Below are positions 1-64,000 of a stretch of DNA of 64,000 nt, one piece after another (the stretch's first letter is position 1; the number at the start of each line of letters is the position of its first letter). The notes beneath the pieces were generated by a model. It worked only from the letters and a program-made list of their open reading frames with translations. It had not been told where the DNA came from and did not search any database. Where the stretch lies: the IMG/VR virus record IMGVR_UViG_3300021431_000003, positions 32,001 through 96,000 of that record, one strand, 5' to 3'. Source of the stretch: a virus (taxonomy: Duplodnaviria > Caudoviricetes). The translations under genes were made by a program, and so were the position numbers.

Positions 1-651
1 GTAGGAGAACCTGTACAAGAAGGCGACCCATTATTGATTATCCAGAATACATTTGAAGATAATGATGTAAACGTACTCTTAAAGAATCTTGTAGATGATG
101 AAGATACAGTTACTTCACTTGGACGTATTCCGATCAAATCTAATAATACTGGTTATATAGAAGACATTAGAATCTATCGTACTTGCGAAATTGAAGAGAT
201 GTCTCCTTCATTAAAGAAGATTGTAACAGAGTATGAAAGAAAAGAAAATCGTAAAGCATCTCAGGTTGCTAAATACGATGAAACACTTGCTAAACAATAT
301 AGAGCACAAAAGCTTGAGCAAGAGGGTAAACTTAAAGGTGTAGAAGATGGTGTATTGATTGAAATCTTTGTAGCATATAAAGATGACTTCTCTGTAGGAG
401 ATAAGTTAATCTTCTTGGGTGCACAAAAGGGTGTAGCTAAAGAAGTAATACCTGAAGGCGAAGAACCTACATCATCATATAGACCAGAAGAACCGATTGA
501 TGCTATTGCATCTCAAATTTCATTTGAAAAACGTATGACATGTGCTCCATTACAATACACACTTATGGGCAAAGGTCTAGTTGAACTCGACCGCCAGGTT
601 AAGGATATCATGGGTATCAAACAAGAATACTCAGTAAGACATAAATTTTAA
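1..651 (+). CDS. Multisubunit RNA polymerase beta-like subunit, C-terminal part (5'-truncated by the window edge)
   Basis: Frame is open from base 1 (VGEPVQEGDPLL...). GDKLIFLGAQKGV corresponds to the beta GDK(x)5GxKG motif, and PIDAI...S...RM to the D-x-x-x-N/S..RM motif. It ends early, as split phage beta subunits do. Confidence 0.88.
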   Translation, partial: VGEPVQEGDPLLIIQNTFEDNDVNVLLKNLVDDEDTVTSLGRIPIKSNNTGYIEDIRIYRTCEIEEMSPSLKKIVTEYERKENRKASQVAKYDETLAKQYRAQKLEQEGKLKGVEDGVLIEIFVAYKDDFSVGDKLIFLGAQKGVAKEVIPEGEEPTSSYRPEEPIDAIASQISFEKRMTCAPLQYTLMGKGLVELDRQVKDIMGIKQEYSVRHKF

Positions 652-657
652 TAGAAA

Positions 658-689
658 GACCCCGCAGGAACATAGAGTCCTGCGGGGTT
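658..689. terminator. Intrinsic terminator hairpin between the convergent RNAP gene and tRNA cluster
   Basis: GACCCCGCAGGA / TCCTGCGGGGTT stem. Confidence 0.8.
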
Positions 690-760
690 AAATTAGGAGA
701 ATTGAAATAAAATATTGTGAAACAAAACGTGGAAATTGTGTCAGCTTATTAAAAAGCTGA

Positions 761-835
761 TGGTGACCCCTACGGGAATCGAACCCATGTTGCCAGAATG
801 AAAATCTGGAGTCTTAACCGCTTGACCAAGGGGCC
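761..835 (-). tRNA. tRNA-Glu(TTC), CCA encoded
   Basis: Reverse complement GGCCCCTTGGTCAAGCGGTTAAGAC...CCAGA-TTTTCAT-TCTGG...GGTTCGATTCCCGTAGGGGTCACCA folds as a cloverleaf. Confidence 0.96.
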
Positions 836-836
836 A

Positions 837-849
837 TTATAAATAAGTT
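837..849 (-). promoter_or_regulatory. Late-type promoter AACT-N6-TAA immediately upstream of tRNA-Glu (a second copy at 1045-1057 precedes tRNA-Leu(TAG))
   Basis: Minus strand reads AACT-TATTTA-TAA and AACT-TAATTA-TAA; the predicted start sites lie within a few nt of the mature tRNA 5' ends. Confidence 0.65.
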
Positions 850-866
850 ATATATTTAATAAAATA

Positions 867-953
867 TGGTGCCGCTGACGGGACTCGAACCCGTATGGAT
901 ATTTCACCGACGGATTTTAAGTCCGTTATGTCTGCCTATTTCATCACAGCGGC
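867..953 (-). tRNA. tRNA-Leu(TAA), long variable arm, CCA encoded
   Basis: Anticodon arm ACGGA-CTTAAAA-TCCGT, T-loop GGTTCGAGTCC, acceptor stem GCCGCTG/CAGCGGC-ACCA. Confidence 0.95.
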
Positions 954-959
954 ATTTGA

Positions 960-1042
960 TGCGGGTGACAGGACTTGAACCTGCACGTCATAAGACATGA
1001 GAACCTAAATCTCACGAGTACTGCCAATTTCTCCACACCCGC
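960..1042 (-). tRNA. tRNA-Leu(TAG), CCA not encoded (3' end reads ATCA)
   Basis: Anticodon arm TGAGA-TTTAGGT-TCTCA, T-loop GGTTCAAGTCC, acceptor stem GCGGGTG/CACCCGC. Confidence 0.92.
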
Positions 1043-1089
1043 ATTTATAATTAAGTTATAGTTATTGTAAAACAAAAAAAATAAGACTG

Positions 1090-1127
1090 TATATTATTAT
1101 ATCGATAAGGTTAATGTCTTCCTTGTC
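1090..1127 (+). promoter_or_regulatory. Early-type promoter TATATTAT followed by a 5' hairpin
   Basis: TATATTAT at 1090-1097, then a GATAAGG...CCTTGTC stem; same architecture at 11424, 53191, 59381 and (minus) 32532. Confidence 0.65.
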
Positions 1128-1153
1128 AAATTCATTTTTAGGAGGTATTTATA

Positions 1154-1513
1154 ATGAAAAAGACATTTAGTAAGCAGAAAGTTTTAAGAAAAATCGGAGA
1201 ACGGTGCATCAAATTCCGTACAGAGAAGAAGCTCAGTCAAAAGGAACTGGCAGCAATGGCGGGGTTCAGCCCCGCCTATATCGGCAGAGTCGAGCGAGGT
1301 GAAACGTGTCCCAATATAGACACACTCTACAAAATCGCCAACGCTTTAGAGATTTCACTGTCCGAATTAACAAATATAGAGGAGGATGATGGATACATAA
1401 TGGATAAATATAGAGACGAGATAGAGTATATTCTCTTTATGTCACTTTATCCTGATAAGGTCATGAAGGTAATAAGGGAGATATTTGAAATCACAAATGG
1501 AGGGTTAATGTGA
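1154..1513 (+). CDS. XRE-family helix-turn-helix transcriptional regulator
   Basis: RTEKKLSQKELAAMAGFSPAYIGRVERGETCPNIDTLYKIANALEISLSEL is a typical HTH_3 pattern; AGGAGG RBS. Confidence 0.92.
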   Translation: MKKTFSKQKVLRKIGERCIKFRTEKKLSQKELAAMAGFSPAYIGRVERGETCPNIDTLYKIANALEISLSELTNIEEDDGYIMDKYRDEIEYILFMSLYPDKVMKVIREIFEITNGGLM

Positions 1514-3219
1514 TGAAAACAAAAGAGAGACTGTTCGAAAAATTTGAGGCAGTGGTAAATCACTGTCGCAACGTGCCGATTGCTGTGTTTGTTATTCTGA
1601 GCACGATATTCAATTATCTGCTCGGTCAGAACATAGCAAAGACCAATGAGCTGTATTCCGATATCAGCTCGTACGACAAGCTGGAGTTCTTTAATGCTCT
1701 TATCCAGCTCATGGTTCTTTGGATTATCTTAAGAGCGTTTAATCAAGTAATCGGTAAAATTAACAAGCATTGGCTGCTTGATTATAATTATTTGAAATGG
1801 ATTACTAAGCTGACTAATAGTAAACTCAGCTCGATAAGTTCCATTTCAACTGGAACCGCAAATAATGCAATCAACACTATTGCTATGTGCAATAAGGGTA
1901 TAGTAGATTGTGTTATGAGCATTATTCCAAACATAATTCCATTCATTATGCTTTGTCATAAAGAATGGCAAGTCGCTGGATGTATTCCAACAGCGATAAA
2001 CGTAGGATGTATAGGTCTGTTTGTTCTGTATTCATGGAAAGCAATGAATTTCATGACGTACAAGAGACAGGCAAAAGCACGGTCTGAAATTAGTACAGTT
2101 ACAATTGACTGTATTAAGAACAGTCAGACTGTAAAGTACTTCAATAAAGAGGATTGGAGTATTGATAGACAGGACAAAATGCAGGCTAAGACATTTGGTG
2201 CTCAGCTTGGTATCCCTGGAATGGTACTAACAGTAATCTTTTATAGTATCATGTGGTTACCAACAATAGCTGCAGTATGGCTTTGTTGGGAAGATATGTC
2301 TACTGTACTGTATGTTATCATGATGTCTTATGTCATCGATAACATTGGTGGATATATATCTTGTATAATGGAATCTATGACTGAAAAGAAAAATCAGTTA
2401 GAGATTCTTGGTAAACTCGAAGTTGATGACAAGAATCGACTTCCAATTGATGAGAGTATCTATATAAAGAGTGCTTGCTTTACGTATGACAAAGATAATA
2501 CAAAAGCAAGTATCTTTGTAATTAAAGACCTCGAAATCAAGAAAGGTCATAGATATTGCGTAACAGGTAAGAGTGGATTTGGTAAGTCAACTCTCGCCAA
2601 ATTGATTACAGGTACCTATGCTCCTACAGAAGGAAATATTCCGTTGGTAGAGTCAGTCTACATGTTTGCCGAGAGCGAAATGTTCAATATGAGCATCGCC
2701 GACAATATTACTCTCGGTGAAGCATATGATGAGAAAGAGATTCTTGACATGTTGGATACTTTTGAAGTATCTACTAGTCTAGATATCTTTAAAGACTCTG
2801 TCGGAGAGAATGGCAACAAACTCTCTACTGGACAAAAACAACGCATCAATCTCTGTAGGACTTTGTTCTATGCAAGAAGACATCCTAGTAGCCTTATAGT
2901 AATGGATGAAGTTACTGCAGCGCTTGATATCAAGACATCTCTGGTTTGTCTTAGATATTTGACAGCAGAGTTCAAGAGACTCGGTATTACGCTGATATAT
3001 ATCAGCAATAAGACTGATTATCTTAAAACCGACCTTATCACTGATAATATCTATGTTCATCGTAATTTTAATGTCGTGACATATGATACAAAACAGGATA
3101 TAAGTCCGAGAGTTGCAATGTTTTATAAACATCGTAATGATTTGACAGAAGATGCTGTTGTGATTAGCGAGTCATATGCAGATTCTCTTCCGTCAGTTAT
3201 TACTGGTTTCGAGGATTAA
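1510..3219 (+). CDS. ABC exporter half-transporter (TMD+NBD fusion) with degenerate Q-loop and H-switch
   Basis: Several N-terminal hydrophobic helices; Walker A GKSGFGKST, signature LSTGQKQR, Walker B IVMDE, D-loop TAALD; start overlaps the XRE stop codon. Confidence 0.88.
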   Translation: MMKTKERLFEKFEAVVNHCRNVPIAVFVILSTIFNYLLGQNIAKTNELYSDISSYDKLEFFNALIQLMVLWIILRAFNQVIGKINKHWLLDYNYLKWITKLTNSKLSSISSISTGTANNAINTIAMCNKGIVDCVMSIIPNIIPFIMLCHKEWQVAGCIPTAINVGCIGLFVLYSWKAMNFMTYKRQAKARSEISTVTIDCIKNSQTVKYFNKEDWSIDRQDKMQAKTFGAQLGIPGMVLTVIFYSIMWLPTIAAVWLCWEDMSTVLYVIMMSYVIDNIGGYISCIMESMTEKKNQLEILGKLEVDDKNRLPIDESIYIKSACFTYDKDNTKASIFVIKDLEIKKGHRYCVTGKSGFGKSTLAKLITGTYAPTEGNIPLVESVYMFAESEMFNMSIADNITLGEAYDEKEILDMLDTFEVSTSLDIFKDSVGENGNKLSTGQKQRINLCRTLFYARRHPSSLIVMDEVTAALDIKTSLVCLRYLTAEFKRLGITLIYISNKTDYLKTDLITDNIYVHRNFNVVTYDTKQDISPRVAMFYKHRNDLTEDAVVISESYADSLPSVITGFED

Positions 3220-3255
3220 AATAAAGGGCGTCACAACGGCGCCCTTTATTTTTTA
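3219..3255. terminator. Bidirectional intrinsic terminator
   Basis: AAATAAAGGGCGTC / GGCGCCCTTTATTT stem with T-tract, between convergent genes. Confidence 0.85.
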
Positions 3256-3277
3256 TTTTAGAACTTGTTATATTATA

Positions 3278-3688
3278 TCAAGCGATTCTTGGAATAAAGA
3301 ATTCTATACTCTGTTTAATATCATATGTACCTGTAGATGGAATGAATGTCTTAATGACAGATGTATTGTCATTAAGGTTAATAGTTTTAATCATCAGTTC
3401 TCGTCCCATATCATTTACAATCGTTGTCTTATATACATTCTCTTTATACCAGATACTTTCTACATATGTAAGATTATTGATATAAGTCTTTCTTTCTTCT
3501 AATGTCAATATATCATTACTATACTCAGCATAGTATACTCTTCTACCTATATCATCATATGAGTAATGATGCTTCACTAATTCTCCATCAACACCTTTAG
3601 ATTCAGAGTATGTAACTCTACCTTCATTATCATACTTACTGAACCCATATGCACCAGTTCTTTTCCTTGCTTTCTTTCCAAATAACAT
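3278..3688 (-). CDS. Hypothetical protein with YD-repeat-like beta hairpins
   Basis: KYDNEGRV, YSYDDIGRRV and VNDMGREL repeats; AAGGAG RBS. Confidence 0.55.
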   Translation of the reverse strand: MLFGKKARKRTGAYGFSKYDNEGRVTYSESKGVDGELVKHHYSYDDIGRRVYYAEYSNDILTLEERKTYINNLTYVESIWYKENVYKTTIVNDMGRELMIKTINLNDNTSVIKTFIPSTGTYDIKQSIEFFIPRIA

Positions 3689-3731
3689 TTTTCATTCTCC
3701 TTTTCAAAATGGTATACGACGTCTCTCGAAT

Positions 3732-4059
3732 TAAAATAATCCTAACACTTTAGGTCAACGATACAAGAAGAAAGACTCACTTACTTCTCAAAACTGCTAC
3801 GGGTGTCTTCATAAAAAAATAAATCTTACACCACAAACGAGCGTAGCGAGTGCAGTGGTGAAATCTTCGTCCGTAAGGACGGATAGTTTCAGTAATAAAA
3901 ATTTAAATATAAGAAGACACTATTACTTTAAGCCTTATCAAATCCCTCTCTTTCTATTCTAACTTTTCAACTTCTATACCTTGGAAGAGTCCCACCCCAG
4001 CCAAGTTCTTCGTTCCTAAACGCTCAAGGATTATTTTATATATATGTCCGCTCGTTTGT
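3732..4059. other. Structured non-coding element (candidate replication origin and/or ~305-nt leader RNA)
   Basis: Inverted repeats 3732-3743/4027-4038, 3803-3810/3913-3920 and 3833-3843/4049-4059; hairpins 3829-3860 and 3868-3881; no ORF. Confidence 0.55.
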
Positions 4060-4095
4060 AAAAAATTACTATCATTCTAGTATTATTCTATTGAA

Positions 4096-4109
4096 AACTT
4101 CTATGTAAT
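4096..4109 (+). promoter_or_regulatory. Late-type promoter AACT-N6-TAAT
   Basis: AACT-TCTATG-TAAT upstream of the kinase/ThyX genes. Confidence 0.65.
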
Positions 4110-4144
4110 AACATATTTATCTATATCTCAAAGGAGGATAAATT

Positions 4145-4942
4145 ATGATGAACGTAAGTAAAAGACATGTCTATTTTATAGAAGGCGGAGATAATGTAGG
4201 TAAGACTACTACTATTCAAACTTTTAAACAGAATAAGTATATTGAATCTATTAAATTCAATAGAGTGAGATTCTCTAAATATCCAACTAGTGATGCTACT
4301 AATACTATCAATAGACTCAATACTTTATATAAAGAGAATGAAGCTAGACATAAGAATAAAGAAGTTAAAGATAGTGAGTATGTAAGAACTAAAAGAAGTA
4401 TATTAGAAAGTCTTATCAATACTATGATATGTGATATGATATCTAGTTTTGATACTCTATATAATGATAAGTGGGCAATGGCATGTCCAGATGATGTATT
4501 AGAAATATGTGATAGAGGATTTCTATCTACTTATCTATACCAATATAGAGATATGCCTGGATTAATACAAAAACTTATATCAAATATAGATGTAGAACTA
4601 GAATATCTTAAAGCATTCATTAACAAGTATCTACCACCTACAATGAATGATATCAATGTTATTATACTCAATAATAATGCTAATCCATTACTAGCAAATA
4701 TTATAATGGATGACACTGAGACTATAGAGTATAAGAAAGACTTTGATAACAATATAGAACTTCAGAGTAGGATTAACAATTCTTTAAATAATATAGTAAG
4801 ACTGATTCAACAAGATAAGGTATATGATTTATTACCAATCAAGTTTTATTATATTAATATATTTGACGAAACAGGTTCTATCAGAAAATCCCCCGATGAA
4901 ATCTGTGAAGAAATCAAAGCCATTATAAACAAGGAGGAATAA
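4145..4942 (+). CDS. tmk: Thymidylate/deoxynucleoside monophosphate kinase
   Basis: FIEGGDNVGKTT P-loop and ICDRGFLST (DRx-x-x-S) motif; adjacent to thyX. Confidence 0.75.
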   Translation: MMNVSKRHVYFIEGGDNVGKTTTIQTFKQNKYIESIKFNRVRFSKYPTSDATNTINRLNTLYKENEARHKNKEVKDSEYVRTKRSILESLINTMICDMISSFDTLYNDKWAMACPDDVLEICDRGFLSTYLYQYRDMPGLIQKLISNIDVELEYLKAFINKYLPPTMNDINVIILNNNANPLLANIIMDDTETIEYKKDFDNNIELQSRINNSLNNIVRLIQQDKVYDLLPIKFYYINIFDETGSIRKSPDEICEEIKAIINKEE

Positions 4943-4945
4943 CAC

Positions 4946-6109
4946 ATGTTTGGACCATCTTCAATCAAATTGAAATGTAGACTACTCTATAAGAATAGTC
5001 TAGTCAATAACATCTATGAGGCATGTACTTGTTGTTATGACAATACTAAGAATATCAATTATTTAGAAAAGAAAGATTATATCGGCAAGAGAATCAATGC
5101 TGGTCATGAATCTATTCTAGAACATGGAAGACTTGCTATTCTTTTTAATGATATCCCTTATAGTCTTCATAATGATATTATTGAACTTATAGGATTAGAA
5201 TACTCTAAGTGGTTAGAATTCTATACTGTACAACTTGAAAATAGAAACTACAATCTTATTGTCAATGGTAGTATCAGAGCATATAAGCATTTTCTTAACA
5301 ATCTTGAAGCAGATGTATATGATAGAAACGATATTATTCGTGATATCTGTAAGATTCTTAGAGAAAATACTGTAAAAGAACTCTATGGTAAGAGCAAGCA
5401 TATTAACTTTGATGATTTTGTCGATGTAGAACCAGATGTATTAGATATTGATATACCTAATACTGGTATTGACTATGATATCGTTTGTGAAAAATCTATC
5501 GATGGTGTTGTTACTAATGGAGAAGAAGGTATTAAGAGAATCACACTTGGAGCAGATGAACTATTTGTTACAGAACTCTCTGATATCAAAGAAGTTATTC
5601 TTCACTATGGATTTAATAAAGCTGTAATCTATAATATTCTTCCTATCACAGTAGTATTCTATAACATGTCTCGTACAGCAACACATCAACTTGTACGTCA
5701 TAGAAATGCTATTACACAAGAATCTCAAAGATATGTAAATGCTAAGAATGCTACATTTACTATTCCTGTACCAGATTATACAGATGAAAAAGAGTATACT
5801 GTAGAAATCTTTGGTAATAAAGTTACAGCACCTCTTACTGTACTTGCAACTGGTCTTACTAAAGTATATGACCAACTAATTAGACAGGGTCTTAAGAAAG
5901 AAGAAGCAAGAGCATTCCTACCAGCAAATATCAATTGTGGTAGATTATATATGACATTCACTTTATCTAATCTTATTGCTTTCTTAAATCTTAGAACAGA
6001 TCCACATGCTCAATATGAGATTAGAAAGTATGCTGAAGCTATAATTGACTTGATTACTTCTATTCCAGACTATGCTATTCTAATTGATAATTATAATAAT
6101 ATAGTGTAA
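4946..6109 (+). CDS. thyX: FAD-dependent thymidylate synthase with an extended, two-lobed architecture
   Basis: GHESILEH, SRTATHQLVRHRNAITQESQRY, KEEARAFLP and FLNLRTDPHAQYEIR motifs. Confidence 0.92.
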   Translation: MFGPSSIKLKCRLLYKNSLVNNIYEACTCCYDNTKNINYLEKKDYIGKRINAGHESILEHGRLAILFNDIPYSLHNDIIELIGLEYSKWLEFYTVQLENRNYNLIVNGSIRAYKHFLNNLEADVYDRNDIIRDICKILRENTVKELYGKSKHINFDDFVDVEPDVLDIDIPNTGIDYDIVCEKSIDGVVTNGEEGIKRITLGADELFVTELSDIKEVILHYGFNKAVIYNILPITVVFYNMSRTATHQLVRHRNAITQESQRYVNAKNATFTIPVPDYTDEKEYTVEIFGNKVTAPLTVLATGLTKVYDQLIRQGLKKEEARAFLPANINCGRLYMTFTLSNLIAFLNLRTDPHAQYEIRKYAEAIIDLITSIPDYAILIDNYNNIV

Positions 6110-6126
6110 TTATTTATTAAACTACC

Positions 6127-6140
6127 AACTATAAAGTAAT
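6127..6140 (+). promoter_or_regulatory. Late-type promoter AACT-N6-TAAT driving a non-coding RNA
   Basis: AACT-ATAAAG-TAAT; predicted +1 (6138) coincides with the first base of the first stem. Confidence 0.65.
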
Positions 6141-6372
6141 GCATTAATGATGTGTGCTGTCAGTATGTGATGGCTTTTTCCGTCGTTATGCATTTGCGCA
6201 AGAGCAGAAGCTGTATTTGCTTTATATTACAGCTGTGTGTGCTGACATAGGCGGATCTGAGCTTGACACTAGCGACTAGGTACCATCGCTGAATAAGTGT
6301 CTGTAAGACTCCCCCACTCCTAGCACTGCAAGCACAATTGTGTTAAGCCTATCATTGCAGCTTTCTGCTCTT
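6138..6372 (+). ncRNA. Unrecognised, highly structured non-coding RNA (transcript probably extends to the terminator at ~6460)
   Basis: GC-richer ORF-free island with stems 6138-6152/6181-6194 and 6200-6215/6356-6372, inner helices, a possible long pseudoknot, and its own promoter and terminator. Confidence 0.7.
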
Positions 6373-6432
6373 ATTATTTTTTAAAAGTTCCTATACTCAG
6401 GGTCATAAAATACTGTCCTTTCAAAAAGAATT

Positions 6433-6462
6433 TGAACCCTAGCACAAAGCTAGGGTTCATTT
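6433..6462 (+). terminator. Intrinsic terminator ending the ncRNA unit
   Basis: TGAACCCTAGC-ACAAA-GCTAGGGTTCA followed by TTT. Confidence 0.8.
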
Positions 6463-6473
6463 CTGCCGTTTTG

Positions 6474-6487
6474 AACAAATTAGTAAT
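6474..6487 (+). promoter_or_regulatory. Late-type promoter AACA-N6-TAAT
   Basis: AACA-AATTAG-TAAT, 26 nt upstream of the ATG at 6513. Confidence 0.7.
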
Positions 6488-6512
6488 ATATTCAATGAAA
6501 GGAGTATATCTC

Positions 6513-9500
6513 ATGGAAGAATATAGAAATATACTTGCTAACAAGTTTATGCGAGATACTAACTATATAATTATCAAAGATACTGATGACCTTGAAGAAC
6601 TAGAACGTCAATGGGAATTATTTCAATCTTCTCTTACTGTAAGACAACAGAGACTAAGCGATGATAGATCTCTTCAAATTTGGAATATGACTAATCAACA
6701 GCATTATGAAACTTTAAAAGCTGAATTGATGGGAGACTTACAGAATAAACTAGGTATAGAAGATGATGAACCTATATCTATTGAATATGAACCAGATGAT
6801 GATGAAAAGATAGATGATAGTGAAATTACAAACTTTGTTAATATGTCTTTTGATGATTTTGAGATTCCAGATGATGAGAACGAAATCTCTGAACCTATGA
6901 AAGAAGAATCTACTATACCAATTGATCCAAATCAAGCATATATAGATAATCATAGATGGAAGATTGGATATGATGGTATTGACAGAGAGAAAGATAAGAT
7001 TGCTGACCAATATGAGATTGATTCTAATATTAATATTATCGGTGGTGTATATGGTGAAACACCTAAAGAACTGTTAGACAATCTTGAAAAAGCATATCAA
7101 GCTTGGAACTCTCAAAATCAAGACCATAGAAAAAAGTCTGATGATAAGTGCAGAGAAATCTATGGTATGTCTAATATAGATAGATATAATAAGCTTAAAG
7201 GCATTTTTGTAAAGATGTCTGTTCCAAAGACAGATAAAGATGTATCTAAGAATATTAGTAATAATACTAATTCTTCTGAAGAAGCATTAAGCGAATTTAC
7301 TCTAGAAGTATATCGTAATATGCAAGTAGTTAATGAAGCAGAATCTAATAAAGCCAAACAACATAGAAGACTCAATGATACTCCATACTTTACTCCAAGT
7401 GAAATGATTGATATGGGAGTACATGGTAATCATAATTACTATTGTAAAGATGCAGATAATGATGGTCTTATTACAAGAGTAAGAATTCCAACTTGGTTTG
7501 ATTCTTATAAAGATATGTGTATGGACCATATCTTTGAAGACTATACTAGAGATTGGATTGATACATTAGACTATCTATACTCAGATTTTGAAGAGATTAA
7601 AGAGTCTGGTAATGAAGAAAAGATTCTTGCTCGCAAACAGTCTATTCTTGATTTGGGTTGGAATCCAGAGATTCCATTTACTAGACGTAATAGACAATTA
7701 GCATCCAAACGTGTATCTAAGCTATTAGATAAATCTAGTCCAATGAATCTCTTTATTAATCTTGATAAAGAAGTTCCAGATGAAGCTATAACAGATGAAC
7801 CTGTTACAGAAAATGCATCTAAAGATACGCATCAGCCTATCTATATGGTATTTGTACAAGGCAAAGCTCCTGTCGTATCAACTGCTATTAAGAAGGTTAC
7901 TAATTCACCATTCTCTCACATTGGTATCTCTTTTGATTCAAAATTAAATACTGTACACACATATAATATGGTACCAAAACCTGGCGTAGTAAAAGAAACT
8001 TTGTCTGGTTATAAAGATAATATCATTACAGTAATGGCATTCTTTGCTCCTACAGATATCTATAACACAATGAAAGACACCGTAATGGATTATTATATCA
8101 ATGCTAAGAAAACTGTATATGACTTTGGTATTATTTTTAATAAGCTAATCAATAAGAATGCTAGAGTAGTAAACGATAAGTACCATCAAGTATGCTCTAC
8201 ATTTGTTGATACTGTGCTTAAGTCTGGTAAAGTAACGTTAGATAAAGATGCTAATGTACCATCTCCAGCAGAATTATATAATGCTACTAAGTCTATGCCT
8301 AATAAGATTATTGAAGTATATTCTGGTCCAGCAGATAAATATGATAGTGTTAAAGTAGATAAGAAGATGAATAAACTCTTAGAAAAGGGCACTAAAGCTA
8401 TTGATGAAGCAACTGATATTGCTTCTCAAATTAAACTTGTACCAGCAACCCAATCTGATACTGAAAATATGTATAATTGGGAAATGGAGTCTATTGATAA
8501 ATCTCTTCAATCTGATAGTAAAGTTATATCTTGCATTAAACAAGATGTACAAGATTCTATCAAAGATACTAAGATGATTACTTATAATAACAAAACTATC
8601 GGTATGCTAACTTGCTGTTATATAGATAACGGTGAATGGTGGTATATTGGCGAGATTTATCTAATACCAGAATATCGTAATAAGGGTATTGGTACAAAGC
8701 TTATCAAAGAACAAATGCAATCTCGCGATAAAATCAAACTTCAAGTAGCATATAGTAATAAGGGTGCTATAAAGTTGTATAAATCTCTCGGATTCAAAAC
8801 CATAAATAAAAATGATAAAGGTAAGATGTATATAATGGCTTACGATAAATCTCAATCTTTAGAAGAAGCTGTAACTGATTTAAAATCATCAGAATCTAAT
8901 GATATATATCATAATATAGAGGATTGGGAGTCTGGTAAATCTAACTTATTATGGATTACTGGATTATCTGGTTCTGGTAAATCTACTATAGCTAAAGAGA
9001 TATCTGGAAATAACATAGAACATGTAGAACTGGATAATCTTCAAAGAGCTAAAATGGATAACTGGGACCACACTGGTTCTACACTTATGGATGATTATAT
9101 TAAATCTAAAGGTGGTCTTACTAATATCTTTTCTTATGTAAACGATTTAGATGAAGTTAGATGGAAAGACTTAGTGTCTAATGAAACTGAATGTCCTAAG
9201 CAATTCAATGATTTCTTTGAATATATAATTAAATATGCTAATACTCATAAAAATAAAAGATTCGTTGTAGAAGGCGTACAAATTGCAATGTGCTCCAAAA
9301 ATACTACTATAGCAAAGATATCTAAATACCCAGTTATTATAAAAATGAATGGTCCTCTCAAAACAGAATTTCGTAGAGAGAAACGTACCATACAAACAGG
9401 TATAGATAAAAATGATACCTTTATAAAAATATTAAAGACTGTTGCTAATAGACATAAAAACTGGTGGAAACAAAACTTTTATATGGATGATTGGAAAGAA

Positions 9501-9968
9501 ATCAATTACTTTAGAACTCATATAGGAGAATCAGCTTCTATACTTAATGAAGTAAAGCAATTCCCAGTAGAATTCGACAAAGATGGTAATCTCATTATCT
9601 ATAAGGTTCGTATAGGTTCTATCGCTTATGGTGATGAGATTGATGATTCTGTAAAGTTATTAGAGTCATATAGAAATACTAACAATATTGAAGGTATGAA
9701 ATATGAACTCGCTAAGCTTTGGTTCATTAACGATTCTATTGAAAAGAAGCTTAAAAAGAAACTTACTAATGACCAATATAAAGAACTTATTGACCATAGA
9801 GCTACTTGTTTGAATGTATTTAAGCTCAATCTAGAATATGTAATGAAAGCAGAGAAAGGATTTAACTTCTCAGACTATTATAACTCTACTCCATTCTCTG
9901 ATAATTCAATTAAGATTACTGCTAATACATTAAAATACTCTATGAAAGCTATTGCTAACATGATATAA
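6513..9968 (+). CDS. Multidomain probable virion/head polyprotein: N-terminal duplicated helical repeat, permuted NlpC/P60 (YiiX-like) peptidase, GNAT acetyltransferase, P-loop kinase-like domain
   Basis: Start moved to ATG 6513 (AAAGGAG RBS). SPFSHIGISFD...QVCSTFV (His before Cys), WYIGEIYLIPEYRNKGIG...AIKLYKSLGF, and WITGLSGSGKST. Confidence 0.78.
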   Translation: MEEYRNILANKFMRDTNYIIIKDTDDLEELERQWELFQSSLTVRQQRLSDDRSLQIWNMTNQQHYETLKAELMGDLQNKLGIEDDEPISIEYEPDDDEKIDDSEITNFVNMSFDDFEIPDDENEISEPMKEESTIPIDPNQAYIDNHRWKIGYDGIDREKDKIADQYEIDSNINIIGGVYGETPKELLDNLEKAYQAWNSQNQDHRKKSDDKCREIYGMSNIDRYNKLKGIFVKMSVPKTDKDVSKNISNNTNSSEEALSEFTLEVYRNMQVVNEAESNKAKQHRRLNDTPYFTPSEMIDMGVHGNHNYYCKDADNDGLITRVRIPTWFDSYKDMCMDHIFEDYTRDWIDTLDYLYSDFEEIKESGNEEKILARKQSILDLGWNPEIPFTRRNRQLASKRVSKLLDKSSPMNLFINLDKEVPDEAITDEPVTENASKDTHQPIYMVFVQGKAPVVSTAIKKVTNSPFSHIGISFDSKLNTVHTYNMVPKPGVVKETLSGYKDNIITVMAFFAPTDIYNTMKDTVMDYYINAKKTVYDFGIIFNKLINKNARVVNDKYHQVCSTFVDTVLKSGKVTLDKDANVPSPAELYNATKSMPNKIIEVYSGPADKYDSVKVDKKMNKLLEKGTKAIDEATDIASQIKLVPATQSDTENMYNWEMESIDKSLQSDSKVISCIKQDVQDSIKDTKMITYNNKTIGMLTCCYIDNGEWWYIGEIYLIPEYRNKGIGTKLIKEQMQSRDKIKLQVAYSNKGAIKLYKSLGFKTINKNDKGKMYIMAYDKSQSLEEAVTDLKSSESNDIYHNIEDWESGKSNLLWITGLSGSGKSTIAKEISGNNIEHVELDNLQRAKMDNWDHTGSTLMDDYIKSKGGLTNIFSYVNDLDEVRWKDLVSNETECPKQFNDFFEYIIKYANTHKNKRFVVEGVQIAMCSKNTTIAKISKYPVIIKMNGPLKTEFRREKRTIQTGIDKNDTFIKILKTVANRHKNWWKQNFYMDDWKEINYFRTHIGESASILNEVKQFPVEFDKDGNLIIYKVRIGSIAYGDEIDDSVKLLESYRNTNNIEGMKYELAKLWFINDSIEKKLKKKLTNDQYKELIDHRATCLNVFKLNLEYVMKAEKGFNFSDYYNSTPFSDNSIKITANTLKYSMKAIANMI

Positions 9969-9973
9969 TATAC

Positions 9974-10012
9974 ATAACGAGATGTCTCAACGTAGGCATC
10001 TCGTTGTATTTT
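9974..10012 (+). terminator. Intrinsic terminator
   Basis: AACGAGATGTCT / AGGCATCTCGTT stem followed by ATTTT. Confidence 0.75.
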
Positions 10013-10068
10013 ACTAACACTGAAACATATAAGTAATCAATGTACGTAGCAAGGAGGGATTATGAACA

Positions 10069-10623
10069 ATGCTTACAGGACATGAAATTCTTAAACAAGT
10101 TAAAAGGAACAATATTATTATTGAACCTTTTAATCTTGACCAGTTGAATCCTAACTCTTATAATGTAAGACTAGGAGAACGATTAAAAGTATATGAACGT
10201 GATAATGTACTTGACCTTAAACTAGAGAATAAGTGTTATAATGAGATTCTTATTCCTAAAGAAGGTTTTGTACTATTGCCTAACACTCTTTACATTGGAG
10301 CTACTAAGGAAATCATTGGCTCTAATAAGTTCATTTCTGCTATTGATGGAAGAAGTTCTATTGGTAGATTAGGTATGCAGATTCATCTTACTGCAGGTTT
10401 TGGAGATATTGGTTTCAAAGGAACATACACTTTGGAAATCACTGTTGTACAACCTGTTAGGATTTATCCAGACTATCCTATCGCACAAGTATACTTTGAG
10501 AAACCTGATGGTAAGGTAGACTTTCTTTACTCAGGTAGATATCAAGGTCAAGTACAACCTACTGAATCTAAATCAAATATAGATAGTAAACAGATTCAGG
10601 GATATCATTATAAGGAGAGATAA
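10069..10623 (+). CDS. dcd: dCTP deaminase
   Basis: QLNPNSYNVRL, GRSSIGRLG, AGFGDIGFKGTYTLEI and YSGRYQGQ motifs; late-type promoter at 10024-10037. Confidence 0.92.
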   Translation: MLTGHEILKQVKRNNIIIEPFNLDQLNPNSYNVRLGERLKVYERDNVLDLKLENKCYNEILIPKEGFVLLPNTLYIGATKEIIGSNKFISAIDGRSSIGRLGMQIHLTAGFGDIGFKGTYTLEITVVQPVRIYPDYPIAQVYFEKPDGKVDFLYSGRYQGQVQPTESKSNIDSKQIQGYHYKER

Positions 10624-10625
10624 TT

Positions 10626-11414
10626 ATGAAATTTAGGAACGAAGCGTTGGAATTAGGAATGAGATTCTATAAATTTGAAAGTGACGAAGATTATAGAATT
10701 TTAGCACTTGTTAAACTTAATGATAATGATGCAGCAGTCTTTATGGATGAAGAGACTTTTGAACTTCATACTATTACTAAAGACGAGCTTGAAAATGAAT
10801 ATACTCTTCTTAGCAATAGTTTACCGTTTGCTGTTGCTGGATTTGAATTTGGTTCAGGAAAGTTATTTCAATTGTTCTTCAATGAAACAATTGTTACTTT
10901 TATTAATACTATGTATAATGAAAGTCAACATGAACTTAAATTTCACATTATCATTAGAGTATATTCTTATATGAAGAAAGCAGTATTTAATAAAACGGTT
11001 AACTATATATTGACACTTAATAACCTTTACTCACCGTTAGAGGAGAATCTGAATACTATATGGAATGTGTATTTTTCATATATCGGTAAGTCAATTTATG
11101 TTGATACAACCAGTCATTATGATAATATTGACATGGAAGAAATTGTGAACAATAAAGCTAAATTACCTGACTCTGTTTTTGTCAGAGCAGAAGATTATTT
11201 AAACACATACATTCTTTCATATGAAGTATACAGATTTGATGCTAGCGTAAACATAGATAATATTAATATGAAATACTTCTTTATCTATGACGCCAATAGA
11301 GATGAGTATTATATCGTATTATATGTTATCGATACAACTAGAGTAGCAATGGAGACCGTTCAGCTAATGGAGGAGAACAAAGACGTCGTTCAATTTATGC
11401 TTGGTCAAAATTAA
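10626..11414 (+). CDS. Hypothetical protein
   Basis: 262-aa ORF with AAGGAG RBS, co-oriented with dcd. Confidence 0.7.
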   Translation: MKFRNEALELGMRFYKFESDEDYRILALVKLNDNDAAVFMDEETFELHTITKDELENEYTLLSNSLPFAVAGFEFGSGKLFQLFFNETIVTFINTMYNESQHELKFHIIIRVYSYMKKAVFNKTVNYILTLNNLYSPLEENLNTIWNVYFSYIGKSIYVDTTSHYDNIDMEEIVNNKAKLPDSVFVRAEDYLNTYILSYEVYRFDASVNIDNINMKYFFIYDANRDEYYIVLYVIDTTRVAMETVQLMEENKDVVQFMLGQN

Positions 11415-11496
11415 TATCGGTTGTATATTATTTTCGTGATTAGAGAGAGTCGACACTCTGATCGAAAACTATATTAATCCTTAAGGAGGAATCGTT

Positions 11497-12345
11497 ATGT
11501 CGAACAATACAAACAATATGCTGTCCATGCTGGACACACTGCACAAGGATATGATTAGAGGGGGTGCTGCTTACATTTCAGGTGGCGATCCAGATCCCGA
11601 TGAGGAGCTGCAGGTTCATGATATTCAGCTCGATGAGGATGAGCTTCTGCTCTTCTCTAATGCACCTGATGGTGTATATTGCATGAATGAGCTCATCGAA
11701 AAGAGCGAGCTCAACAACGGACTTCTGTCCATCGTTCAGAAGCTGTTTGCTGATGTATATGCAGCACAGCTTGAGTATAGCAACCGCTATAACAAGTGGA
11801 TGTTCGTTCTGAATTTCCGCTATCTGACAGACGAGCAGTTCAAGGCTATTCAGGATGAGAATTCTGATAAGCTTATCAAGGCTGTCAGCAGTACGTTTGA
11901 TCCGCAGTCTAATAAGACTGGTGGAGTCGCTGAGACTCTTATGAGTCTTGTTGGCAATCAGAACATGCCTAGTTCCGATGTATGCAAGTATGCAAGCATT
12001 ACTAAGGCTGCGAAGGAGTATCTTGTAAACTTCCTTTATTATGCTCCCACCAATAAGAAGAAGAAGTGGGTGCGTGGTGAGAACTATGATATTCAGCATG
12101 TAGTTCAGACCAGCTACAATGGTCAGCGCTACAGCAATATCGTGGCATCTGTATATCTCGATGCAGAGAAGGTACTCGGGATGCTCTGTGCTACTTCTGA
12201 GAACAGAGACAAGTACAAGTTTACTCTGTCTCCGAGCAGCACTAAGATTAATAACATGGATGGTCTATTTGAGATTCATCGTTATTCTAAGGCTCGTCGC
12301 AGAAAGCTGTCTGCTAAGTATGGCATTCAGTTCAGCAATAACTGA
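11497..12345 (+). CDS. Hypothetical early protein, probably highly expressed
   Basis: Own early promoter (11424), 5' hairpin, AAGGAGG RBS and terminator (12357-12392); strongly AAG/GAG/CAG-biased codons. Confidence 0.8.
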   Translation: MSNNTNNMLSMLDTLHKDMIRGGAAYISGGDPDPDEELQVHDIQLDEDELLLFSNAPDGVYCMNELIEKSELNNGLLSIVQKLFADVYAAQLEYSNRYNKWMFVLNFRYLTDEQFKAIQDENSDKLIKAVSSTFDPQSNKTGGVAETLMSLVGNQNMPSSDVCKYASITKAAKEYLVNFLYYAPTNKKKKWVRGENYDIQHVVQTSYNGQRYSNIVASVYLDAEKVLGMLCATSENRDKYKFTLSPSSTKINNMDGLFEIHRYSKARRRKLSAKYGIQFSNN

Positions 12346-12416
12346 TATGCCTGAAGAGACAGATGTGGCTTCGTCCACATCTGTCTTTTTTATATCTTTG
12401 AAAGGAACGATGTATT

Positions 12417-12629
12417 ATGTATGAATATCTCGATGATGTAATCAAGACTGGTGATAAAGTCAAAGTTATTAAAATGGTAAAAGATGACATTATCATTGGG
12501 AAGATTTCTATCGGTAGTGTAGGAACTTTTGTAGGTGTAGACATTGACAGTAGTTCCTGCTGTGTTAATTTTGATGGTATCGGTATCTATTATGTAAATA
12601 TCGATATGATTGAAAAGGTTAAAGACTAA
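12417..12629 (+). CDS. Small SH3/KOW-like beta-barrel protein
   Basis: IKTGDKVKV...GSVGTFVGVD...CVNFDG...IEKV pattern; GAAAGGA RBS. Confidence 0.55.
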   Translation: MYEYLDDVIKTGDKVKVIKMVKDDIIIGKISIGSVGTFVGVDIDSSSCCVNFDGIGIYYVNIDMIEKVKD

Positions 12630-12643
12630 AGGAGGAAATTACA

Positions 12644-13030
12644 ATGGATTTCAAGTATTCTATTATTGACAATATCGACTATACACTTGAGGAGCAGGGT
12701 AATCAGTTTACTGCTCTTCGTAAGGTACGTTGGGGAGATGGCGAAAAAGACTATCTCGAAATTCGTCGTTGGAGAAATACTCCTGACGGCGGTGAACAGG
12801 CTGCTAAGGGTGTTACCTTTATGACAGAAGAAGGCCCTGCTAATGCTATTAATGCATTTATTGACCTTGGTTACGGTAATACTAAGGATATTCTTACTCA
12901 CCTTCAGACAAGAGTAGACTTTAGAAAGTCTCTCAATTCTGTTCTTGGTAAGGAAGATGAACTGTTTGATGAAGAGGTCGGTACTCTTGAGGATGACTTC
13001 TATGACCCTAAGTCTTTAATTGGAGGTTAA
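12644..13030 (+). CDS. PC4/YdbC-like ssDNA-binding protein
   Basis: ALRKVRWG...YLEIRRW...AAKGVTF pattern and an acidic C-terminal tail. Confidence 0.72.
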   Translation: MDFKYSIIDNIDYTLEEQGNQFTALRKVRWGDGEKDYLEIRRWRNTPDGGEQAAKGVTFMTEEGPANAINAFIDLGYGNTKDILTHLQTRVDFRKSLNSVLGKEDELFDEEVGTLEDDFYDPKSLIGG

Positions 13031-13031
13031 T

Positions 13032-13370
13032 ATGGGAGTATTCGATTCTAATCAAGCTAATAAGAAGTACAATAATGCAATTCCGAATTACGATGTCGAC
13101 GATGGTGTCGACATCGTACATTGTACTGAGGATTGTGTTTTCAGAGATGAAGATAAAGGGAGATGTGTATTCGAGACTTGTATCTTGAATCAATTTCCAT
13201 TATCTATTCCTTACCATACAAGTATTACTAAAACATGTGAGGTTTGTGGAAATAAGTTTACTATTAAATTTAGTGAATTTGACAATCCTATAAGAAAACT
13301 TGGTTTAATGATGTGTGATACTTGTAGAGAAAATCTCTTTAAACTTATAAGAGGTGATAGCAGTGATTAA
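13032..13370 (+). CDS. Cys-rich zinc-binding protein
   Basis: CTEDC, C..C, CEVC and CDTC; start at ATG 13032 after GGAGG. Confidence 0.6.
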   Translation: MGVFDSNQANKKYNNAIPNYDVDDGVDIVHCTEDCVFRDEDKGRCVFETCILNQFPLSIPYHTSITKTCEVCGNKFTIKFSEFDNPIRKLGLMMCDTCRENLFKLIRGDSSD

Positions 13371-14349
13371 TAGAGCTCTATTGTATAGCAAGTTTATCAG
13401 ATATGATATTCTAAGGAATATGATTACTGATACACCTTCTATGAAGGATATGATTGGTAAGCCATTAGATATCTTTATAGATATTCAATCTATATATAGA
13501 GATATCTTTGCTATTGAATTTATGGGTAATGATATAAAAATACTTGCTATCAACGTACTCAATATGGCAGCTCATTACCGTCATTTTTTCAGAAATCTTC
13601 TCAATCAAGAAGTAAGAGTATTCTTAGTAAACTCGCAAGTTAATTTATCAGGAAACATTTGTGAGATTACTAACTCTGAAAACGATGATATGTTTAGCAT
13701 TGTAAGATCTCTATGTAAATATTTCCCAAATATCTATTATATCTATAAGAAGGGATATAATGCTAGCACAATCATCTTTCATTTGATTAATACCTATACA
13801 ATGGTAGTACCAGGACATTGCAGTAGTCTTGTCATAAGCAACGACGTTTATGCTTATCAATTACCAACTCTAATCCCTATTTGTTGGATGCTTAGACTTG
13901 GTGTAAAGCATAAGTATATAGTTACAGCAAACAATGCTATAGAATCGTATTTTAAGAATACCACTCCATCTACTGGGTTGAGACAACAGTTATTGCCACT
14001 GATAATGGCATTTAACAAATGTAAAGAATTAAACTTGCCATTACTATTCCCATATAAGACAGCTCTTAACAAAGTAAGAGAACTTATTGACAAACATGCT
14101 ATACTGAATGGATACAATATTCCTAATTCAGCATTTGAAAGTAATGTAGGCATCATGGGAATCTTGGCTCGTTGGACTCTATGTGACTTACAAAGTCAAT
14201 CTGTTGTCTATATGAATTCTATAGATGTGATAGATGATACTTGGAAGGTTAAACGTAAGTGTGACTTTTCTGAGTTAGCTGCTATCTTAGATGACAAGTT
14301 CAATTGTGACCCAGATAATATCCTGAACTATATTTATTTACTTGAGTGA
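13363..14349 (+). CDS. PIN/5'-3' exonuclease (FEN/RNase H)-like fold, possibly degenerate
   Basis: IFIDIQS near the N-terminus and LVISNDVYAYQL resembling the SxDxDxxQL motif; several acidic ligands appear replaced. Confidence 0.45.
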   Translation: MINRALLYSKFIRYDILRNMITDTPSMKDMIGKPLDIFIDIQSIYRDIFAIEFMGNDIKILAINVLNMAAHYRHFFRNLLNQEVRVFLVNSQVNLSGNICEITNSENDDMFSIVRSLCKYFPNIYYIYKKGYNASTIIFHLINTYTMVVPGHCSSLVISNDVYAYQLPTLIPICWMLRLGVKHKYIVTANNAIESYFKNTTPSTGLRQQLLPLIMAFNKCKELNLPLLFPYKTALNKVRELIDKHAILNGYNIPNSAFESNVGIMGILARWTLCDLQSQSVVYMNSIDVIDDTWKVKRKCDFSELAAILDDKFNCDPDNILNYIYLLE

Positions 14350-14353
14350 TATA

Positions 14354-14390
14354 ATAAGAGAGATGGCTTCGGTCATCTCTCTTATTTTTT
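14354..14390 (+). terminator. Intrinsic terminator
   Basis: ATAAGAGAGATGGC-TTCG-GTCATCTCTCTTAT followed by TTTTT. Confidence 0.85.
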
Positions 14391-14425
14391 GTCTCTTTGA
14401 ACTTTCATATAATGGAGGTGATATA

Positions 14426-15634
14426 ATGGCTAAGAAAGGTGAACAATACAATTATAGAATTGTACTTAAGTATATAGATTCTTCCAATGTAGAAGTAGAG
14501 ATTGATTCTACTCAATTACAGTATATTCTTATAGATAAAGATTTTGATGGTTGTAATATGCCAGTTATATCAGTATTCGGTTCTATAGAAAAGAATATCT
14601 TAGATGATATGATTCGTAACATGGATAAGAACATAGTTACTCTTGGTATATATAAATATGATGCTACTAATCAGAATGATAATATTACTGATAAGTATTT
14701 TCACGATAAGTTTATTTATATAATCAATGAGGACGTATCTAAGACAGAAAAGATAGACAATCCTAATGGTATTGATAGTAAGACTGGTAATAGACAATAT
14801 AGAGAAGTTAATATATGGCTTATTCAACAAGATGCTATTAATAACAATAGACAAGTTATTAATGGCGTATATCACAATGCATCTATGAATAGCTTAATAC
14901 TTCAATCTACTAATTACTTAGGTAAAGTATTACTTGAACCAATAAGATATGATACTAAGTATGACCAAGTCATCATACCACCATTAGATTCTATATCTAA
15001 TTATATCAGATATCTTAATGATAACCTAGGTGTATTCTATGATACTCCATATAGATTCTTTATAGACTTTGATGCTACATATATAGTGTCATCTGCTGGT
15101 AAACCGATAAGAGCGAGAAATCAATATGTATATACGATAGTAATAGATATAAAAGAAGTAGACATAGAAACATCTGAAGAACCTGGAGCTTATGTAGATA
15201 TAGTATCTGGTAAGTATACAATTGGCATAGATGTATCTAAGGTAGAATATAATAAGAACCATGTTACTAATAAGCTTGTAAACAAAGTAACTGTTATAAA
15301 TGCTAAAGGTGATGTGTTTGAACAGGAAATAGAGGAAAATCAAGCTAAGATAACTGGTACTATAAATCAAGTAATGAATGTATCTAATAACGACCAAAAT
15401 GTAATCAATCCTATATCTCATAATATAGAGTCTAGTAATATAACACTATCTATAGTAAAGAATGACCTAGATGCAACATTGTTTACAATAAATAAAGAGT
15501 ATATCATTAAAGACCCATTACATGAAGAATATAGCGGTAGATATATACTTATGCATTCTAAACAACTCTTTATAAAACAGAATGAAAACTTTATAATGAG
15601 TACAATATTATCATTTAAGAAAGTTGCAGATTAA
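14426..15634 (+). CDS. Probable baseplate hub (gp27-like) structural protein
   Basis: Start at ATG 14426 (GGAGGTG RBS; late promoter 14400-14413). Beta-rich protein with the C-terminal YSGRYIL...QLF pattern seen in hub proteins. Confidence 0.5.
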   Translation: MAKKGEQYNYRIVLKYIDSSNVEVEIDSTQLQYILIDKDFDGCNMPVISVFGSIEKNILDDMIRNMDKNIVTLGIYKYDATNQNDNITDKYFHDKFIYIINEDVSKTEKIDNPNGIDSKTGNRQYREVNIWLIQQDAINNNRQVINGVYHNASMNSLILQSTNYLGKVLLEPIRYDTKYDQVIIPPLDSISNYIRYLNDNLGVFYDTPYRFFIDFDATYIVSSAGKPIRARNQYVYTIVIDIKEVDIETSEEPGAYVDIVSGKYTIGIDVSKVEYNKNHVTNKLVNKVTVINAKGDVFEQEIEENQAKITGTINQVMNVSNNDQNVINPISHNIESSNITLSIVKNDLDATLFTINKEYIIKDPLHEEYSGRYILMHSKQLFIKQNENFIMSTILSFKKVAD

Positions 15635-15636
15635 AA

Positions 15637-15665
15637 AAGCAGGGTAGCATTTAGCTACCCTGCTT
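15637..15665. terminator. Bidirectional terminator
   Basis: AAGCAGGGTAGC / GCTACCCTGCTT between convergent genes. Confidence 0.85.
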
Positions 15666-15672
15666 AATTTTA

Positions 15673-17313
15673 TTAAGTTGTAGGAGCTGGTTGAGGATTG
15701 CCAGGATTTTTCATCTGGGTTGCTCCAGCTGCCATATTTCTATCCATCTTTCTAGAAACTTTATTAGCAGATTCTTTTTCTTGACCAGGATTTCCAAGAT
15801 ACCATTGAACGTGATGTTGAATAATAGAGTAGAAATCTTTATTAGTAAGCTGAAATGCATTAAACATTGTTCTTACAATAGACGACGAGATTTGTAAATC
15901 TGCGTTTACTCTACCTTGTCTATTGTGAATATCAGCATCTAATAACTGGTCTGCTTTATTTTGAATATTAGAATCAGTTTTATCTATATTTTTAATATTA
16001 GAAGCTTGTTGAGTATTAGCTGTCATATTAGATGCTGCTGTATTAGCATCACTTACTTTTTGAGTATTATCTGCGCCAGCAGCTCCAGACTTCATTTTTG
16101 TAGCAGCTTGCTGTTGAGCAGAATTTGTATTATTAGAAGAATTATCACTAAAATTAGGATTTTCTAATAAGAAAGATGTTGATTCTGTTTTAACACCATC
16201 TGCTCCGATAGCAGATTTAACAGCATTAACATCAACGTCTGCTCCATTTGTACCACCAGATAGGTTATAAGTCTTACCACCTACATTTACTGTAGCATTA
16301 CCAGATGCATCATATTTTTTACCATTAATAGCGCTTTTAATCTGGTCATCAGTAATACTTGTACCAGTATCTTTATTTTTATCATCTTTTGGACCTTGCT
16401 GTGCTACAGCTTTTTTAATTTTATCTTGCTGTGCTTTAACATAATCATCCATTTTCTTTTCAGCTTCGTCCATTTTCTTAGTTATTGTATTCATAAGCTT
16501 TTCAAGTTTATTCATATAAGAAACACCGCCATATGTGGCATTAATAATAACTTGAAAATTCTTATCTACTTCATCACCAGACCATGTTACTGTATCTTCA
16601 GAACCATCAAAATATGCTCTAAAAGTACCATCAATATCTGGATTATTATCATTACCATTTTTTGTGGTAAATCCATCAGCAGATTTATTAGACCAGTATC
16701 CTTGTTTAATAAATTCATTAAAGGCTTGAACTTTAATTTCATCATTAATATCAAGTTTCTTTGGAATAGGAGCGTCAGTAATGCTTTGAGCTGAATCGAA
16801 TACATTTAAATTTAAAAAAGAACCATCATTATTTTCATTATTTCCTACTACATTTTGATTGAAATACTTATCCATATTTGAACCGATTACAGACTGTTCT
16901 GTATTATCAGCAGCATCGATAATTCTAGGAAGACCTTTAAAATGGTCTTTTACATCACTAACATCACCACCATTATATTTACAATTCATGATGATATTAG
17001 CGTACTGTTCCATAAATTTTTTCTGTTCACCAAATAAAGCATTCATGGAAGCACCAAGTTTATCAAAAATCTTTTTAAAGAAATTTTTAATTTTAGTAAA
17101 GAATGCTTTAATCTTATCAGTAAATGCAGATTCATGAATAATATACATCTCATTGATAGCACGTTTATTACCACTAGCCTTAATAAGAGACTCGTTAACA
17201 AAGTTTTCCATCTCTCTATTCTGTTCCATCAATGTAGCGAAGAACTGAGCATCTCTATATACTCTATCTAACTCGCTCTCACAGTCAGTTCTAATCATTG
17301 TAAGTTCACTCAT
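15673..17313 (-). CDS. Internal head protein paralog 4
   Basis: HES-AFTDKIKAFFTKIKNFFKKIFDKL amphipathic block shared with the three upstream genes; VNES, IHES and LLEN motifs. Confidence 0.6.
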   Translation of the reverse strand: MSELTMIRTDCESELDRVYRDAQFFATLMEQNREMENFVNESLIKASGNKRAINEMYIIHESAFTDKIKAFFTKIKNFFKKIFDKLGASMNALFGEQKKFMEQYANIIMNCKYNGGDVSDVKDHFKGLPRIIDAADNTEQSVIGSNMDKYFNQNVVGNNENNDGSFLNLNVFDSAQSITDAPIPKKLDINDEIKVQAFNEFIKQGYWSNKSADGFTTKNGNDNNPDIDGTFRAYFDGSEDTVTWSGDEVDKNFQVIINATYGGVSYMNKLEKLMNTITKKMDEAEKKMDDYVKAQQDKIKKAVAQQGPKDDKNKDTGTSITDDQIKSAINGKKYDASGNATVNVGGKTYNLSGGTNGADVDVNAVKSAIGADGVKTESTSFLLENPNFSDNSSNNTNSAQQQAATKMKSGAAGADNTQKVSDANTAASNMTANTQQASNIKNIDKTDSNIQNKADQLLDADIHNRQGRVNADLQISSSIVRTMFNAFQLTNKDFYSIIQHHVQWYLGNPGQEKESANKVSRKMDRNMAAGATQMKNPGNPQPAPTT

Positions 17314-17328
17314 GTTTCTTCACCTCCA

Positions 17329-18603
17329 TTAAAATCCTTCTTTATTAGAACGCTTGAGAATCATCTGAATTGCTTTATTAAGAATCTGCTTATCCTGTTT
17401 AAAGCAATCCTTAGCAGCTTCAAGCTTAGCAGAGAAAGCTTGTGTATGAATCTGGCACATTTGACTTACTCTAGCAGAATATACCTTAAGTAAGCTCTGC
17501 ATCTTATCCGCAGTAGAACTATCATAGATATATCCAGTTTTAGAGTCACCAAAGTTAATAGCACTAAGATTATTAGAAGCATACTCTCTTCCGCCGCTAG
17601 TAGTAATGTCGAGCTTATGAGTATCCTTATTATACTTAATCATCTTGTCGAGATATTTTTCAAGGTCTTCATAATCCTTTACCATGTCATTCTTGTTCTT
17701 CTCAATAGCTTTTACTACATCTTTATACTTATCAAATCTACGATAAGCATCATTTACAAATCCGCTATCAATAGTAATACTAGATGTAGAATCACTATCA
17801 TCTCTGAAAATTTTAAATAATTCTTCTGTAAATTCTCTAGAGTCAAACTTCTGATTTGCTTTACCGATTACAATACCTCTGAATTCTTCATAGAAGTCTT
17901 CATTCTTATCAGAGATATCATTAATTTTATTTGAAAGGTCACTATTAATTTTTTCTGTAGCAGCCTTTCTTCTATCGATTTCAACTTTATCGGCGTTAGT
18001 ATTTGTATCTAAGTCACCAAATCTGTCATTCATATTAGCGCCAAATTTATAATAGTCTCCATCAACTGAACCCTTAAAATTATCAGCAAAACTTAAGTCC
18101 ATTACTCCATTAGTCGTAGCACTACCTTTAAAAGCATCAACTGCTTTTGCTTGAGGAATACCATCATAACTTTCGATATGTGTATACTTATAACCCTGGA
18201 ATTCGAATTCATCTTCAGAACCAAACTTATTTAACAGCTTAGCATTCTTCTTGATATACTTCTCAGAACCTACTAATGCTGCAAGTTTAGCAACGAATTC
18301 TTTGAATACTTTCTTAATCCATTCAATGAATTTCTTGATGATGTCTTTAATCTTATTAAAGAAATCACTAAAGGATTCATTGATAATATTGCTATCTCCG
18401 TAAGAACCCATAACCTTAGTATAGAATTCCTTTTCTGCATTACAATAGAATGCATTCATTTCAAGAATAGCATCATAACCTTCCTGAACAAAGGAATGAC
18501 GTTGTACATCATTATCTACATAACCGATATTATCAATATCGATAGAAGAAGATGTAGTATTGTCATTCTCAAGGAGAATATTGTTTAACGAGAATAAACC
18601 CAT
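17329..18603 (-). CDS. Internal head protein paralog 3
   Basis: INES-FSDFFNKIKDIIKKFIEWIKKVF; FEFQGYKYTH and DSREFTEELFKIFRD shared with paralog 2. Confidence 0.65.
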   Translation of the reverse strand: MGLFSLNNILLENDNTTSSSIDIDNIGYVDNDVQRHSFVQEGYDAILEMNAFYCNAEKEFYTKVMGSYGDSNIINESFSDFFNKIKDIIKKFIEWIKKVFKEFVAKLAALVGSEKYIKKNAKLLNKFGSEDEFEFQGYKYTHIESYDGIPQAKAVDAFKGSATTNGVMDLSFADNFKGSVDGDYYKFGANMNDRFGDLDTNTNADKVEIDRRKAATEKINSDLSNKINDISDKNEDFYEEFRGIVIGKANQKFDSREFTEELFKIFRDDSDSTSSITIDSGFVNDAYRRFDKYKDVVKAIEKNKNDMVKDYEDLEKYLDKMIKYNKDTHKLDITTSGGREYASNNLSAINFGDSKTGYIYDSSTADKMQSLLKVYSARVSQMCQIHTQAFSAKLEAAKDCFKQDKQILNKAIQMILKRSNKEGF

Positions 18604-18702
18604 GTATGTTTCCTCCTTTACATAAAGTAAGAAAAGCCAGAATACCAGTTAAGGTATTCTGGCTCTGATTATATCGTAATATATCAGACCAACTGATATT
18701 TA

Positions 18703-19968
18703 TTAAACAAGCTTTACAGAGGAGATGAAGTCGCCACCGAAAGCAGTAGAAGTTGTGTTACCGTCATTGGAATAATCAGCAGACTCAGTCATCTTCTTAC
18801 TCAGACCGATAACCTTAACTGCGATTTCCTTAGCCTGAGTACACTGGTCCTTAGTAGCCTGAAGAGCTGCAGAGAACGCCTGTGTCTGAACTTCTTTAAT
18901 GAAACCCCAAATAGACTGAACAAGAGATGCTGCAGAGACAATCTTTTCGTTGTTAAGCTTAGTAGTATCATTTGTATTACTATCATTGTTTACCTTAACA
19001 AGAGAATCTTCAGCTTTATCGATAGCATTAACCATCTCGTCAATGGATTTAACCATAGCATTTTCAGTCTTTTCGAGATTAGTCTTAATTTTATCATAAT
19101 CTTTAATGCATGTCATAAGACCATTAATGCTATTACCGTAAGCTCCAGTAACATCATTCTTCTTCATGTCCTGTTTAGAATCTTGACCATCTCTGAAAAC
19201 CTTGAAAAGCTCTTCGGTAAATTCCTTAGAATCAAGACCCTTATCTACATCGGTAGAAAATTCAGCTGCACCCATACTATTAATAGTACCACCGTTAATA
19301 GCTGTGATGGTTGCTTGACGAATACCATCTTTAATACCATCGAGTTTATCACGTACAGCAGCAATTTCATTAGTCTCTGCACCAGTAGTTCCGCCATTAC
19401 CGTCATTTTTTACAGCTACAGTTTTTAATGCATTTGCTAGGTCAGTATTATTTGCATTTAAAATATCGACAATCTTACCAGTACCTTTAAATTTTGTTTT
19501 AAATGTAGCAGTAGCATCACTAGTTGAAAGATTTGGGAGATGAGTATACTTATAACCCTTGAATTCCCAATCATTACTTACAAGACCCCAGTTCTTAATA
19601 ACTTCCTTTTCATACTTCTTAGCGAAGTCTTTGTTATTACCGAACCAAGAAGACATCTTAGCGATGAATGTATGGAAAATCTTATGAATCTTTTCGATAA
19701 TCTTCTTGAAGAATGCCTTAATCTTTTCAAAGATACCCTTGATATTTACAGATTCATAAAGAACATCTGTATTACCGTACTGCTCCATAGAAGCAAGTTC
19801 CTGAAGAGCGATAGCCTTCATGAAAGCATTCTGGTTAGCTGCAGACTCAGCTGCAGCAATGATACCAAGCTCATGATAATTGAAATGCTCTCCAGTGAAA
19901 GGTTCTACAGAGGTATAATCAGAACTAGAATAGCCGTTATTGAAAACAGCATTAGTATAGATACCCAT
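18703..19968 (-). CDS. Internal head protein paralog 2
   Basis: True start MGIYTN at 19968 (RBS lies in the end of the upstream gene); LYES-VNIKGIFEKIKAFFKKII, WEFKGYKYTH and DSKEFTEELFKVFRD. Confidence 0.68.
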   Translation of the reverse strand: MGIYTNAVFNNGYSSSDYTSVEPFTGEHFNYHELGIIAAAESAANQNAFMKAIALQELASMEQYGNTDVLYESVNIKGIFEKIKAFFKKIIEKIHKIFHTFIAKMSSWFGNNKDFAKKYEKEVIKNWGLVSNDWEFKGYKYTHLPNLSTSDATATFKTKFKGTGKIVDILNANNTDLANALKTVAVKNDGNGGTTGAETNEIAAVRDKLDGIKDGIRQATITAINGGTINSMGAAEFSTDVDKGLDSKEFTEELFKVFRDGQDSKQDMKKNDVTGAYGNSINGLMTCIKDYDKIKTNLEKTENAMVKSIDEMVNAIDKAEDSLVKVNNDSNTNDTTKLNNEKIVSAASLVQSIWGFIKEVQTQAFSAALQATKDQCTQAKEIAVKVIGLSKKMTESADYSNDGNTTSTAFGGDFISSVKLV

Positions 19969-19972
19969 ATTC

Positions 19973-21295
19973 TTAGTCCTCCTTTCTTGTACCGATAGAT
20001 TCCATATTAATATAGAACTGTTCAGCAGCAGCCTCACCGAGAGCCTGATAATACTCAACAGATTCCTTATGAGTAGTAGAAGACCAAGCTGCTGCAGCAG
20101 TCCACATCTTACGTGCCTGAGCCATAGCAAACTTAACCTGAGACATATACTCAGAAGTTACCTTTGTAATAACTTCCTGTTCGTTAGAAGCAACCTTCTG
20201 GCAAGCCTGGATGCACTGCTGTAAATCAGATGCTTTAAGCTTAGATGCATTTTGACCATTGCCAGTTTCCTTATCAAAGTCAGCGGCAACACTACCTCCA
20301 ATTTTAGAATCCTTGTCTACGCTGCTTGTATTATTTCTAAATTCCCATTTACCATTATTAGAACCCTTGAATGCAGCTTTATCAGATTCGGAATTCTTTT
20401 GGATAAATGTTGCAAGATTATCGCTAGTCTTATTTAAATCATCAATAATTTTATTAATGATTTTATCAAGATTATCATTAGTCTTTCTGACTTCAGATTC
20501 CCACTTTTCATCCATTAAAACACCTTTTACCCACTTAGATGTGAATGTAGAAGAAGAAATCTTATCATCTTCGCCATCAAAAGTAGCCTCATCTTCATAT
20601 AAAAATTCTGTAACTTTTTCAGAAAATTCTTTATAATCAGATACAGTTACATTTGTATAAGCTTTAAGCAGAGCAAGTTTGAGCTCTTCTGTATCAGCAT
20701 CTTTAATTTTTGATGTAGTCCAAGTATTATTAGCACCAGTACCGCCGATATGAGGAGCATATGCTGCATCAGCAGTAGTTTTCCTTGGATCAATTTGATA
20801 TGCATCATTAATTGCGAATTTAAATGCACATGTGGTGCCTGTGCCAAAAATTGCAGACTTGATATCATCTTTACCAGCTCTAGGCTTACGAATTCCCTTA
20901 ATCTTCAGGTCCTTCCAGTTAGAGTACTTGATAATCTGCTTCTCGTACTTCTTAACAAGGTCCTTACCGTTCTTGAAAGCACCAGCAAGCTTAGCGAGGA
21001 AAGCATTGAAGATACCCTTAATCTTAGCAAGAAGCTTCTTGAACATTTCAACAATCTTCTTGATAACATCAGTGAAAGCATTCTCGTTTACAATCTGAGT
21101 ACCTTCCTGAAGAGACATAACTTCAGCCATGTCATTATAGATAGCACTTTCGAAGAGAGCCATATCGTTAGCCTGATTATCAGCCATAATATGTGCACAA
21201 CCAAAAGCTGCATCATATGCTTCATTAGCGGGGATTTCAGCGGCATAGTCGTATGCTTCGCCTACAACAAATCTATTGCTTGTATAGATTCCCAT
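19973..21295 (-). CDS. Internal head protein paralog 1
   Basis: Starts MGIYTS; VNEN-AFTDVIKKIVEMFKKLLAKIKGIF; late promoter at 21365-21377. Confidence 0.68.
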   Translation of the reverse strand: MGIYTSNRFVVGEAYDYAAEIPANEAYDAAFGCAHIMADNQANDMALFESAIYNDMAEVMSLQEGTQIVNENAFTDVIKKIVEMFKKLLAKIKGIFNAFLAKLAGAFKNGKDLVKKYEKQIIKYSNWKDLKIKGIRKPRAGKDDIKSAIFGTGTTCAFKFAINDAYQIDPRKTTADAAYAPHIGGTGANNTWTTSKIKDADTEELKLALLKAYTNVTVSDYKEFSEKVTEFLYEDEATFDGEDDKISSSTFTSKWVKGVLMDEKWESEVRKTNDNLDKIINKIIDDLNKTSDNLATFIQKNSESDKAAFKGSNNGKWEFRNNTSSVDKDSKIGGSVAADFDKETGNGQNASKLKASDLQQCIQACQKVASNEQEVITKVTSEYMSQVKFAMAQARKMWTAAAAWSSTTHKESVEYYQALGEAAAEQFYINMESIGTRKED

Positions 21296-21400
21296 ATTGT
21301 ATAACCTCCTTATTAGATTATTACTTTAGTATATAAATTGACAAAAGATTTCACACACACATTTTTATTTATATGTTTATAAGCAAAAGTTTAAAGTAAA

Positions 21401-23044
21401 TTAGAATAGTGCAGAGCTAGCAGAATCTGGTAGTTCATCCATTACATCACTAGCTTTATACTTCTTACTATCTTCTGCTTTAATATCTTTACTAGCAGAC
21501 TTTTCTGCTGTAGCACCATCGACTGCAATCTTACGAGCAATCTTACGGAAATCATCAGCAACCTTCATCTGCTTCTTAGAGATATTCTTTCTTTCTTCCT
21601 TATTAAGGTCAAGTCTATTATTCTCTACATTATATGCACTAACCTGTAATAGGTCTGCTTGTACATCAAAGAACTCAGAGATTCTTACTCTATAATAGAA
21701 GAAGAGGAAGATGAGTTCTCTGATAATAGGAATGATACAGAATAACAAACCTGCTACACCGACAACAGCTGCTACAGCAGCACCACCAGTATAAATACCA
21801 AAACCGAGGAAGTTCTTTTTGGAAGTATCCATAGTCTTCTTAGATACAGTCTCATCAAGCACATGCTCCATAGCTTTAGTGACTTGTCCCTTACGATAAG
21901 CTTCATTGAAAGATTCAAGATTCTTAAATAAGAGATGTCCCTTAGACTTGGTAAGAGCAGACTTATCAATCATAATCTGCATAGTATCCTGAGATGGAGA
22001 CTTAACAAAATCTACACACATAGATACCATATAAGATGTAACTTCAATGATTGCTAATACAATAGTATTATAAGTAATCATAGGAAGTTCTGCATTAACA
22101 GCATATGCTTTAGTCCAGACACCCTTAGATTCAATGATATCAGATACAGACTCTGCAATTGTATCAACAGGCTTAGTATCCTGTTTGAATTCAATAAGCA
22201 GACGAGCCATATTATTAAGACACTCATGAAGAGTCTCAAAATTAGGAAGCTTTTCAATATCACCTCTAGAGCGTTCAATCTCGCCGAAGTCAATATCATC
22301 TACTCTATCTACTACGTTATCATATAACTTAGAAGTTAGAGATACAAGAACCTTATTTTGGTCAGCTTCATTAACTGCAAGAAGAACCTTACGAGTTTCT
22401 CTATCTGTGATATCAAAGAATTCATTCATTGCACGAGTGTATTCTTCAGAACGATAGATATCTCTCCAGTCAACAGCTTCATTAGCAGCTTTACGATTCT
22501 TTTCTTGTTGCTTGATAATCTGTTGAGCAGATTTAATACCTTTATCAACACCTTTACCAAGAAACTTAGCACCACTTCTAATAACACCACCGCCAGTAGC
22601 AATATCTGCTGCAGTAGTAAGTGCCTTTTCAGCAGGCTTTTCTCTCCAACTCTGTTTCTCTTTTTCAAGTTCGATAGCAGTAGAGTTAGTAAGGTCACGT
22701 CTCATATCATCAGCTTTCTTCTCAAGCTGCTTTGCTGTAGACGAGTTCTTACCTTCTTCAAAGTATTCTTCACCTTCAAGAGTACAGTCGATGATATTAC
22801 CATTAGCATCTTCTTTAAAAGTAATCTTCTTTTTACCTTTAGAAGAATCGTCAGCTTTCTTCTTGTTAAGCCAGATATTACTCTTAGCATTAGCAGTAGC
22901 CTTAGCAGCAAGATCCTTCATCTGTCCTGTTCTATCTTGAATCTGTTTCTTAAGTTTAGAATCAGTCTCTCTAGTATCTACAGAAAGAGACTTATTGTTT
23001 TCATTCATGATACGTTGGAGTTCTAAATCAGAAAAAATAGCCAT
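21401..23044 (-). CDS. Probable head/ejection protein with a C-terminal transmembrane segment
   Basis: Many x-N/E-E-[AGN] motifs in the N-terminal half; hydrophobic stretch GGAAVAAVVGVAGLLFCIIPIIRELIFLFFY. Confidence 0.5.
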   Translation of the reverse strand: MAIFSDLELQRIMNENNKSLSVDTRETDSKLKKQIQDRTGQMKDLAAKATANAKSNIWLNKKKADDSSKGKKKITFKEDANGNIIDCTLEGEEYFEEGKNSSTAKQLEKKADDMRRDLTNSTAIELEKEKQSWREKPAEKALTTAADIATGGGVIRSGAKFLGKGVDKGIKSAQQIIKQQEKNRKAANEAVDWRDIYRSEEYTRAMNEFFDITDRETRKVLLAVNEADQNKVLVSLTSKLYDNVVDRVDDIDFGEIERSRGDIEKLPNFETLHECLNNMARLLIEFKQDTKPVDTIAESVSDIIESKGVWTKAYAVNAELPMITYNTIVLAIIEVTSYMVSMCVDFVKSPSQDTMQIMIDKSALTKSKGHLLFKNLESFNEAYRKGQVTKAMEHVLDETVSKKTMDTSKKNFLGFGIYTGGAAVAAVVGVAGLLFCIIPIIRELIFLFFYYRVRISEFFDVQADLLQVSAYNVENNRLDLNKEERKNISKKQMKVADDFRKIARKIAVDGATAEKSASKDIKAEDSKKYKASDVMDELPDSASSALF

Positions 23045-23066
23045 AAGTTAACCTCCTTTCTTTTTG

Positions 23067-24806
23067 TTATCTGCTAACCTTAGATAGTAGGTTAACCATC
23101 TTCTTATAACTGTTATCAGATGCCTCACGCTCTAAGCCAGAGAAAGGAATCATTTCATAAGTATCGTCTCCAGTATCATAGAGGAAAGATGCAACTTCAG
23201 TAGACTGATTAGCTACTACAAGACACATAAAATTATATGCATCCATAATCTTTCTAGCTCTAGATACATCAAGAATATCAATACTATGAACTTTCTTGAG
23301 ATATTCAGAATCATTTTCCGACATTACAAGAGTAGAGATGGCAGTAGCATCATTATACATCTTGAGAGAACGACGGAACTTAGACTTGGTAGAACGTCTT
23401 TCAAGAACCTTCCAAAGTTTATTAGAAGAAGCATTCTTACCATAAGACTTAGCATCAAACTTAGCCTGGTCAACAGCAAATAAGAAATCTCTAAAGAAAG
23501 CAATCTCATTTGTAGTTGCTCTTACAAAGTTAGTAAGAAAGCTCTTGTCTTGAAGCTTACCAGAGATACGATTAACAATATCAGCAGAAGTGATAGGATA
23601 GATTTTACATTTAATTCCAATAACAGCAGTATTAATACTACCCTCACCATCTTCAGACTTACGAATAAAATTAACTACCATCATAGTAGGCTGAAGTTCA
23701 TTTGCTTTCTTATATTCATTGTTAAGAACAATTGCATTATGAGCTTTAGTCATAGACTCCATATATTTTGCAAAATCTATAGAGTTCATATTTTTTGAAT
23801 CAAAAGAACCACTTTGTTTAATTTCTCGATTAATTCTTTCATTTTGCGTTTTTCTAGCTTTTTCGTATCTTTCTAACTGTTGTTTAGCAGCCTTATATTC
23901 TTTTTCTCTATCTTTATAACTTGGGTCACTAGGGTCTGGTTTACCAATATCATTTTCCCAATTAGAAACAAGACTAGAAAGTCTACTTTCTTCTGGGTCC
24001 ATTGTAGTATAGCTAGTATTCTTAATATTTTGAGTAAAATTACCAGAACCAGTTTGATAATTACTTTGTGGTCCATGCATAGTTGACCAGTTTTGAGTTA
24101 GTATATCAAATTCATCTTGAGTAATTGAACCAGCGTTCAGCGCCCCTTTAATATCAGCTAATGTTACTTTATCTGGTTCATTAGAAAAATTAGACATACT
24201 ATGTCTAGCACCTCTAATGTCTCCAGCTTTTGTATAATGATAATCTTCTTTAACAATCATATCATTATATCCAGTTCTATAACCAGGTACAATCTTATAA
24301 GATTCAAGACTAGATTCATTTACATTATCAGGTAATGTATAATTAGATTCTTTAAGCTCTTCAAGAACTGTATTAAGTACTTCATGGTCAATCTTAAGAG
24401 TAGCATCATAAGACTCACCAAATGTAGTAGCAAGCTTATCAAATGCATCAGCATAGCCATCTAATGTATTATTCATACTTCCTACATTTGCATGGAACTT
24501 ACGTACATAATCATATACATCCTCGTTACTACCTACACTAATAGCAGTAAAAAGAATATGAAGAAGAGAAGCCATCTTCTTTTCTTGTGCTTTAGCAATC
24601 ATAATTGCATTATCAGGGTCAATATCTGTACTAACCATTACAGGGAAAGTAAGAATTAAATCCTTTGTTGCAGAAGTAATAGACTTGAAGCTTCTTTTTG
24701 CATTAGCATTATTGATGAATTGAACTTCATCAAAGTCTTTCAGGTCTGTCAGAATATCTACGATATCTTTAACAACAGATTCGTGAAAATACTCTCTTCC
24801 GTTCAT
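23067..24806 (-). CDS. Probable virion structural (head) protein
   Basis: Late promoter at 24834-24846; FHES, FGES, LKES and VNES motifs; located in the head-protein block. Confidence 0.5.
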   Translation of the reverse strand: MNGREYFHESVVKDIVDILTDLKDFDEVQFINNANAKRSFKSITSATKDLILTFPVMVSTDIDPDNAIMIAKAQEKKMASLLHILFTAISVGSNEDVYDYVRKFHANVGSMNNTLDGYADAFDKLATTFGESYDATLKIDHEVLNTVLEELKESNYTLPDNVNESSLESYKIVPGYRTGYNDMIVKEDYHYTKAGDIRGARHSMSNFSNEPDKVTLADIKGALNAGSITQDEFDILTQNWSTMHGPQSNYQTGSGNFTQNIKNTSYTTMDPEESRLSSLVSNWENDIGKPDPSDPSYKDREKEYKAAKQQLERYEKARKTQNERINREIKQSGSFDSKNMNSIDFAKYMESMTKAHNAIVLNNEYKKANELQPTMMVVNFIRKSEDGEGSINTAVIGIKCKIYPITSADIVNRISGKLQDKSFLTNFVRATTNEIAFFRDFLFAVDQAKFDAKSYGKNASSNKLWKVLERRSTKSKFRRSLKMYNDATAISTLVMSENDSEYLKKVHSIDILDVSRARKIMDAYNFMCLVVANQSTEVASFLYDTGDDTYEMIPFSGLEREASDNSYKKMVNLLSKVSR

Positions 24807-24852
24807 TGAGTTAACCTCCTTTATACTCAGATTTTATAGATATGTTTCAAAA

Positions 24853-25346
24853 AATAAAGTGTATCACCAGACTGATGTCTCTAATTAATCGCCAATAAGT
24901 CGGTTCATTAATTCATTAAACTGATTGTCTGATAATGTAATAGATTGATTAGCCATGATATTAGCATTACTCGGAGCTATTACAAACATTCCATCACTAG
25001 AATATGACTGTTTACTTCCAAACATCTCATACAATTTATCAATTCTAGATTCAATCTTATTCATTCTAGCAATAATATCTGAATAATTATTATTTGCTTG
25101 CGGAACTTGAATTGGAGTTGCTTTGAAATTAGAAGTTGATGAAGAAGAGGTATATTTAGCTTTTTCTTGTTCATAAATATGCTCAAGTCTTGCTTGTTCT
25201 CTAGCGAAATACTCTCTATTACTTTTACACATATCGTCAAAATCTTTACCATTCATTATTAACCACCTCTATAGCCTTTCTAAAATATAATACTCGTGTA
25301 TAACTTCTCGGTGAGGCTATAGGTCATTTTGATGATACACTTTATT
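24853..25346. repeat. Long-range inverted repeat AATAAAGTGTATCA / TGATACACTTTATT enclosing one gene
   Basis: Perfect 14-bp IR at 24853-24866 and 25333-25346. Confidence 0.85.
24885..25256 (-). CDS. Hypothetical protein flanked by a 14-bp inverted repeat
   Basis: 123-aa ORF, GAGGTGG RBS, early-like TATACTAT at 25359-25366. Confidence 0.65.
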   Translation of the reverse strand: MNGKDFDDMCKSNREYFAREQARLEHIYEQEKAKYTSSSSTSNFKATPIQVPQANNNYSDIIARMNKIESRIDKLYEMFGSKQSYSSDGMFVIAPSNANIMANQSITLSDNQFNELMNRLIGD

Positions 25347-25433
25347 CAATACACATTAATAGTATATAAATATGTAGCACTTTACCCTCTTGAACATTTA
25401 GATAATCGTAAGATTATGAAAGGAGGAGTAACC

Positions 25434-26807
25434 GTGGAGATAAAACCGATTAATGAATTTAAAAATAAGAATAATTTCAGTGATGGATTAAGTTTCATGG
25501 ATGCTTATCATTCTGAAACAAATCCTGATATAATTAGCAAGTTAACTGGAGAAACTTATCTTCAGGTAAGAGCTAACAATGGTTCTGGTGAAGGTACACC
25601 AGTTGATAATGAGCATCTTATTAATGTAAGAGATCCAGAAAAGTTATCCCAGCATCAAATAATGGATAAATATACACGCAATGTTTCATATGCGAATAAT
25701 TATATTGAAACATCTACAACTGGACAATATTCTTCTGACAATTATAAAAATGGAGATGCTATTAAAGTTACTAAAGATGAGTATGCAAATTTCCTTAAGG
25801 GTTCTACAATGCCATCAGACCCAGAGGATATGTATAGAAATCGTTTCAGTAGATTTAGCCGATACGGATATATTGATGCAGCTAACGAGTTTATTACTGG
25901 AACGAGAGAATATATATTTTTTTCTAAACCAGATTTACATCTTATAGGTGGTGGTAATAGTATTTATGCACCTTTAATGACTAACTCTTTTTTAATGGAA
26001 GCTTTCAACCATTATCGTTATAGCTTTTATTCACTACAACAAACTTTTCCCGATGGAGGTAATTATTTACCTGGTCAAATTGGTGTAATGAACGCTAATT
26101 CACCATCAAAATTTGACCCACATTGTAAGTATATACCACTGTTATCTAATATGGTAACTAGTACATTAGATTTGAGCGATATTACTGCTTCCGATGTAGA
26201 GAATAATAGAAACTTATATCAGATTAATACAACTTATAGAGAAGGTTCGTTAGCATCTGATTTACAGTATGATTTTTCTCTTGAATTTAAAGATACTAAG
26301 TATCTTGACGTATATATGCTCTTTAAGATTTATGATGAGTATTGTAGACATAAATATTATGCTGATATAGAACCTGCCAAAGAAGACTATATTATTAATA
26401 GAATATATCCAGAAGCTATATCTATATGGAAAGTTATAGTAGATGATACAGATAGAATTGTTTATTGGGCTAAAGCTATTGGATGTACTCCAATGTCTGT
26501 ACCTAGAGGTTCACTATCTAATTTTGAAAATCAGATTAAATTTACTATAAACTGGAAAGCACAATTTGTAAAAGATATGGATCCAATAAATTTGATGGAG
26601 TTAAACCATCTAACAGAATTATCTATGCATGATAATAGGCCGTCTTCTTTTGCTCTTCCATCTGCTGGAGAGACTTGGGTTGGTTATCCATATGTAATTA
26701 AAGATGCAGGGCCTAATGGTAATTTTAGAACACATGCTAGAACTGGTGATAATGGTAATGGTAGAACAACGCCAGATAGTTTTTATAAATTAGTATGGGC
26801 ATCTTAA
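25434..26807 (+). CDS. Tail-tube-like / baseplate tube-initiator protein
   Basis: GTG start after AGGAGG; late promoter 25393-25406; YDFSLEFKDT...W-x-x-x-G-x-x-P-x-S-V pattern resembles gp19/gp54 tube folds; directly precedes the wedge gene. Confidence 0.5.
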   Translation: MEIKPINEFKNKNNFSDGLSFMDAYHSETNPDIISKLTGETYLQVRANNGSGEGTPVDNEHLINVRDPEKLSQHQIMDKYTRNVSYANNYIETSTTGQYSSDNYKNGDAIKVTKDEYANFLKGSTMPSDPEDMYRNRFSRFSRYGYIDAANEFITGTREYIFFSKPDLHLIGGGNSIYAPLMTNSFLMEAFNHYRYSFYSLQQTFPDGGNYLPGQIGVMNANSPSKFDPHCKYIPLLSNMVTSTLDLSDITASDVENNRNLYQINTTYREGSLASDLQYDFSLEFKDTKYLDVYMLFKIYDEYCRHKYYADIEPAKEDYIINRIYPEAISIWKVIVDDTDRIVYWAKAIGCTPMSVPRGSLSNFENQIKFTINWKAQFVKDMDPINLMELNHLTELSMHDNRPSSFALPSAGETWVGYPYVIKDAGPNGNFRTHARTGDNGNGRTTPDSFYKLVWAS

Positions 26808-26823
26808 GTAAAGGAGGGAAACT

Positions 26824-29800
26824 ATGTCTATTAAGAAGACAACCGAAACTACATCAAGTAAGATTCTTAATTCTGATATCTATGACATAACTCGATTTGT
26901 CGATGATATTAAAAAGAAGAATATAGATGGTGTAGATGGAAGTAAAGAAACTTTGTTGGTAGGAATGTATGGTTATCTTGGATACCAGTTTGCTTCTTTA
27001 TTACAGAATTCTATTGTAACAGCATCTGAATTATCTAATGAGGCTATTCCTACAAGAGCAAAGTTTGATAGAAATGTAATTACACATGCTTTATCTCTTG
27101 GTGTAAAGAAAGTAGCTGCTACTGCTGCTAATATGAAAGTATTACTTATGTTTCCAGAAAGAGCTCTTAGAGCTAATATGATTGATGGTAAGTTTACTTT
27201 CAAAGCTTCTACACCATTAAACTTTGACGAGTTTGAATTTCATACAGATTATGATATTGAGATTAACTATGTAAATCTCACAGATGTTACTAATGGTAGT
27301 CAGAGAAATTATGTATATACTGCTAAGTATATTATGGATAATACTAATCCAATCTCTGATATCGATAATCCTTTCTTACCTCCAATTGCAGTATTCAATT
27401 ATGTGGAAGATAATATGGTTGTATTAGTAACTAATCTACATCAGGTATATTATAGAGAAATCAATGAGAAGATTCTTAGTTCTGATGTAATTGCTAATAA
27501 AACCATTAGCTTTTCATTTGAAAAACAGATGAGTCATTTTATTGTAAAGGTACAAGAACCATCTGATTCAGAAAATGGAGAAGGAAAAGAAGTAACTCTT
27601 ATTCCAGTATATGATGGTTTGTACAATCAAGAGATTGCAAGTCAGAAATATTGTTATTATCAATATATCAATCCTAATACTATACGTATTAGATTTGATC
27701 CTACAAACTATCAACCACCTGCAAACTCGGATATTACAATCGAGTTATATACTACTGATGGTACTGGTGGTAATTTTGAATATAGTGAAGAAAAGACTAT
27801 TAGACTTACATCTGACCAATACACTAATCTATATTGTATTGTAGCTCAGAGAGGAGAAGATGGTTCTTGTGGTGGTTTAGATAGACAGTCTATTGAACAA
27901 TTACAGCATATCATTCCTAAAGAGGCATTATCTAGAGGTAGTATCACAACTCTTACTGATCTTAGAAACTTTTTTAATAGTCTTAATAATGAAAACTCTG
28001 TTCTTCATGTATTTAGAAAAGAAGATAATATCTTAGACCGTGTATATTACGTATACAATCTAATGAAAGATAGCGAACGTAATATAGTACCAACAAATAC
28101 AATTCCAATCTATCTTGAAAATACTAGAATGGATGATGTGAATGGTAAGATTTATCTTGAGTCTGGAACACCAATTTTCTATTATAAGTTTGGTGATGGT
28201 GCAGATATAAGTCTTATTAGAGATAATTATATTGGATATCTAGAACAAAAGATTGCTAATGCAGAAACCAACTATAGTTTCTATAATGGTAATGAATACA
28301 CTACTTATCAAGGTACGCCTACAGAAGCAACACTTGATACATGGTATGAAAACTATAGATATTCGTTTGATGTAAATAAAGATATGGGGGATGATTATAA
28401 ATTATCTGACCCTAAGCCACCAAATTCTTATGATTTCTTTGATAAAGCATCTGTATATTTTAAAATATATTGGTCTGATTCATTAAATTCTATGATTCCA
28501 GATAATTCTAATGGTGTATATGATAAGTGGTATTTCGGTACTTGTAATTCATGTTATCTTAACAGAGCTAGAATTAAATTAGGTAAATCAGAGGGAGCTA
28601 ATATTAGTATTATTGAAATCATGAAAGCTCAAATGAGTAATATTGATATAGATGGTAATTATCTTACAGATTTTGAACTAGAATTTACTGAGAAAAATGG
28701 AAGCTCTACTATAGTAACCCACTATCCGATGAGAACTGAAGATACAGTAAATCCAGCTGATGATAAAGGATGGATTACTGAAGAAACAGGAACTAAAGAA
28801 TTTGATATTGATGGTAATATAATATCTGTATCGTATAAATATCCAGTTTCTGTAAATTCTAATATATCAGGAGTTAATTTCTACAGATGTCATAAAAGAT
28901 TATCTGATGGAACTTTAACTTTTGTAGATGACAAATGTATTTTCCCGTTAAAATTCGTACCATCTTCAAGTCAATCTACATTAAGTGATTCTGATATCTA
29001 TGTATATGCGTGGCTAGTCAATATTTCATTCTATGATGAAAGTAAATCGTTTAGTATTGTATATATGAGAAGCTCAGAATCTGTATCTAGACCATTTATT
29101 GTTCCAGATTATATTACAAATCTTAGTAATATTTCTGAAATTGATAGAAAACAATATATAGAAAGATTCTGGAATGTATTTGCAAATTATATCAATCCAG
29201 GTTCTCATAATATTCACGATTATCTGATTCTAAGTTCTATTAATACAATTGATGTGTATTCGTATGATGGACAACAGAATCATAGTTTTGCAGATTTAAA
29301 TCTTGCTGAAGGAGACTTAATAAGATTTGATACTTATAGAAGTCGTAGTGGTGAAGAAACTGATAAGTTTGTATATACAGACCCATCTACATGGACACTA
29401 GGAGAAGTGTTATCTATAGAAAGAAATAATGGTCGTATTGTAAGTATAGAAGTCTTAGTAAAAGATGAAGAGCTGGGCGATTTCAATACTTATAGATACA
29501 GATTACCTGTACCTGGTGAAACTGATTCTACTCAAAGCAGAATTCCTATTGATAGCTCTTGTATCATTATTCTATCCAAGATTTCTAAGTTCTTATATAC
29601 TACACCATTAAGTATTATCTTAGAAGATGATCCTACTATTAATACACATAGAATTACTGCATCTTATTATCTCGATATTATTGATGAAGTAAGATATCAA
29701 GAGTTTGATTGTATTAATAGTAAATCTCCAATCCAGTTCATCTTATCTTCTATTCATACTTATAGAAGCTCTTATCTATCTGATAATAGATATAAGTATA

Positions 29801-31248
29801 CTATTAGTATTAATATTAAACCTAATACTGGTATTGTAGATGAGAATATGATTAATAGAACACAAGTAATTGGTGTATTCTATAAGAAAGGTACTGATGA
29901 AAATTCTGAAGCACGACCAATTATGTATTCTATTGCTAAATATAAAGGTCTTACTAATTCTTATATTGATGAGAATGGTAATGAAGTAACAGAAGATGTA
30001 ATCGCAGATGAAGATGGTATTCATTATGAGATTACTCTGTTTACTAGACCATTTTCTACATCTGATAAAACTGATATTAGTGATGATAATTACAGAGTTG
30101 ATATTATTGATGATAACAACAATGTATATATTGGTTCTAAGAAGATTGTAGAAGATATAAGAGCGCAATACGGCGGAGATTCTCAAGAAGCGGTTGAAGA
30201 ATTCTTTAAACAATACAAGATGTTTAATGCTGATGCTAATTTACCTAGACCATTAGGTATAGATGATTTACCATCTGACTTTAATCTTGATACATTAAGT
30301 CAAGCATATGTAAATACAATATATCTTAATATCAATACAGAGCTTAAGATATATATTCTATATAAATATGATGCAAACCCAGCCAAGTATACAGATGGTT
30401 TATCTAGAGAATTCCTTGCTGTTAATACAGCCAATGCTGATGCATTATATAACTCTGTATCTCAGAATACCAAGTTTACTCAAACTATTCCAGTAGAACA
30501 AGAAGACCCAGGTTATGTACCAGATTATACTTTAAAGGATATGGTTCTTACTAATGTATATAACACATATCAAGGCATTAATCTTATTCATGACTATTCT
30601 AATATCATGAACTCTTATGTAACTGCGATTAAGACTAATGATATCTTTAATCCAGATCAAAAGGATAGTATCGAATCTTATATTGTAAATAGAGTTCCTT
30701 GTGTTAGATACTTCTATTGGAATACAGAAGAAAGAGTACTTACTTTCTTAAAAGATATGAAGGCTAAGATTAACTATGTTCTTGATGCTATTGCACCATT
30801 AGAGTGTACATTTGGATTAGACTATAAATTCTTCAATACTTATGGTCCTTCTAATATGTATCATCTTACTGATGATGATGGTGATGTAACTGACTTGATT
30901 GATAATGTGGCACTTACTATGACATTTAGAGCTAAATTCTATAATGAAGATAGTGATGCTGCATCTATGCTTGACCCTATTGCAAATACTATCAAGGATT
31001 ATTTAGAGAATCTTGACCAACTTGATGATATTCATTTCCCAAATATTACAACTCTTATTGAGTCTGAATATTCAGAATATCTAATCTACTTTGAGTTTGT
31101 ATCGTTTAATATTTACGATGCTACTACTCAGCATATTATTACAAATGAAAATATGGAAATGTTATCCATGGTACCAGAATTCCTTCATGTAGATACAAAT
31201 GACTGGAATGGTAAGCCATATATTAACATACGCATCGTCACATCTTAA
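26824..31248 (+). CDS. Baseplate wedge subunit (T4 gp6/baseplate-J-like) with large insertions
   Basis: NEAIPTRAK...VITHALSLG, YTTDGTGGN and GGLDRQSIEQL...ITTLTDL motifs typical of gp6-like proteins. Confidence 0.7.
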   Translation: MSIKKTTETTSSKILNSDIYDITRFVDDIKKKNIDGVDGSKETLLVGMYGYLGYQFASLLQNSIVTASELSNEAIPTRAKFDRNVITHALSLGVKKVAATAANMKVLLMFPERALRANMIDGKFTFKASTPLNFDEFEFHTDYDIEINYVNLTDVTNGSQRNYVYTAKYIMDNTNPISDIDNPFLPPIAVFNYVEDNMVVLVTNLHQVYYREINEKILSSDVIANKTISFSFEKQMSHFIVKVQEPSDSENGEGKEVTLIPVYDGLYNQEIASQKYCYYQYINPNTIRIRFDPTNYQPPANSDITIELYTTDGTGGNFEYSEEKTIRLTSDQYTNLYCIVAQRGEDGSCGGLDRQSIEQLQHIIPKEALSRGSITTLTDLRNFFNSLNNENSVLHVFRKEDNILDRVYYVYNLMKDSERNIVPTNTIPIYLENTRMDDVNGKIYLESGTPIFYYKFGDGADISLIRDNYIGYLEQKIANAETNYSFYNGNEYTTYQGTPTEATLDTWYENYRYSFDVNKDMGDDYKLSDPKPPNSYDFFDKASVYFKIYWSDSLNSMIPDNSNGVYDKWYFGTCNSCYLNRARIKLGKSEGANISIIEIMKAQMSNIDIDGNYLTDFELEFTEKNGSSTIVTHYPMRTEDTVNPADDKGWITEETGTKEFDIDGNIISVSYKYPVSVNSNISGVNFYRCHKRLSDGTLTFVDDKCIFPLKFVPSSSQSTLSDSDIYVYAWLVNISFYDESKSFSIVYMRSSESVSRPFIVPDYITNLSNISEIDRKQYIERFWNVFANYINPGSHNIHDYLILSSINTIDVYSYDGQQNHSFADLNLAEGDLIRFDTYRSRSGEETDKFVYTDPSTWTLGEVLSIERNNGRIVSIEVLVKDEELGDFNTYRYRLPVPGETDSTQSRIPIDSSCIIILSKISKFLYTTPLSIILEDDPTINTHRITASYYLDIIDEVRYQEFDCINSKSPIQFILSSIHTYRSSYLSDNRYKYTISINIKPNTGIVDENMINRTQVIGVFYKKGTDENSEARPIMYSIAKYKGLTNSYIDENGNEVTEDVIADEDGIHYEITLFTRPFSTSDKTDISDDNYRVDIIDDNNNVYIGSKKIVEDIRAQYGGDSQEAVEEFFKQYKMFNADANLPRPLGIDDLPSDFNLDTLSQAYVNTIYLNINTELKIYILYKYDANPAKYTDGLSREFLAVNTANADALYNSVSQNTKFTQTIPVEQEDPGYVPDYTLKDMVLTNVYNTYQGINLIHDYSNIMNSYVTAIKTNDIFNPDQKDSIESYIVNRVPCVRYFYWNTEERVLTFLKDMKAKINYVLDAIAPLECTFGLDYKFFNTYGPSNMYHLTDDDGDVTDLIDNVALTMTFRAKFYNEDSDAASMLDPIANTIKDYLENLDQLDDIHFPNITTLIESEYSEYLIYFEFVSFNIYDATTQHIITNENMEMLSMVPEFLHVDTNDWNGKPYINIRIVTS

Positions 31249-31286
31249 ACATACTAGTAAAATAGTAACTCAAAGGAGGTTATATT

Positions 31287-32249
31287 ATGGATTATGAAGA
31301 GATTATGCTCATGAGAGAAAATAGAGTTAAGAAGGATTCTCAAGCTGCTATTCGTGAGCATGTTGAGAGACGTAATACAATTTCTGAAGAAACTGATAGA
31401 AATGCAATTTGGAATAAGATTGCTTCTCTTGGTTCTAAGGATTATGATTATATTGACTTTAAGAAGAAGGTTACAGATGCTTTCCTTGTAGAAGGTCTTA
31501 CTATTCTTGTAGATAACTGTGTAGACCCTATTCTTATTAAGGAAGAATATAATCAGAAGCTTGTTCGTCAGCTTGTATCTGCATTTGTAAACGAGAACGG
31601 TTCTACAAACCTTCTCAATAAGATGAAGAAGACATCTTATCTTATGTCAGAAATGGCATATATTACAGAGTGTACAATTCAGTCTGTTCTTGAGAAAGCT
31701 GATAAGAATAACACGGAGACATTTAAGATTGAGCAGAAAGATAAGGACGAATTTTATAAGAAGCTTAGTAAGGTTGACGTAGACGAATCTATTGATAAGA
31801 TTACTTCTAGAGTCAAGGGACAAGTGAATGAATTCGTTACTAATAACATGGAAGAAAAAGCTCAACTTGGTGAAGCACTTAAGAAGACTGAGAAGAAAGT
31901 TGCTGATACTAAGGAAAAGCTTAAAGAAAAATCTAATGATGAGAGGGCTAAAGACCAGGCTCAGAAGATTGAAGAGGGATACATTGAACTCGGTAAACGT
32001 AGAGCTGTAGATATTCGTGAGAATAGAACTAAGAATGTATTTGAGCATATGGTTTATAATCTTGCGAAGACAGCTATGCTTAATGAATCTGCTGGTCATG
32101 TATTTATTAAGGATTCTAGACTTGATATGGATAAGATTGTTGAGCATTGTGAAGTACTCTGTACTTTCATTACTACACTTGATAGTACAAAGCTTATTAA
32201 TCTTGACGAGTCTTATATTGACCAGATGCTTAGAGATATGAAAAACTAA
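31287..32249 (+). CDS. Helical late protein, probably head-associated
   Basis: Late promoter 31248-31261; MREN, IEEG, LNES and LDES motifs; coiled-coil centre. Confidence 0.5.
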   Translation: MDYEEIMLMRENRVKKDSQAAIREHVERRNTISEETDRNAIWNKIASLGSKDYDYIDFKKKVTDAFLVEGLTILVDNCVDPILIKEEYNQKLVRQLVSAFVNENGSTNLLNKMKKTSYLMSEMAYITECTIQSVLEKADKNNTETFKIEQKDKDEFYKKLSKVDVDESIDKITSRVKGQVNEFVTNNMEEKAQLGEALKKTEKKVADTKEKLKEKSNDERAKDQAQKIEEGYIELGKRRAVDIRENRTKNVFEHMVYNLAKTAMLNESAGHVFIKDSRLDMDKIVEHCEVLCTFITTLDSTKLINLDESYIDQMLRDMKN

Positions 32250-32256
32250 ACAAAAA

Positions 32257-32290
32257 ATAAGGGCGCTGTCAGAGAGCGCCCTTATATTTT
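32257..32290. terminator. Bidirectional terminator
   Basis: ATAAGGGCGCT / AGCGCCCTTAT stem with A- and T-tracts on either side. Confidence 0.8.
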
Positions 32291-32581
32291 ATTCCGAAAA
32301 CAAAAACATTTTCACCTCCTTATAATATTTTGAGCATTTCCTCGTCCATCGGAATGTCCAAATAATTTATTTTTCTAGTGGAAGTTAAACCACCAGAATT
32401 GGTCATTGTCCTTGATGACAATTAAACGTACGTTGTCGTTAGTAGTCATTTCTTTTCTTATTATCATATTAATATCTCCTCTCAGAAGTTTTAGAATAGC
32501 ATCCGACCTCTACTATTCACTATAATAATATATGTCTATTAAACAAAAGTTTTGCAGGCTACCTCGTAGGTAGCCTGCTTT

Positions 32582-32965
32582 TTATAACGTTACTTCAGCT
32601 CTAGTCTCTGTATTTAGAATAAGACTAAATAGCATATTTGTTCTTGCACTACAAATCTCATATTCAGTTTTAGTAAGTTTACCTAACTTATACATTTCAG
32701 ATACAAAATCCTCAAATGCAATAGTTAGTATACTGTTTATTTCAATATTACTAATAGGCTTCAATAAATCAATACTAAACTTTAATTCATTAAATTTAAA
32801 ATCTAACCGATTCACAGAGTTTGGTTCTACATTTCCAAATGCGCCATATATACATCTAGCAAGTATATTATTATATTCAAATTCAGAATATGCTGTTTCC
32901 CATAACTTTTTTCTTATATCTGTAATATCATTTACATAAGATACCCTCAAATTATTAGATTCCAT
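32582..32965 (-). CDS. Hypothetical protein
   Basis: 127-aa ORF, GAGGAG RBS, followed by the terminator at 32554-32578. Confidence 0.65.
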   Translation of the reverse strand: MESNNLRVSYVNDITDIRKKLWETAYSEFEYNNILARCIYGAFGNVEPNSVNRLDFKFNELKFSIDLLKPISNIEINSILTIAFEDFVSEMYKLGKLTKTEYEICSARTNMLFSLILNTETRAEVTL

Positions 32966-32978
32966 ATCTATACTCCTC

Positions 32979-33680
32979 TCAAATATATTTAAGATTCATG
33001 TTTTCTTCATAATCCTTACGACTAATTATATTCTGATATTGTTGTTTACAGTATACTGCATTTAGATAAGATAAATCAATCTCTACTCTAGGTAATATAG
33101 AATAGAATTTATCTACAACTCCTCTTATAGTAAGAGCATCATCAACCCAAATATTACTATTATACATATCAGAATATAGCTTACCTATATTATCCCAGTC
33201 TGGTTTTACTAAAGGACGATTAAGTCCAAGTTCTGCCATGAAAGTTTCTTGTCTATTATAAGATTTTGGAGTTGGAAAGTAAGCTCTAAAATGTACATCA
33301 CATGGAGTACATATAAGATGATTAAGTTGTACTATCTCATTATCAACAAGTCTTTTCATATACTCATGATTTTGTGCTGCACCAGGAGAATATACATGAA
33401 TGAATCCTGGATCTGTAATAGCTGCATTAATAAGATTGCTTCTATTAACAAATCTATATCTAGGTCGCTTAGCACCTTCTGGAATAACATTTAATATAAC
33501 TCTTATAGTAGTATAATATAGATTATTTAAACGTCTGTCTCTTTCATGCAATATATCTATCATCTCATCATAGGAGATGTTATATATAGTACACATATAG
33601 TCAAGTCTTTCTTTATAGTCTAATGGTATATGACCGTACTTAGACTGGTATTCATTTAGTTTCTGTTTTATACTTGCCAT
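32979..33680 (-). CDS. rusA: RusA-family Holliday junction resolvase with N-terminal extension
   Basis: PEGAKRPR, KPDWDNIGK and IWVDDA catalytic pattern; late promoter 33707-33719. Confidence 0.82.
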   Translation of the reverse strand: MASIKQKLNEYQSKYGHIPLDYKERLDYMCTIYNISYDEMIDILHERDRRLNNLYYTTIRVILNVIPEGAKRPRYRFVNRSNLINAAITDPGFIHVYSPGAAQNHEYMKRLVDNEIVQLNHLICTPCDVHFRAYFPTPKSYNRQETFMAELGLNRPLVKPDWDNIGKLYSDMYNSNIWVDDALTIRGVVDKFYSILPRVEIDLSYLNAVYCKQQYQNIISRKDYEENMNLKYI

Positions 33681-33842
33681 AGTGCTCATCACCTCCAATC
33701 ATTCGTTTACTTAACTGTTCGGAAATGGGTATTTTGGAAAAGAAAGGTACCAGTACCCTTTAGAGGTACTGGTTTTCGTAGTTATGACCTTTCTAAAAAT
33801 TAAAGAGGGTGATGAACTGCTTAATATCAGCTCAATTATATG

Positions 33843-36251
33843 TTATAATCCCCATAAAGAATTATACATATTAAGGCCCATATTTCTAAGAGAAGAACCA
33901 ATATTCATACTCATATTAGGTAAGAAGTCGGTGATTCTATCTTTTAGATTAAAAGTAGCCCACAATGTAACCATTCTAAATAAGTCAGGTTCATTAATAT
34001 TGATACCACATAAATTAGCAATATAATCCATTTCAGATACATTCTGTAATGTAGTACCTTTAAACATTGCACCTAAACTAGTCATTCCCATACCAGTATA
34101 TAAGTCTTGGATAGAGAAAGTTACGTCTACTACAGTAGGTAATCCATCTTTAGTCCACGAACCTTCTTTACCTCTATTAAATGACATCTCTGTAATAATA
34201 CCCATATCTATATTAAACATACCTCTATAAAATGCTTTAATTAGAAATGGTGTAGTATAAGAGTTTACATATTCTGAACGAGGTAATACAAGTGCCATAA
34301 GATGACATAGTGGTACATAGATATTTAGCCACCAAGAAAATTTATCATAGCTTGGAGTTGTTAATTTAATAGATATATTATATGATTTGGTAAACTGACT
34401 ATTAGACCATATTTGCGGGAATAGTAAACGTCCACCAGATACAATAGTTTTTACAGAGTTAGCAATAGTAGTAAATATAGAATTACCTCCTGCGACTTTA
34501 CTTACTATATTATTAATCTGCTCTTTAATATCAGTTAATGTACCATCTACTTTATCAAATGCCTCTCCAACTGCATTTGATGCGGTACCTAGTAAGAATT
34601 GAATTTCTCTTGCTCTATCAGAAAGAGCATTGATTGTAGATGATAAGGAAGACTCTGTTGTTTCATTAGAGAAGGAGTCTTGAAAAGATGCCTCTGAATT
34701 AATATAAAACGGAATTGCATTACCGTAATATACAGCTTGTTGGAAATCTTTAAAAGAACCTTCTTCTGGTTCTTCAAAGACATTATCTCTTTCTTCCCAA
34801 TTATATTTACTCTTAATTTCTTCTTCAGGTTCTGTTCCATCTGTAGTCTCTTCAGGAGTTTCAGCTTCTTCAACATCTTCTGCAGCTTGGTCTCCCAATA
34901 TTGTATCCTCTTCTTCTATATAAGGTGTATAATCTTGTCCTTTATAAATACCCCAATGAAATACATCAAGTGTTTTTCCATTAAGTCTTTTATTTTTAGC
35001 ATCATCTGCATTTCCAGCAAGTCCTAAGAAGATTGCGCCAGCTCTACACATAGGATTAACATAATTAAAATATTCTGCATATGCTGGCATAATTGTATAT
35101 AGTTTACCATTATAATCTTCTAGCATAGCTCTAAGTGAGTTCTCTGATATATCTTTATCTACATAAGCTTCATCTAATTGACTTATTAAAGCAGTTCTAG
35201 CATTTTCAGATGAACCTCCCATAAAGGATGTATTACCTGGAGTTATAAATAACAGTGGCATTCTAGATAGGATTTTTTCTGTAAATTCATAACCAGCCAA
35301 CTCTAGATTTTCACTAAATCTTGCCGATGTAGAACCACTGCTACTATTATTACCTGGAATAATTCTACAGTCTGTTGTAGGTAAGAATTGATATGGTGCA
35401 CCAAATATATTTCTAAGATTCTTATAGTTTATACCATTAACTGCTGTACTGTTTTTATACGCTTCAATAGCATCTGCTGGTCCAGTCATAACATAATTAC
35501 CGTTAGTATCTGTTTTATACATAATATTACCAGCTTCATCTACAGCGACATTTCCATCATCATCAAATAGTACTTGCCTAAATCTTGCTAAATGTTGTCC
35601 GATATTATAGAAGAATGTAGGAGCTACTTTTAATGAAAATTCATCAGTTACATCTAAGTCACCATCCGATATACCAGCACCAATATTAGCTGCTGCAATA
35701 AGAGTAGAATTGACTGCATCATTAGCCATAGCTTCTTGTGTTTTATCTAATTCTGTAGTATCATCTATATATTTCTCTAATATTCTAGTTTCATCTAATG
35801 TTCCACCTGGATTTAGATTTTCATATTTTATTGCACTTATACCAGATAAATAACTTGAGCTAGACGATATAGCTTTTGGTGGACCTGATTTAGTATTAAG
35901 CCATCCTATTTTATTACTTGAAGATGTACTAAAATATAAAGCATTAGAACTTCCTATATTTACCTTATAATTAGCATATCTCATATATACAATATTAGAA
36001 CCTACCGTTATACCTAAAATAATACCATCTGCTGTATTTGCTGATATACTGGCTATTTTAGCACAAGTATGTTCTTTTATTTGATACGCTCTTTTATCAC
36101 GTGATAATGATTTATCTGAATATAATATTACATTACTCATAAATATAATAAATGCAATACCTACATCACCTACAACCATTCTATTACATAATAAATTACC
36201 ATTTTTCTTATCATGGTCTGTATTTACAGCATATAATGTCGATTGTCCCAT
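33843..36251 (-). CDS. Baseplate/tail structural protein with a C-terminal tube-like domain
   Basis: KSYNISIKL...GIITEMSF...GLPTVVDVTFSIQDL resembles gp48/CIS tube-like domains; downstream of the tape measure gene; late promoter 36279-36291. Confidence 0.5.
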   Translation of the reverse strand: MGQSTLYAVNTDHDKKNGNLLCNRMVVGDVGIAFIIFMSNVILYSDKSLSRDKRAYQIKEHTCAKIASISANTADGIILGITVGSNIVYMRYANYKVNIGSSNALYFSTSSSNKIGWLNTKSGPPKAISSSSSYLSGISAIKYENLNPGGTLDETRILEKYIDDTTELDKTQEAMANDAVNSTLIAAANIGAGISDGDLDVTDEFSLKVAPTFFYNIGQHLARFRQVLFDDDGNVAVDEAGNIMYKTDTNGNYVMTGPADAIEAYKNSTAVNGINYKNLRNIFGAPYQFLPTTDCRIIPGNNSSSGSTSARFSENLELAGYEFTEKILSRMPLLFITPGNTSFMGGSSENARTALISQLDEAYVDKDISENSLRAMLEDYNGKLYTIMPAYAEYFNYVNPMCRAGAIFLGLAGNADDAKNKRLNGKTLDVFHWGIYKGQDYTPYIEEEDTILGDQAAEDVEEAETPEETTDGTEPEEEIKSKYNWEERDNVFEEPEEGSFKDFQQAVYYGNAIPFYINSEASFQDSFSNETTESSLSSTINALSDRAREIQFLLGTASNAVGEAFDKVDGTLTDIKEQINNIVSKVAGGNSIFTTIANSVKTIVSGGRLLFPQIWSNSQFTKSYNISIKLTTPSYDKFSWWLNIYVPLCHLMALVLPRSEYVNSYTTPFLIKAFYRGMFNIDMGIITEMSFNRGKEGSWTKDGLPTVVDVTFSIQDLYTGMGMTSLGAMFKGTTLQNVSEMDYIANLCGININEPDLFRMVTLWATFNLKDRITDFLPNMSMNIGSSLRNMGLNMYNSLWGL

Positions 36252-36337
36252 CTGTATACCTCCTTTATAGAGTAAATATTATTCATATGTTCTAGACATA
36301 AAAATATGAGGGTTGGACGAATCCAACCCTCATTTGT

Positions 36338-39300
36338 TTAGCTCTTAGCGATTTGATAAATTGCATTTATAATGTCTTCTCCAGAGTTGTTATTATTTAG
36401 TGCAGTTCTTAATGCAGACAAACCATTCTTAGAGCCATTTGGAATTTTCTTATTATTACTATTATCTATCGCGGTGGTAGTATTTTCTGTATTGACAGCA
36501 ATCGTAGCTAATACAGCAAGAATATCATCTATCTTATTACTGTTGTCAGCAATAATAGCAGCGAGTCTTATTATATTAGCAAGATTATCTCCGCCATACT
36601 GAGTATAAGTATTGTTGTCTGCACCCATTATAGAACCTTTACCTGTATGTGGAGATACTATTGTATTATTATGAGCGTTAGTATTATTAGAAGAGCGTAC
36701 TACTCTACTGCTTCTAATATCATCCAGAGATTTTAATGGTCCAGTTCCTCTACCGTAACCAGTACGATAAGCTCCAGTAATTAAATCTCTGTTTACATCT
36801 CTTGTTACAATATTAGGAATTGTATTAGAGTCTGTAATTTTTCTCTTAGAAATTGGAATTCTGTTTAATTTAGCCAAATCAGTTTTACCATTTCTAGCAG
36901 AACCACGACCAAATCTACCATTACCAGAACCTTTATATCTAAGAACAAGTTTACATTCATTATCTTGAATAGTCCACGCACCAGGTTCTCCACGATTACC
37001 ATGACAAGAATCTGGGTTTGGAAGTTGATTATTGTTATCAAGATAGTACTTTGCTAGGCAATAAGAGTTGTACATACCATTACCGATAGAACCACCTGCG
37101 TCACCAGAACCAGCATTGAAACCGAATCTAGTTCCTTTAGAATTTGTAAATACATACATATCTGTATGTCCATGACCACTATGGAATCTAATGTCACCAG
37201 GTTGTACGTCATTAGGGTCAAACTTTAGAACTTCCCAATCAGATGATAAATTTCCGTCCTTATCATATATACATGTATTACTTGAAGCATTATTCCAGTT
37301 TTGAGTTCCAAAACCTTCGCCATGATAAGTATCACTATAATTCTTTTCAGCATTCCATCTAGATGTATAATAACCCATATAATGTATAACAGCAGACATC
37401 ATACCAGAGCAGTCAGGTCTTTCGTGTTCAAGTACAGTACCGTCTCTACATACAAGGTCATTATATTTAACACAATTACAGTCATAAGTTAGATCTGGGT
37501 CTGCATTATATAGAGCTTCAAATACCATAGCTGCAGCATATATAATATCATTACCATTATAAGCTGCTGTAGTATCAGAAGGTGTTGTATTATTATTAGT
37601 TTCAGTACCATAAAGTGCATCATAGAAATTACCAAATATATCTTTAGTTGCTCTTCTAGTATATTCACCTAAAAGTCCAATCAATCCAGTAGCTACACCC
37701 TTATTATTATCTGTAGAAGTAGAAGTAGTACTGTCAGTCGCTGTAGTATCTTCTTTCGTTGTTTCAGATATTGATTTTAATTTATCAATACTGATAAATT
37801 TATTTGAATCAATTATTTTATCATTTGTATTAGTGTTCTGTGTAGTATTATCAACAGGAACACCAGCGGTCCAAAGATTATCTTGACCTATCTCAGCAAG
37901 TTTTTCTTGTCTTTCAATTTCACCAGAGTTAGCAAAATTAATTGGGTCTTTTGCTCTACCAGTTATAGATAATTTATCTTCATTTACACCTCTACCAGAA
38001 CCACTAGAAGATTGTCCAGTAACAAGACCATATACTGCCAACGCAAATAAACGTCTCTTGAAACAATATAGGTGCTTATACTTGATATTTTTATATGCTT
38101 CAGATGCTGCTACAGAACCCCAGAAATCTGCAGAACCTTCAAGACCACGCTCAAAGTTAACAGCTGCTTCATCTGGTTTAGTAAGCTTCTTATATTCATC
38201 TACAGTATTTGCTACATTAAAGCCCATACTTCTGATTTGAGAAGCTGCTTTTTTAATTCTATTCTTACTCCAGTTAGAACCATCAGTAAGTTCTTCTTTA
38301 ACGTGTGCTAATTGTCCAGTCCATTCCCAATCAGAGAATCCATGAGCTCTAGCCCATGCAGGATGGTCATTCCAAGGTAGAGTCCATTGCATTAGTCCTC
38401 CACCCTCAGCAATATATCCTTTAAGTGCAACTGGCTTGATATTTTCAATTGTTCCACCGCCGCACTCTTGAACCCAGTTACCTATAGCACCACAAGCTGC
38501 AGCAGTACTACATCCACATTCATTAACTAAGAATGAATAGATTTCTGCACCGCCTTCGTCCATTGTAAGTGTAACAGACTCACCTTCGAGAGTAGCAGTA
38601 TAACTCTTTCCTATAGCAGCCTTTGCATCTCCTCTAACATTTACTCCTGTACTATCATTATTATTAGTAGTATTATTAGACGATGAACTGAAATTAACAC
38701 CTAAAGATTTAGCTGCATTATATATCATACTAGAAATGGTAGAATTTGTAACAGCTGATACACTAGAAATATATTTGTTAGCGAGAGATTCATTATTCTT
38801 GCCTCTACCTGTAGTAATTCTTACAGTAGAATTCTGTAGAGTATCAGCAAGGCTATAACGTGTACTGCCACGCCTATCTTCAGAATCTTCTACTATTACA
38901 TTACCATTCTTATCGAGCCCTCTAGCTACTACATAGTGAGAATACTTAGAACCATATGGTGTTCTACCACTATTCTGACTATCTCTACCCATTAAGATAA
39001 CAGGTTTACCCTGAGCGAGACTGTTTATTACATCAGCATTATTAGCATTAGAATTGGTTTTAATACCATTCTTATTGAGATAAGAATTAAAGTATTCAGG
39101 ATAAGTACCACCATTAACTTCTTTGTACTTATTATTAAGTGCATAGTTAACAGCATTACGCATATCACCATTCTTACCGTACATTCTAAGTACAGATGCA
39201 GCTGATGCAGGACCGCAACCAGAATCTGCGATAGTTTGGCTTTCAGAATCTCCTGCAGTTCTATAAGAACCAGAATAAGCTCTCTGATAGATATGATATG

Positions 39301-42300
39301 GGTCAGAACCATAACCAGAATCATTAGAATTATCCTTATCTCTACCGAGTCCAAAGAATCCTTTAACACCGCTCATTATTTTGGATGCAGTATTTTTAAT
39401 TCCTTGCCATAATCCACTTAATACACCACCATTAGATGCGGTAGCATTATTTGTTCCACTAGAAGAAAATGTAGTAGTACCATTACTAGAAGAACCAGTA
39501 TTATTTATCATAGTTGCAGTACTACTAGTATTACTTTTCGATTGAACTGCATTCATACCTGCAGCAAGAGATGCTGTAGCTAAAGAGAATGGTGCTTTAA
39601 CAACTCTGTTCATAGATTCTACAAAGTTGAATAGTCCACTCATAAATGGATTCTTCTTATCAAGTTCAATCTTCCAATAATTTTTACTTGTAGGCAAAAT
39701 AGACAGCTCATCAATTCCTCTATTGATAGAAGAGTTTTTGCTAGCTAAGCTCTTAAAGAATTCTTCAATCCCTTCAAACCCACCAGTTAGACTCTTGATA
39801 GAGTTATTGATTAGATTACCGAAATAAATACCTACTCTTTCTAATGGATTAGTATTCTTTAACCATCCAAAACCTCTCTCCAGACCCTTCATGAGAGGAT
39901 CTAGACTTCCAGTTAATGGACTAAGTTTATCGTTAGCATTTGCATTTGTAGCTACTCCATATTTGTCAATACCATCATATGATGTAGCAGCATCAAGAAC
40001 AGATTTTTCATCATACTTAGACATATCTACAGAATACTTAGAAGTATCAACACCTTCTATTTGTATTTTAGACATTTCATTTGTAGTGAAATATGCTGGC
40101 ATCATTGCGTCAAGAACAGCTTTAGTAATTTCAGCTTTCTTTCCACAGGGTTCAAATATTTCATTGATAATAGCACAAACACCAGCCATTGCTCTGATAA
40201 GTTTCCAATCAGAATGTTCTTCGTCTACATCAAATTGACTATTTGGGTCATCTTTACCAGAATTATATACGTCTTTAAGATGATGACTAGCATCCCATGG
40301 ACCAGTAAAGTTAGTAACATTGCTTGCTACTTCCTTTATTACGGATTCATCTTCAGCTACAAGAATAGCATTAAGATTAGAAATTACTTGAGTGCCTACT
40401 TCATTAAACTTGAATTTATTGGCATTAAGTTTTTCTTTACCCTTTAACTCATTACCATCTTCATCATATTGGTCAGAATAGTTGAAATCCTTTTCTCCAA
40501 AATACTGCCAAATAGATGAGAATATAGTAGAGAGCTTTTTGCGTACTTTATCACTCTTGCCTTTAGATTCAAGATTTGCTGTTTTTTCTAAGATTACACT
40601 CTTAGATGCTGAATCATAACCAAACATAGCTGACCATACATCTTTAGCACCATCACCAATCTTAGTAGTAATTGTCTTATTACCTATAAGATTATTATAG
40701 TCTTCGATACTAAGATTTGTATTATTCTTAGTATTATATGCTTCTACAGCAGCTTTAGCTTGAGCTCTTTCTTCTTTAATCTTAGACATGTCAATTCCAG
40801 GAATTAAGTCTAAAACATTAATAATCATTCCAACTAATGCATCTCTGATAGAATCAATAGAAATAATTAAAGTTGCAATAATACTAAGAGCTGCTAAAAC
40901 AGCACCTACGGCTGCAGCACCGCCGAATGATGCACCAGTTACAGCTTCAGCTAGTGTCATAATAACATCAGGAATTATATTAATAATACCACCAGTAAGT
41001 CTTTCTACAAAAGATGGTTTAGGTGTAACTATACCGAGTAGGTTTCTGCAATTATCTACACCAAGTAAGAAGTCTGCAACCATCATTACAATAGAAAGTA
41101 CGCTAGCAGCACCTTTAGCTGCAGCTGTAGAACCTTGTTTAGCGATATCATCAACACTATCGCCAATTACATCGCCAGTACCCTTAGCAACTTTTTCGGC
41201 TATTTCATCAGCATTTTCGTTTATACCTTTACCAAAAAGCTTAGCAATTTTTTCGTTCTTAAGAACCTTTGCTATCTTTTCTTTCATTTTACCTACAGAT
41301 TTTTTGATAAAATCAATAGCCTTTTCAAAGAAGTTTGCGTCTCCAGAGGCAATCTTTTCAGCAAGTTTATCAGCTTTCCACGCTTTCTTTGCAGCAGCCT
41401 TAGCAGCATCAGCTTCAGCTTTAGCTGCTTTTAATGCATTCTTTTCAGCAATCTTAGCAGCTGCAGCAGTCTCTCTATCAATCAATACCTGACCAATTTT
41501 AGAGAAAGCTCCATTTGTAATTTTATCTCCAACTTTACCAACGGCATTCATAGCAACACCGTGTATAGCAGCAATAGGTTTAGTTGCTTTTTCTGCAATA
41601 TTAGTAACACCTTCACCTAATCTACCGACTATCTTTGTTGGAGTAAATGGAATTTTCTTTAACGCTTTGAATGGAAGACCAAGAATCTTAGTTGCACCAG
41701 TCATGGCTTTAATACCCTTAGCTCCATTAAGAACTCCCATATTGCCTGCTCTTGCAGCAAGTCTTCCAACTAATCCAGCCATTTTACTTTCAGATGAACG
41801 TCCTACATAATCTGCATCTAATGCATTTGCATTTTCTAATGCCACTTGTTGTTGATAAGCAGCGTTTTCAGAAAGCGATTCATCTGCTAATTCATTATAT
41901 TCACTTAATGGAATATAACCACCATTACTATCAAGAGTATATGCCTTATTAGTTTTAGAATCTTTGAATATTTGTTGACCAGAAGCATTTGTTCCTATAT
42001 AATAATAATCTCCAGATATTTTAGAAGTTACTTGTTTACCAGTAGATTCATTAGTATATGTGCTAGTACCATCTTCATTCTTATTACCAGATATTTTATT
42101 ACCATTCTTACTAATAGCTTCACTTGGGAAGTTTATATTAGCAGAATATCCAGGAGATGTAAGTTGTACATTACCACCAACAGTGTTAGGTACGTCTATT
42201 GATGTTGCTTGTACATTTACTTGTTCTCCAGGAGATGTATCAGGAATTTGTATTTCTAATGCACCTTGTCTACCTTTAAATACATCCTTAGCATAATCTA

Positions 42301-45300
42301 CTAAACCTTGACCGACATTCTTAACAACTGTCCATACCATAGGAATAAGATTCTTACCTATACCATAAAGAACCTTTGGCACAAAGTCACCATATACAGT
42401 AACGAAACCAGTCTTCCAAAGTTCTACAATATGAGCTCCAACCTTAGCAAGGCTATTCCAGAATCCGCTAAGACCTCTATCTGGTGCAGCATATTCTCCT
42501 TCATTATGAATCCAATTATGAACCTTCTCAAATTTAGATTTAAAGAATTTTCTAATAGGATTAACGATACCAGAGATTATACCACCCTCATATTCACCAG
42601 TAGTTTTATTCTTGACACCAAAGATTTTATCTTTAGCTTTAGCAAGCCATGGCTTAACTTTTTCACGAATCGCAGGTAATATATCTTCTTTAATGAATCC
42701 TACTATTAATGGAACGAATACACCGCCAACAAATAGCCACTTGATAATCTTACCAATCTTAGAATCCTTCTTACCTTCAAAATTCTCTTTATCTTTTCTT
42801 AATTGTCTAGCATCCATTCTGTCGAAGAATCTACCGATAAAAGTATCCTGTTCTTGGTTCTTTTCTTTCCACGCTCTTACAGCATCAAGCTTACCTGCAA
42901 CAGCATTTCTAATACCAGATTTAAGAGTACCAGTAACAGATTTATATCTATCAGAACCTACTACTTTTTTAATAGCACCTCTCATAAATGTCTCTGTTAA
43001 AGAAGCTTTACCATAACCGTATCTAGCATAGAATCTACCATTAACTTTATTTTGTTCTTTAGCATCTAGTTCGTTGTATTTCTTACCATACAATTCAAGT
43101 GATAATTCATCAAGTCTTTCATCTTTATTCTTGATAGCAAGAGATATAACTTTATCTCTTTTAGCATCAGATGCCTTCTTTTTAATTTTTTCTTTAGTAT
43201 CATTAGCCCAGTCACTTACCTTAGCTGCAGCGGTTCTAATACCATTATTTATTTTATCTCTTACACCTTGAAGCTTAGATTGAACTCCATTTCTGATATT
43301 ATCAGAAATGCTATTCATAAGTTTCTGATATCTACCATCAATGAATCTTTCAACAAATACTGCATGAATTGCTTCTTGTTCTTTTTCAGTTAAGTCTTTC
43401 CAAAGAACATTATTTTCATGACCATTCTTACCAGCATATAGTTCTTTTACTAATTTCTGCAGTTCTGGACCTGCTTCTGGTTTAGCATCTTTATTATTAG
43501 AGTCAATTATAAATAACCTAGACCAAGCATATTCAGCTTTTCTCTTTAGATTCTCTCTGACTTTCTTCATTCTTTCTTCTTTAGTACCTTCAGCATTATC
43601 ATTAAATAAGATATTACCAGTACCTTTAATAAGTTTGATGGTTTGTCCTAGTTTACTTCTAACAAGACGTTTACCGATTTGCTTGATACCACCAATTATT
43701 CCACGACCGAATACTTGGTTTTCTTTCTTAGCTTGGATGTACATATTAACAAATTCATCATGAACTTGTTTTTGTTCATCCTTAGTACAAGCACTAAATC
43801 TACTTACACCAAGATTACATCTTTTTGTAATAGCATCAAGGAATTCAAACTTATCAGCTAATTCTTCTTTAAGCTTATTTTGAACCTCTTCGCTAGCTGT
43901 ATTAGCACTTCTTAGTGCTTCTAATGCAGATTGGTAAGAAGCTACTTCCTTATTCCATTCTTTTTCAGCTTCTTGTTGATATTGATAATTATTAAGTCGC
44001 TGAATCAAGGAATTATCATCAATCTTATGGTCACTTAAAGCAAGACCTACATTAAATCCTATCTTCTTTACACCTTTAATAGCACCACTGATAATAGACT
44101 TACCATGGGTTCTAATAGCATCCTTTACAAATAGAGAATGGATACCTGTAAATTTTGGTAAATCTGGCATAACAATAGGATTCATATATACACCAAGCTT
44201 AAGAGACTTAGCTATCATATCACCGAAAGACATGTAACTATCTTCTATAGTCTTTGGTCTATGGTCAGCAAGATAATCCTCTATGAATTGACGTTTAGCT
44301 GCATCATAAGATACAGGTTGACCTTTTCCAGGAATAACATTATAGCCGTCTACTTTATAATACATTTCAAAATTATAAGGAGTTTCTCCACGATAGATAA
44401 GAATCTTACGTTTCATTACCTTAATCTTCTTGACAGCTTCTTCTTCACTGCATTTTTCTTTATTCATTATCTTCTGCTTATATGTCTGAATATCATCTCT
44501 AATTCTTTCAGGAACACAGAGTTCTTTCAATGCGAGACCATCAAACATTTGACAAGCAGTATCAATTAATTCATTTATTTCATTATTAAGTACATTAGCC
44601 ATTCTAGTATCAGGAGCTAAATAACCCTTTAAGTCACCAGTAAGCATTGGAATATAATCATTCCAAAGGTCATTAGAAATAAAGTCACCCGCCTTAATAG
44701 AGTCTTTATTAATAGAACCTATCTTATCATTCTTACCAATAACATAACCACCATTAGCAGCATTTTCTTTAATAGCTTTTTGTGATCTAGAATCCTTTAC
44801 AGATTTAATATAAGCTTCTTTAGAACCATACTTAGCTTGTTCTTCTTTGGATAACTTGTCATATCCATTACCAATTGTTAAATCATAGTGGATGTTTTCA
44901 AGTATTTCTTCCATCCTTTTAGCTGCAGTATTTACAGTTTCAAGAGGAGAATCTTTACCCTTCCAGAAAGCTTTTTCTGCCTCAAAAGCAACTTCTTCAT
45001 CTGTAAGGCCTACACCTTTATGAGCTAATTCACGATTAGCCATAAGTTTAAGATTTCTAACAGCCTTCTTATCTCTAAGGTCTACATTAATACCCTTAGA
45101 TAATAAGTATTGCTGTACAGTCATCTTACTTCTCTCAATATCTTTATAATCTTTAGATGCTTTATTCATTTTATCTCTATGAAGTCTTAATTCCTTCATA
45201 ACAGATTTCTTAGTAGCATTATCGATGTTTCTAGTATTCAAGAATCTTTCAACATCTTTGTCTCTACCTTCTTTAAGCATCTTAATGATTCTTTTAGCAT

Positions 45301-48300
45301 CTTTACGGTCTAAATTATTTCTAAGCTCTTGACCTAATACATCATAAGAAGAGTTTACAAAATTATCAATCTCACCACTATTTTCGTCATAAGAAAGAAT
45401 ATTTAACAGAGATTCTATATCACCGCTAGTATAATCAGCAAGCTTTTCATCTATAGCAGACCATTGATCTGTTTTAGCCATTTTTAACTTACCTCTAGCA
45501 GCTAATCTCTGTCTTGCGGTCATATCATCTGCACGACCTCTTCTAATACGATTAGCCTTTAATCTACCACCAATACCTTCATCTCCAAGAAGTCTGAAAG
45601 GTTTAGTAGCTACACGACCAAGTCTACCAGCAATACCAATAGCACCGCTACCGATTTTACCAGCTTTTTCAAAGACGCCTCCAAGAAAATTATTTCCAGC
45701 TGCATTAGCTCTAATCTTCTTGAATATATCTAATGTGAAATCCTTGATATCAACAATTGTATTTGTTAATTCTTTAAAGATAGATTGAGCACCAGAAGTC
45801 ATAGGAGTTATTATATTATCACGAATAGCTCCGAATAATCCTCCTTCTCTCTTGGCATCTTCTCCATCACCATTCTTTTTACCAAAGATTTCATCCATTG
45901 TCTTATCTATAATTGTTTGTCCGAAACCCTTTAAAGGTTTAACAATATTATCATTTAATGCTCCTCTTACACCACCTCTACGTTTACCATTCTCACCTTC
46001 TTCACCAAGTAAGAAGTCTTTGAATTTATCAGTAGAAGTGACATATCCTGCAGTAGCACCAATAAGTGCACTACCAACAAGACCAAAAGGACCAGGGAGG
46101 AATAATGCTGCTGTAGCTGCACCAATTCCCATATTTTTAGCACCCTTCTTGAGTTTGTCTACATTCTTATCAGAGAATATACCACCCTCACCAAAGAGTG
46201 ACCCTTGGAAGATTTCAGAATTCTTTGCGAATCCTAAGCCTGTACCGATTAATAAACCACCTAATGGACCAAGAGGAGTTAATAAGCCAGCTGCCATACC
46301 AGCCATACCACCCTTAGCCATATCAGGAGCAGCTTTTTGAAGTTCTTTAGAGATTAAACCAGTATCTTTTCTCTTAGGATTACCATTAGAATCGACAATG
46401 ATTTCACCAGTTTTCTTATCCTTTTCTACATCACCAAATAAGAAGCTAGCAAAAGAACCAGTAGATTTGGTTAAAGTAGAAGCAGCACCTACTGCTGCAC
46501 CAAGTAATGGACCGCCAACTAATAAGCCAGCTACACCGCCTAATACACCTCTAGATGCCATATTACCTAAGAAAGCAGCTCTCTGTTTATCATCTTCAAG
46601 AGTTGTCCAATCAGTAAGTTTATTAATGTCAACCTGCTGAATTCTTTCTTTAGCCTCAGCATCTAACTGTTGATGCTGAGCTAATTCTTCTGCTGTTAAA
46701 CCATCATTAGCTTCAGCATTATATCTAAGACCTCTAATGAAGTTCTTTTCATTACGAGATTGAAGATTTCTTACAGATGTAGGAGCTGGGTTATAAACTA
46801 CACCACCCTTAGGAATAGTATAGATACCAGTCTGACCAATCTTAGAACCGTTAAGATATTCACCTGCAGAAAGTACAGACTGGAATGGACGACCAGTTCT
46901 ATTTACACCACCTGCAGCCATACCTCTTACATTTATTGTAGAGGCTTTAATACTAGCTAATTTCCTTTCAGCTTTTTCAAGTTTAGTTCTTAAATCATTT
47001 TCTAATCCAGGATTGCTAGCAAATAAAGGAGCTTGACCAGCTAATTGATTTCTTAATCTAATGACTTCAGCTTCAGCTTTAATTATAGCAGCTTGTTTTC
47101 TTACATTTGCTTCTTCAGAAGTTCTTACACTTATATTTTGACCTTCGTTAGAATGAGTCCTAATATAATTCAATCTGTCCATTGCATTTGCAGAAATATG
47201 CTGATTATAATCATATACGTCAGTACTTGCTTTAGATGCTATTTCAGCTCTTCTTAAAGCTCTTTTTTGTGCAGATGTTAACGATGGTGTTGGTGAAGGA
47301 GAAGGATTGCTACTAGAAGATTCTGGATTAGTTATTTTACCAGCTAATCTCTTAGCCTCATCAATTTCCTTTTTCCACATAGCATGTACATCATCTGCAT
47401 TCTTTGCCATACCTTTACGGAATCCAGCTGTAAAATGAGAGAGTAAACCTTCTTCTAAGATATTACCTTCAGAGTCCACATCACCAAAGATTTTATTTTT
47501 GATTTTGTCTACATGAGGCTTTATTTTTTCATTATAATAGTCCTTAACTGGACTCAAAAGTTCTCCAATTTGTTCTTGAACCTTTTTGAAGAATTTTTGA
47601 GTGTGTTCTTTCATTAATTGCCAGAGAGACTTTTTCTGGTCATCAGCTTTCAAATCTTCACCATAAATAAGATTACGTAACCAAGCATCTGTCTTTACAA
47701 TAGTACCAGTTACTTTATCCATAACAGCAAAGTTAGTCTTCTGAGTAAACCATTTAGCTGCAATAGCAAGTTTCTCTGTAGTACCAGTAGCTTTAGATAA
47801 GTTCTCCATTAAGCCCTTATCTTTATCATATTTATCAGTGGCTCTCTTAAGCTTATCAGTATTTTCTTTACCAATAAGCTCTTCCATTTTCTTCCACTTT
47901 TCTTTTTCTTTCTTAGCATCCTCTCTCTGCTGATTCAGTTTGAACTCAGATTCATACTGTGCACCTTCACCATAGTAATCTGATACAAGACGAGATATAC
48001 CAATCTGGTCACCTTCAGATTGATAATTATAAGAGTCAGTAATAAAGCTAACAGACTTGCCCTTTCTACGTGCCTGCTCCTCCACTCTCTTTATATTAGA
48101 TTCAAAGCTTTCTTTAGCTTTTTCTTTAGCTTTTCTTTCAAGCTGTTCATAATATCTAGATGTATACTTTTCATCAGTAGTGCCATTATATTTTACTATA
48201 GCACCATTTTCATATAGTATATCATTGAAATTAATTGGACTTGGTGGGTTTGGTCCACTATTGTTTACATTAAAAATAGAAAGATTTCTAAGATAAGAAG

Positions 48301-50218
48301 AATATGCTCTGATAGTATTAAGACTGCTTCCCATACTTCTAAGATATTGATATAGTGTAACGCCATATTCGTCTTTAGCTCTTAAAAGAACCTGAGCAGT
48401 AGGCATTTCTTGAATATGTCTTTCATTCATATCACCCTTAGCATCTACATAGCTCTTACCATGATATGACTTAGCATCTCCAGTAATACCTTCCATAGCA
48501 GCGAGCATTGCAATACCGCCTTGCTCATTAAGCTGCTTAATGGCACTATTCTGACTTCTAAGAATTTCAAGTAGTTGTCCATCAACTGCAGATATATCTG
48601 GACCACTGAATCCTTTTCTCATCTTAAGTCTTCCATTATCATCTTTTACATAACGAAGACGTTCACTGTGTTGGAAAATCTTCTTCATAGATGTGTAGAT
48701 AGCTTTTTCTGCAGTGGTCAAATCAGATTCTCTAAGAGAACCAAAATCGCCTGCAGCTTGAAGCTTAAGAGCAAGAGATTGGACTGCTGTATTAGCTCTA
48801 TCATATTCTTCTTTAGTAGCATACATAGAGTCAAAACTTCTATTAGTACCAGCTTGAATAGTGCCCTTGATAAGAGATTCTGTACCACGTTGAGCAGATG
48901 TAGTGATACTATCATATGCCTTCTTAGCAGATTTCATACTAGTCCATCTACCAGTAGTGTAATCAAATATCATTTCTTCGCCACCTGTCATAGCAGATGT
49001 CATTTTACGAAGATAATAAGGGATTACATCTATAATAGCCTTCTTAGTAATACCATCAAAAGGAATAGCACCCTTTACATATTTATTAGGGTCTACAGAT
49101 TCATTAGAACCAGTCTTAATTCCAAGAATCTTACCTAATAGACCAGCTAAACCAGCATCTTCTTTCTTTGCTGCAGCATTAGCTTTAGCAATAAGAGAAG
49201 GAACAAGATTTTCAAGAGTCTTATTAAGAGCCTTTGCTGCTTGGTCAAATCCTTTACCAAGTGCTTTATTAACAGCAGCCTTAGATAATTCTCTACCAGG
49301 GTTAGCAAGCATTGTAGCAAGTAAGTTAGCACCTTCAATGCCACCATCGCCAAATAACATATTGAGACCTGGGATAGCCTGCATTAATTCATTACTAGCA
49401 TTTCTTCCTATATACTTACCATATTCTCTAAGATTAATTACACCACCTCTACCGATGATATCATCATATCCTATCTTTTTTTTCTTATTAGGATCTTCAA
49501 TTTGTTTAGCATATAAATTACGCTGCATTTCGAGTAACTCATCCATCTGTTTAGTGAGTTTAGCAACGTTATTATCTACATTAGCCATAAACTTGTTGAG
49601 ATTTTCATTCATCTGGTTCTGTACTTTTGCAGTCTGCTCTGCATTCTGTTTTAAGAAACCAGTGATGTTTTGTAATCCACCATCAAGTTTATTTATAAGA
49701 CGTTCATTTTGAGTATACAGTAGCATTGTATTCTCTTTAGAAACATCCATCTGAGCTTTGCCAGTTTTGACGATAGCTTCTGTAGTAATAGCGGTCTGTA
49801 ACTTACTGTTCTTTTTAACAGCAGTAGCAATAACCTTATCACCATCAGTAACATCTTCATTACCGAAATCAAAGTCATCATCATCGATGTCCATACCTTG
49901 CATTAGGTTACCGCCATATTTATTCATAACTTCCAGCTCTTTATTCTTAGCATAGAAGTCACCAGTAGTAACACTATATACAATAGAATCAAAGCCAACT
50001 CTAGCAGCATCCATTACTTTATTATCAGTAATAGTCTTCTTAATTCTAGCATAAGTAGTTCTATAATCTTTAATAGAATGATATGCTTCTTTAAAGACTT
50101 CTTGATTCTCATTCTTAAAGTCTTTAACATAGGTAAACTTCTCAGACAATACATCTGCAGTAGTATAAGCAACCGATTTGCCTAAGTTAGCAAGATACTT
50201 TTGAACCTTAATAGACAT
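36338..50218 (-). CDS. Giant tape-measure/tail-associated lysin protein with C-terminal C39-like peptidase, phage-tail lysozyme and NlpC/P60-like domains
   Basis: 4626 aa, helical, with Gly/Ala-rich hydrophobic repeats and MAAGG; SGCGPASAASV...HYVV...VEDS; GAIGNWVQEC...GLMQWT...AVNFERGLE; PDCSG...GDI...GHTDM. Confidence 0.85.
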   Translation of the reverse strand: MSIKVQKYLANLGKSVAYTTADVLSEKFTYVKDFKNENQEVFKEAYHSIKDYRTTYARIKKTITDNKVMDAARVGFDSIVYSVTTGDFYAKNKELEVMNKYGGNLMQGMDIDDDDFDFGNEDVTDGDKVIATAVKKNSKLQTAITTEAIVKTGKAQMDVSKENTMLLYTQNERLINKLDGGLQNITGFLKQNAEQTAKVQNQMNENLNKFMANVDNNVAKLTKQMDELLEMQRNLYAKQIEDPNKKKKIGYDDIIGRGGVINLREYGKYIGRNASNELMQAIPGLNMLFGDGGIEGANLLATMLANPGRELSKAAVNKALGKGFDQAAKALNKTLENLVPSLIAKANAAAKKEDAGLAGLLGKILGIKTGSNESVDPNKYVKGAIPFDGITKKAIIDVIPYYLRKMTSAMTGGEEMIFDYTTGRWTSMKSAKKAYDSITTSAQRGTESLIKGTIQAGTNRSFDSMYATKEEYDRANTAVQSLALKLQAAGDFGSLRESDLTTAEKAIYTSMKKIFQHSERLRYVKDDNGRLKMRKGFSGPDISAVDGQLLEILRSQNSAIKQLNEQGGIAMLAAMEGITGDAKSYHGKSYVDAKGDMNERHIQEMPTAQVLLRAKDEYGVTLYQYLRSMGSSLNTIRAYSSYLRNLSIFNVNNSGPNPPSPINFNDILYENGAIVKYNGTTDEKYTSRYYEQLERKAKEKAKESFESNIKRVEEQARRKGKSVSFITDSYNYQSEGDQIGISRLVSDYYGEGAQYESEFKLNQQREDAKKEKEKWKKMEELIGKENTDKLKRATDKYDKDKGLMENLSKATGTTEKLAIAAKWFTQKTNFAVMDKVTGTIVKTDAWLRNLIYGEDLKADDQKKSLWQLMKEHTQKFFKKVQEQIGELLSPVKDYYNEKIKPHVDKIKNKIFGDVDSEGNILEEGLLSHFTAGFRKGMAKNADDVHAMWKKEIDEAKRLAGKITNPESSSSNPSPSPTPSLTSAQKRALRRAEIASKASTDVYDYNQHISANAMDRLNYIRTHSNEGQNISVRTSEEANVRKQAAIIKAEAEVIRLRNQLAGQAPLFASNPGLENDLRTKLEKAERKLASIKASTINVRGMAAGGVNRTGRPFQSVLSAGEYLNGSKIGQTGIYTIPKGGVVYNPAPTSVRNLQSRNEKNFIRGLRYNAEANDGLTAEELAQHQQLDAEAKERIQQVDINKLTDWTTLEDDKQRAAFLGNMASRGVLGGVAGLLVGGPLLGAAVGAASTLTKSTGSFASFLFGDVEKDKKTGEIIVDSNGNPKRKDTGLISKELQKAAPDMAKGGMAGMAAGLLTPLGPLGGLLIGTGLGFAKNSEIFQGSLFGEGGIFSDKNVDKLKKGAKNMGIGAATAALFLPGPFGLVGSALIGATAGYVTSTDKFKDFLLGEEGENGKRRGGVRGALNDNIVKPLKGFGQTIIDKTMDEIFGKKNGDGEDAKREGGLFGAIRDNIITPMTSGAQSIFKELTNTIVDIKDFTLDIFKKIRANAAGNNFLGGVFEKAGKIGSGAIGIAGRLGRVATKPFRLLGDEGIGGRLKANRIRRGRADDMTARQRLAARGKLKMAKTDQWSAIDEKLADYTSGDIESLLNILSYDENSGEIDNFVNSSYDVLGQELRNNLDRKDAKRIIKMLKEGRDKDVERFLNTRNIDNATKKSVMKELRLHRDKMNKASKDYKDIERSKMTVQQYLLSKGINVDLRDKKAVRNLKLMANRELAHKGVGLTDEEVAFEAEKAFWKGKDSPLETVNTAAKRMEEILENIHYDLTIGNGYDKLSKEEQAKYGSKEAYIKSVKDSRSQKAIKENAANGGYVIGKNDKIGSINKDSIKAGDFISNDLWNDYIPMLTGDLKGYLAPDTRMANVLNNEINELIDTACQMFDGLALKELCVPERIRDDIQTYKQKIMNKEKCSEEEAVKKIKVMKRKILIYRGETPYNFEMYYKVDGYNVIPGKGQPVSYDAAKRQFIEDYLADHRPKTIEDSYMSFGDMIAKSLKLGVYMNPIVMPDLPKFTGIHSLFVKDAIRTHGKSIISGAIKGVKKIGFNVGLALSDHKIDDNSLIQRLNNYQYQQEAEKEWNKEVASYQSALEALRSANTASEEVQNKLKEELADKFEFLDAITKRCNLGVSRFSACTKDEQKQVHDEFVNMYIQAKKENQVFGRGIIGGIKQIGKRLVRSKLGQTIKLIKGTGNILFNDNAEGTKEERMKKVRENLKRKAEYAWSRLFIIDSNNKDAKPEAGPELQKLVKELYAGKNGHENNVLWKDLTEKEQEAIHAVFVERFIDGRYQKLMNSISDNIRNGVQSKLQGVRDKINNGIRTAAAKVSDWANDTKEKIKKKASDAKRDKVISLAIKNKDERLDELSLELYGKKYNELDAKEQNKVNGRFYARYGYGKASLTETFMRGAIKKVVGSDRYKSVTGTLKSGIRNAVAGKLDAVRAWKEKNQEQDTFIGRFFDRMDARQLRKDKENFEGKKDSKIGKIIKWLFVGGVFVPLIVGFIKEDILPAIREKVKPWLAKAKDKIFGVKNKTTGEYEGGIISGIVNPIRKFFKSKFEKVHNWIHNEGEYAAPDRGLSGFWNSLAKVGAHIVELWKTGFVTVYGDFVPKVLYGIGKNLIPMVWTVVKNVGQGLVDYAKDVFKGRQGALEIQIPDTSPGEQVNVQATSIDVPNTVGGNVQLTSPGYSANINFPSEAISKNGNKISGNKNEDGTSTYTNESTGKQVTSKISGDYYYIGTNASGQQIFKDSKTNKAYTLDSNGGYIPLSEYNELADESLSENAAYQQQVALENANALDADYVGRSSESKMAGLVGRLAARAGNMGVLNGAKGIKAMTGATKILGLPFKALKKIPFTPTKIVGRLGEGVTNIAEKATKPIAAIHGVAMNAVGKVGDKITNGAFSKIGQVLIDRETAAAAKIAEKNALKAAKAEADAAKAAAKKAWKADKLAEKIASGDANFFEKAIDFIKKSVGKMKEKIAKVLKNEKIAKLFGKGINENADEIAEKVAKGTGDVIGDSVDDIAKQGSTAAAKGAASVLSIVMMVADFLLGVDNCRNLLGIVTPKPSFVERLTGGIINIIPDVIMTLAEAVTGASFGGAAAVGAVLAALSIIATLIISIDSIRDALVGMIINVLDLIPGIDMSKIKEERAQAKAAVEAYNTKNNTNLSIEDYNNLIGNKTITTKIGDGAKDVWSAMFGYDSASKSVILEKTANLESKGKSDKVRKKLSTIFSSIWQYFGEKDFNYSDQYDEDGNELKGKEKLNANKFKFNEVGTQVISNLNAILVAEDESVIKEVASNVTNFTGPWDASHHLKDVYNSGKDDPNSQFDVDEEHSDWKLIRAMAGVCAIINEIFEPCGKKAEITKAVLDAMMPAYFTTNEMSKIQIEGVDTSKYSVDMSKYDEKSVLDAATSYDGIDKYGVATNANANDKLSPLTGSLDPLMKGLERGFGWLKNTNPLERVGIYFGNLINNSIKSLTGGFEGIEEFFKSLASKNSSINRGIDELSILPTSKNYWKIELDKKNPFMSGLFNFVESMNRVVKAPFSLATASLAAGMNAVQSKSNTSSTATMINNTGSSSNGTTTFSSSGTNNATASNGGVLSGLWQGIKNTASKIMSGVKGFFGLGRDKDNSNDSGYGSDPYHIYQRAYSGSYRTAGDSESQTIADSGCGPASAASVLRMYGKNGDMRNAVNYALNNKYKEVNGGTYPEYFNSYLNKNGIKTNSNANNADVINSLAQGKPVILMGRDSQNSGRTPYGSKYSHYVVARGLDKNGNVIVEDSEDRRGSTRYSLADTLQNSTVRITTGRGKNNESLANKYISSVSAVTNSTISSMIYNAAKSLGVNFSSSSNNTTNNNDSTGVNVRGDAKAAIGKSYTATLEGESVTLTMDEGGAEIYSFLVNECGCSTAAACGAIGNWVQECGGGTIENIKPVALKGYIAEGGGLMQWTLPWNDHPAWARAHGFSDWEWTGQLAHVKEELTDGSNWSKNRIKKAASQIRSMGFNVANTVDEYKKLTKPDEAAVNFERGLEGSADFWGSVAASEAYKNIKYKHLYCFKRRLFALAVYGLVTGQSSSGSGRGVNEDKLSITGRAKDPINFANSGEIERQEKLAEIGQDNLWTAGVPVDNTTQNTNTNDKIIDSNKFISIDKLKSISETTKEDTTATDSTTSTSTDNNKGVATGLIGLLGEYTRRATKDIFGNFYDALYGTETNNNTTPSDTTAAYNGNDIIYAAAMVFEALYNADPDLTYDCNCVKYNDLVCRDGTVLEHERPDCSGMMSAVIHYMGYYTSRWNAEKNYSDTYHGEGFGTQNWNNASSNTCIYDKDGNLSSDWEVLKFDPNDVQPGDIRFHSGHGHTDMYVFTNSKGTRFGFNAGSGDAGGSIGNGMYNSYCLAKYYLDNNNQLPNPDSCHGNRGEPGAWTIQDNECKLVLRYKGSGNGRFGRGSARNGKTDLAKLNRIPISKRKITDSNTIPNIVTRDVNRDLITGAYRTGYGRGTGPLKSLDDIRSSRVVRSSNNTNAHNNTIVSPHTGKGSIMGADNNTYTQYGGDNLANIIRLAAIIADNSNKIDDILAVLATIAVNTENTTTAIDNSNNKKIPNGSKNGLSALRTALNNNNSGEDIINAIYQIAKS

Positions 50219-50301
50219 ACGATTCCTCCTTTCAAGCTTAGTTTATGTATATGTTGAGCAGCTTAAAAATATAGGAGGGTGACGAATCACCCTCCAATTT
50301 A

Positions 50302-52401
50302 TTAAAGTCTTAAGATATTAGTATAATTGATTGCATCTTTTTCTCTTCTGTCGATACCTACAGCTTCACACGGGAATTGTCTGATATTGTCATTGACGAT
50401 AGAAGTATAATCAATATAATCCTTAACCCACTCAGGAACTTCCATATCATCTAAGATTGCTATACCAGTAATACCCTTAGTAAATTCTTTTTTCTGCATA
50501 AGAGTTACAGCTTTTTCATATACATTAGGATATTTTTCTTTAAGATCTTCTACATTCTTTTTATTAATATCAATCTTAATAAGAAGAACACTATTTCTGG
50601 TACTTAAATCTATAGGTGTAGTATTATCATCTCTAAGTTCATTATAAACTACAGATGCCTTAACACCAGATTCTCTTAATGGATTTTCATAAGCAGCTAC
50701 AGCTTTAATACGTTCTGGCTTAAAGTATTCTTTATTACCACTACGAATAGAATCAATAATTTGCTTTTCAAGAATTGCAAGTTGTTTAACAATTTCTACC
50801 TGAGAAATCTGCCCTGGATTGTCAAGAATCTGTTCCATAAGAATTCTTTGAAGTGCTGCTTTAGTAGAATCCGCAGTTCCTGATTTCTTGATACTTAATC
50901 CAGTAATTGCAAGTGCCTTTTCACGTGGAATAATACTAGATTCTTGACGTTCTTGATATGCACAATAATTCTTTTTTCCATCTGTAATCAAAGCACGCTT
51001 AAGCTGGAATTCATTCTTAAGAATAAAGAAGCTCTTACGCTTAGAACCATCATGACAAGTTGTGCTATTACTATTATCAGAATACTTACCCATATAATCA
51101 ATAGCAAGTTTTCCCATGATACTAGCTAAGATATTAATAATAGAACAACGGAATCCTACCTGAGGTGTAATTACATCTGGGCGTACATAATCCTGCATTT
51201 CAATAACTTCATCTTTATAGAAGTCATAGTCGTATCTTGTTTCAAATGCTGGTTTAACTTCTGCAGTCTTTTCATCAATCTCAATCTCTTTAATCTTCAT
51301 AGGAATATTAAATGTCTTATCGAGAATATAACGATACCAACCATCGAAACTAATAAAACAGCTATCTGTATCTGTTAGCATAGATACACAACGATACATA
51401 TTTTCTGTTCTATCAATTCTATCCATATACTGCTTATCATAATATACCCATTCATAAATCATCTGATAGAGTTCATCCATCATATCCTTAACTTCCTGAG
51501 GCGGTTTATTCGGGTCGATAAACGGCACATCAAGTGTAGAAAGAATCTGAATAATCTTATTCATAACTACTGTATTATCTACAAACCAGAACAGATTATT
51601 CTTATAGAACAACTTATTCAGTTCATGCTGAGTACAACGATTCAAGATATCCCAAATCAAAGTCATTTCTTTTTCAGTAGGAATCCAATAGAAACCACTA
51701 CTATAAAGAATCTTAAAGAATACTTCTTCTACATTCGGTACTTTATCTCTATCAATAATAAAGTCGTCTGGATACATACCAATAGGTTCTCTTCTTACAT
51801 TATTGATAAAAGTGATTACTTCATTAAGACTACTGAACTTAACATTATTTGCCATTGTAGCTTCAAATAACATAATTGCTGCAGCAATACAACTTCTACC
51901 CTGCATTGTAATAGACTGTGCTACATAAAGATTATAGAAGATTGAAGTATGATTACCAGATGCACCATACATTGCATTACCTGATACTTTTTCTGATGCT
52001 TGTAAGATATTATATTTCTCAAAGTTCTCACTACCCTTAGGATACATAAACATTTGATCTTTATAATATCCTCTTTGTTTGAGAAACTCCTGAATAAGCA
52101 TTACAAATGGATTAGGAACAGAACCATGCTTTTTAAACATAACACCACTTACTGTGATGATAGGTTCTCTACTCATAATATAATCTGTTACTTGCCATAA
52201 AGTAGTCTGTTCTTTCACTTTGGTATAATTGTTATCTAATACAGCAGGTGTATCATTACCTCGCTTCATAATAGAATAATCAATCGCTTCTACAAGTTCA
52301 TGTTCATATAAACCTGGAAAAGTTAATCTAAGTGCTTCAAGCACTTCCTGTCTATAAATGTCTGCAGTTCTAGACTGCACAATCTGTGTAATATCTTTCA
52401 T
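50302..52401 (-). CDS. Family B DNA polymerase, catalytic subunit of a split enzyme
   Basis: EKVSGNAMYG (motif B), TDTDS (motif C) and KKNY; lacks the exonuclease domain and DxxSLYPS motif A; start ATG 52401 after AAAGGAG; promoter 52465-52477. Confidence 0.88.
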   Translation of the reverse strand: MKDITQIVQSRTADIYRQEVLEALRLTFPGLYEHELVEAIDYSIMKRGNDTPAVLDNNYTKVKEQTTLWQVTDYIMSREPIITVSGVMFKKHGSVPNPFVMLIQEFLKQRGYYKDQMFMYPKGSENFEKYNILQASEKVSGNAMYGASGNHTSIFYNLYVAQSITMQGRSCIAAAIMLFEATMANNVKFSSLNEVITFINNVRREPIGMYPDDFIIDRDKVPNVEEVFFKILYSSGFYWIPTEKEMTLIWDILNRCTQHELNKLFYKNNLFWFVDNTVVMNKIIQILSTLDVPFIDPNKPPQEVKDMMDELYQMIYEWVYYDKQYMDRIDRTENMYRCVSMLTDTDSCFISFDGWYRYILDKTFNIPMKIKEIEIDEKTAEVKPAFETRYDYDFYKDEVIEMQDYVRPDVITPQVGFRCSIINILASIMGKLAIDYMGKYSDNSNSTTCHDGSKRKSFFILKNEFQLKRALITDGKKNYCAYQERQESSIIPREKALAITGLSIKKSGTADSTKAALQRILMEQILDNPGQISQVEIVKQLAILEKQIIDSIRSGNKEYFKPERIKAVAAYENPLRESGVKASVVYNELRDDNTTPIDLSTRNSVLLIKIDINKKNVEDLKEKYPNVYEKAVTLMQKKEFTKGITGIAILDDMEVPEWVKDYIDYTSIVNDNIRQFPCEAVGIDRREKDAINYTNILRL

Positions 52402-52593
52402 AAAGATACTCCTTTCGATTATCAGCTTACCTATTATCATATGATTATGATTAATAGATATCTATTATAAATTTGTTATTCATGCTTTAAAAACAGAACA
52501 ATTATATAATGAAAGACCTAAGTGTATGATTACTCATATACAAATAAAATCTAATTGCAATTATATTTTATATTTTAAAAGGAGGATATTCTC

Positions 52594-53055
52594 ATGGGAC
52601 TTTATACAAATCCTAATACAATGGAAGCAGCTCATGAAGTTGAGATGGAACTCAATATGGATGAGCTTCTTGAAGCATTCTACTATGATGACCATTATTC
52701 TGATTCTGATGAAGAGAAGCGTGAACTTCTTGAATCTGCTGATACTCTTCTTGAAGCAAAGAAGATTTCTCGTAAAACAATTGTTCGTCTTAACAAGAAT
52801 GATGATCTGACTCGTCGTACTGGTATGGCAGCACTTCAGCTTGCTAAGGATAATAACGATGCTCTTTGGAAGAAGCTTGTTAAGAATCGTATCATGGAGC
52901 GTAAGCTTCTTGCTGCTATTAAGAAGAAGTATGCTAATAAGGCTCAGCTGGCTGCTCGTAAGGGACAGCGTGCATATGTTTCTGGTCAGGGTACTGTAGG
53001 TAACCAGAATGTTAAGAAGATGCAGCCTAAGGAAATGTCTAAGACAAGAAATTAA
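52594..53055 (+). CDS. Probable head-internal DNA-binding protein (acidic propeptide plus basic mature part)
   Basis: Late promoter 52497-52510; acidic N-terminus with LLEA/LLES/LLEA followed by a Lys/Arg-rich segment. Confidence 0.6.
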   Translation: MGLYTNPNTMEAAHEVEMELNMDELLEAFYYDDHYSDSDEEKRELLESADTLLEAKKISRKTIVRLNKNDDLTRRTGMAALQLAKDNNDALWKKLVKNRIMERKLLAAIKKKYANKAQLAARKGQRAYVSGQGTVGNQNVKKMQPKEMSKTRN

Positions 53056-53148
53056 TAACATAAAAATAATGGTATCGTATGAGTGACGATATCATTGTGT
53101 GCATATTTCGATTGTCATGATAACAATCGGTTCCTTTCTTTTTATAGG

Positions 53149-53184
53149 ATTGCGGGTGGTATTATCCATCCGCAATTTCTTTCT
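53149..53184 (+). terminator. Intrinsic terminator, preceded by two further hairpins
   Basis: ATTGCGGGTGG / CCATCCGCAAT followed by TTCTTTCT. Confidence 0.8.
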
Positions 53185-53266
53185 CATTGATATATTATTA
53201 TATTGATAGAATATGACATAGTCAAAAACTATCAAATAACAAATATATCTTGGAGGTAGTATATCT

Positions 53267-55480
53267 ATGACCAGTACAGTTTATGACTATGGTGTCTTTA
53301 CACCGTTAATTAATGGACAATCTGTTATTATCAATACAGCAGATATCACAAAAGAAACAATCGATGATTACCAGAACGATTTGAAAGACGTCTTTCTGGA
53401 TTATATCGAAAATCCTACAATCCAGAAAAATAAGGTTACATTTGTATTTGATAATGGTATGAGTGTTAACCTTCCGACAGCATATGCACTTATTAACATT
53501 ATCGCTTGGGGTTTCATTGTTAAGACAAATCAGACAATTAAACCTAAACACCTGTTCTTTAATAAGAAAGGTATCACTAATGCATATATCAAATCTTATA
53601 TTGATAAGTTTGCTATTATGCCTGTAAGAGATATGGTATCAGATGCTAATGATAGAATGATTATCCATAATCTCAATCGTACTATCTATGACAGTTTAAG
53701 GGACTTAAAGTTTGTAGATAAGTTTGCTTGGTACTTTAATAATAGTATCAATATGGAAGACTTTATTCTTATGTACTATTCATGCCCTGGATTTAAACAA
53801 ATTATGGATAGACATAATAATAACTACTATGCTCAATTTCCTCCCGAACAAATGAATCAAGAAGCATTAAACGATATGAATAAGCTTATCGAATATATCG
53901 TAGATGCTAAGAAATATATTGGACGTGACCATTGTCTATCTGATGCATTTAGAGCCAAAGAAGGTGTTAAACCTAAACAGGCTCGTGAGATGTATATTAA
54001 TATTGGTGTTAAGCCTAATGGTGAAGGTGGTATCTTCCCGTATGTAGTTAACACTTCATATATCTCTGGCGGTGCTAATAATGTAGCGTTCCACATTCTC
54101 GAATCTCTGATTGCACGTATTGCACAGAATCTTTCTAAGAAGAATACTTCTCGTTCAGGTCACTTCTCTAGAATTATGATTCTGAATTGTGCAGCAACAA
54201 GAAAATATACAGTACCATATTCTGATAAGATTGACCCTGGATATGATTGTGGTACTCGTAATTTTCTTGAGTATTATGTAGAAGATGAAACTGCTCTTAA
54301 GAAGATTGCAGATAGATGGTATCGTATTGACCCTATGGGAATCGAACATCGTCTTGGTAATGTATATAGAGTAGTAAAAGAGAATCAGGACCTTATTGGT
54401 AAGGTAATTTATCTACGTTCCCCGATTAAGTGCTTATCTGCAGCTCACGGTAGAGGTATCTGTAGAAAGTGTATGGGTGAACTGTATAATATCGTACCAG
54501 CTACTAATATTGGTGTATACAGTGTTACAAATCTTACTGAACGTCTTACTCAGATGATGCTGTCAGCTAAACATCTTCTTGAGGCAAAGATTGATAGTGT
54601 GACATTTGATACTTCTACTATGACGCCCGAGGAGATTTCTAAGTATATCCTTATTGATGAGGGTACAATCTTTATCAATCCTAATATTCCTGATATGAAG
54701 AAGTGGCATCTTATTATTAAAGATGGTGATATTCAGGAAGAGGTACTTGCATCTCTTGATGATGGAGATGATGATGATAACGATGACTTCAATATTGAAG
54801 ATACAATGAATTATATCAATGTATTCTATCTTAAGAAACAAGGTTCTAATGAAGTGATTACTATTAAGACATCTAATGTAGATAATCTGTATCTCACTGA
54901 TTGGCTTAATGATTATATTGAACTTAAGAATCTTGCTGATAATAACGAAGATATTGATATTCCTGTATCTGTACTTCTTGAAGATGTATCTCCATTGTTT
55001 AATGTAGGAATTCACAATGATGATATGTCTGAGCGTCTTGAGTCTGTTATTAAGGTTATCGACCTGAAGGCTAATACAGATTCTTATACTGCAGAGACAT
55101 TTCTTAAGGCTCTTTCTGATAGACTTAATAATATCGGACTTGACCATATTATGTCTGTTCATCTTGAGATTATCATTATGAATCAGATTAGAGATAAGAC
55201 TGACATTATCGAAATGCCTGATTGGAGTGTTCCTAATCAGCAGAATTATCAGATTTTGACACTGAAGAAAGCTGTAATGACACATCCTAGTATTACGATT
55301 GCAATGCAGTCTGAAAATATTGCTAGAATGTTGTATAATCCTCTCAGCTTTAGAAAGCACAAGCCATCTCCTTATGACTTAATGTATATGGTACAACCCC
55401 AGAAGTTTATTCATAACGACCCTGAGGTTAAGAATGATGGTACAGGTATGGATGCTCTGTTCAAGTATATGGGAGATTGA
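53267..55480 (+). CDS. Multisubunit RNA polymerase beta'-like C-terminal subunit (probably non-virion RNAP)
   Basis: Bridge helix KNTSRSGHFSR, DCGT, LRSPIKC...GICRKCMG zinc site and trigger loop NIGV...ERLTQMMLSAKH; early promoter at 53191. Confidence 0.92.
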   Translation: MTSTVYDYGVFTPLINGQSVIINTADITKETIDDYQNDLKDVFLDYIENPTIQKNKVTFVFDNGMSVNLPTAYALINIIAWGFIVKTNQTIKPKHLFFNKKGITNAYIKSYIDKFAIMPVRDMVSDANDRMIIHNLNRTIYDSLRDLKFVDKFAWYFNNSINMEDFILMYYSCPGFKQIMDRHNNNYYAQFPPEQMNQEALNDMNKLIEYIVDAKKYIGRDHCLSDAFRAKEGVKPKQAREMYINIGVKPNGEGGIFPYVVNTSYISGGANNVAFHILESLIARIAQNLSKKNTSRSGHFSRIMILNCAATRKYTVPYSDKIDPGYDCGTRNFLEYYVEDETALKKIADRWYRIDPMGIEHRLGNVYRVVKENQDLIGKVIYLRSPIKCLSAAHGRGICRKCMGELYNIVPATNIGVYSVTNLTERLTQMMLSAKHLLEAKIDSVTFDTSTMTPEEISKYILIDEGTIFINPNIPDMKKWHLIIKDGDIQEEVLASLDDGDDDDNDDFNIEDTMNYINVFYLKKQGSNEVITIKTSNVDNLYLTDWLNDYIELKNLADNNEDIDIPVSVLLEDVSPLFNVGIHNDDMSERLESVIKVIDLKANTDSYTAETFLKALSDRLNNIGLDHIMSVHLEIIIMNQIRDKTDIIEMPDWSVPNQQNYQILTLKKAVMTHPSITIAMQSENIARMLYNPLSFRKHKPSPYDLMYMVQPQKFIHNDPEVKNDGTGMDALFKYMGD

Positions 55481-55540
55481 TTAACATTGAATTAGAGCCT
55501 CACTGTATCGTGAGGCTCCTAATTTATGTGAGGTGATTAA

Positions 55541-57094
55541 ATGGATAACAGAAAGATTGTTGTATATAACAACAAAATAGTTATCAACGATTATGTATAT
55601 GGTGATTATCCTGGATTAGATAGTTCATTTGAAGTATTTGATAAGGCTACTCACACATATAGAACAATCGCAGCGGTATATGATAGAAAGGCTAGAACCC
55701 TGACTATTCCTAGAGGATTAGATATATCTTATTTGGAAAAGATGTTAGGATATAATGCTTTCTATGATAACACCTATATTCAACCAAGAAAGAATCTAAA
55801 TCAGATTCTAATCAAATATCCACCTAAAGATGAGAAGCAATCACAAGCAATTAACTTCTTATCTGGAAACGGAAACTACAAGTTTACTAAGAAATATTCA
55901 CAATTATTCTTAGCACTTGATACTGGTGCAGGTAAGACGTATCTCGGTATTGTCTATACTGCATTATTGAATTTGAAGACAATCATTATCACTACTTCTA
56001 ACGATTGGTTGTCTCAATGGAGAACCCGTTTTATAGAGCATACCAATATGATATCTTCTGAGATTCATTCTATAGAAGGTTCTATGGATATCAACAATAT
56101 CTTATCTAAACCTGATTCTGTATATGATAAGTATAAGTTATATACAGTAACTCATGCTACTTTACTTTCATATGCGAATGAACATGGATGGGAAGCTATT
56201 GATTATCTGTTTAGAAAACTTGGCATAGGTCTTAAGATTATAGATGAAGCACATCTTAACTTTGATAATATCTATCATATAGATTATGCATCATCTGTAT
56301 ATAGAACTCTATATCTTACAGCAACTCCAGTAAGAGGAGAAAGTAGTGAGAATAGAATCTATCAAATCTATTTTAAGAATATACCGATGTTAGATTTATT
56401 CGACCCAGAGAATGACCCTCATACTCATTATATCTCTCTTAGATATAAGAGTGGTTTCACTGTACAAGAGATTAATGCTTGTCAGAATAAATATGGGTTT
56501 AATAAACAAACGTATTCAGACCTAGTTGTGATGAAGGAAAACTTTGATTTCATCTCAAGAATAGTTATGGATATGGTATACCATATACCAGGAAAGAAGA
56601 TGTTTTTCTTTGCTACAAATAATTCTATAGTATTCTTCTATCAATGGTTAATATGTAATTATCCAGAACTACAGAATGATATAGGTATCTTTACTTCTAT
56701 AAATGAGAATAAAGCTGCAGCAAAGGATAAGACTTATATTCTCACAACTTCTAAATCAGCGGGAGCAGCAGTAGATATACCAGACTTAATGGTATGTATT
56801 AATATGGCTGAACCTACTAAATCCCCGCCACAGAATAAACAAAGATTTGGTCGTACTCGTGCTTATAATAGTTACTATATAGATGTAGTAGATACATCTC
56901 TAAAAGTAATCAGTAACTATTATAAACAGTCATATCCGATGTTTGAGAAGTATGCATTAGATTGTAGAGATGTAGTATTCAGTCAAGCTCAGTTAAAGAA
57001 TACTGCATTTAATGTAATGTATAAACGTCTCAAAGAGTTTGGAGGAATGCCGTTTGAGAATATAGACTTGAAGCATCCTCCAAAATGGTGGTAA
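55541..57094 (+). CDS. SF2 DExH helicase (UvsW/XPB-like)
   Basis: LDTGAGKT, IIDEAH, LTAT and QRFGRTR; follows the beta' C subunit, as in phiKZ-like gene order. Confidence 0.88.
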   Translation: MDNRKIVVYNNKIVINDYVYGDYPGLDSSFEVFDKATHTYRTIAAVYDRKARTLTIPRGLDISYLEKMLGYNAFYDNTYIQPRKNLNQILIKYPPKDEKQSQAINFLSGNGNYKFTKKYSQLFLALDTGAGKTYLGIVYTALLNLKTIIITTSNDWLSQWRTRFIEHTNMISSEIHSIEGSMDINNILSKPDSVYDKYKLYTVTHATLLSYANEHGWEAIDYLFRKLGIGLKIIDEAHLNFDNIYHIDYASSVYRTLYLTATPVRGESSENRIYQIYFKNIPMLDLFDPENDPHTHYISLRYKSGFTVQEINACQNKYGFNKQTYSDLVVMKENFDFISRIVMDMVYHIPGKKMFFFATNNSIVFFYQWLICNYPELQNDIGIFTSINENKAAAKDKTYILTTSKSAGAAVDIPDLMVCINMAEPTKSPPQNKQRFGRTRAYNSYYIDVVDTSLKVISNYYKQSYPMFEKYALDCRDVVFSQAQLKNTAFNVMYKRLKEFGGMPFENIDLKHPPKWW

Positions 57095-57135
57095 TAACAC
57101 AATGAAAAACTACTAAGTAAAGGTGGTGAGGGAAG

Positions 57136-57843
57136 ATGCAGACTGATTATTGTTATATGAATGACATGGTATACCAGTTATCAGATGAAGTTAGACTCAT
57201 GTTTCATACAGTAGCTTCATATAATAATGGTATGAGAACATTCTCTAATTATAACGAATATAAACTTAATGGCAAGACTGAAGGTAATACAATGATAAAA
57301 CGTGTATTATCATATTACTTGTTCTTTGAAGATAGACGGGATAAGATAGAGAAAATCAGTATCTATCCCGAACACATGTTTGAACTATTGAAATACTTTG
57401 AGCATATAAGACTTAATTGGATTGAAAGTGATAATTGTGGTATATATGGAGTCATGGATAATTCACTTGCTGTGGTAAACTATGACGAGTATATCTATAT
57501 GAGATTACCAATGGATAAGGTAATTAAGTTTATGCCTGGAGTAATGAAGACAGAAATGGGTGATATGAAATGTATAGATTTGTATCTTAACTCTACTAAT
57601 CCAGTTCAAATAACACATAGTACATTCTTAGGAATGTACTATGTGCTTCAACATTTTGATATGTTGAACTATGCAAATACAAGTTTGTCGTTTATGATGC
57701 TGATGAACACTCCTCTTAATAGAACTGATTTCACTACATCTGGTCAAGTTAACTCTGCGCCATTGAAAGATAACAGTACAGTGTCTGGTAGTGTAGGAAG
57801 AACGTTTAATAAGAGTAACAAGTCAGCATTCTTTGATGATTAA
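57136..57843 (+). CDS. Hypothetical protein
   Basis: 235-aa ORF with a late-type promoter at 57108-57120. Confidence 0.7.
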   Translation: MQTDYCYMNDMVYQLSDEVRLMFHTVASYNNGMRTFSNYNEYKLNGKTEGNTMIKRVLSYYLFFEDRRDKIEKISIYPEHMFELLKYFEHIRLNWIESDNCGIYGVMDNSLAVVNYDEYIYMRLPMDKVIKFMPGVMKTEMGDMKCIDLYLNSTNPVQITHSTFLGMYYVLQHFDMLNYANTSLSFMMLMNTPLNRTDFTTSGQVNSAPLKDNSTVSGSVGRTFNKSNKSAFFDD

Positions 57844-57856
57844 GGAGGAAATAATT

Positions 57857-58276
57857 ATGGACGAGTATAAAAAAATGAATGATATCGTTAGTAATGCCAA
57901 AATGGATGAACTCTATATAGCAGTAAATGTGATTAATGATTGGATTTTAGAAGGATTTGATTTATCAACTCTTCCTGTTCAACTTGCAGATTTTGGTTAT
58001 TCAGAGAAAGATGTTAATACGATTAAAAACTCACTCATAAATATCAAAGAAGCTCTTAAGGATAAAGAATCCGCTGTTAAATCTGATAAACTGCAAATTG
58101 TTAGAAATTTGCTTAATTCTAACACGTCAACTTCTTTACCAGCACCATATTCTTGGAATCCTAATATCAAGCAAGATTTTCCTACAGAAATTTGTCGCAA
58201 TAGTAACTATGGCGACGATATTTCTAGTGCTCCATATTTAGGACCTATGCCTTTAGATGGCGGACTTAAGGATTAA
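57857..58276 (+). CDS. Hypothetical protein, paralog A
   Basis: Start after AAGGAGG; INDWILEGFDLST...INIKEAL. Confidence 0.7.
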   Translation: MDEYKKMNDIVSNAKMDELYIAVNVINDWILEGFDLSTLPVQLADFGYSEKDVNTIKNSLINIKEALKDKESAVKSDKLQIVRNLLNSNTSTSLPAPYSWNPNIKQDFPTEICRNSNYGDDISSAPYLGPMPLDGGLKD

Positions 58277-58289
58277 GGAGGAAATAATT

Positions 58290-58580
58290 ATGACATACGG
58301 TAATGGCACATTGATTAGATGCTTGGCTACAATCAATGATTATATCATTGAAGACGGTTTAGATTTATCTACCTATGCTGATACACTTGAAAAGAAAAAT
58401 TATCCAGAAGATATGGTTAATGCTGTTAGAATTGCCATTGAAAATATTAAAGAATCTTTGAGAGAGACATATATAGAACCAAAGCCAATGAATCCAGATG
58501 AAGAACTCCAGTTATCTGTAGACGATGCTATTGAAGGAATCAATAACTATATTGAAAATGGAGGGTATAAAGAATTATGA
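58290..58580 (+). CDS. Hypothetical protein, paralog B
   Basis: INDYIIEDGLDLST...ENIKESL; same 22-bp translation-initiation sequence as paralog A. Confidence 0.7.
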   Translation: MTYGNGTLIRCLATINDYIIEDGLDLSTYADTLEKKNYPEDMVNAVRIAIENIKESLRETYIEPKPMNPDEELQLSVDDAIEGINNYIENGGYKEL

Positions 58581-58864
58581 GTTTTCTAGATTTTATAGGA
58601 TATGGTATTTTGTTAAAGATTCTTAAAGCTGTATTATGGATAGCAGCTAGTATAGGATTATATTTCTTCATTTACTGGCTCCTTAACGGTAAAAGAGATA
58701 CTAAAGAAGAACATAATCATGATAAACAACATGATGATGATTTTAATTTAAGGAAATATGAGTATTCGGGTGGTACAGTAAAGGACTTTAATGATAGATG
58801 TCGTAAAAGTTTCTTTGATAGCGTTGGATTACGTGAAGAAGAGGATGAAAAAGATGATGAATGA
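58577..58864 (+). CDS. Small membrane protein
   Basis: N-terminal hydrophobic helix and charged C-terminus. Confidence 0.65.
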   Translation: MSFLDFIGYGILLKILKAVLWIAASIGLYFFIYWLLNGKRDTKEEHNHDKQHDDDFNLRKYEYSGGTVKDFNDRCRKSFFDSVGLREEEDEKDDE

Positions 58865-59042
58865 AATTAAATCAAATCAAAAGATAAATTATTATCCATA
58901 TTCTTTTGAACTGGAAACTACTCCAGCTCAAGTCCTACCTAAATTACCACATATTATTGCTACAGAACGAACAGTAATAGATAACTATACACCAGTTATC
59001 GGATTACATGAGGATGGTGAGAAAGATGATGAACATATATGA
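58854..59042 (+). CDS. Small hypothetical protein
   Basis: ORF overlapping the upstream stop, with GAGGA RBS. Confidence 0.45.
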   Translation: MMNEIKSNQKINYYPYSFELETTPAQVLPKLPHIIATERTVIDNYTPVIGLHEDGEKDDEHI

Positions 59043-59370
59043 AATGTTTGAATTATTGTATATAAATTATATTAAGCATATGAACAATACTATATCAGAT
59101 AGATACATTGATATCGATGAAGTTTACAAAGCACGTGCTAAAAAGAAAATGAATCTGCGTTGTAAGAAGCCCGATTTAGAATATCCAGATGTACCTGATT
59201 TATATTATAGAAGTGTAGTTGAAGAAATGAATAAGATTAAAGATAAGCCAATTACTATAGATGATTTGATGAAGATAAATTTAGCAATGATTGGAATGTT
59301 TGAGGATTATGTTATTCCTAAGTCAAAATCAGATGATAAACCTAATGATACTTTAGGTATATTAAAATAA
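59026..59370 (+). CDS. Hypothetical protein
   Basis: ORF coupled to the upstream gene. Confidence 0.55.
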   Translation: MMNIYEMFELLYINYIKHMNNTISDRYIDIDEVYKARAKKKMNLRCKKPDLEYPDVPDLYYRSVVEEMNKIKDKPITIDDLMKINLAMIGMFEDYVIPKSKSDDKPNDTLGILK

Positions 59371-59457
59371 ATTATACTTGTATATAATATAGGTGTAAGA
59401 GGAGGTAGCGATTAGCTACCTCCAAAATTTATTTCATAACGAAAAGGAGAGTTTATT

Positions 59458-59838
59458 ATGACTACAAATGAAAGAGAAATTTTTGACAGGGCGGTTGATG
59501 CTTTGCATGATGTTGTCTATTCAATCGAAATTGATAAAGTTAATTTTGATGAATTAGAAAATCATGTAAGAACGTATGATGTTGGGAAAGCTAATAATGT
59601 TAAGGTATATCTTAATAATATTAAAAGCACTTTTTCGGCACAATCTGATACTGAACTTCAGGAGATTATCAATGTCGTTAATAATGTAGTTACAACTACT
59701 ACTAACGGCACTTCTTCTGTACAGAATCTGGAAGACCTCAAAGCTTTTCTGAATCAGGCGCTTCCTGCTTGGCAGAATGCAATGCAGAATCAGACTGTAT
59801 TTCAGCGGCAGTTCTATCAGTTCCCTACTCGCACATAA
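59458..59838 (+). CDS. Early hypothetical protein, possible distant paralog of A/B
   Basis: Early-like promoter at 59381 plus hairpin 59402-59424; AVDALHD...VKVYLNNIKSTF. Confidence 0.7.
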   Translation: MTTNEREIFDRAVDALHDVVYSIEIDKVNFDELENHVRTYDVGKANNVKVYLNNIKSTFSAQSDTELQEIINVVNNVVTTTTNGTSSVQNLEDLKAFLNQALPAWQNAMQNQTVFQRQFYQFPTRT

Positions 59839-59903
59839 TGTAAACAAAAAGAATGGGTTATTTATTAACCTATTCTTTTTAAATTTAAAAGGAGTATATT
59901 TAT

Positions 59904-60125
59904 ATGGATAAGAAACTCAATCTGGATGAAATTGAAGAAAAATATGAGATATTAAGAAAACAATTTACTGAAGACATTAAGATTGCCATTAAAGGTGATA
60001 AATATGTTCAACAATCTCATATTAACTATTTGGACTCACTTCCAACTATCGAGAAGAAGTATGAGTTCTTAGTAGAGCTTTATCAACACTATTTTGATTA
60101 TTTCATTAGAGATAATCAAAAGTAA
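59904..60125 (+). CDS. Hypothetical protein
   Basis: 73-aa ORF with AAGGAG RBS. Confidence 0.65.
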   Translation: MDKKLNLDEIEEKYEILRKQFTEDIKIAIKGDKYVQQSHINYLDSLPTIEKKYEFLVELYQHYFDYFIRDNQK

Positions 60126-60150
60126 TAATTAATGAAAAGGAGAAATTACT

Positions 60151-60561
60151 ATGGAAAACAATAACAGACTTGCACAGAGGATTCAGGAAATCAATGAGTA
60201 TGTAGTTAAGGAGTATTCCTATGATCCTCATTTTGATTTCGATATCGTTGATGAGCTTACAATTTATACCGCTAATTTGGTTAAGATGGGAATCTTTGAT
60301 TTCAAATTAGTTATAGCTATTGGAGAGTTTTACGCTTTGAATGATATAGCTAACGGAAATACTCCTCCAGTAGATATCAGAGAATCAGAAGGATTTAAAG
60401 CATTTAATAAGGTGATAAATGATGCAATGCAAAATTGGTTTGCAGCTCATCCTAATGAAGCACCAGTAATAAAGAATCTTGAAATGGTTCCAATGCCTGG
60501 TTTTAATAGTGCTGGTTGTGCAAATACTGACTTTGCTACTAGACATTTACTGAAGAATTGA
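60151..60561 (+). CDS. Hypothetical protein
   Basis: 136-aa ORF with AAGGAG RBS; terminator 60568-60600. Confidence 0.7.
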   Translation: MENNNRLAQRIQEINEYVVKEYSYDPHFDFDIVDELTIYTANLVKMGIFDFKLVIAIGEFYALNDIANGNTPPVDIRESEGFKAFNKVINDAMQNWFAAHPNEAPVIKNLEMVPMPGFNSAGCANTDFATRHLLKN

Positions 60562-60603
60562 CAATATAAGAACGGGACTCTCAATGTCCCGTTCTTTTTT
60601 GTA

Positions 60604-61815
60604 TTACATACGTCCAGGTTTAATCTCAGGATACTTAACTACAATAAGACTATCGCTATAATCATAACGATATGTAGTTACGTTAGCAAGTTCTTCTCTC
60701 AGAGAATAATATTTCTCTAATAATCCCCACCAACGTTTATGCTCAGCTTCACTTAAACGTTCATGGTCTAAGAAGTCTTCGATTACAGAGATACGTGTAT
60801 TAATCATACGCATTAGATAGTATGCATCATCTTCGTCTGCGACATGACGGATACGCATCTTGTATTCATATAAGTCTTGTTCAAACTTGCGAATATTTTT
60901 TATAGCAGTCTGTTTTCTTAACTCTGCATATTTACTCTGTTTTACTTCAGACTTAGATTCATTCACAAATACGTAATATAGTTCTCTATTAGTATAATCA
61001 CAACTCTCAGTGATATTAGTATCATCAATAGTTGTAATAGCGTTCATCATGATTTCCATTTCACGTTTCTCAACTTCAGAGCCTGTAATGCCTTTCATCT
61101 TCTTTAGAAGTCTTAGTGCTGGGATACGTTTAATCTTGAGTTCTTTATATACAGATAGAGACCATGCTAATGATGTAAGCTTGTTTACACTACCATCATT
61201 AATCTTCATACCAGATTTACAAATCTTATCAAAGATAGAGTTTAGGTCTTCTCCATATCCACACATATGTACAAACTCATCTGCTAATACTTCTCCATTC
61301 TTATAAATAAAGAACATAGAAGTCATCTTACGTACAGTATCTTTAATACCATAGCTGATGATTGTATAGTATTGTGCAGTCTTAGGAATATTCAGACTAT
61401 CTCCCTTCTTTGTAAGTTGTAATGCAATAACCTTTCTTACTTCATCTACAGGTTCGGGGTCATTAACAATATGACCAACTTCATGAAGAATCATTGCAGT
61501 AAGTTCTCTAGGAGTAATCTGTAATGCTGGGTGAAGAATCTTAGAATCAATTTCGATTGTATACTGATTGAAACGTACTTTCTTATCATCTTGAAGAATC
61601 TCTGTAACCAGTTCTTTATCTACATGTGGATATACACACATACCAAAGAACATAGAATCACTTCTAGTAAATAGAATCTCTTTACAATGAGAGTCTTTAA
61701 AGAAAAGATTCAATTCTTTTTTTAACTGGTCAAGACCCTTTCTTCCATCAGAATCAATAATAGTAGCACAAGCATATTCAATACCAGTGAAATCATAATT
61801 GATTTGACGAATCAT
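60604..61815 (-). CDS. Zincin-like metallopeptidase-domain protein next to the capsid gene
   Basis: ELTAMILHEVGH (HExxH) and a downstream EVLADEF third-ligand-like motif. Confidence 0.7.
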   Translation of the reverse strand: MIRQINYDFTGIEYACATIIDSDGRKGLDQLKKELNLFFKDSHCKEILFTRSDSMFFGMCVYPHVDKELVTEILQDDKKVRFNQYTIEIDSKILHPALQITPRELTAMILHEVGHIVNDPEPVDEVRKVIALQLTKKGDSLNIPKTAQYYTIISYGIKDTVRKMTSMFFIYKNGEVLADEFVHMCGYGEDLNSIFDKICKSGMKINDGSVNKLTSLAWSLSVYKELKIKRIPALRLLKKMKGITGSEVEKREMEIMMNAITTIDDTNITESCDYTNRELYYVFVNESKSEVKQSKYAELRKQTAIKNIRKFEQDLYEYKMRIRHVADEDDAYYLMRMINTRISVIEDFLDHERLSEAEHKRWWGLLEKYYSLREELANVTTYRYDYSDSLIVVKYPEIKPGRM

Positions 61816-61909
61816 ACGGTATATCCTCCTTTCATTGAATTCAAAAAACGCCTAGTGCCTATGAAGACACTAGGCGCTTGAAAGACCTTAAGTTATATAA
61901 TTACATTAA

Positions 61910-63937
61910 TTAGATAGCGTCAATATCGAAATCATTCTTACCGATGCTGCGTACACCATCACCACGACCAGTCGGGTCATTGTTGAAGCTGTAGTCAGTA
62001 CCATAGTTGCGGAGACCAGTAGGATTCAGGATGCGGATACGTCCCTGAACTGGCTGATATTCCTTAGCAATCCAACGCTCAAACGCATGTACTGCAGGAA
62101 GAGCAGGGTTGGTAATATTTCTGATTTCGTTAGAGAGATACATCTGATAATCATAGATTCTGTAGATGAAACGCTCAGAGTTTCTTGGGCAGAGGATAAT
62201 CATCAGGTTGTTGCTATCACGAAGCTTATCAGAACTAATGAACTGATACGTTCTCTTATCAGAAGTAACAACAGTCTTTACAAAGTCAAGCTCAACAGGA
62301 CCGATGCTAGAAGGAGACTGATAAGTATAATCGGTAGGAGTAATCTTACGGATAAGATCATCACGACCAATGATGTTGAACGTAACGTTCGGATCATTTA
62401 GAACATGGAGAAGCTGAGTAGCATGAGTATCAAGACTATCCATGAAGGTCTTGTATCTCCACTCGATTGGGTCGAGTGCATAGTTCTGAGATGGAGCGAA
62501 GTCAAACTGACGTGCAATCTTAGAATCTGCAGGCATATTGAGGAAGGACTCATCGAGGAATCTACGAATGAGGTCATCCTTATAGTTAGCCAGAGAAATC
62601 TTCATCAGAGACATAACCTTAGTAAGCTGGTTAATCTGATAGAGTGCAGCGATGTCCTTAACTTCCTCAGGAGAGATAGTTACATTAATCGGGATACGGT
62701 TAGGAATCTCGATAATGTCAGTACGAACGCTCCAAGAAACGCTAGGAGTCTTGAGCATTGCAGAAGAAGTATCAAGACGAGAAGTAAGCAGAACACCAAG
62801 AACGTTCTGGTTAGAAGTGGTGATACCGAATCTGTTATCCTTAGAGAAACCAGATACGAAACCAACAGTTCTGTATTGACCAGGAATTGCATTCTCAGAA
62901 GTAGTATTGTCAATAACTACAGTAGAACCATCTGCTAAAGTAACAGTAAGTGCCCAAGTATCTGCAAGAGTACCAGCAGCAACAGAAGTTACCATAGGAA
63001 GTGCAAACTGCTCACAAATCTGACGGTCATAAGTACCGTATGCAGGAACGAAATTACCCTTCCAATCAAATACAGCACCGATAACAGTCTGAGTTACAGT
63101 AGCATCAACAGTAGGAAGCTGAGCTGCAAGGTCAGAAGGAGTCTGAGTAGGAAGAACGTATGCAGTCGTAGTAGTATTAGTATACTTTACAGTAACATAC
63201 GTAACAGTTGCAGGAGTAGTAGCTGCATCGGACTGCTCAACAACGATGTTAACAGTCTGACCAGGATATACAACTCGATTGCCTACGAGACCAGAGATAT
63301 AGGACTCGATAGAAAGATTGGTGTTGTGGTCGGCAGGAACACCAAACAGAGTCTCGATAATATTAGTGTTCTCAGCTTCAGGAAGTGGGAGATAAAGAGA
63401 CTTAAGTGGTGCAGCCTTCTCGATTGCATCAGTCATCTTATATTGCTCTCTCCACATATCAATCTTCTCACCAGTCTCAGGATCAATGAGCCAACGAGTC
63501 TCCATAGATACAGTGAACTTAGGAGAAGTAGCTACGAGCTTAGGAATAGCACCCTTATCAAAGATATTGTTAAGCATGATATTCTTATGGATTGGGAAAG
63601 TCATACCGATAACAGGGTTAAACTGACCCATACCAGAATGCTCAAGAACAGCTTCCTTATCATTCTCATAAAGCTGCTCCATCATAAGGATGTGATCTTC
63701 ATACTCCTCTGCAGTCATACCCTTAGGATCTGCAGAATTTTCGATGAAGAAATTCTTCATTGCGGAATCAGTAATATCTCTTCTAAAAACCTTAGAAGGT
63801 TCAGTATAAATGTCAAGTCTACCCTCTTCCAAAATAGAATTGGAGAGGTTCAGGAACTCTTTCGCCATACCAGCCATAGGGTCATGTGCATAACCGTTAG
63901 AGCCAGGCTTGCGAATAGCTTCACCAACTACTGGCAT
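61910..63937 (-). CDS. Probable major capsid protein
   Basis: 675 aa with among the most strongly biased codon usage in the window; N-terminal propeptide with ILEE/IEN/VLEH sites; own terminator 61849-61876; size and layout like phiKZ/AR9-type capsid proteins. Confidence 0.7.
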   Translation of the reverse strand: MPVVGEAIRKPGSNGYAHDPMAGMAKEFLNLSNSILEEGRLDIYTEPSKVFRRDITDSAMKNFFIENSADPKGMTAEEYEDHILMMEQLYENDKEAVLEHSGMGQFNPVIGMTFPIHKNIMLNNIFDKGAIPKLVATSPKFTVSMETRWLIDPETGEKIDMWREQYKMTDAIEKAAPLKSLYLPLPEAENTNIIETLFGVPADHNTNLSIESYISGLVGNRVVYPGQTVNIVVEQSDAATTPATVTYVTVKYTNTTTTAYVLPTQTPSDLAAQLPTVDATVTQTVIGAVFDWKGNFVPAYGTYDRQICEQFALPMVTSVAAGTLADTWALTVTLADGSTVVIDNTTSENAIPGQYRTVGFVSGFSKDNRFGITTSNQNVLGVLLTSRLDTSSAMLKTPSVSWSVRTDIIEIPNRIPINVTISPEEVKDIAALYQINQLTKVMSLMKISLANYKDDLIRRFLDESFLNMPADSKIARQFDFAPSQNYALDPIEWRYKTFMDSLDTHATQLLHVLNDPNVTFNIIGRDDLIRKITPTDYTYQSPSSIGPVELDFVKTVVTSDKRTYQFISSDKLRDSNNLMIILCPRNSERFIYRIYDYQMYLSNEIRNITNPALPAVHAFERWIAKEYQPVQGRIRILNPTGLRNYGTDYSFNNDPTGRGDGVRSIGKNDFDIDAI

Positions 63938-64000
63938 ATTTGTATCCTCCTTTATTGTTAATTTTATAAATTGATTTAGATAGGTATTGCTGTTATTGGT

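Follow-up and report, generated by a model that had tools for sequence, protein, structure and literature searches.

The locus and its genes

The window, a stretch of 64,000 nucleotides, comes from the 223.5-kb genome of an uncultivated jumbo phage that encodes RNA polymerase (RNAP) beta- and beta'-like genes. Between thyX, whose stop codon ends at 6109, and a large gene with a product of 1151 aa (Pfam matches to GNAT and P-loop within residues 674-921) lies an intergenic island (6110-6512) with a GC content of 45-47%, compared with ~30% in the flanks. No ORF of at least 60 aa was found in 6110-6431, where the only two ORFs (32 and 41 aa) have GTG starts; the list of ORFs and the base composition thus bear out the ORF-free, GC-richer island that an earlier note on this DNA had placed downstream of thyX. 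The island contains an element that is predicted to be an RNA gene (Table 1). BLAST and the covariance model both find it once in the genome, at a distance of 38 kb from the end and with no recognised packaging gene adjoining.

Table 1. Features of the predicted RNA gene and its surroundings (coordinates of the window)
Feature	Position	Strand	Description
First promoter	6127-6140	+	AACT-ATAAAG-TAAT (AACTATAAAGTAAT), class AAC-N7-TAAT; predicted start A6138
RNA gene	~6138-6465	+	~325 nt (predicted), between thyX and the large multi-domain gene
P1	6138-6194	+	5'-terminal hairpin, 57 nt; base AAUGCAUU/AAUGCAUU, apical hairpin GCUGUCA/UGAUGGC
Linker	6195-6199	+	U(G/A)CGC, P1 to rod; UGCGC or UACGC(GG) in 9/9 type-A sequences
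Rod domain ("domain 2")	6200-6372	+	From covariance model R1 and RNAalifold
P2	6200-6215 with 6356-6372	+	Closing stem of the rod
P3	6219-6227 with 6340-6348	+	GCUUUAUAU/GUGUUAAGC, invariant
Insertion	6230-6239	+	CAGCUGUGUG, 10 nt, in internal loop; window only, gap in 8/8 relatives
Large internal loop	6240-6249	+	Conserved UGCUGACAUA, between P3 and P4
P4	6250-6255	+	GGCNGN with NCNGCC; GG(C)GGA in the window, partner ambiguous there
P5	6259-6264 with 6305-6311	+	GAGCUU/AAG(A)CUC, covaries
P6	6265-6270 with 6296-6301	+	GACACU/AGUGUC, covaries
P7	6271-6275 with 6286-6290	+	AGCGA/UCGCU, covaries
Apical loop	6276-6285	+	CUAGGUACCA; invariant palindrome GGUACC at 6279-6284
3' tail	6373-6432	+	Small hairpin ~6385-6398, GUCAU 6402-6406, UCCUUUC 6416-6422
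Terminator	6433-6465	+	UGAACCCUAGC-ACAAA-GCUAGGGUUCA, then UUUCUG; hairpin proper 6433-6459
Second promoter	6474-6487	+	AACAAATTAGTAAT, same class; serves the downstream gene, one of the 37 sites with SD and ORF
RBS	6497-6504	+	GAAAGGAG, precedes the start codon at 6513
Downstream gene	6513-9968	+	1151 aa, start codon at 6513

Promoters and predicted transcript ends

The motif upstream of the element belongs to a class (AAC-N7-TAAT) of which 37 of the 77 sites in the genome (48%) have a Shine-Dalgarno (SD) sequence and an ORF within 70 nt downstream, compared with 2-10% of the sites of nine control motifs. All 16 loci compared here (the window and 15 syntenic loci of related metagenomic phages) retain its core, AACTATA(A/T/G)AGTAA, down to 46% ThyX identity. 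The AACT-N6-TAAT promoter with a predicted +1 at 6138, as read earlier from the sequence, is confirmed: AACTATAAAGTAAT lies at 6127-6140 and a hairpin begins at 6138. We suppose that the phage's own RNA polymerase transcribes the gene, starting at A6138 and ending at the hairpin of 6433-6459. The motif fits the late promoter of AR9 (AACA-N6-TA/G, the last base of which is the start site; PMC5312081), and by this analogy the element would be transcribed late in infection.

For the terminator, which had been drawn at 6433-6462, the hairpin (6433-6459) was recovered but the U-tract of the plus strand is weak; because this tract is AUUUCUGCCGUUUU, a simple terminator scan flags the hairpin in the minus orientation only. 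Close relatives retain the stem with a varying loop, and distant relatives carry other perfect stems in its place (GUCCACAUC/GAUGUGGAC in L003, GUAACCCUGACG/CGUCAGGGUUAC in L090, and GAACCACCGC/GCGGUGGUUC in L092). The second promoter, of the form UUUGAAC-N5-UA(A/G)UAAUAU, is kept in nearly every relative including those that lack the rod (the exceptions being L005 with UUUAAC and L091 with UGGAAC), and its position between the terminator and the ribosome-binding site (RBS) of the next gene counts for the element as an independent unit.

A common frame with variable inserts

The 15 syntenic loci share one order of features: promoter, hairpin at +1, variable structured insert, UCCUUUC, terminator, second promoter of the same class, and RBS of the next gene. 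The hairpin P1, proposed earlier as a pairing of 6138-6152 with 6181-6194 that starts exactly at +1, is reproduced by the fold. In 12 of the 12 loci folded by script, the first nucleotide is paired to the last one of a hairpin, and in L091, L092, L003 and L005 a hairpin at +1 was recognised on reading the sequences. The base of P1 covaries (AAUGUAUU/AAUACAUU in L002 and L083, AAUACAU/AUGUAUU in L080, AAAUGAAU/AUUCAUUU in L086, and AAAUGCA/UGCAUUU in L090) and its apical part is variable.

At least four states of the insert occur in this frame: no insert (L080, L003 and L005, which retain P1, CU-rich block and terminator), the rod of the window (type A), a shorter insert in L086, and, in L090-L092, inserts of 250-350 nt. 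The inserts of the last three look unrelated, and the whole RNAs that contain them have fold z-scores of -2.4 to -6.0. Presence of the rod does not track ThyX identity, being absent in L080 (77%) and present in L083 (66%). With nhmmer the type-A profile had no matches in the other inserts, and local alignments of type A with those of L086, L090, L091 and L092 did not reach significance (z at most 2.7). By eye, L086 resembles type A in a GGUACC hairpin (putative stem UCAGU/ACUGA, although the MFE fold of L086 pairs part of GGUACC) and an AAGAG-type closing stem, and L091 in GCUUUAU..ACAUAGG..CCACCGAG; since neither search was significant, we do not claim these resemblances as homology. Judged from these sequences, the element appears to consist of two layers, a clade-wide frame (P1, UCCUUUC and terminator) and a lineage-specific insert, the rod of 175 nt. 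That this domain is optional and lineage-specific had not been noticed on first reading.

Structure and covariation of the rod domain

The minimum free energy (MFE) is -104 kcal/mol, with a z-score against shuffled sequences of -5.8 on the plus strand and -4.0 on the minus strand. The insert of the window (6195-6374) recurs in nine distinct relatives (type A) and folds as a single irregular rod capped by the palindromic GGUACC loop. Covariation was counted in alignment A5 (nine distinct sequences, covariance model R1). In this alignment, which was fitted to R1 and so biases pair counts toward the structure, 95.0% of the cells of the 45 rod pairs are paired, compared with 28-47% when the partners are slid. 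Compensatory changes were found at 18 of the 45 pairs, compared with 1-3 in the slid controls and 5.4 +/- 1.6 in shuffled ones (none of 500 reached the observed value). RNAalifold independently recovers the rod; a preceding MAFFT and RNAalifold run on two sequences had misaligned the stems. Helices kept by compensatory changes among homologues were what the earlier note had named as a check of its structure.

About 26 of the 335 paired cells in the rod alignment are G-U, and bit scores of the model are 100-204 for the plus strand and 10-21 for the minus strand, in agreement with the former argument that G-U pairs favour an RNA of the plus strand. Indels between the relatives are not multiples of three, which argues against coding. 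A structured non-coding RNA on the plus strand, as first proposed, is thus upheld by conservation, covariation and strand scores.

Several individual helices of the first model survive the comparison, namely the closing stem (6200-6215/6356-6372, by fold and alignment) and the two helices GACACT/AGTGTC and AGCGA/TCGCT, both of which covary; P3 is invariant and its covariation therefore cannot be tested. Others do not survive. The helix ATAGGC/GCCTAT forms in close relatives, but its changes in L081, L002 and L083 are uncompensated (4/6, 3/6 and 4/6 pairs, respectively) and it competes with helices that are compensated. The alternative GCTTGACAC/GTGTTAAGC is invariant, so that covariation cannot test it, and it conflicts with the covarying GAGCUU/AAG(A)CUC. 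The pseudoknot or switch of ~17 bp that was suggested between the P1 loop and AGCTGTGTGTGCTGACA is not conserved: half of the partner (CAGCTGTGTG, 6230-6239) is the insertion peculiar to the window, and in nine relatives the best duplex between the P1 loop and the domain falls in a different place each time and does not surpass those of shuffled loops (z-scores of -1.2 to +1.0).

The GGUACC loop is kept in 9 of 9 type-A sequences while the stem that supports it changes (AGCGA/UCGCU, GGUGA/UCGCU, GGCGA/UCGCC, UUAGAU/AUCUAA and AUCGG/CCGAU). No second copy of GGUACC that could serve as its pairing partner was found within the RNA.

The 3' tail

Upstream of the terminator, UCCUUUC is present in 13 of the 16 loci irrespective of the insert, and L086, L003 and L005 have a shorter CU-rich relative instead (CUCC, UCCUUU). 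The block UCCUUUC complements the phage RBS, GAAAGGA. In the tail, the small hairpin covaries by eye (GAGU/ACUC, GAAC/GUUC, A7/U7). When each locus was folded from tail through start codon, the SD paired with the UCCUUUC block in the MFE structures of 10 of the 16 loci; in that of the window the SD does not pair with UCCUUUC.

We rejected the idea that the tail is tuned to the RBS of its neighbour, because the initiation region of this gene ranks only 100th of 190 for pairing with the tail in the window's genome and because, across 13 lineages, tail-RBS duplexes are as stable with non-cognate as with cognate partners (-14.13 and -14.25 kcal/mol; p = 0.43). A-U / G-U / G-C covariation beside UCCUUUC, seen by eye in 9 of 13 loci, failed the energy-based test. 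A long target in trans was likewise discarded, blastn-short matches in the genome being only 11-17 nt long, which is at chance level. One same-strand match of 14 nt (genome 9332-9345) is located after another terminator. A micro-ORF on the minus strand behind GAAAGGA was also dropped; it has 5-15 codons, is variable and not conserved, and lies beyond the hairpin for leftward transcription.

Searches for related RNAs

Rfam 15 was scanned over the window at E values up to 10, with no match to the rod and none near a gathering score. Within the element, the best matches, to rli52 and Phe_leader (E 1.1-1.2, 21-23 bits, gathering scores 55-70), fall on its tail and terminator; a match to snR46 (E 0.58, gathering score 60) lies inside thyX, outside the element. 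On eight relatives Rfam (E up to 1) gave nothing in the homologous region. ARAGORN placed three tRNAs in the window (761-1043) and no tRNA or tmRNA near 6138-6465. Both scans agree with the earlier note, in which the element was not recognised as tmRNA, RNase P, SRP, a riboswitch or an intron.

By blastn, no match was found among GenBank phages, and a strict pattern had no match in GTDB genomes and only L002 in IMG/VR. The loose pattern GGTACCA..TAAGAC..GTTAAGC gave nine further IMG/VR matches, apparently coding and without the other type-A blocks, and no other context. The scan of metagenomes returned one new homologue (L074), the record of L002, and one false positive.

Several known classes were considered and set aside. 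For a riboswitch or attenuator, P2 (16 bp) lies 60 nt upstream of the terminator and no complementarity between the two was found on reading the sequence; moreover, tail and terminator persist in loci without the rod, and the gene has its own promoter past the terminator. A group I intron does not suit an intergenic element that follows the thyX stop, and Rfam Intron_gpI was not matched. A MITE was dismissed in view of one copy, terminal repeats that change in a compensatory manner, and no other context in the pattern scan, and a phi29-like pRNA in view of the negative Rfam search and the 38 kb to the genome end.

Interpretation

A new RNA fold, in which internal loops and a palindromic loop are invariant, is well supported. 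The earlier note is partly confirmed as an observation and partly supported in its interpretation. The function that we favour, to which we give about an even chance, is that of a stand-alone phage sRNA, transcribed by the phage's own RNAP, with a generic anti-SD tail and a lineage-specific rod module. An RNA of ~325 nt would run from A6138 to the hairpin at 6433-6459, with hairpins closing both ends. On read-through of the terminator the tail would act as a generic anti-SD by pairing with the next gene's RBS, which lies 75 nt further on. Translation of this gene would then be confined to transcripts from its own promoter, sited between the two pairing partners. The tail of the free sRNA could also pair with other RBSs of the GAAAGGAG type. 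The rod would be an added functional module, its palindromic loop serving most plausibly in loop-loop homodimerisation or in protein binding; the palindrome and its invariance are what suggest dimerisation. It counts against the anti-SD mechanism that an inhibitory leader of the T4 type would need neither its own promoter nor a 5' hairpin nor a rod of 175 nt.

The same arrangement might instead be a cis-acting leader or insulator, which we consider unlikely, though it fares best among the alternatives. The island would then be the end of the thyX unit plus an attenuator, with no free sRNA; terminator and anti-SD would together prevent expression of the late gene by transcription from upstream, with the rod merely stabilising or timing this block. 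Anti-SD, terminator, promoter and SD do follow each other as in T4 gene e, and with a generic tail nearness in cis would therefore provide the specificity. However, a conserved promoter motif and a hairpin at +1 stand upstream of the element in every locus, the conserved loops and covarying helices of the rod are unnecessary for insulation, no alternative pairing of rod and terminator was seen on inspection, and the frame works rod-less in L080, L003 and L005.

The locus could also be a cassette site, in which a conserved scaffold of promoter, 5' hairpin, tail and terminator would let related jumbo phages swap complex-fold RNA modules (none, the GGUACC rod, or the larger inserts of L090-L092); that of the window would be a self-associating (kissing-loop) or factor-sequestering RNA, acting on host or phage machinery late in infection. 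We regard this as unlikely too, with slightly less confidence in it; if true, the site would parallel, at the level of RNA, the hypervariable islands of proteins used in phage-host conflict. Alternatively, and somewhat more doubtfully, the RNA could assemble with itself or scaffold proteins, either as an oligomer joined by GGUACC kissing loops or as a packaging or virion RNP, with the anti-SD incidental. A palindromic loop that is invariant over covarying stems and internal-loop sequences conserved as in complex-fold RNAs would suit such a role, and there is precedent in natural RNA-only homo-oligomers, some shorter than 200 nt (PMC12286853; bioRxiv 10.64898/2026.07.01.735769). Yet the Rfam models of phi29 pRNA, ROOL and GOLLD are unmatched, the genome end is 38 kb away and no recognised packaging gene stands beside the element, and relatives without the rod keep the locus; none of the present analyses favours the virion or packaging RNA suggested in the earlier note.

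The turnover of inserts could also mark an exchangeable decoy cassette, swapped in an arms race, whose inserts sponge defence nucleases, RNA-binding proteins or sRNAs of the host or of rivals. The four or more insert states in the same frame, not following ThyX identity, are as such a cassette would have them, but the inserts match no Rfam family and the turnover could equally be neutral gain and loss; we hold this to be improbable. A 6S-like decoy of host or phage RNA polymerase, suggested in the earlier note, is more improbable still. In its favour is the overall shape, a rod of ~175 nt with a long closing stem, a large conserved internal loop and a terminal stem. Against it, no Rfam 6S match appears even at E up to 10, AAC-N7-TAAT or its complement is absent from the RNA in either sense, relatives do without the rod, and the long invariant loop sequences are atypical, 6S RNAs usually conserving shape rather than such sequences. 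Finally, a DNA-level element or mobile repeat (origin, pac site, protein-binding palindrome or MITE) is very improbable in spite of the long inverted repeats, the palindromes AATGCATT and GGTACC and the GC-rich island, because the helices are maintained by G-U pairs, which would become A-C mismatches on the opposite strand, AATGCATT becomes AATGTATT...AATACATT in L002, L083 and L084 and so it is the pairing that is kept and not the palindrome, and there is a single genomic copy with no other context in IMG/VR.

Comparison with known systems

Work on jumbo phages with their own multisubunit RNA polymerases has, to our knowledge, concentrated almost wholly on proteins, and descriptions of structured RNAs from them are few. 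Here a transcription unit is predicted for the phage polymerase, in whose scaffold related phages have either other structured inserts or no insert. The present value lies in a defined RNA family and its covariance model. Should the RNA prove to be expressed as predicted, three subjects would become directly testable: control of translation at the RNA level in gut and rumen phages that have not been cultivated, the ability of a short natural RNA to associate with itself, and modular exchange of RNA domains between phages.

Trans-acting sRNAs of bacteria and phages pair with Shine-Dalgarno sequences through CU-rich seeds. The element shares with them a single-stranded CU-rich block just 5' of an intrinsic terminator and complementary to the RBS consensus, but it is much larger, its conserved information is found mostly outside the seed, and no specific target was found. 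In outline it recalls 6S RNA, with a rod-like fold of ~175-180 nt and a large internal loop between closing and terminal stems, but several further internal loops with invariant sequence blur this likeness. It differs from 6S RNA in that its loops are highly conserved and its apical loop is an invariant palindrome, it contains no promoter mimic and has no Rfam 6S match, and its rod is optional within the clade.

Like phi29-family pRNA and the homo-oligomeric RNAs ROOL, GOLLD and manA (PMC12286853; bioRxiv 10.64898/2026.07.01.735769), it is a structured RNA of phages, with a transcription unit of its own (predicted here) and a loop that could, by its sequence, pair between molecules. In contrast to these RNAs, the loop is self-complementary rather than half of a complementary pair, and the gene lies away from the genome end.

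The closest likeness of the tail is to the inhibitory leaders of the T4 genes e, soc, 49 and I-TevI, in which the late promoter lies inside the stem (PMC3014915). There, only late transcripts escape the inhibitory pairing, because a promoter of the late class stands between the anti-SD and the RBS. The same elements, an upstream complement of the SD and a putatively late promoter between this complement and the RBS, are found at our locus (UCCUUUC 6416-6422, promoter 6474-6487, SD 6497-6504). The two differ in that the anti-SD of the element is generic and does not co-evolve with its neighbour (p = 0.43; 100/190), and that 75 nt separate it from the RBS, a stretch in which a terminator hairpin is nested. 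Moreover, in the element the anti-SD is preceded by a promoter of its own, a 5' hairpin and, in this lineage, the 175-nt rod.

The RNA gene and its genomic setting

The element, which matches nothing in Rfam 15, is a genuine and conserved gene for a structured plus-strand RNA. It occupies a 403-base gap between the ThyX-like gene and a 1151-aa gene, in which the only ORFs are 32 and 41 aa long, and GC content reaches 45-47% across 6150-6350, against about 30% genome-wide in the virus record (223,528 bp, with direct terminal repeats). The window covers bases 32001-96000 of this record. Folded as RNA, 6138-6462 reaches -104 kcal/mol (z = -5.8; opposite strand, z = -4.0; both relative to dinucleotide shuffles). 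The earlier note had placed P1, the closing stem, two inner helices and the terminator hairpin at the correct coordinates.

Features of the locus (window coordinates)
Feature	Position	Strand	Remarks
Three-tRNA cluster	761-1043	-	Glu-UUC, Leu-UAA, Leu-UAG
ThyX-like gene	4946-6109	+	upstream neighbour
RNA gene	6138 to ~6465 (predicted)	+
P1	6138-6194	+	5'-terminal hairpin
Rod domain	6200-6372	+	P2-P7; covariance model spans 6195-6374
P4	6250-6255 with ~6310-6320	+	columns 57-65 and 146-151 of A5, the alignment of nine type-A sequences
UCCUUUC	6416-6422	+	in the tail (6373-6432)
Terminator hairpin	6433-6459 (with flank, to 6470)
1151-aa gene	6513-9968	+	downstream neighbour; GNAT and P-loop matches

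The claim that the RNA belongs to no known family agrees with the Rfam 15 search, in which nothing matched the rod at E up to 10; matches overlapping the element were confined to tail and terminator (E 1.1-1.2, far below gathering scores). ARAGORN found no tRNA at the element, only the three tRNAs 5 kb away, and GenBank phages held no DNA similar to it. An origin as a repeat or from the host was rejected: the element is single-copy in the genome (BLAST and covariance model), pattern scans of IMG/VR found it in no other context, and a strict pattern gave no match in GTDB genomes. Within the databases searched, the RNA gene is limited to a single phage clade with genomes of roughly 215-230 kb, whose record names suggest ruminant gut metagenomes (e.g., PRJEB21624, a cow-rumen study).

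Neighbouring genes spanning 4145-9968 lie on the + strand. Pfam Thy1 covers only residues 233-371 of the 387-aa ThyX-like protein (profile positions 58-186); no family matches its first ~230 residues, over which alignments extend in relatives with identities as low as about 46% (query coverage from residue 7-9). A consensus scan called the terminator hairpin on the minus strand only (minus-strand tail AAUUCUUUUU); its upstream A-rich run (AGAA) can pair with the downstream U-rich run (UUCU), as in bidirectional terminators.

A conserved frame with an optional rod

ThyX was chosen as the handle for relatives because its 3' end abuts the element, and syntenic intergenic regions were gathered from IMG/VR, JGI, ENA and Logan contigs (ThyX 46-92% identical). 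One frame is common to all 16 loci: the motif AACTATA(A/T/G)AGTAA and a hairpin starting at the predicted +1 base (each in 16 loci), a middle part that varies between lineages, a CU-rich block (mostly UCCUUUC), a strong hairpin with a U-rich stretch after it, another motif UUUGAAC-N5-UA(A/G)UAAUAU, and the RBS of the next gene, GAAAGGAG. The middle part is absent in the contigs L080 (ThyX 77%), L003 and L005 (46-47%). It is the 175-nt type-A domain in nine distinct sequences (the window, L074, L077, L078, L081, L082, L002, which is identical to L093 and L094, L079, and L083, ThyX 66%), and a shorter form with GGUACC in a putative hairpin loop in L086 (65%). Other inserts of 250-350 nt occur in L090, L091 and L092, whose whole RNAs have fold z from -2.4 to -6.0; alignment statistics demonstrated no relatedness of these inserts to type A, and no Rfam family matched them (L090:1814-2296, L091:3133-3496, L092:3133-3592). 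The architecture, a conserved sRNA frame in which the rod is optional, goes beyond what the earlier note saw.

The short motif AUUCGCAG is common to L090 (two copies) and L091, and P1 of L091 consists of a minimal 6-bp stem capped by a GAAA tetraloop. In the rodless L080 (3167-3361), P1 is longer (66 nt) and two UCCUUUC blocks are present, one directly 3' of P1 and one before the terminator.

Promoter and predicted start site

The motif AAC-N7-TAAT occurs at 77 sites in the window's genome, 37 of which (48%) are followed within 70 nt by a Shine-Dalgarno sequence (SD) plus an ORF of at least 60 aa, against 2-10% for nine controls in which the motif's halves were permuted or its spacing changed. 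The same form is seen in the AR9 late promoter, AACA-N6-TA/G, whose last base is the start site (PMC5312081); like AR9- and phiKZ-type jumbo phages, the window's genome encodes RNA polymerase genes (two beta-like, one beta'-like). Applied to the element's motif, the AR9 rule predicts +1 at A6138, and the promoter may be late, by analogy only. The predicted +1 is the first nucleotide of the hairpin and pairs with its last in 12/12 script-folded loci; a similar hairpin at +1 was seen on reading the remaining four. The base of P1 covaries (AAUGCAUU/AAUGCAUU, AAUGUAUU/AAUACAUU, AAAUGAAU/AUUCAUUU, others). Together, promoter and P1 give good indirect support to the predicted start site and the independence of the unit.

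A similar layout is found about 22.7 kb before the window start (G000:C1:9245-9376): an AAC-N7-TAAT motif and, after ~60 nt, a perfect hairpin (UAUCCACACAUG/CAUGUGUGGAUA), which is followed by AAAUACUGUCCUUUG, another AAC-N7-TA motif, an RBS and a gene; 3' of that hairpin lies a 14-nt identity to the tail of the studied RNA. In this phage the order promoter, short RNA, terminator, promoter, gene may recur.

Structure and covariation of the rod

The covariance model was built from nine sequences, which were then re-aligned to it. A first structure had 90.7% of cells paired and compensatory changes in 16/39 pairs; RNAalifold on the model alignment gave a simpler, all-nested rod: P2 (16 bp), P3 (GCUUUAUAU with GUGUUAAGC), a large internal loop containing the invariant UGCUGACAUA, P4 (GGCNGN with NCNGCC), P5 (GAGCUU with AAG(A)CUC), P6 followed by a purine-rich 5-nt bulge, P7, and a 10-nt apical loop with invariant GGUACC. 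The rod pairs 95.0% of 397 cells, and sliding partners by 1-3 columns lowers this to 28-47%. Homologues carry the covariation that the earlier note had proposed as a check: two-sided changes affect 18 of 45 pairs, compared with 1-3 after sliding and 5.4 +/- 1.6 after shuffling (0/500 shuffles as high as observed), in a model-fitted alignment of nine sequences, six of them close, in which P3 never varies. The model alignment misplaces some strands of L002 and L078 that pair perfectly by eye (UUAGAU/AUCUAA, UGAUU/AAUCA and GAACA/UGUUC in L002), so this does not inflate the counts. About 26 paired G-U cells (first structure) and scores of 100-204 bits on the + strand against 10-21 on the minus strand fit the proposed + strand RNA.

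The 17-bp pseudoknot proposed for the P1 loop is not real: it uses CAGCTGTGTG (6230-6239), which is unique to the window, and the relatives' loop-to-domain duplexes share no common position and do not outperform those of shuffled loops. The suggested ATAGGC/GCCTAT helix shows no compensation where it varies, and the invariant GCTTGACAC/GTGTTAAGC pairing conflicts with P5, which covaries through L083.

At the centre of P4, two identical bases face each other as a mismatch and change jointly among close relatives (U.U in L074, L077, L079 and L081; A.A in L078; C.C in L082), the position being G-U in L083 and C-G in L002; this parallel change could point to a shared third partner. The P4 strands are near-palindromic and therefore also direct repeats (GCCGCCACCGAGC and GCCGCCACUAGC in L082).

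Possible roles of the rod and the frame

The rod may self-associate through a GGUACC kissing loop, or bind a protein by that loop. This 6-nt palindrome is invariant above completely changing stems and has no partner inside the molecule, the expected look of a kissing-loop dimerisation site or protein-recognition loop, and oligomers made of RNA alone are now documented in nature, some of them under 200 nt. Insert turnover within a fixed scaffold would fit a cassette of exchangeable decoy modules too. For the 6S-like RNA suggested earlier, the rod shape is the sole point in favour; against it, no Rfam 6S model matched and the RNA contains no promoter mimic. A riboswitch is disfavoured by the distance of the rod from the terminator, with no competing pairing seen between them on inspection, by the downstream gene's own promoter, and by the unchanged frame in loci without the rod.

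As for the frame, UCCUUUC is complementary to the core of the phage RBS and resembles the 16S rRNA 3' end. It precedes the terminator in 13/16 loci, and L086, L003 and L005 have a shorter CU-rich relative. Tail-RBS pairing is generic: the neighbour's initiation region ranks 100th of 190 as tail partner in the window's genome, and across 13 lineages cognate tail-to-RBS pairs were no stronger than non-cognate ones (p = 0.43). With moderate confidence, we take the frame most likely to serve an anti-SD function. In MFE folds from tail to start codon, the SD pairs with the CU-rich block in 10/16 loci, the terminator hairpin nested within (the window's own fold uses other partners), and a conserved promoter is placed between the two; the arrangement therefore matches that of the T4 gene e, soc, 49 and I-TevI leaders, in which an inhibitory helix is avoided by late transcripts alone (PMC3014915).

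Follow-up and report, generated by a model that had tools for sequence, protein, structure and literature searches.

C-rich seeds complementary to Shine-Dalgarno (SD) sequences are found in several Firmicute small RNAs, among them RsaE/RoxS and the 3' domain of RNAIII. In phage T4, translational masking of the genes e, soc and 49 occurs in long early transcripts. For jumbo phages few regulatory RNAs are known, and we know of none from the uncultured gut group to which the phage analysed here belongs. In the icaR mRNA of Staphylococcus aureus, a UCCCC motif in the 3' UTR pairs with the SD in the 5' UTR of the same message (PMC3868564). The late promoter of phage AR9 was mapped experimentally as AACA-N6-TA/G, with the last base serving as the start site (PMC5312081).

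The locus described here lies in a stretch of 64,000 nucleotides (hereafter the window), corresponding to bases 32001–96000 of a phage genome that is 223,528 bp long, bears direct terminal repeats and has a GC content of 33%. The phage carries split multisubunit RNA polymerase genes, and one RNA polymerase subunit has its nearest counterparts, at ~25% identity, in AR9 and PBS1, two jumbo phages of Bacillus; the phage family consists of uncultured gut jumbo phages of ~215–235 kb. Nearly every gene of the phage is preceded by a strong SD of the type AAGGAGG or GAAAGGAG. A 403-nt spacer holds the finding, with thyX (4946–6109; Pfam Thy1) on one side and, on the other, a plus-strand gene whose 1151-aa product combines GNAT and P-loop domains; the ATG of this gene is at 6513, and its ribosome site (6496–6515, plus strand) has TGAAAGGAG at 6496–6504. 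Relatives of the locus were gathered from Logan, viral and metagenomic assemblies by way of the proteins encoded on either side, yielding 25 distinct sequences of about 15 lineages in which the neighbouring protein was 47–98% identical; a megablast search of named phages with the locus gave no match. We tentatively read positions 6416–6423 of this spacer as a functional single-stranded, C/U-rich anti-SD seed in the 3' tail of a phage non-coding RNA (ncRNA), and hold this reading with slightly less than even confidence.

The distribution of the word AAC[AT]-N6-TA in the phage genome revealed a threefold higher density in intergenic than in coding DNA, with 117 intergenic matches located mostly 14–37 nt before start codons, and the word also occurred directly before tRNA genes. 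Each of the three tRNA genes for Glu, Leu and Leu (window 761–1043, minus strand) had it directly upstream, so that the phage polymerase appears to transcribe them. In letters, spacing and position before genes, the word resembles the late promoters of AR9, which belong to the non-virion RNA polymerase; it differs in that the fourth base, A in AR9, may here also be T, and the polymerase subunit of our phage is only ~25% identical. On the basis of its letters the word matches an AR9-type late promoter, and the start sites given below are predicted ones. Promoter P1 of the ncRNA (6127–6138, plus strand; AACT-N6-TA, predicted start A6138) comes directly after the stop codon of thyX, and its fourth base is T, whereas P2 of the next gene (6474–6485, plus strand; AACA-N6-TA, predicted start A6485) fits AACA-N6-TA/G exactly and lies at the usual distance, 27 nt, before the ATG; both were kept in all relatives. 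The terminator (6433–6472, plus strand) consists of an 11-bp hairpin at 6433–6459 and an interrupted U-tract, and all relatives exhibited a plus-strand hairpin with a U-rich tract behind it, the hairpin itself differing in sequence.

The original prediction held that no promoter is visible on the minus strand at this site. A search of the minus strand of the 403-nt spacer indeed found no phage-type promoter motif, and the sole sigma-70-like match on that strand (9/12) sits before the hairpin, which is followed there by a T-run. On the plus strand, no ORF with a preceding SD was found from P1 to the terminator. The promoter motif and the conserved terminator, together with the helix covariation reported below, agree with the predicted expression from the plus strand, and from these signals we conclude that the plus strand is probably the one transcribed. 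For the seed reading it counts that a promoter form validated in AR9 stands at its normal place, that all relatives have the terminator and that 10 pairs of the RNA covary.

We further conclude, from fold score and covariation, that 6138–6472 probably encodes a structured plus-strand ncRNA of ~335 nt (~330–335 nt, without an SD-preceded ORF). The fold z-score was −4.9 for the plus strand and −3.4 for the minus strand, and the consensus fold of six homologues comprised 56 pairs, and compensatory changes were seen at 10 of these. A long helix with arms at about 6200–6215 and 6355–6372, whose pairs covary among the six homologues, closes a GC-richer core domain (6200–6372, plus strand); both arms differ between the window and the relative L076, with complementarity kept. 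Rfam searches with the window and 11 relatives gave no match at gathering score, and permissive thresholds returned chance-level matches only (E of 0.37 or worse). With its covarying helices and its place outside Rfam, the body would represent a new RNA family independently of the tail's role.

Besides the covarying helices, the core region (window 6138–6372) contains the conserved islands GCTTTATAT, GGTACCA, TAAGAC and GTTAAGC. The body between promoter and terminator measured from about 110 to about 460 nt in the relatives L073, L074, L100, L105 and L107; spacers between thyX and the GNAT gene in relatives include unrelated GC-rich structured cores, and that of L074 has two promoter-plus-terminator units in tandem. 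To judge by these comparisons, the spacer is a hot spot of non-coding RNA exchange. Terminator loops were reverse-complemented between close relatives whose stems are identical, with ACAAA at window 6444–6448 against TTTGT in L079 and, at a second terminator (window 670–677), ACATAGAG against CTCTATGT in L115; both cases give the impression of an inversion of the entire palindrome.

The AU-rich 3' tail (6373–6432, plus strand) lies between the closing helix and the terminator and is unpaired in the consensus fold. The RNA body and even the terminator hairpin vary greatly among the 25 relatives. Analysis of the words shared in the 90 nt before the hairpin revealed TCCTTTC as the most shared 7-mer (7 of 15 lineage representatives), TCCTTT as the most shared 6-mer (8 of 15) and TCCTTTCG as the most shared 8-mer (5 of 15); AT-only words reached at most 3–5 of the 15 lineages, and the C content around the motif is 16%. 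The anti-SD heptamer is the best conserved tail element across distant relatives. In the window the motif TCCTTTC(A) occupies 6416–6423 on the plus strand (TCCTTTC itself 6416–6422) and ends 10 nt from the hairpin at 6433–6459, and in relatives it stands 8–60 nt before hairpins of unrelated sequence (e.g., L084, L105 and L077). Its predicted unpaired probability was 0.47–0.87 in 9 of 10 lineages, against RNA-wide means of 0.37–0.44; the folding models thus predict a single-stranded tail with an accessible motif. Both the rank of TCCTTTC and TCCTTTCG among shared words in such a C-poor context and this excess of unpaired probability over the RNA mean favour the seed reading.

Against it, roughly half of the lineages (L073/L107, L074, L083, L103, L104 and L085) have the motif in degraded form or not at all, from which it follows that the motif is dispensable. 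The same losses would suit a tract that does not pair with ribosome sites and either is free of selection or is kept for protein binding, processing or stability near the 3' end; the C-to-T variants of the motif in L078, L089 and L098 could then be simple decay, and no target emerged from the ranking or the permutation test described below. Such a reading has to contend with the fact that the motif, C-rich as it is, is the word shared most often among tails that cannot otherwise be aligned, that it recurs at a second conserved locus and that it exactly complements SDs of the class found in the phage, and we consider this reading a real but rather unlikely alternative to the seed. Two further candidates were rejected: pairing of the tract within the ncRNA itself, as the plus strand of the RNA contains no GGAG or GAAAGG word, and a bidirectional terminator formed with the A-rich stretch after the motif, which would apply to the window clade only, the A-tract being missing in relatives.

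The minus strand from 6423 to 6374 reads GAAAGGA, CAGTATTTT (9 nt), ATG ACC CTG AGT ATA GGA ACT TTT AAA AAA TAA, so that the letters, spacing and codons of the initiation region originally predicted at 6374–6425 were confirmed. In plus-strand terms, the 'anti-start codon' CAT is at 6404–6406, 9 nt upstream of TCCTTTC, and TTA, the minus-strand TAA stop, is at 6374–6376. The pattern of an SD hexamer, 4–10 nt and ATG occurs 192 times in the 223.5-kb genome, 125 of these being called gene starts; its background inside coding DNA is 0.11 per kb per strand, and therefore ~0.09 occurrences would be expected in the spacer on both strands. Finding the pattern there is unusual, yet not impossible by chance, and the tract was rated as more than chance because it is conserved in relatives. 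The GGA-to-ATG spacing of 9 in the window is the modal spacing of the phage's real ribosome sites, and the 12 nt beside the motif, compared with real spacers plus ATG, matched at 5.86 of 12 positions versus 5.23 of 12 for shuffles (p about 0.04), a TIR-like geometry that speaks for the seed. In 5 of 8 lineage groups a CAT precedes the motif by 3–9 nt, the letters between them being unrelated, and CAT was commoner there than other C-containing triplets. This placement of CAT fits the predicted anti-start codon and also fits a minigene.

That the minus-strand ATG at SD-like spacing also suits a real initiation site weighs against the seed reading. A minus-strand SD with a start codon at 4–10 nt and a short frame was found in 5 of 8 lineage groups; in these the SD is strong, the ATG follows at 4–9 nt and the spacer sequences differ, and such tolerance in spacing is typical of initiation sites. 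The minus strand might accordingly be read as the true initiation site of a minigene of few codons whose peptide is itself irrelevant, comparable to the lambda bar minigenes. We regard this as very improbable, given a minus strand that has no phage promoter motif, is antisense to the conserved plus-strand unit and, in the window clade, lies behind the hairpin and T-run on its own strand. Moreover, three clades have a spacing of 16–20 nt or no ATG, and a second ncRNA of the phage carries the CAU-plus-anti-SD layout on its transcribed strand. The 10-codon frame of the window (6374–6406, minus strand) was judged to be no gene: the corresponding peptides of relatives have 2, 3, 5, 8, 9–11, 15 or about 31 codons and unrelated sequences, and a minus-strand gene was rejected because the peptide is unconserved, the promoter motif is absent and, in the window clade, a hairpin and T-run lie directly upstream on that strand. 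The relic of a lost minus-strand gene was likewise dismissed, no called gene or long frame being present there in any relative, as was a type I toxin-antitoxin system, the minus-strand peptide being short, non-hydrophobic and unconserved.

Comparison of the tail with the next gene revealed that 6416–6423 is the exact 8-bp complement of that gene's SD at 6496–6503, a match that extends to 9–10 bp in L076, L099 and L108. An extra flanking pair is kept as A:U in the window and L076, as G:C in L099, L108 and L084, and as G.U in L100, which is suggestive. However, cognate tail/SD pairs were no better matched than non-cognate pairs (permutation p 0.17–0.24), which counts against the seed reading, as does the finding that the next gene's SD is partly paired in folding models with or without the tail. 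Against the 192 ribosome sites the tail reached −14.4 kcal/mol, compared with −11.7 for shuffles, of which 2 of 100 attained the tail's value, and with −11.2 for the tail against internal coding windows. This advantage and the exact 8-bp match are in keeping with a seed, although better pairing with ribosome sites is expected of any anti-SD word: since nearly every gene has a strong SD, any C/U tract pairs, and complementarity alone is therefore weak evidence. In an RNAduplex ranking of ribosome sites the next gene came 60th of 192; the ranking was not used to name targets because its top matches were driven by long AU-rich pairings. Neither RNAduplex over the 192 ribosome sites nor the cognate permutation test singled out a specific target. 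Pairing of the tract with ribosome sites appears plausible on these comparisons.

P2 sits between the anti-SD tract and the SD of the next gene, an order that allows for masking in cis only: on read-through transcripts the tract would pair with 6496–6503 and block translation of the next gene, and transcripts from P2 (start near 6485) would be without the tract and hence translated. The succession of an SD-complementary arm, an internal promoter and the SD (6416–6423, P2 at 6474–6485, 6496–6503) is a likeness to the masking in T4, and the scheme itself is the one described for the T4 genes e and soc. Besides the exact complement and the interposed P2, the maintenance of the extra pair by A:U, G:C and G.U flanks and a helix within 1.7–4.6 kcal/mol of the optimum in folds of the read-through RNA are consistent with such masking. 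Unlike the T4 case, a full terminator hairpin stands between the arms here, the helix is only 8–10 bp and is not favoured in folding models, with a pair probability of 0.01–0.25, and the cognate covariation was not significant (p 0.17–0.24). In addition, the motif is also conserved at 53131–53140, where the next gene has a poorly matching SD of GGAGG type, and P1 and P2 are of one promoter type in the window and offer no obvious temporal switch. Masking restricted to cis is, in our estimate, improbable.

The seed reading gains from parallel cases in the same phage family, one at 53131–53140 and one in a second ncRNA (L094:166–300). The first, TTCCTTTCTT (53131–53140, plus strand), is a second conserved anti-SD tract, flanked by a hairpin on each side, in the 3' UTR belonging to the gene of a 153-aa virion protein; it was kept in the complete genomes G001, G004 and G005 before unrelated hairpins and was missing in G002 and G003. 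Of the two recurrences that had been predicted, the one at 53092–53140 therefore held up, with its motif conserved in three other genomes, whereas the one at 690–720 proved unconserved: the TTCTCCT before the tRNA-cluster terminator (695–701, minus strand) has given way in the closest genome to a word without complementarity, is missing from the others, and was judged chance. Window 52561–53061 contains two overlapping long frames on opposite strands. The plus-strand frame (52594–53055) is the real gene, with a strong SD, a promoter word and a C-terminus conserved in relatives, and weakly matches a family of virion structural proteins; no SD precedes the 166-aa frame on the minus strand.

The second candidate small RNA, located outside the window (L094:166–300; genome 102565–102700), is a promoter-to-terminator unit with an AR9-type promoter. 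Its RNA would have a 5' hairpin with CCUCC in the apical loop, followed by two single-stranded UUCCUCU motifs, the first preceded by a conserved CAUGA; the promoter, both UUCCUCU motifs (invariant) and the terminator were kept in 6 of 6 complete genomes examined. At genome 9245–9345 (L095), a promoter word is followed by about 50 nt, a 13-bp hairpin and then a 14-nt stretch directly before the next promoter. This 14-nt stretch is identical to window 6409–6421 and ends in TCCTTT, and the arrangement could be either another small unit, the third, or a repeat that arose by chance.

Genome-wide analysis of 74 directional terminators revealed no enrichment of anti-SD words on their 5' side, which is a point against the seed reading as well. 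An anti-SD 5-mer occurred in the 30 nt before the stem at 5 of the 74, against 5.5% for random windows and 3.2% for windows of sense coding DNA, and the heptamer was present at only 2 of the 74. The enrichment at terminators that the original prediction put up for testing, and the phage-wide silencing system that it suggested, were not upheld; the sequence comparisons point instead to a few conserved anti-SD elements located in non-coding RNA, with no general terminator rule. Three conserved loci of the phage family with anti-SD tracts in non-coding transcribed RNA are what could be said for silencing by anti-SD tails immediately 5' of terminators throughout the genome, but with the low counts of both 5-mer and heptamer and with the site at 690–720 unconserved, we regard a system of that breadth as highly improbable.

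A narrower generalization is that the gut jumbo phage family encodes a small set of 'anti-TIR' RNAs, accessible modules in which a short AU-rich spacer separates a CAU from an anti-SD word. No fewer than three conserved loci would carry them: the tail at 6404–6423, the 3' UTR at 53131–53140 and the second ncRNA, which has CCUCC and a pair of UUCCUCU motifs. We put this forward as a doubtful proposal. If it were true, UCCUUUC on the one hand and UUCCUC/CCUCC on the other would address different SD subclasses, and the 'anti-TIR' RNAs would constitute a layer of translational control over host or phage mRNAs beside the phage RNA polymerases.

Returning to the seed at 6416–6423, we propose that the ncRNA would start near 6138 at the phage late-type promoter, fold into its conserved structured body and end at the terminator (6433–6472). 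Its unpaired tail would present UCCUUUC, often with CAU a few bases upstream, in the arrangement expected of a typical ribosome site of the phage copied in antisense, and would base-pair with GAAAGGA-type ribosome sites of mRNAs, thereby hindering 30S binding. The adjacent gene for the 1151-aa protein would be the sole candidate target present in every genome, and it could be reached either in trans or, on read-through transcripts, in cis. We infer the production of the RNA, its pairing with mRNAs, the identity of its partners and any effect on translation from the signals described above. If the tract works as proposed, these phages would control translation by small RNAs besides taking over transcription, and the conserved motifs offer precise, mutable handles for reporter and interactome work.

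Compared with RsaE/RoxS and RNAIII, the ncRNA would likewise be a stand-alone promoter-to-terminator unit with a short, accessible, C/U-rich motif complementary to SDs, and the second phage ncRNA shares with them a motif that is present in more than one copy and in a loop. Unlike those RNAs, the phage ncRNA matched no Rfam family by covariance models in sequence or structure, and its motif is UCCUUUC rather than a CCC run, placed in a linear 3' tail beside the terminator. It also differs from them in being encoded by a jumbo phage and preceded by a promoter of the phage RNA polymerase, and its seed is a candidate one. The likeness to icaR lies in an anti-SD motif near the 3' end of the transcript, shortly before the terminator (PMC3868564), and the site at 53131–53140 resembles icaR further in belonging to a true 3' UTR. 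In contrast to icaR, the RNA from 6138–6472 has no ORF or SD of its own, and any pairing would therefore be with another RNA or with read-through sequence. The anti-SD seed would thus most likely be a regulator of a known kind, familiar from Firmicute small RNAs and from the 3' UTR of icaR, and what is new would be the RNA family that carries it and the jumbo phage that hosts it.

Follow-up and report, generated by a model that had tools for sequence, protein, structure and literature searches.

An uncultured phage with a 223-kb genome encodes, in one gene, a 1151-residue multi-enzyme protein whose constant N- and C-terminal blocks enclose exchangeable enzyme cassettes, with a hydrophobic-x-Glu motif at the joints. 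The gene probably serves as a carrier by which changeable enzymes are loaded into the capsid, and we put at about even the chance that its product is a precursor cut within the prohead by an S77 protease of the T4 gp21 type. Table 1 gives the parts of the gene, which lies in the window analysed here (a stretch of 64,000 nucleotides), together with the relevant head genes. The reading frame is real: an AAAGGAG sequence at 6498–6504 is followed by 8 nt and the ATG at 6513, the frame closes with a stop codon, and the start methionine is common to the homologs.

Table 1. Features of the polyprotein gene and of the protease and head genes considered with it (coordinates in the window unless a contig is named; a slash marks a candidate cleavage position)
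Feature	Position	Strand	Basis or remark
AACAAATTAGTA, AAC[AT]-N6-TA promoter-like motif, AR9 non-virion RNAP type	6474..6485	+	28 nt before ATG
CDS of the 1151-aa modular protein	6513..9968	+	stop codon included, 9966-9968
Helical unit A1, aa 1-80, nearly invariant, conserved L-E-E29	6513..6752	+	four helices, pLDDT 74-91
Acidic disordered linker, aa 81-149, conserved I-S-E127 and M-K-E131	6753..6959	+	pLDDT about 31
Helical unit A2, aa 150-237, repeat of A1	6960..7223	+	model and HMM
Linker, aa 238-285, conserved L-S-E261 and V-N-E275/A	7224..7367	+	low pLDDT 238-264, 277-285
Helical domain B (aa 286-428) and linker up to invariant V-T-E433/N	7368..7811	+	model, alignment
Permuted NlpC/P60 domain (YiiX/YaeF, C92-like), aa 434-632, ends A-I-D-E632/A	7812..8408	+	fold; His469, Cys561
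Cassette G, GNAT acetyltransferase, aa 633-785, ends S-L-E-E785/A	8409..8867	+	PF00583
Cassette K, P-loop kinase-like, aa 786-1006, ends H-I-G-E1006/S	8868..9530	+	Walker A, aa 817-825
Heptapeptide S-A-S-I-L-N-E1013 between twin sites	9531..9551	+	E1013 invariant
C block, aa 1014-1151: VKQFPVEFD hairpin, then three-helix bundle	9552..9965	+	all family members
Virion structural protein; conserved F-H-E/S, F-G-E/S, L-K-E/S, V-N-E/S, [IV]-x-E	23067..24806	-	phrog_23804
Major capsid protein; candidate maturation site A-V-L-E99/H, codon 63641-63643	61910..63937	-	phrog_20655
T4 gp21-type (S77) prohead protease, 286 aa	G000:C1:5877-6737	-	PF03420, phrog_207

The N-terminal part of the protein contains two helical units, A1 and A2, which are considered repeats because the HMM of A1 also matches aa 166–240, and a further helical domain, B, which matched no known family in family searches. 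The linkers between them carry conserved sites: among homologs, I-S-E127 is conserved at 0.88 and M-K-E131 at 0.97, and a hydrophobic-x-E site is present at E275 in 97%. At the other end, the C block gave neither a match in family searches nor a usable one in the ESM Atlas, a VIA wide search with a 787-residue model returned generic three-helix-bundle matches only, and a profile of the N–C frame found nothing among PDB sequences beyond P-loop noise. HMMs of A1, A2, B, the P60 domain and C detected no other protein with these domains in the phage's own proteome. The N-terminal parts A1, A2 and B are acidic (pI 4–5), whereas the enzyme parts are basic (pI 8–9).

The first-pass annotation had described three unrelated enzyme domains in tandem, and all three are located where it placed them, by a YiiX-type fold, by PF00583 and by a Walker A motif. 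The first is modelled with a papain-like fold matching YiiX (2if6; Z 13.6, rmsd 2.5, 140 residues aligned), a Bacillus cereus cysteine peptidase (3kw0; Z 13.5, Foldseek probability 1.0) and TseH (6v98; Z 11.0), with which it shares the His-before-Cys order at a sequence identity of only 10–20%. His469 and Cys561 are both invariant in 76 homologs, and the fold with this order of residues assigns the domain to the permuted NlpC/P60 class (MEROPS C92). At the sequence level, membership in the YiiX/YaeF family was not recovered (PF05708 was absent among Pfam matches at E up to 1), and the only match was to phrog_1128 (9e-8). TseH, a type VI secretion (T6SS) effector, is likewise an enzyme delivered into another cell; its counterpart here is embedded in a polyprotein that may in turn be delivered. 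Cassette G scores 53.4 bits against PF00583 over aa 685–761 (cut-off 20.7), which makes it a GNAT, and the nearest folds are Naa50, NatC and SpeG (probability 1.0). Its score against the RimI equivalog model TIGR01575 is 41 bits, below the cut-off of 86.4, and by sequence it appears RimI-like in the broad sense only. Cassette K bears the Walker A sequence GLSGSGKST at aa 817, and its scores against AAA_18, AAA_33 and APS kinase models all fall below the Pfam and NCBIfam cut-offs, the matches being confined to the P-loop.

Across 120 homologs the N block (aa 1–632) and the C block (aa 1007–1151, with the heptapeptide) are constant, while the middle holds from zero to about six cassettes; about 20 cassette types occur, and they make up more than 50 architectures. 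In one homolog (P0058) the N block is fused straight to the C block. Cassette G is missing or relocated in many orthologs; cassette K may be missing, duplicated or placed ahead of G. Some proteins with N blocks 99.5–99.7% identical nevertheless differ in cassette content. As expected if the Glu sites delimit the cassettes, orthologs have gained, lost, duplicated and reordered them exactly at these sites, which are kept in distant relatives. Among the other cassettes, X14 has a weak ESM Atlas match to Arr-type ADP-ribosyltransferases (score 0.93), a lead that received no support from Pfam or PDB sequence searches (P-loop noise only). The family comprises at least 499 protein clusters at 50% identity; it is widely distributed among jumbo phages of 160–290 kb, with one copy per genome. 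A tblastn search of 50,697 phage records gave no match for the 1151-residue protein; with two distant members as queries, it gave only stand-alone 290-aa cysteine peptidases of Fusobacterium phages JD-Fnp1/4/6/7. None of these records thus supplied a homolog in a cultured phage whose virion proteome could be borrowed.

The junctions quoted in the first-pass annotation are all present in the protein, as VNE275/A, VTE433/N, IDE632/A, LEE785/A, IGE1006/S and LNE1013/V. BLAST homology breakpoints at q633, q781–790 and q1004–1008 coincide with E632, E785 and E1006, i.e., with three of the 22 [ILVM]xE sites of the protein, for which a rough estimate of chance agreement is about 0.005. Hydrophobic-x-Glu occupies 222 of 230 distinct junction windows from the homologs, against 521 of 1461 (36%) interior windows, the windows not being phylogenetically independent, and about 20 of 21 unrelated module types terminate in it. 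In a sequence logo, the junction Glu is accompanied by I, L, V or F at P3 and by S, A, E or G at P1', whereas interior Glu residues have no preference. The same rule is obeyed by relatives at 41–44% identity, and a Glu lies directly ahead of the C block in about 95% of some 130 distant representatives. Judged on these sequence comparisons, the junction pattern exceeds chance; the Glu that invariably precedes the C block may belong to a functional motif and not to a cut site. The sites sit in AlphaFold low-confidence linkers (pLDDT <50), and the borders of the modelled domains coincide with them. The twin-site form around the heptapeptide, hydrophobic-x-E/x-x-S-[IV]-[LF]-N-E/, is seen again at several other junctions. 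Counted over the whole protein, the strict motif reaches no exceptional density (7 occurrences in 1157 aa; the genome averages 0.37 per 100 aa). Synonymous sites vary freely, and the constraint therefore acts on the protein and not on the DNA; a junction word or repeat at the DNA level was rejected for this gene on that ground, and no repeats are found at the joints.

The phage carries a protease of the type that such sites call for. Its score against PF03420 is 29.7 bits (cut-off 27), it matches phrog_207 at 3.6e-19, and a hydrophobic-x-Glu motif occurs also in its own C-terminal tail. T4 gp21, the prototype, cuts after L/I-X-E (PMC9026906). With an S77 protease in the phage and conserved L/I-X-E sites in linkers of pLDDT <50, the polyprotein is a candidate S77 substrate. 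An S77 protease is encoded by 9 of 10 distant genomes that bear the family, including all 7 that are at least 90% complete; this co-occurrence is consistent with S77 cleavage and does not discriminate against self-cleavage, since every carrier comes from one and the same jumbo-phage group. In the major capsid protein, A-[VI]-[LN]-E99 immediately precedes the conserved mature part in 6 phages, and the structural protein at 23067–24806 keeps 5–6 such sites within its first 190 residues among 6 aligned orthologs. The earlier statement that the motif is dense in capsid and head propeptides has less rigorous support than the junction pattern, coming from these conserved sites and from a post hoc count (11 strict sites in the first 170 residues of five head proteins, against the genome-wide 0.37 per 100 aa). 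Taken together, the conserved junction motif, the S77 protease and the recurrence of that motif in the capsid and head proteins make prohead cleavage the best reading. The observation that started this analysis is confirmed, and the interpretation as a carrier is partly supported.

Like the polyprotein proposed here, the T4 internal proteins IPI–III and Alt, which are processed by gp21 (PMC9026906, PMC5694885), involve a protease of the same Pfam family (S77) and the same hydrophobic-x-Glu rule, and in both cases the cargo varies between related phages. The logic is likely shared, namely that enzymes or inhibitors are enclosed in the head, released by cleavage and then injected, although for the polyprotein we infer this from sequence. 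In T4, however, every cargo protein has its own gene, bears an N-terminal targeting peptide of 10 residues and is cut at the N terminus only, whereas here one gene strings several enzymes together between the constant N and C blocks, with a candidate site at every joint. A targeting peptide of the T4 type was not recognised at the N terminus; the first conserved site, L-E-E29, lies inside a predicted helix, and the N terminus is nearly invariant. Phages phiKZ, 201phi2-1 and SPN3US (gp175/gp245 proteases; PMC10052503, PMC5694885) are likewise jumbo phages with split RNA polymerases, in which a gp21-related protease cleaves many head proteins after Glu and also trims its own C terminus, and in which propeptides have multiple sites. 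Their P3 preference is small, A-X-E in SPN3US (PMC10052503) and S-X-E in phiKZ (PMC5694885), whereas the sites here have a hydrophobic P3 as in T4 and separate whole enzyme domains. Of the two proteases originally invoked as precedents, T4 gp21 is therefore apt and phiKZ gp175 is a loose comparison. A tblastn search of the phage records found no sequence homology of the polyprotein to processed proteins of phiKZ, 201phi2-1 or SPN3US. Release of internal enzymes would go beyond known practice, since all the prohead-protease cleavages identified in SPN3US, self-cleavage of the protease excepted, yield N-terminal propeptides (PMC10052503).

The protein might instead stay whole, as a single multi-domain 'polyvalent' enzyme, packaged or cytoplasmic, with joints that reflect an inherited linker convention or a docking motif. 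The polyvalent proteins (PMC5512222) also join unrelated conflict-type domains of several kinds (RimI-like GNATs, peptidases and kinases among them) in one phage polypeptide, are predicted to be delivered with the DNA and vary highly in architecture, and many are thought to work or to be packaged whole, e.g., N4 vRNAP (PMC5512222). The unremarkable motif density over the whole protein fits this explanation, as does the neighbourhood of the gene, which has thyX, dCTP deaminase and ABC-ATPase-like genes (nucleotide metabolism) and not head genes. Polyvalent proteins, however, are defined without reference to prohead-protease sites at their joints and have no fixed N/C frame with a cassette slot; none of their signature domains was detected in the polyprotein, and BFVD matches to polyvalent-associated domains had probabilities of 0.04–0.08, which are not significant. 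An uncleaved protein would leave unexplained why about 20 unrelated cassette types end in Glu with the P3 and P1' residues of gp21-type specificity when interior Glu residues do not, why twin sites lie 5–7 residues apart with no obvious structural role, and why the border of the capsid propeptide bears the same motif. We regard this alternative as unlikely.

If the joints are cut, the protein's own permuted papain-like (C92) domain might cut them, in the cytoplasm or the capsid, as papain-like proteases of RNA viruses do. The domain is found in every family member with its His/Cys pair invariant, and its closest solved relative, 3kw0, is annotated as a cysteine peptidase. To our knowledge, no YiiX/YaeF-type enzyme is an endopeptidase, and TseH, the nearest characterised relative, is a cell-wall effector. 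Furthermore, the gp21 rule is Glu at P1 and a hydrophobic residue at P3, a pattern found also in capsid and head proteins that lack a papain-like domain, and the domain is itself flanked by sites as any cassette is. Some polyvalent proteins, e.g., P1 DdrB, have been suggested to cleave themselves before they are packaged (PMC5512222), yet for this family self-processing is, in our judgement, the least probable of the alternatives. Hardly more likely is a protein that serves mainly as prohead core or scaffold and is chopped and then expelled or kept as small internal peptides, in the manner of T4 gp22, gp67 and gp68, with the cassettes as minor passengers or actors inside the capsid. The helical, acidic constant parts, the long acidic disordered linkers with many conserved sites and the single-copy, widespread occurrence would suit such a role, and T4 core proteins are cleaved at many L/I-X-E sites (PMC5694885, PMC9026906). 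On the other hand, the papain-like catalytic residues are invariant, neither the GNAT nor the P-loop motif is degraded, the enzyme parts share their basic charge with internal proteins that associate with DNA, and the strain-level turnover of cassettes resembles an arms-race locus and not a scaffold.

We return to prohead cleavage by the S77 protease. Against it stand the metabolic neighbourhood of the gene, a promoter type shared with replication genes, and the failure to find either a T4-like targeting peptide or a second phage protein with the N or C domains. The precursor would be incorporated into the prohead, where the protease would cleave after Glu at [I/L/V/F]-x-E in every inter-domain linker. 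The freed acidic helical parts A1, A2 and B may function in carriage or targeting, as T4 propeptides or core proteins do; the basic products would be the permuted NlpC/P60 hydrolase, the GNAT, the P-loop kinase-like enzyme and a helical end-piece, and the basic proteins may remain with the DNA and enter the host alongside it. The region between the constant blocks would act as a cargo slot. Because each cassette carries its own C-terminal hydrophobic-x-E, any order and number of cassettes would still be fully cleavable. The long constant blocks may provide homology arms for exchange between co-infecting relatives. Packaging, cleavage and delivery, like the targets of the enzymes, are what we infer from this arrangement.

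Whether a large clade of uncultured jumbo phages possesses such a dedicated cargo-loading gene, with a constant frame, a plug-in slot that accepts in frame any domain ending in hydrophobic-x-Glu, and protease-released domains that are injected, is a more tentative matter, for which we set the chance somewhat below even. If so, giant phages would diversify their injected content through one carrier gene and not through many separately targeted genes, with the cargo re-dealt between near-identical strains and the head protease acting as decoder. The role of gp21-type proteases would widen from the trimming of propeptides to the freeing of whole enzymes from a polyprotein, and injected effectors would turn over combinatorially at the strain level, in a protein-level cassette system read by a protease. 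The approximately 20 uncharacterised cassette families would then be candidate effectors for host takeover or anti-defence, and phage heads might be loaded with foreign proteins by following the design rule that this natural arrangement suggests.

The carrier had also been described as made late in infection, a claim for which support is weak. The AAC[AT]-N6-TA motif upstream of the gene, which resembles the AR9 promoter consensus (PMC5449584), precedes 58 of 194 ORFs, those for DNA polymerase and dCTP deaminase among them, and is not virion-specific; a 'late promoter' was accordingly rejected as evidence for a virion role. Upstream of the polyprotein gene the motif itself is kept in all relatives inspected (9 of 9); relative to the start codon it lies at –37 to –42 in 8 of them and at –22 in the ninth (L009), where the start is possibly mis-called.

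The middle of the window protein is a variable region framed by two constant blocks. In an architecture analysis of the best 120 of 338 matches from a homolog search of 5.8 billion proteins, decomposed by BLAST, every homolog contains an N block (residues 1-632; domains A1, A2, B and P60) and a C block (residues 1007-1151). Between them the window protein carries a GNAT and a P-loop kinase-like cassette (G-K), and homologs carry K-G, K alone, G alone, K-K or other cassettes; in P0058, a natural homolog, the middle region is missing and the N block is joined to the C block. Iterative clustering of these 120 resolved about 20 types of module, arranged in over 50 different architectures. The types that could be annotated are one further GNAT, one further P-loop type and a C4 zinc finger; X14 and most remaining types have no Pfam match. 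X14, the commonest alternative cassette (about 197 residues; for example, residues 633-829 of the homologous protein P0025), is missing from the window protein. FYHISFD, PRVCLSNSIEG and EMWILEP are part of its consensus, no PDB sequence matches it, and its protein-atlas placement near Arr-type rifampin ADP-ribosyltransferases (score 0.93) is only a lead.

Cassette turnover is very fast. Proteins with N blocks 99.5-99.7% identical differ by whole cassettes, and pairs with near-identical N blocks include N-K-G-C versus N-K-G-X14-C, and N-X2-G-C versus N-X9-X14-X3-X2-G-C (X2, X3 and X9 are other cassette types). None of the alternative cassettes is encoded elsewhere in the whole phage genome G000. 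In two IMG/VR phages of ~230 kb (L006 and L015), the C blocks are identical and the N-block ends nearly so, yet the cargo is X3-X2-GNAT-P-loop in one and X14 alone in the other; cargo on a near-identical frame is therefore replaced in the distant branch too.

The joints between modules obey a simple rule. The BLAST homology breakpoints q633, q781-790 and q1004-1008 coincide with E632 (AIDE↓A, the arrow marking the presumed cut position), E785 (LEE↓A) and E1006 (IGE↓S), three of just 22 [ILVM]xE sites in the protein. Hydrophobic-x-E ends the N block and precedes the C block in every homolog, and across all module pairs the motif is present in 222 of 230 distinct junction windows versus 521 of 1461 interior windows of 18 residues. 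These windows are phylogenetically non-independent, and the conservative count is per module type, by which about 20 of 21 unrelated left-hand modules end in hydrophobic-x-E. A logo of all Glu in junction windows, for which the hydrophobic residue was not required, gave I 0.31, L 0.14, V 0.10 and F 0.07 at P3, and S 0.24, A 0.13, E 0.12 and G 0.06 at P1'; the interior-Glu logo is flat. Twin sites 5-7 residues apart are common (hydrophobic-x-E↓x-x-S-[IV]-[LF]-N-E↓), and the rule holds in relatives of 41-44% identity. The constraint acts on protein, not DNA; across ten relatives the junction codons differ at synonymous positions, and no direct repeats were found at the joints. The first-pass annotation had placed prohead-protease-like sites at the domain joints of a proposed capsid-cargo polyprotein, and that observation is confirmed, with much stronger support than sequence alone could give.

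The conserved N-block sites (E127 and E131, E261 and E275, and E433) fall between folded units. The AlphaFold model of the whole protein has a mean pLDDT of 69.9, and its low-confidence segments (81-149, 238-264, 277-285, 429-436, 627-634, 782-784 and 1007-1035) coincide exactly with the places holding hydrophobic-x-E sites. A1 (residues 1-80) and A2 (150-237) are homologous four-helix units that, with the helical domain B (286-428), lie N-terminal to P60. The earlier designation of P60 as a permuted NlpC/P60 domain is without Pfam support but is confirmed by the fold of the P0058 AlphaFold model, which has N and C blocks only and matches YiiX (2if6; VIA Z 13.6), a B. cereus cysteine peptidase (3kw0; VIA Z 13.5, Foldseek probability 1.0) and the T6SS effector TseH (6v98; VIA Z 11.0). 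Cys561 lies C-terminal to His469, and neither residue varies across 76 homologs. The GNAT assignment is secure (PF00583, residues 633-785, 53.4 bits versus a cut-off of 20.7). For the P-loop assignment, the Walker A motif GLSGSGKST is present at residue 817, but Pfam P-loop matches around it are all sub-threshold. The conserved end-piece (1014-1151) consists of a short hairpin and then a three-helix bundle, and has no family match. If cut at the conserved sites, A1, A2 and B would be acidic (computed pI 4.1-5.0) and the P60, GNAT, P-loop and C pieces basic (pI 7.9-9.2), a split that fits, weakly, acidic carrier parts and DNA-associated cargo.

A Peptidase_S77 protein, of the T4 gp21-type prohead protease family, is encoded in the genome (286 residues; PF03420, 29.7 bits versus 27; phrog_207, 3.6e-19). 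T4 gp21 cleaves after L/I-X-E (PMC9026906), and the junction profile is of this type, unlike the A-X-E preferred by the SPN3US enzyme (PMC10052503) or the S-X-E preferred by the phiKZ protease (PMC5694885). The S77 protein has AVLE↓S and ALNE↓G in its own tail and ranks second in the genome by density of the strict motif [ILVMF]-x-E-[SAG] (genome mean, 0.37 per 100 residues). The top density belongs to a 320-residue ORF just after a 1474-residue uncharacterised protein (phrog_18960). The phrog_23804 protein keeps an [IV]-x-E site at about residue 189, bordering a hypervariable stretch. Its N part (residues 1-189) and C part (from about residue 340) are conserved; the variable stretch, which starts directly after the conserved site, ranges in six related phages from almost nothing to ~150 residues of unrelated low-complexity sequence.

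Coordinates of the features discussed (window positions unless an accession is given)
Feature	Position	Strand	Remarks
Window protein, single ORF	6513-9968	+	1151 aa
Capsid protein	61910-63937	-	A-[VI]-[LN]-E99 just before highly conserved part, six phages
Virion structural protein, phrog_23804	23067-24806	-	keeps F-H-E↓S, F-G-E↓S, L-K-E↓S, V-N-E↓S
320-aa ORF	31287-32249	+	6 strict sites, 1.88 per 100 aa
4626-aa single ORF	36338-50218	-	AACA-N6-TA motif upstream
Non-coding stretch	6138-6460		
Hairpin then T-run	6443-6465		closes the non-coding stretch
Stand-alone cysteine peptidase, Fusobacterium phage JD-Fnp4 (L021)	ON464764.1 18848-19720		

We infer packaging, cutting and delivery of the products: the protein would be packed in the head as a precursor, which the S77 protease would cut into separate enzymes, and the middle region would be a swappable cargo slot. 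This is the best explanation, and we hold it with moderate confidence. That the protein is never cleaved is unlikely, and a core or scaffold role with the enzymes as passengers is distinctly improbable; least probable is self-cleavage by the papain-like domain. S77 genes, which the precursor reading requires, are present in 9 of the 10 distant genomes carrying the family, including all seven that are at least 90% complete; since all carriers belong to a single phage group, this co-occurrence does not discriminate between the readings. Set against the published literature, the protein, if cut from a packaged precursor, would be a variant on T4 internal proteins and Alt and on polyvalent proteins (PMC5512222).

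Searching 1.84 billion cluster representatives with a profile yielded 499 clusters (E up to 1e-30). Most of the distant members have 650-850 residues in the order A-A-B-P60-(6 to 70 residues)-C, and large cassette slots are thus an elaboration inside a widespread, uncharacterised jumbo-phage gene. In ~95% of ~130 distinct representatives, a Glu directly precedes the C-block motif [AVT]-K-x-F-P-[VI]-[QE]-F, and each of the 65 family-carrying viral contigs whose length allows a judgement belongs to a jumbo phage (about 160-290 kb). The window covers bases 32001-96000 of the source virus record, which is 223,528 bp long with direct terminal repeats. Among the genes of the phage are those for a T4 gp21-type head protease and numerous virion proteins, and its multisubunit RNA polymerase genes are split. 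A tblastn search of 50,697 phage records found no sequence similar to the window protein in cultured phages. Among cultured phages, the papain-like domain has relatives only in Fusobacterium phages of 175-180 kb, as stand-alone 290-residue 'cysteine peptidases'; next to the one in JD-Fnp4, an ORF with the annotation DNA gyrase subunit A shows no match to the remaining domains of the family.

The gene is flanked by metabolic genes; AAAGGAG precedes its ATG with an 8-nt gap, and its start Met is that of the homologs. The AR9 non-virion RNAP consensus AAC[AT]-N6-TA (PMC5449584) sits 28 nt upstream of the ATG and is kept in each of 9 relatives examined; relative to the start codon it lies at -37 to -42 in eight of them and at -22 in locus L009, whose start may be mis-called. 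Genome-wide, the motif lies 20-60 nt 5' of the start, mostly at -34 to -44, in 58 of 194 ORFs (estimated base-composition expectation, ~6% of ORFs), among them virion and replication genes. It shows non-early transcription and carries no information on a virion role, since the DNA polymerase and dCTP deaminase genes also have it. Just 5' of the motif, a hairpin (AACCCTAGC...GCTAGGGTT) and then a T-run close the non-coding stretch, and this hairpin-then-motif arrangement is common to all relatives.
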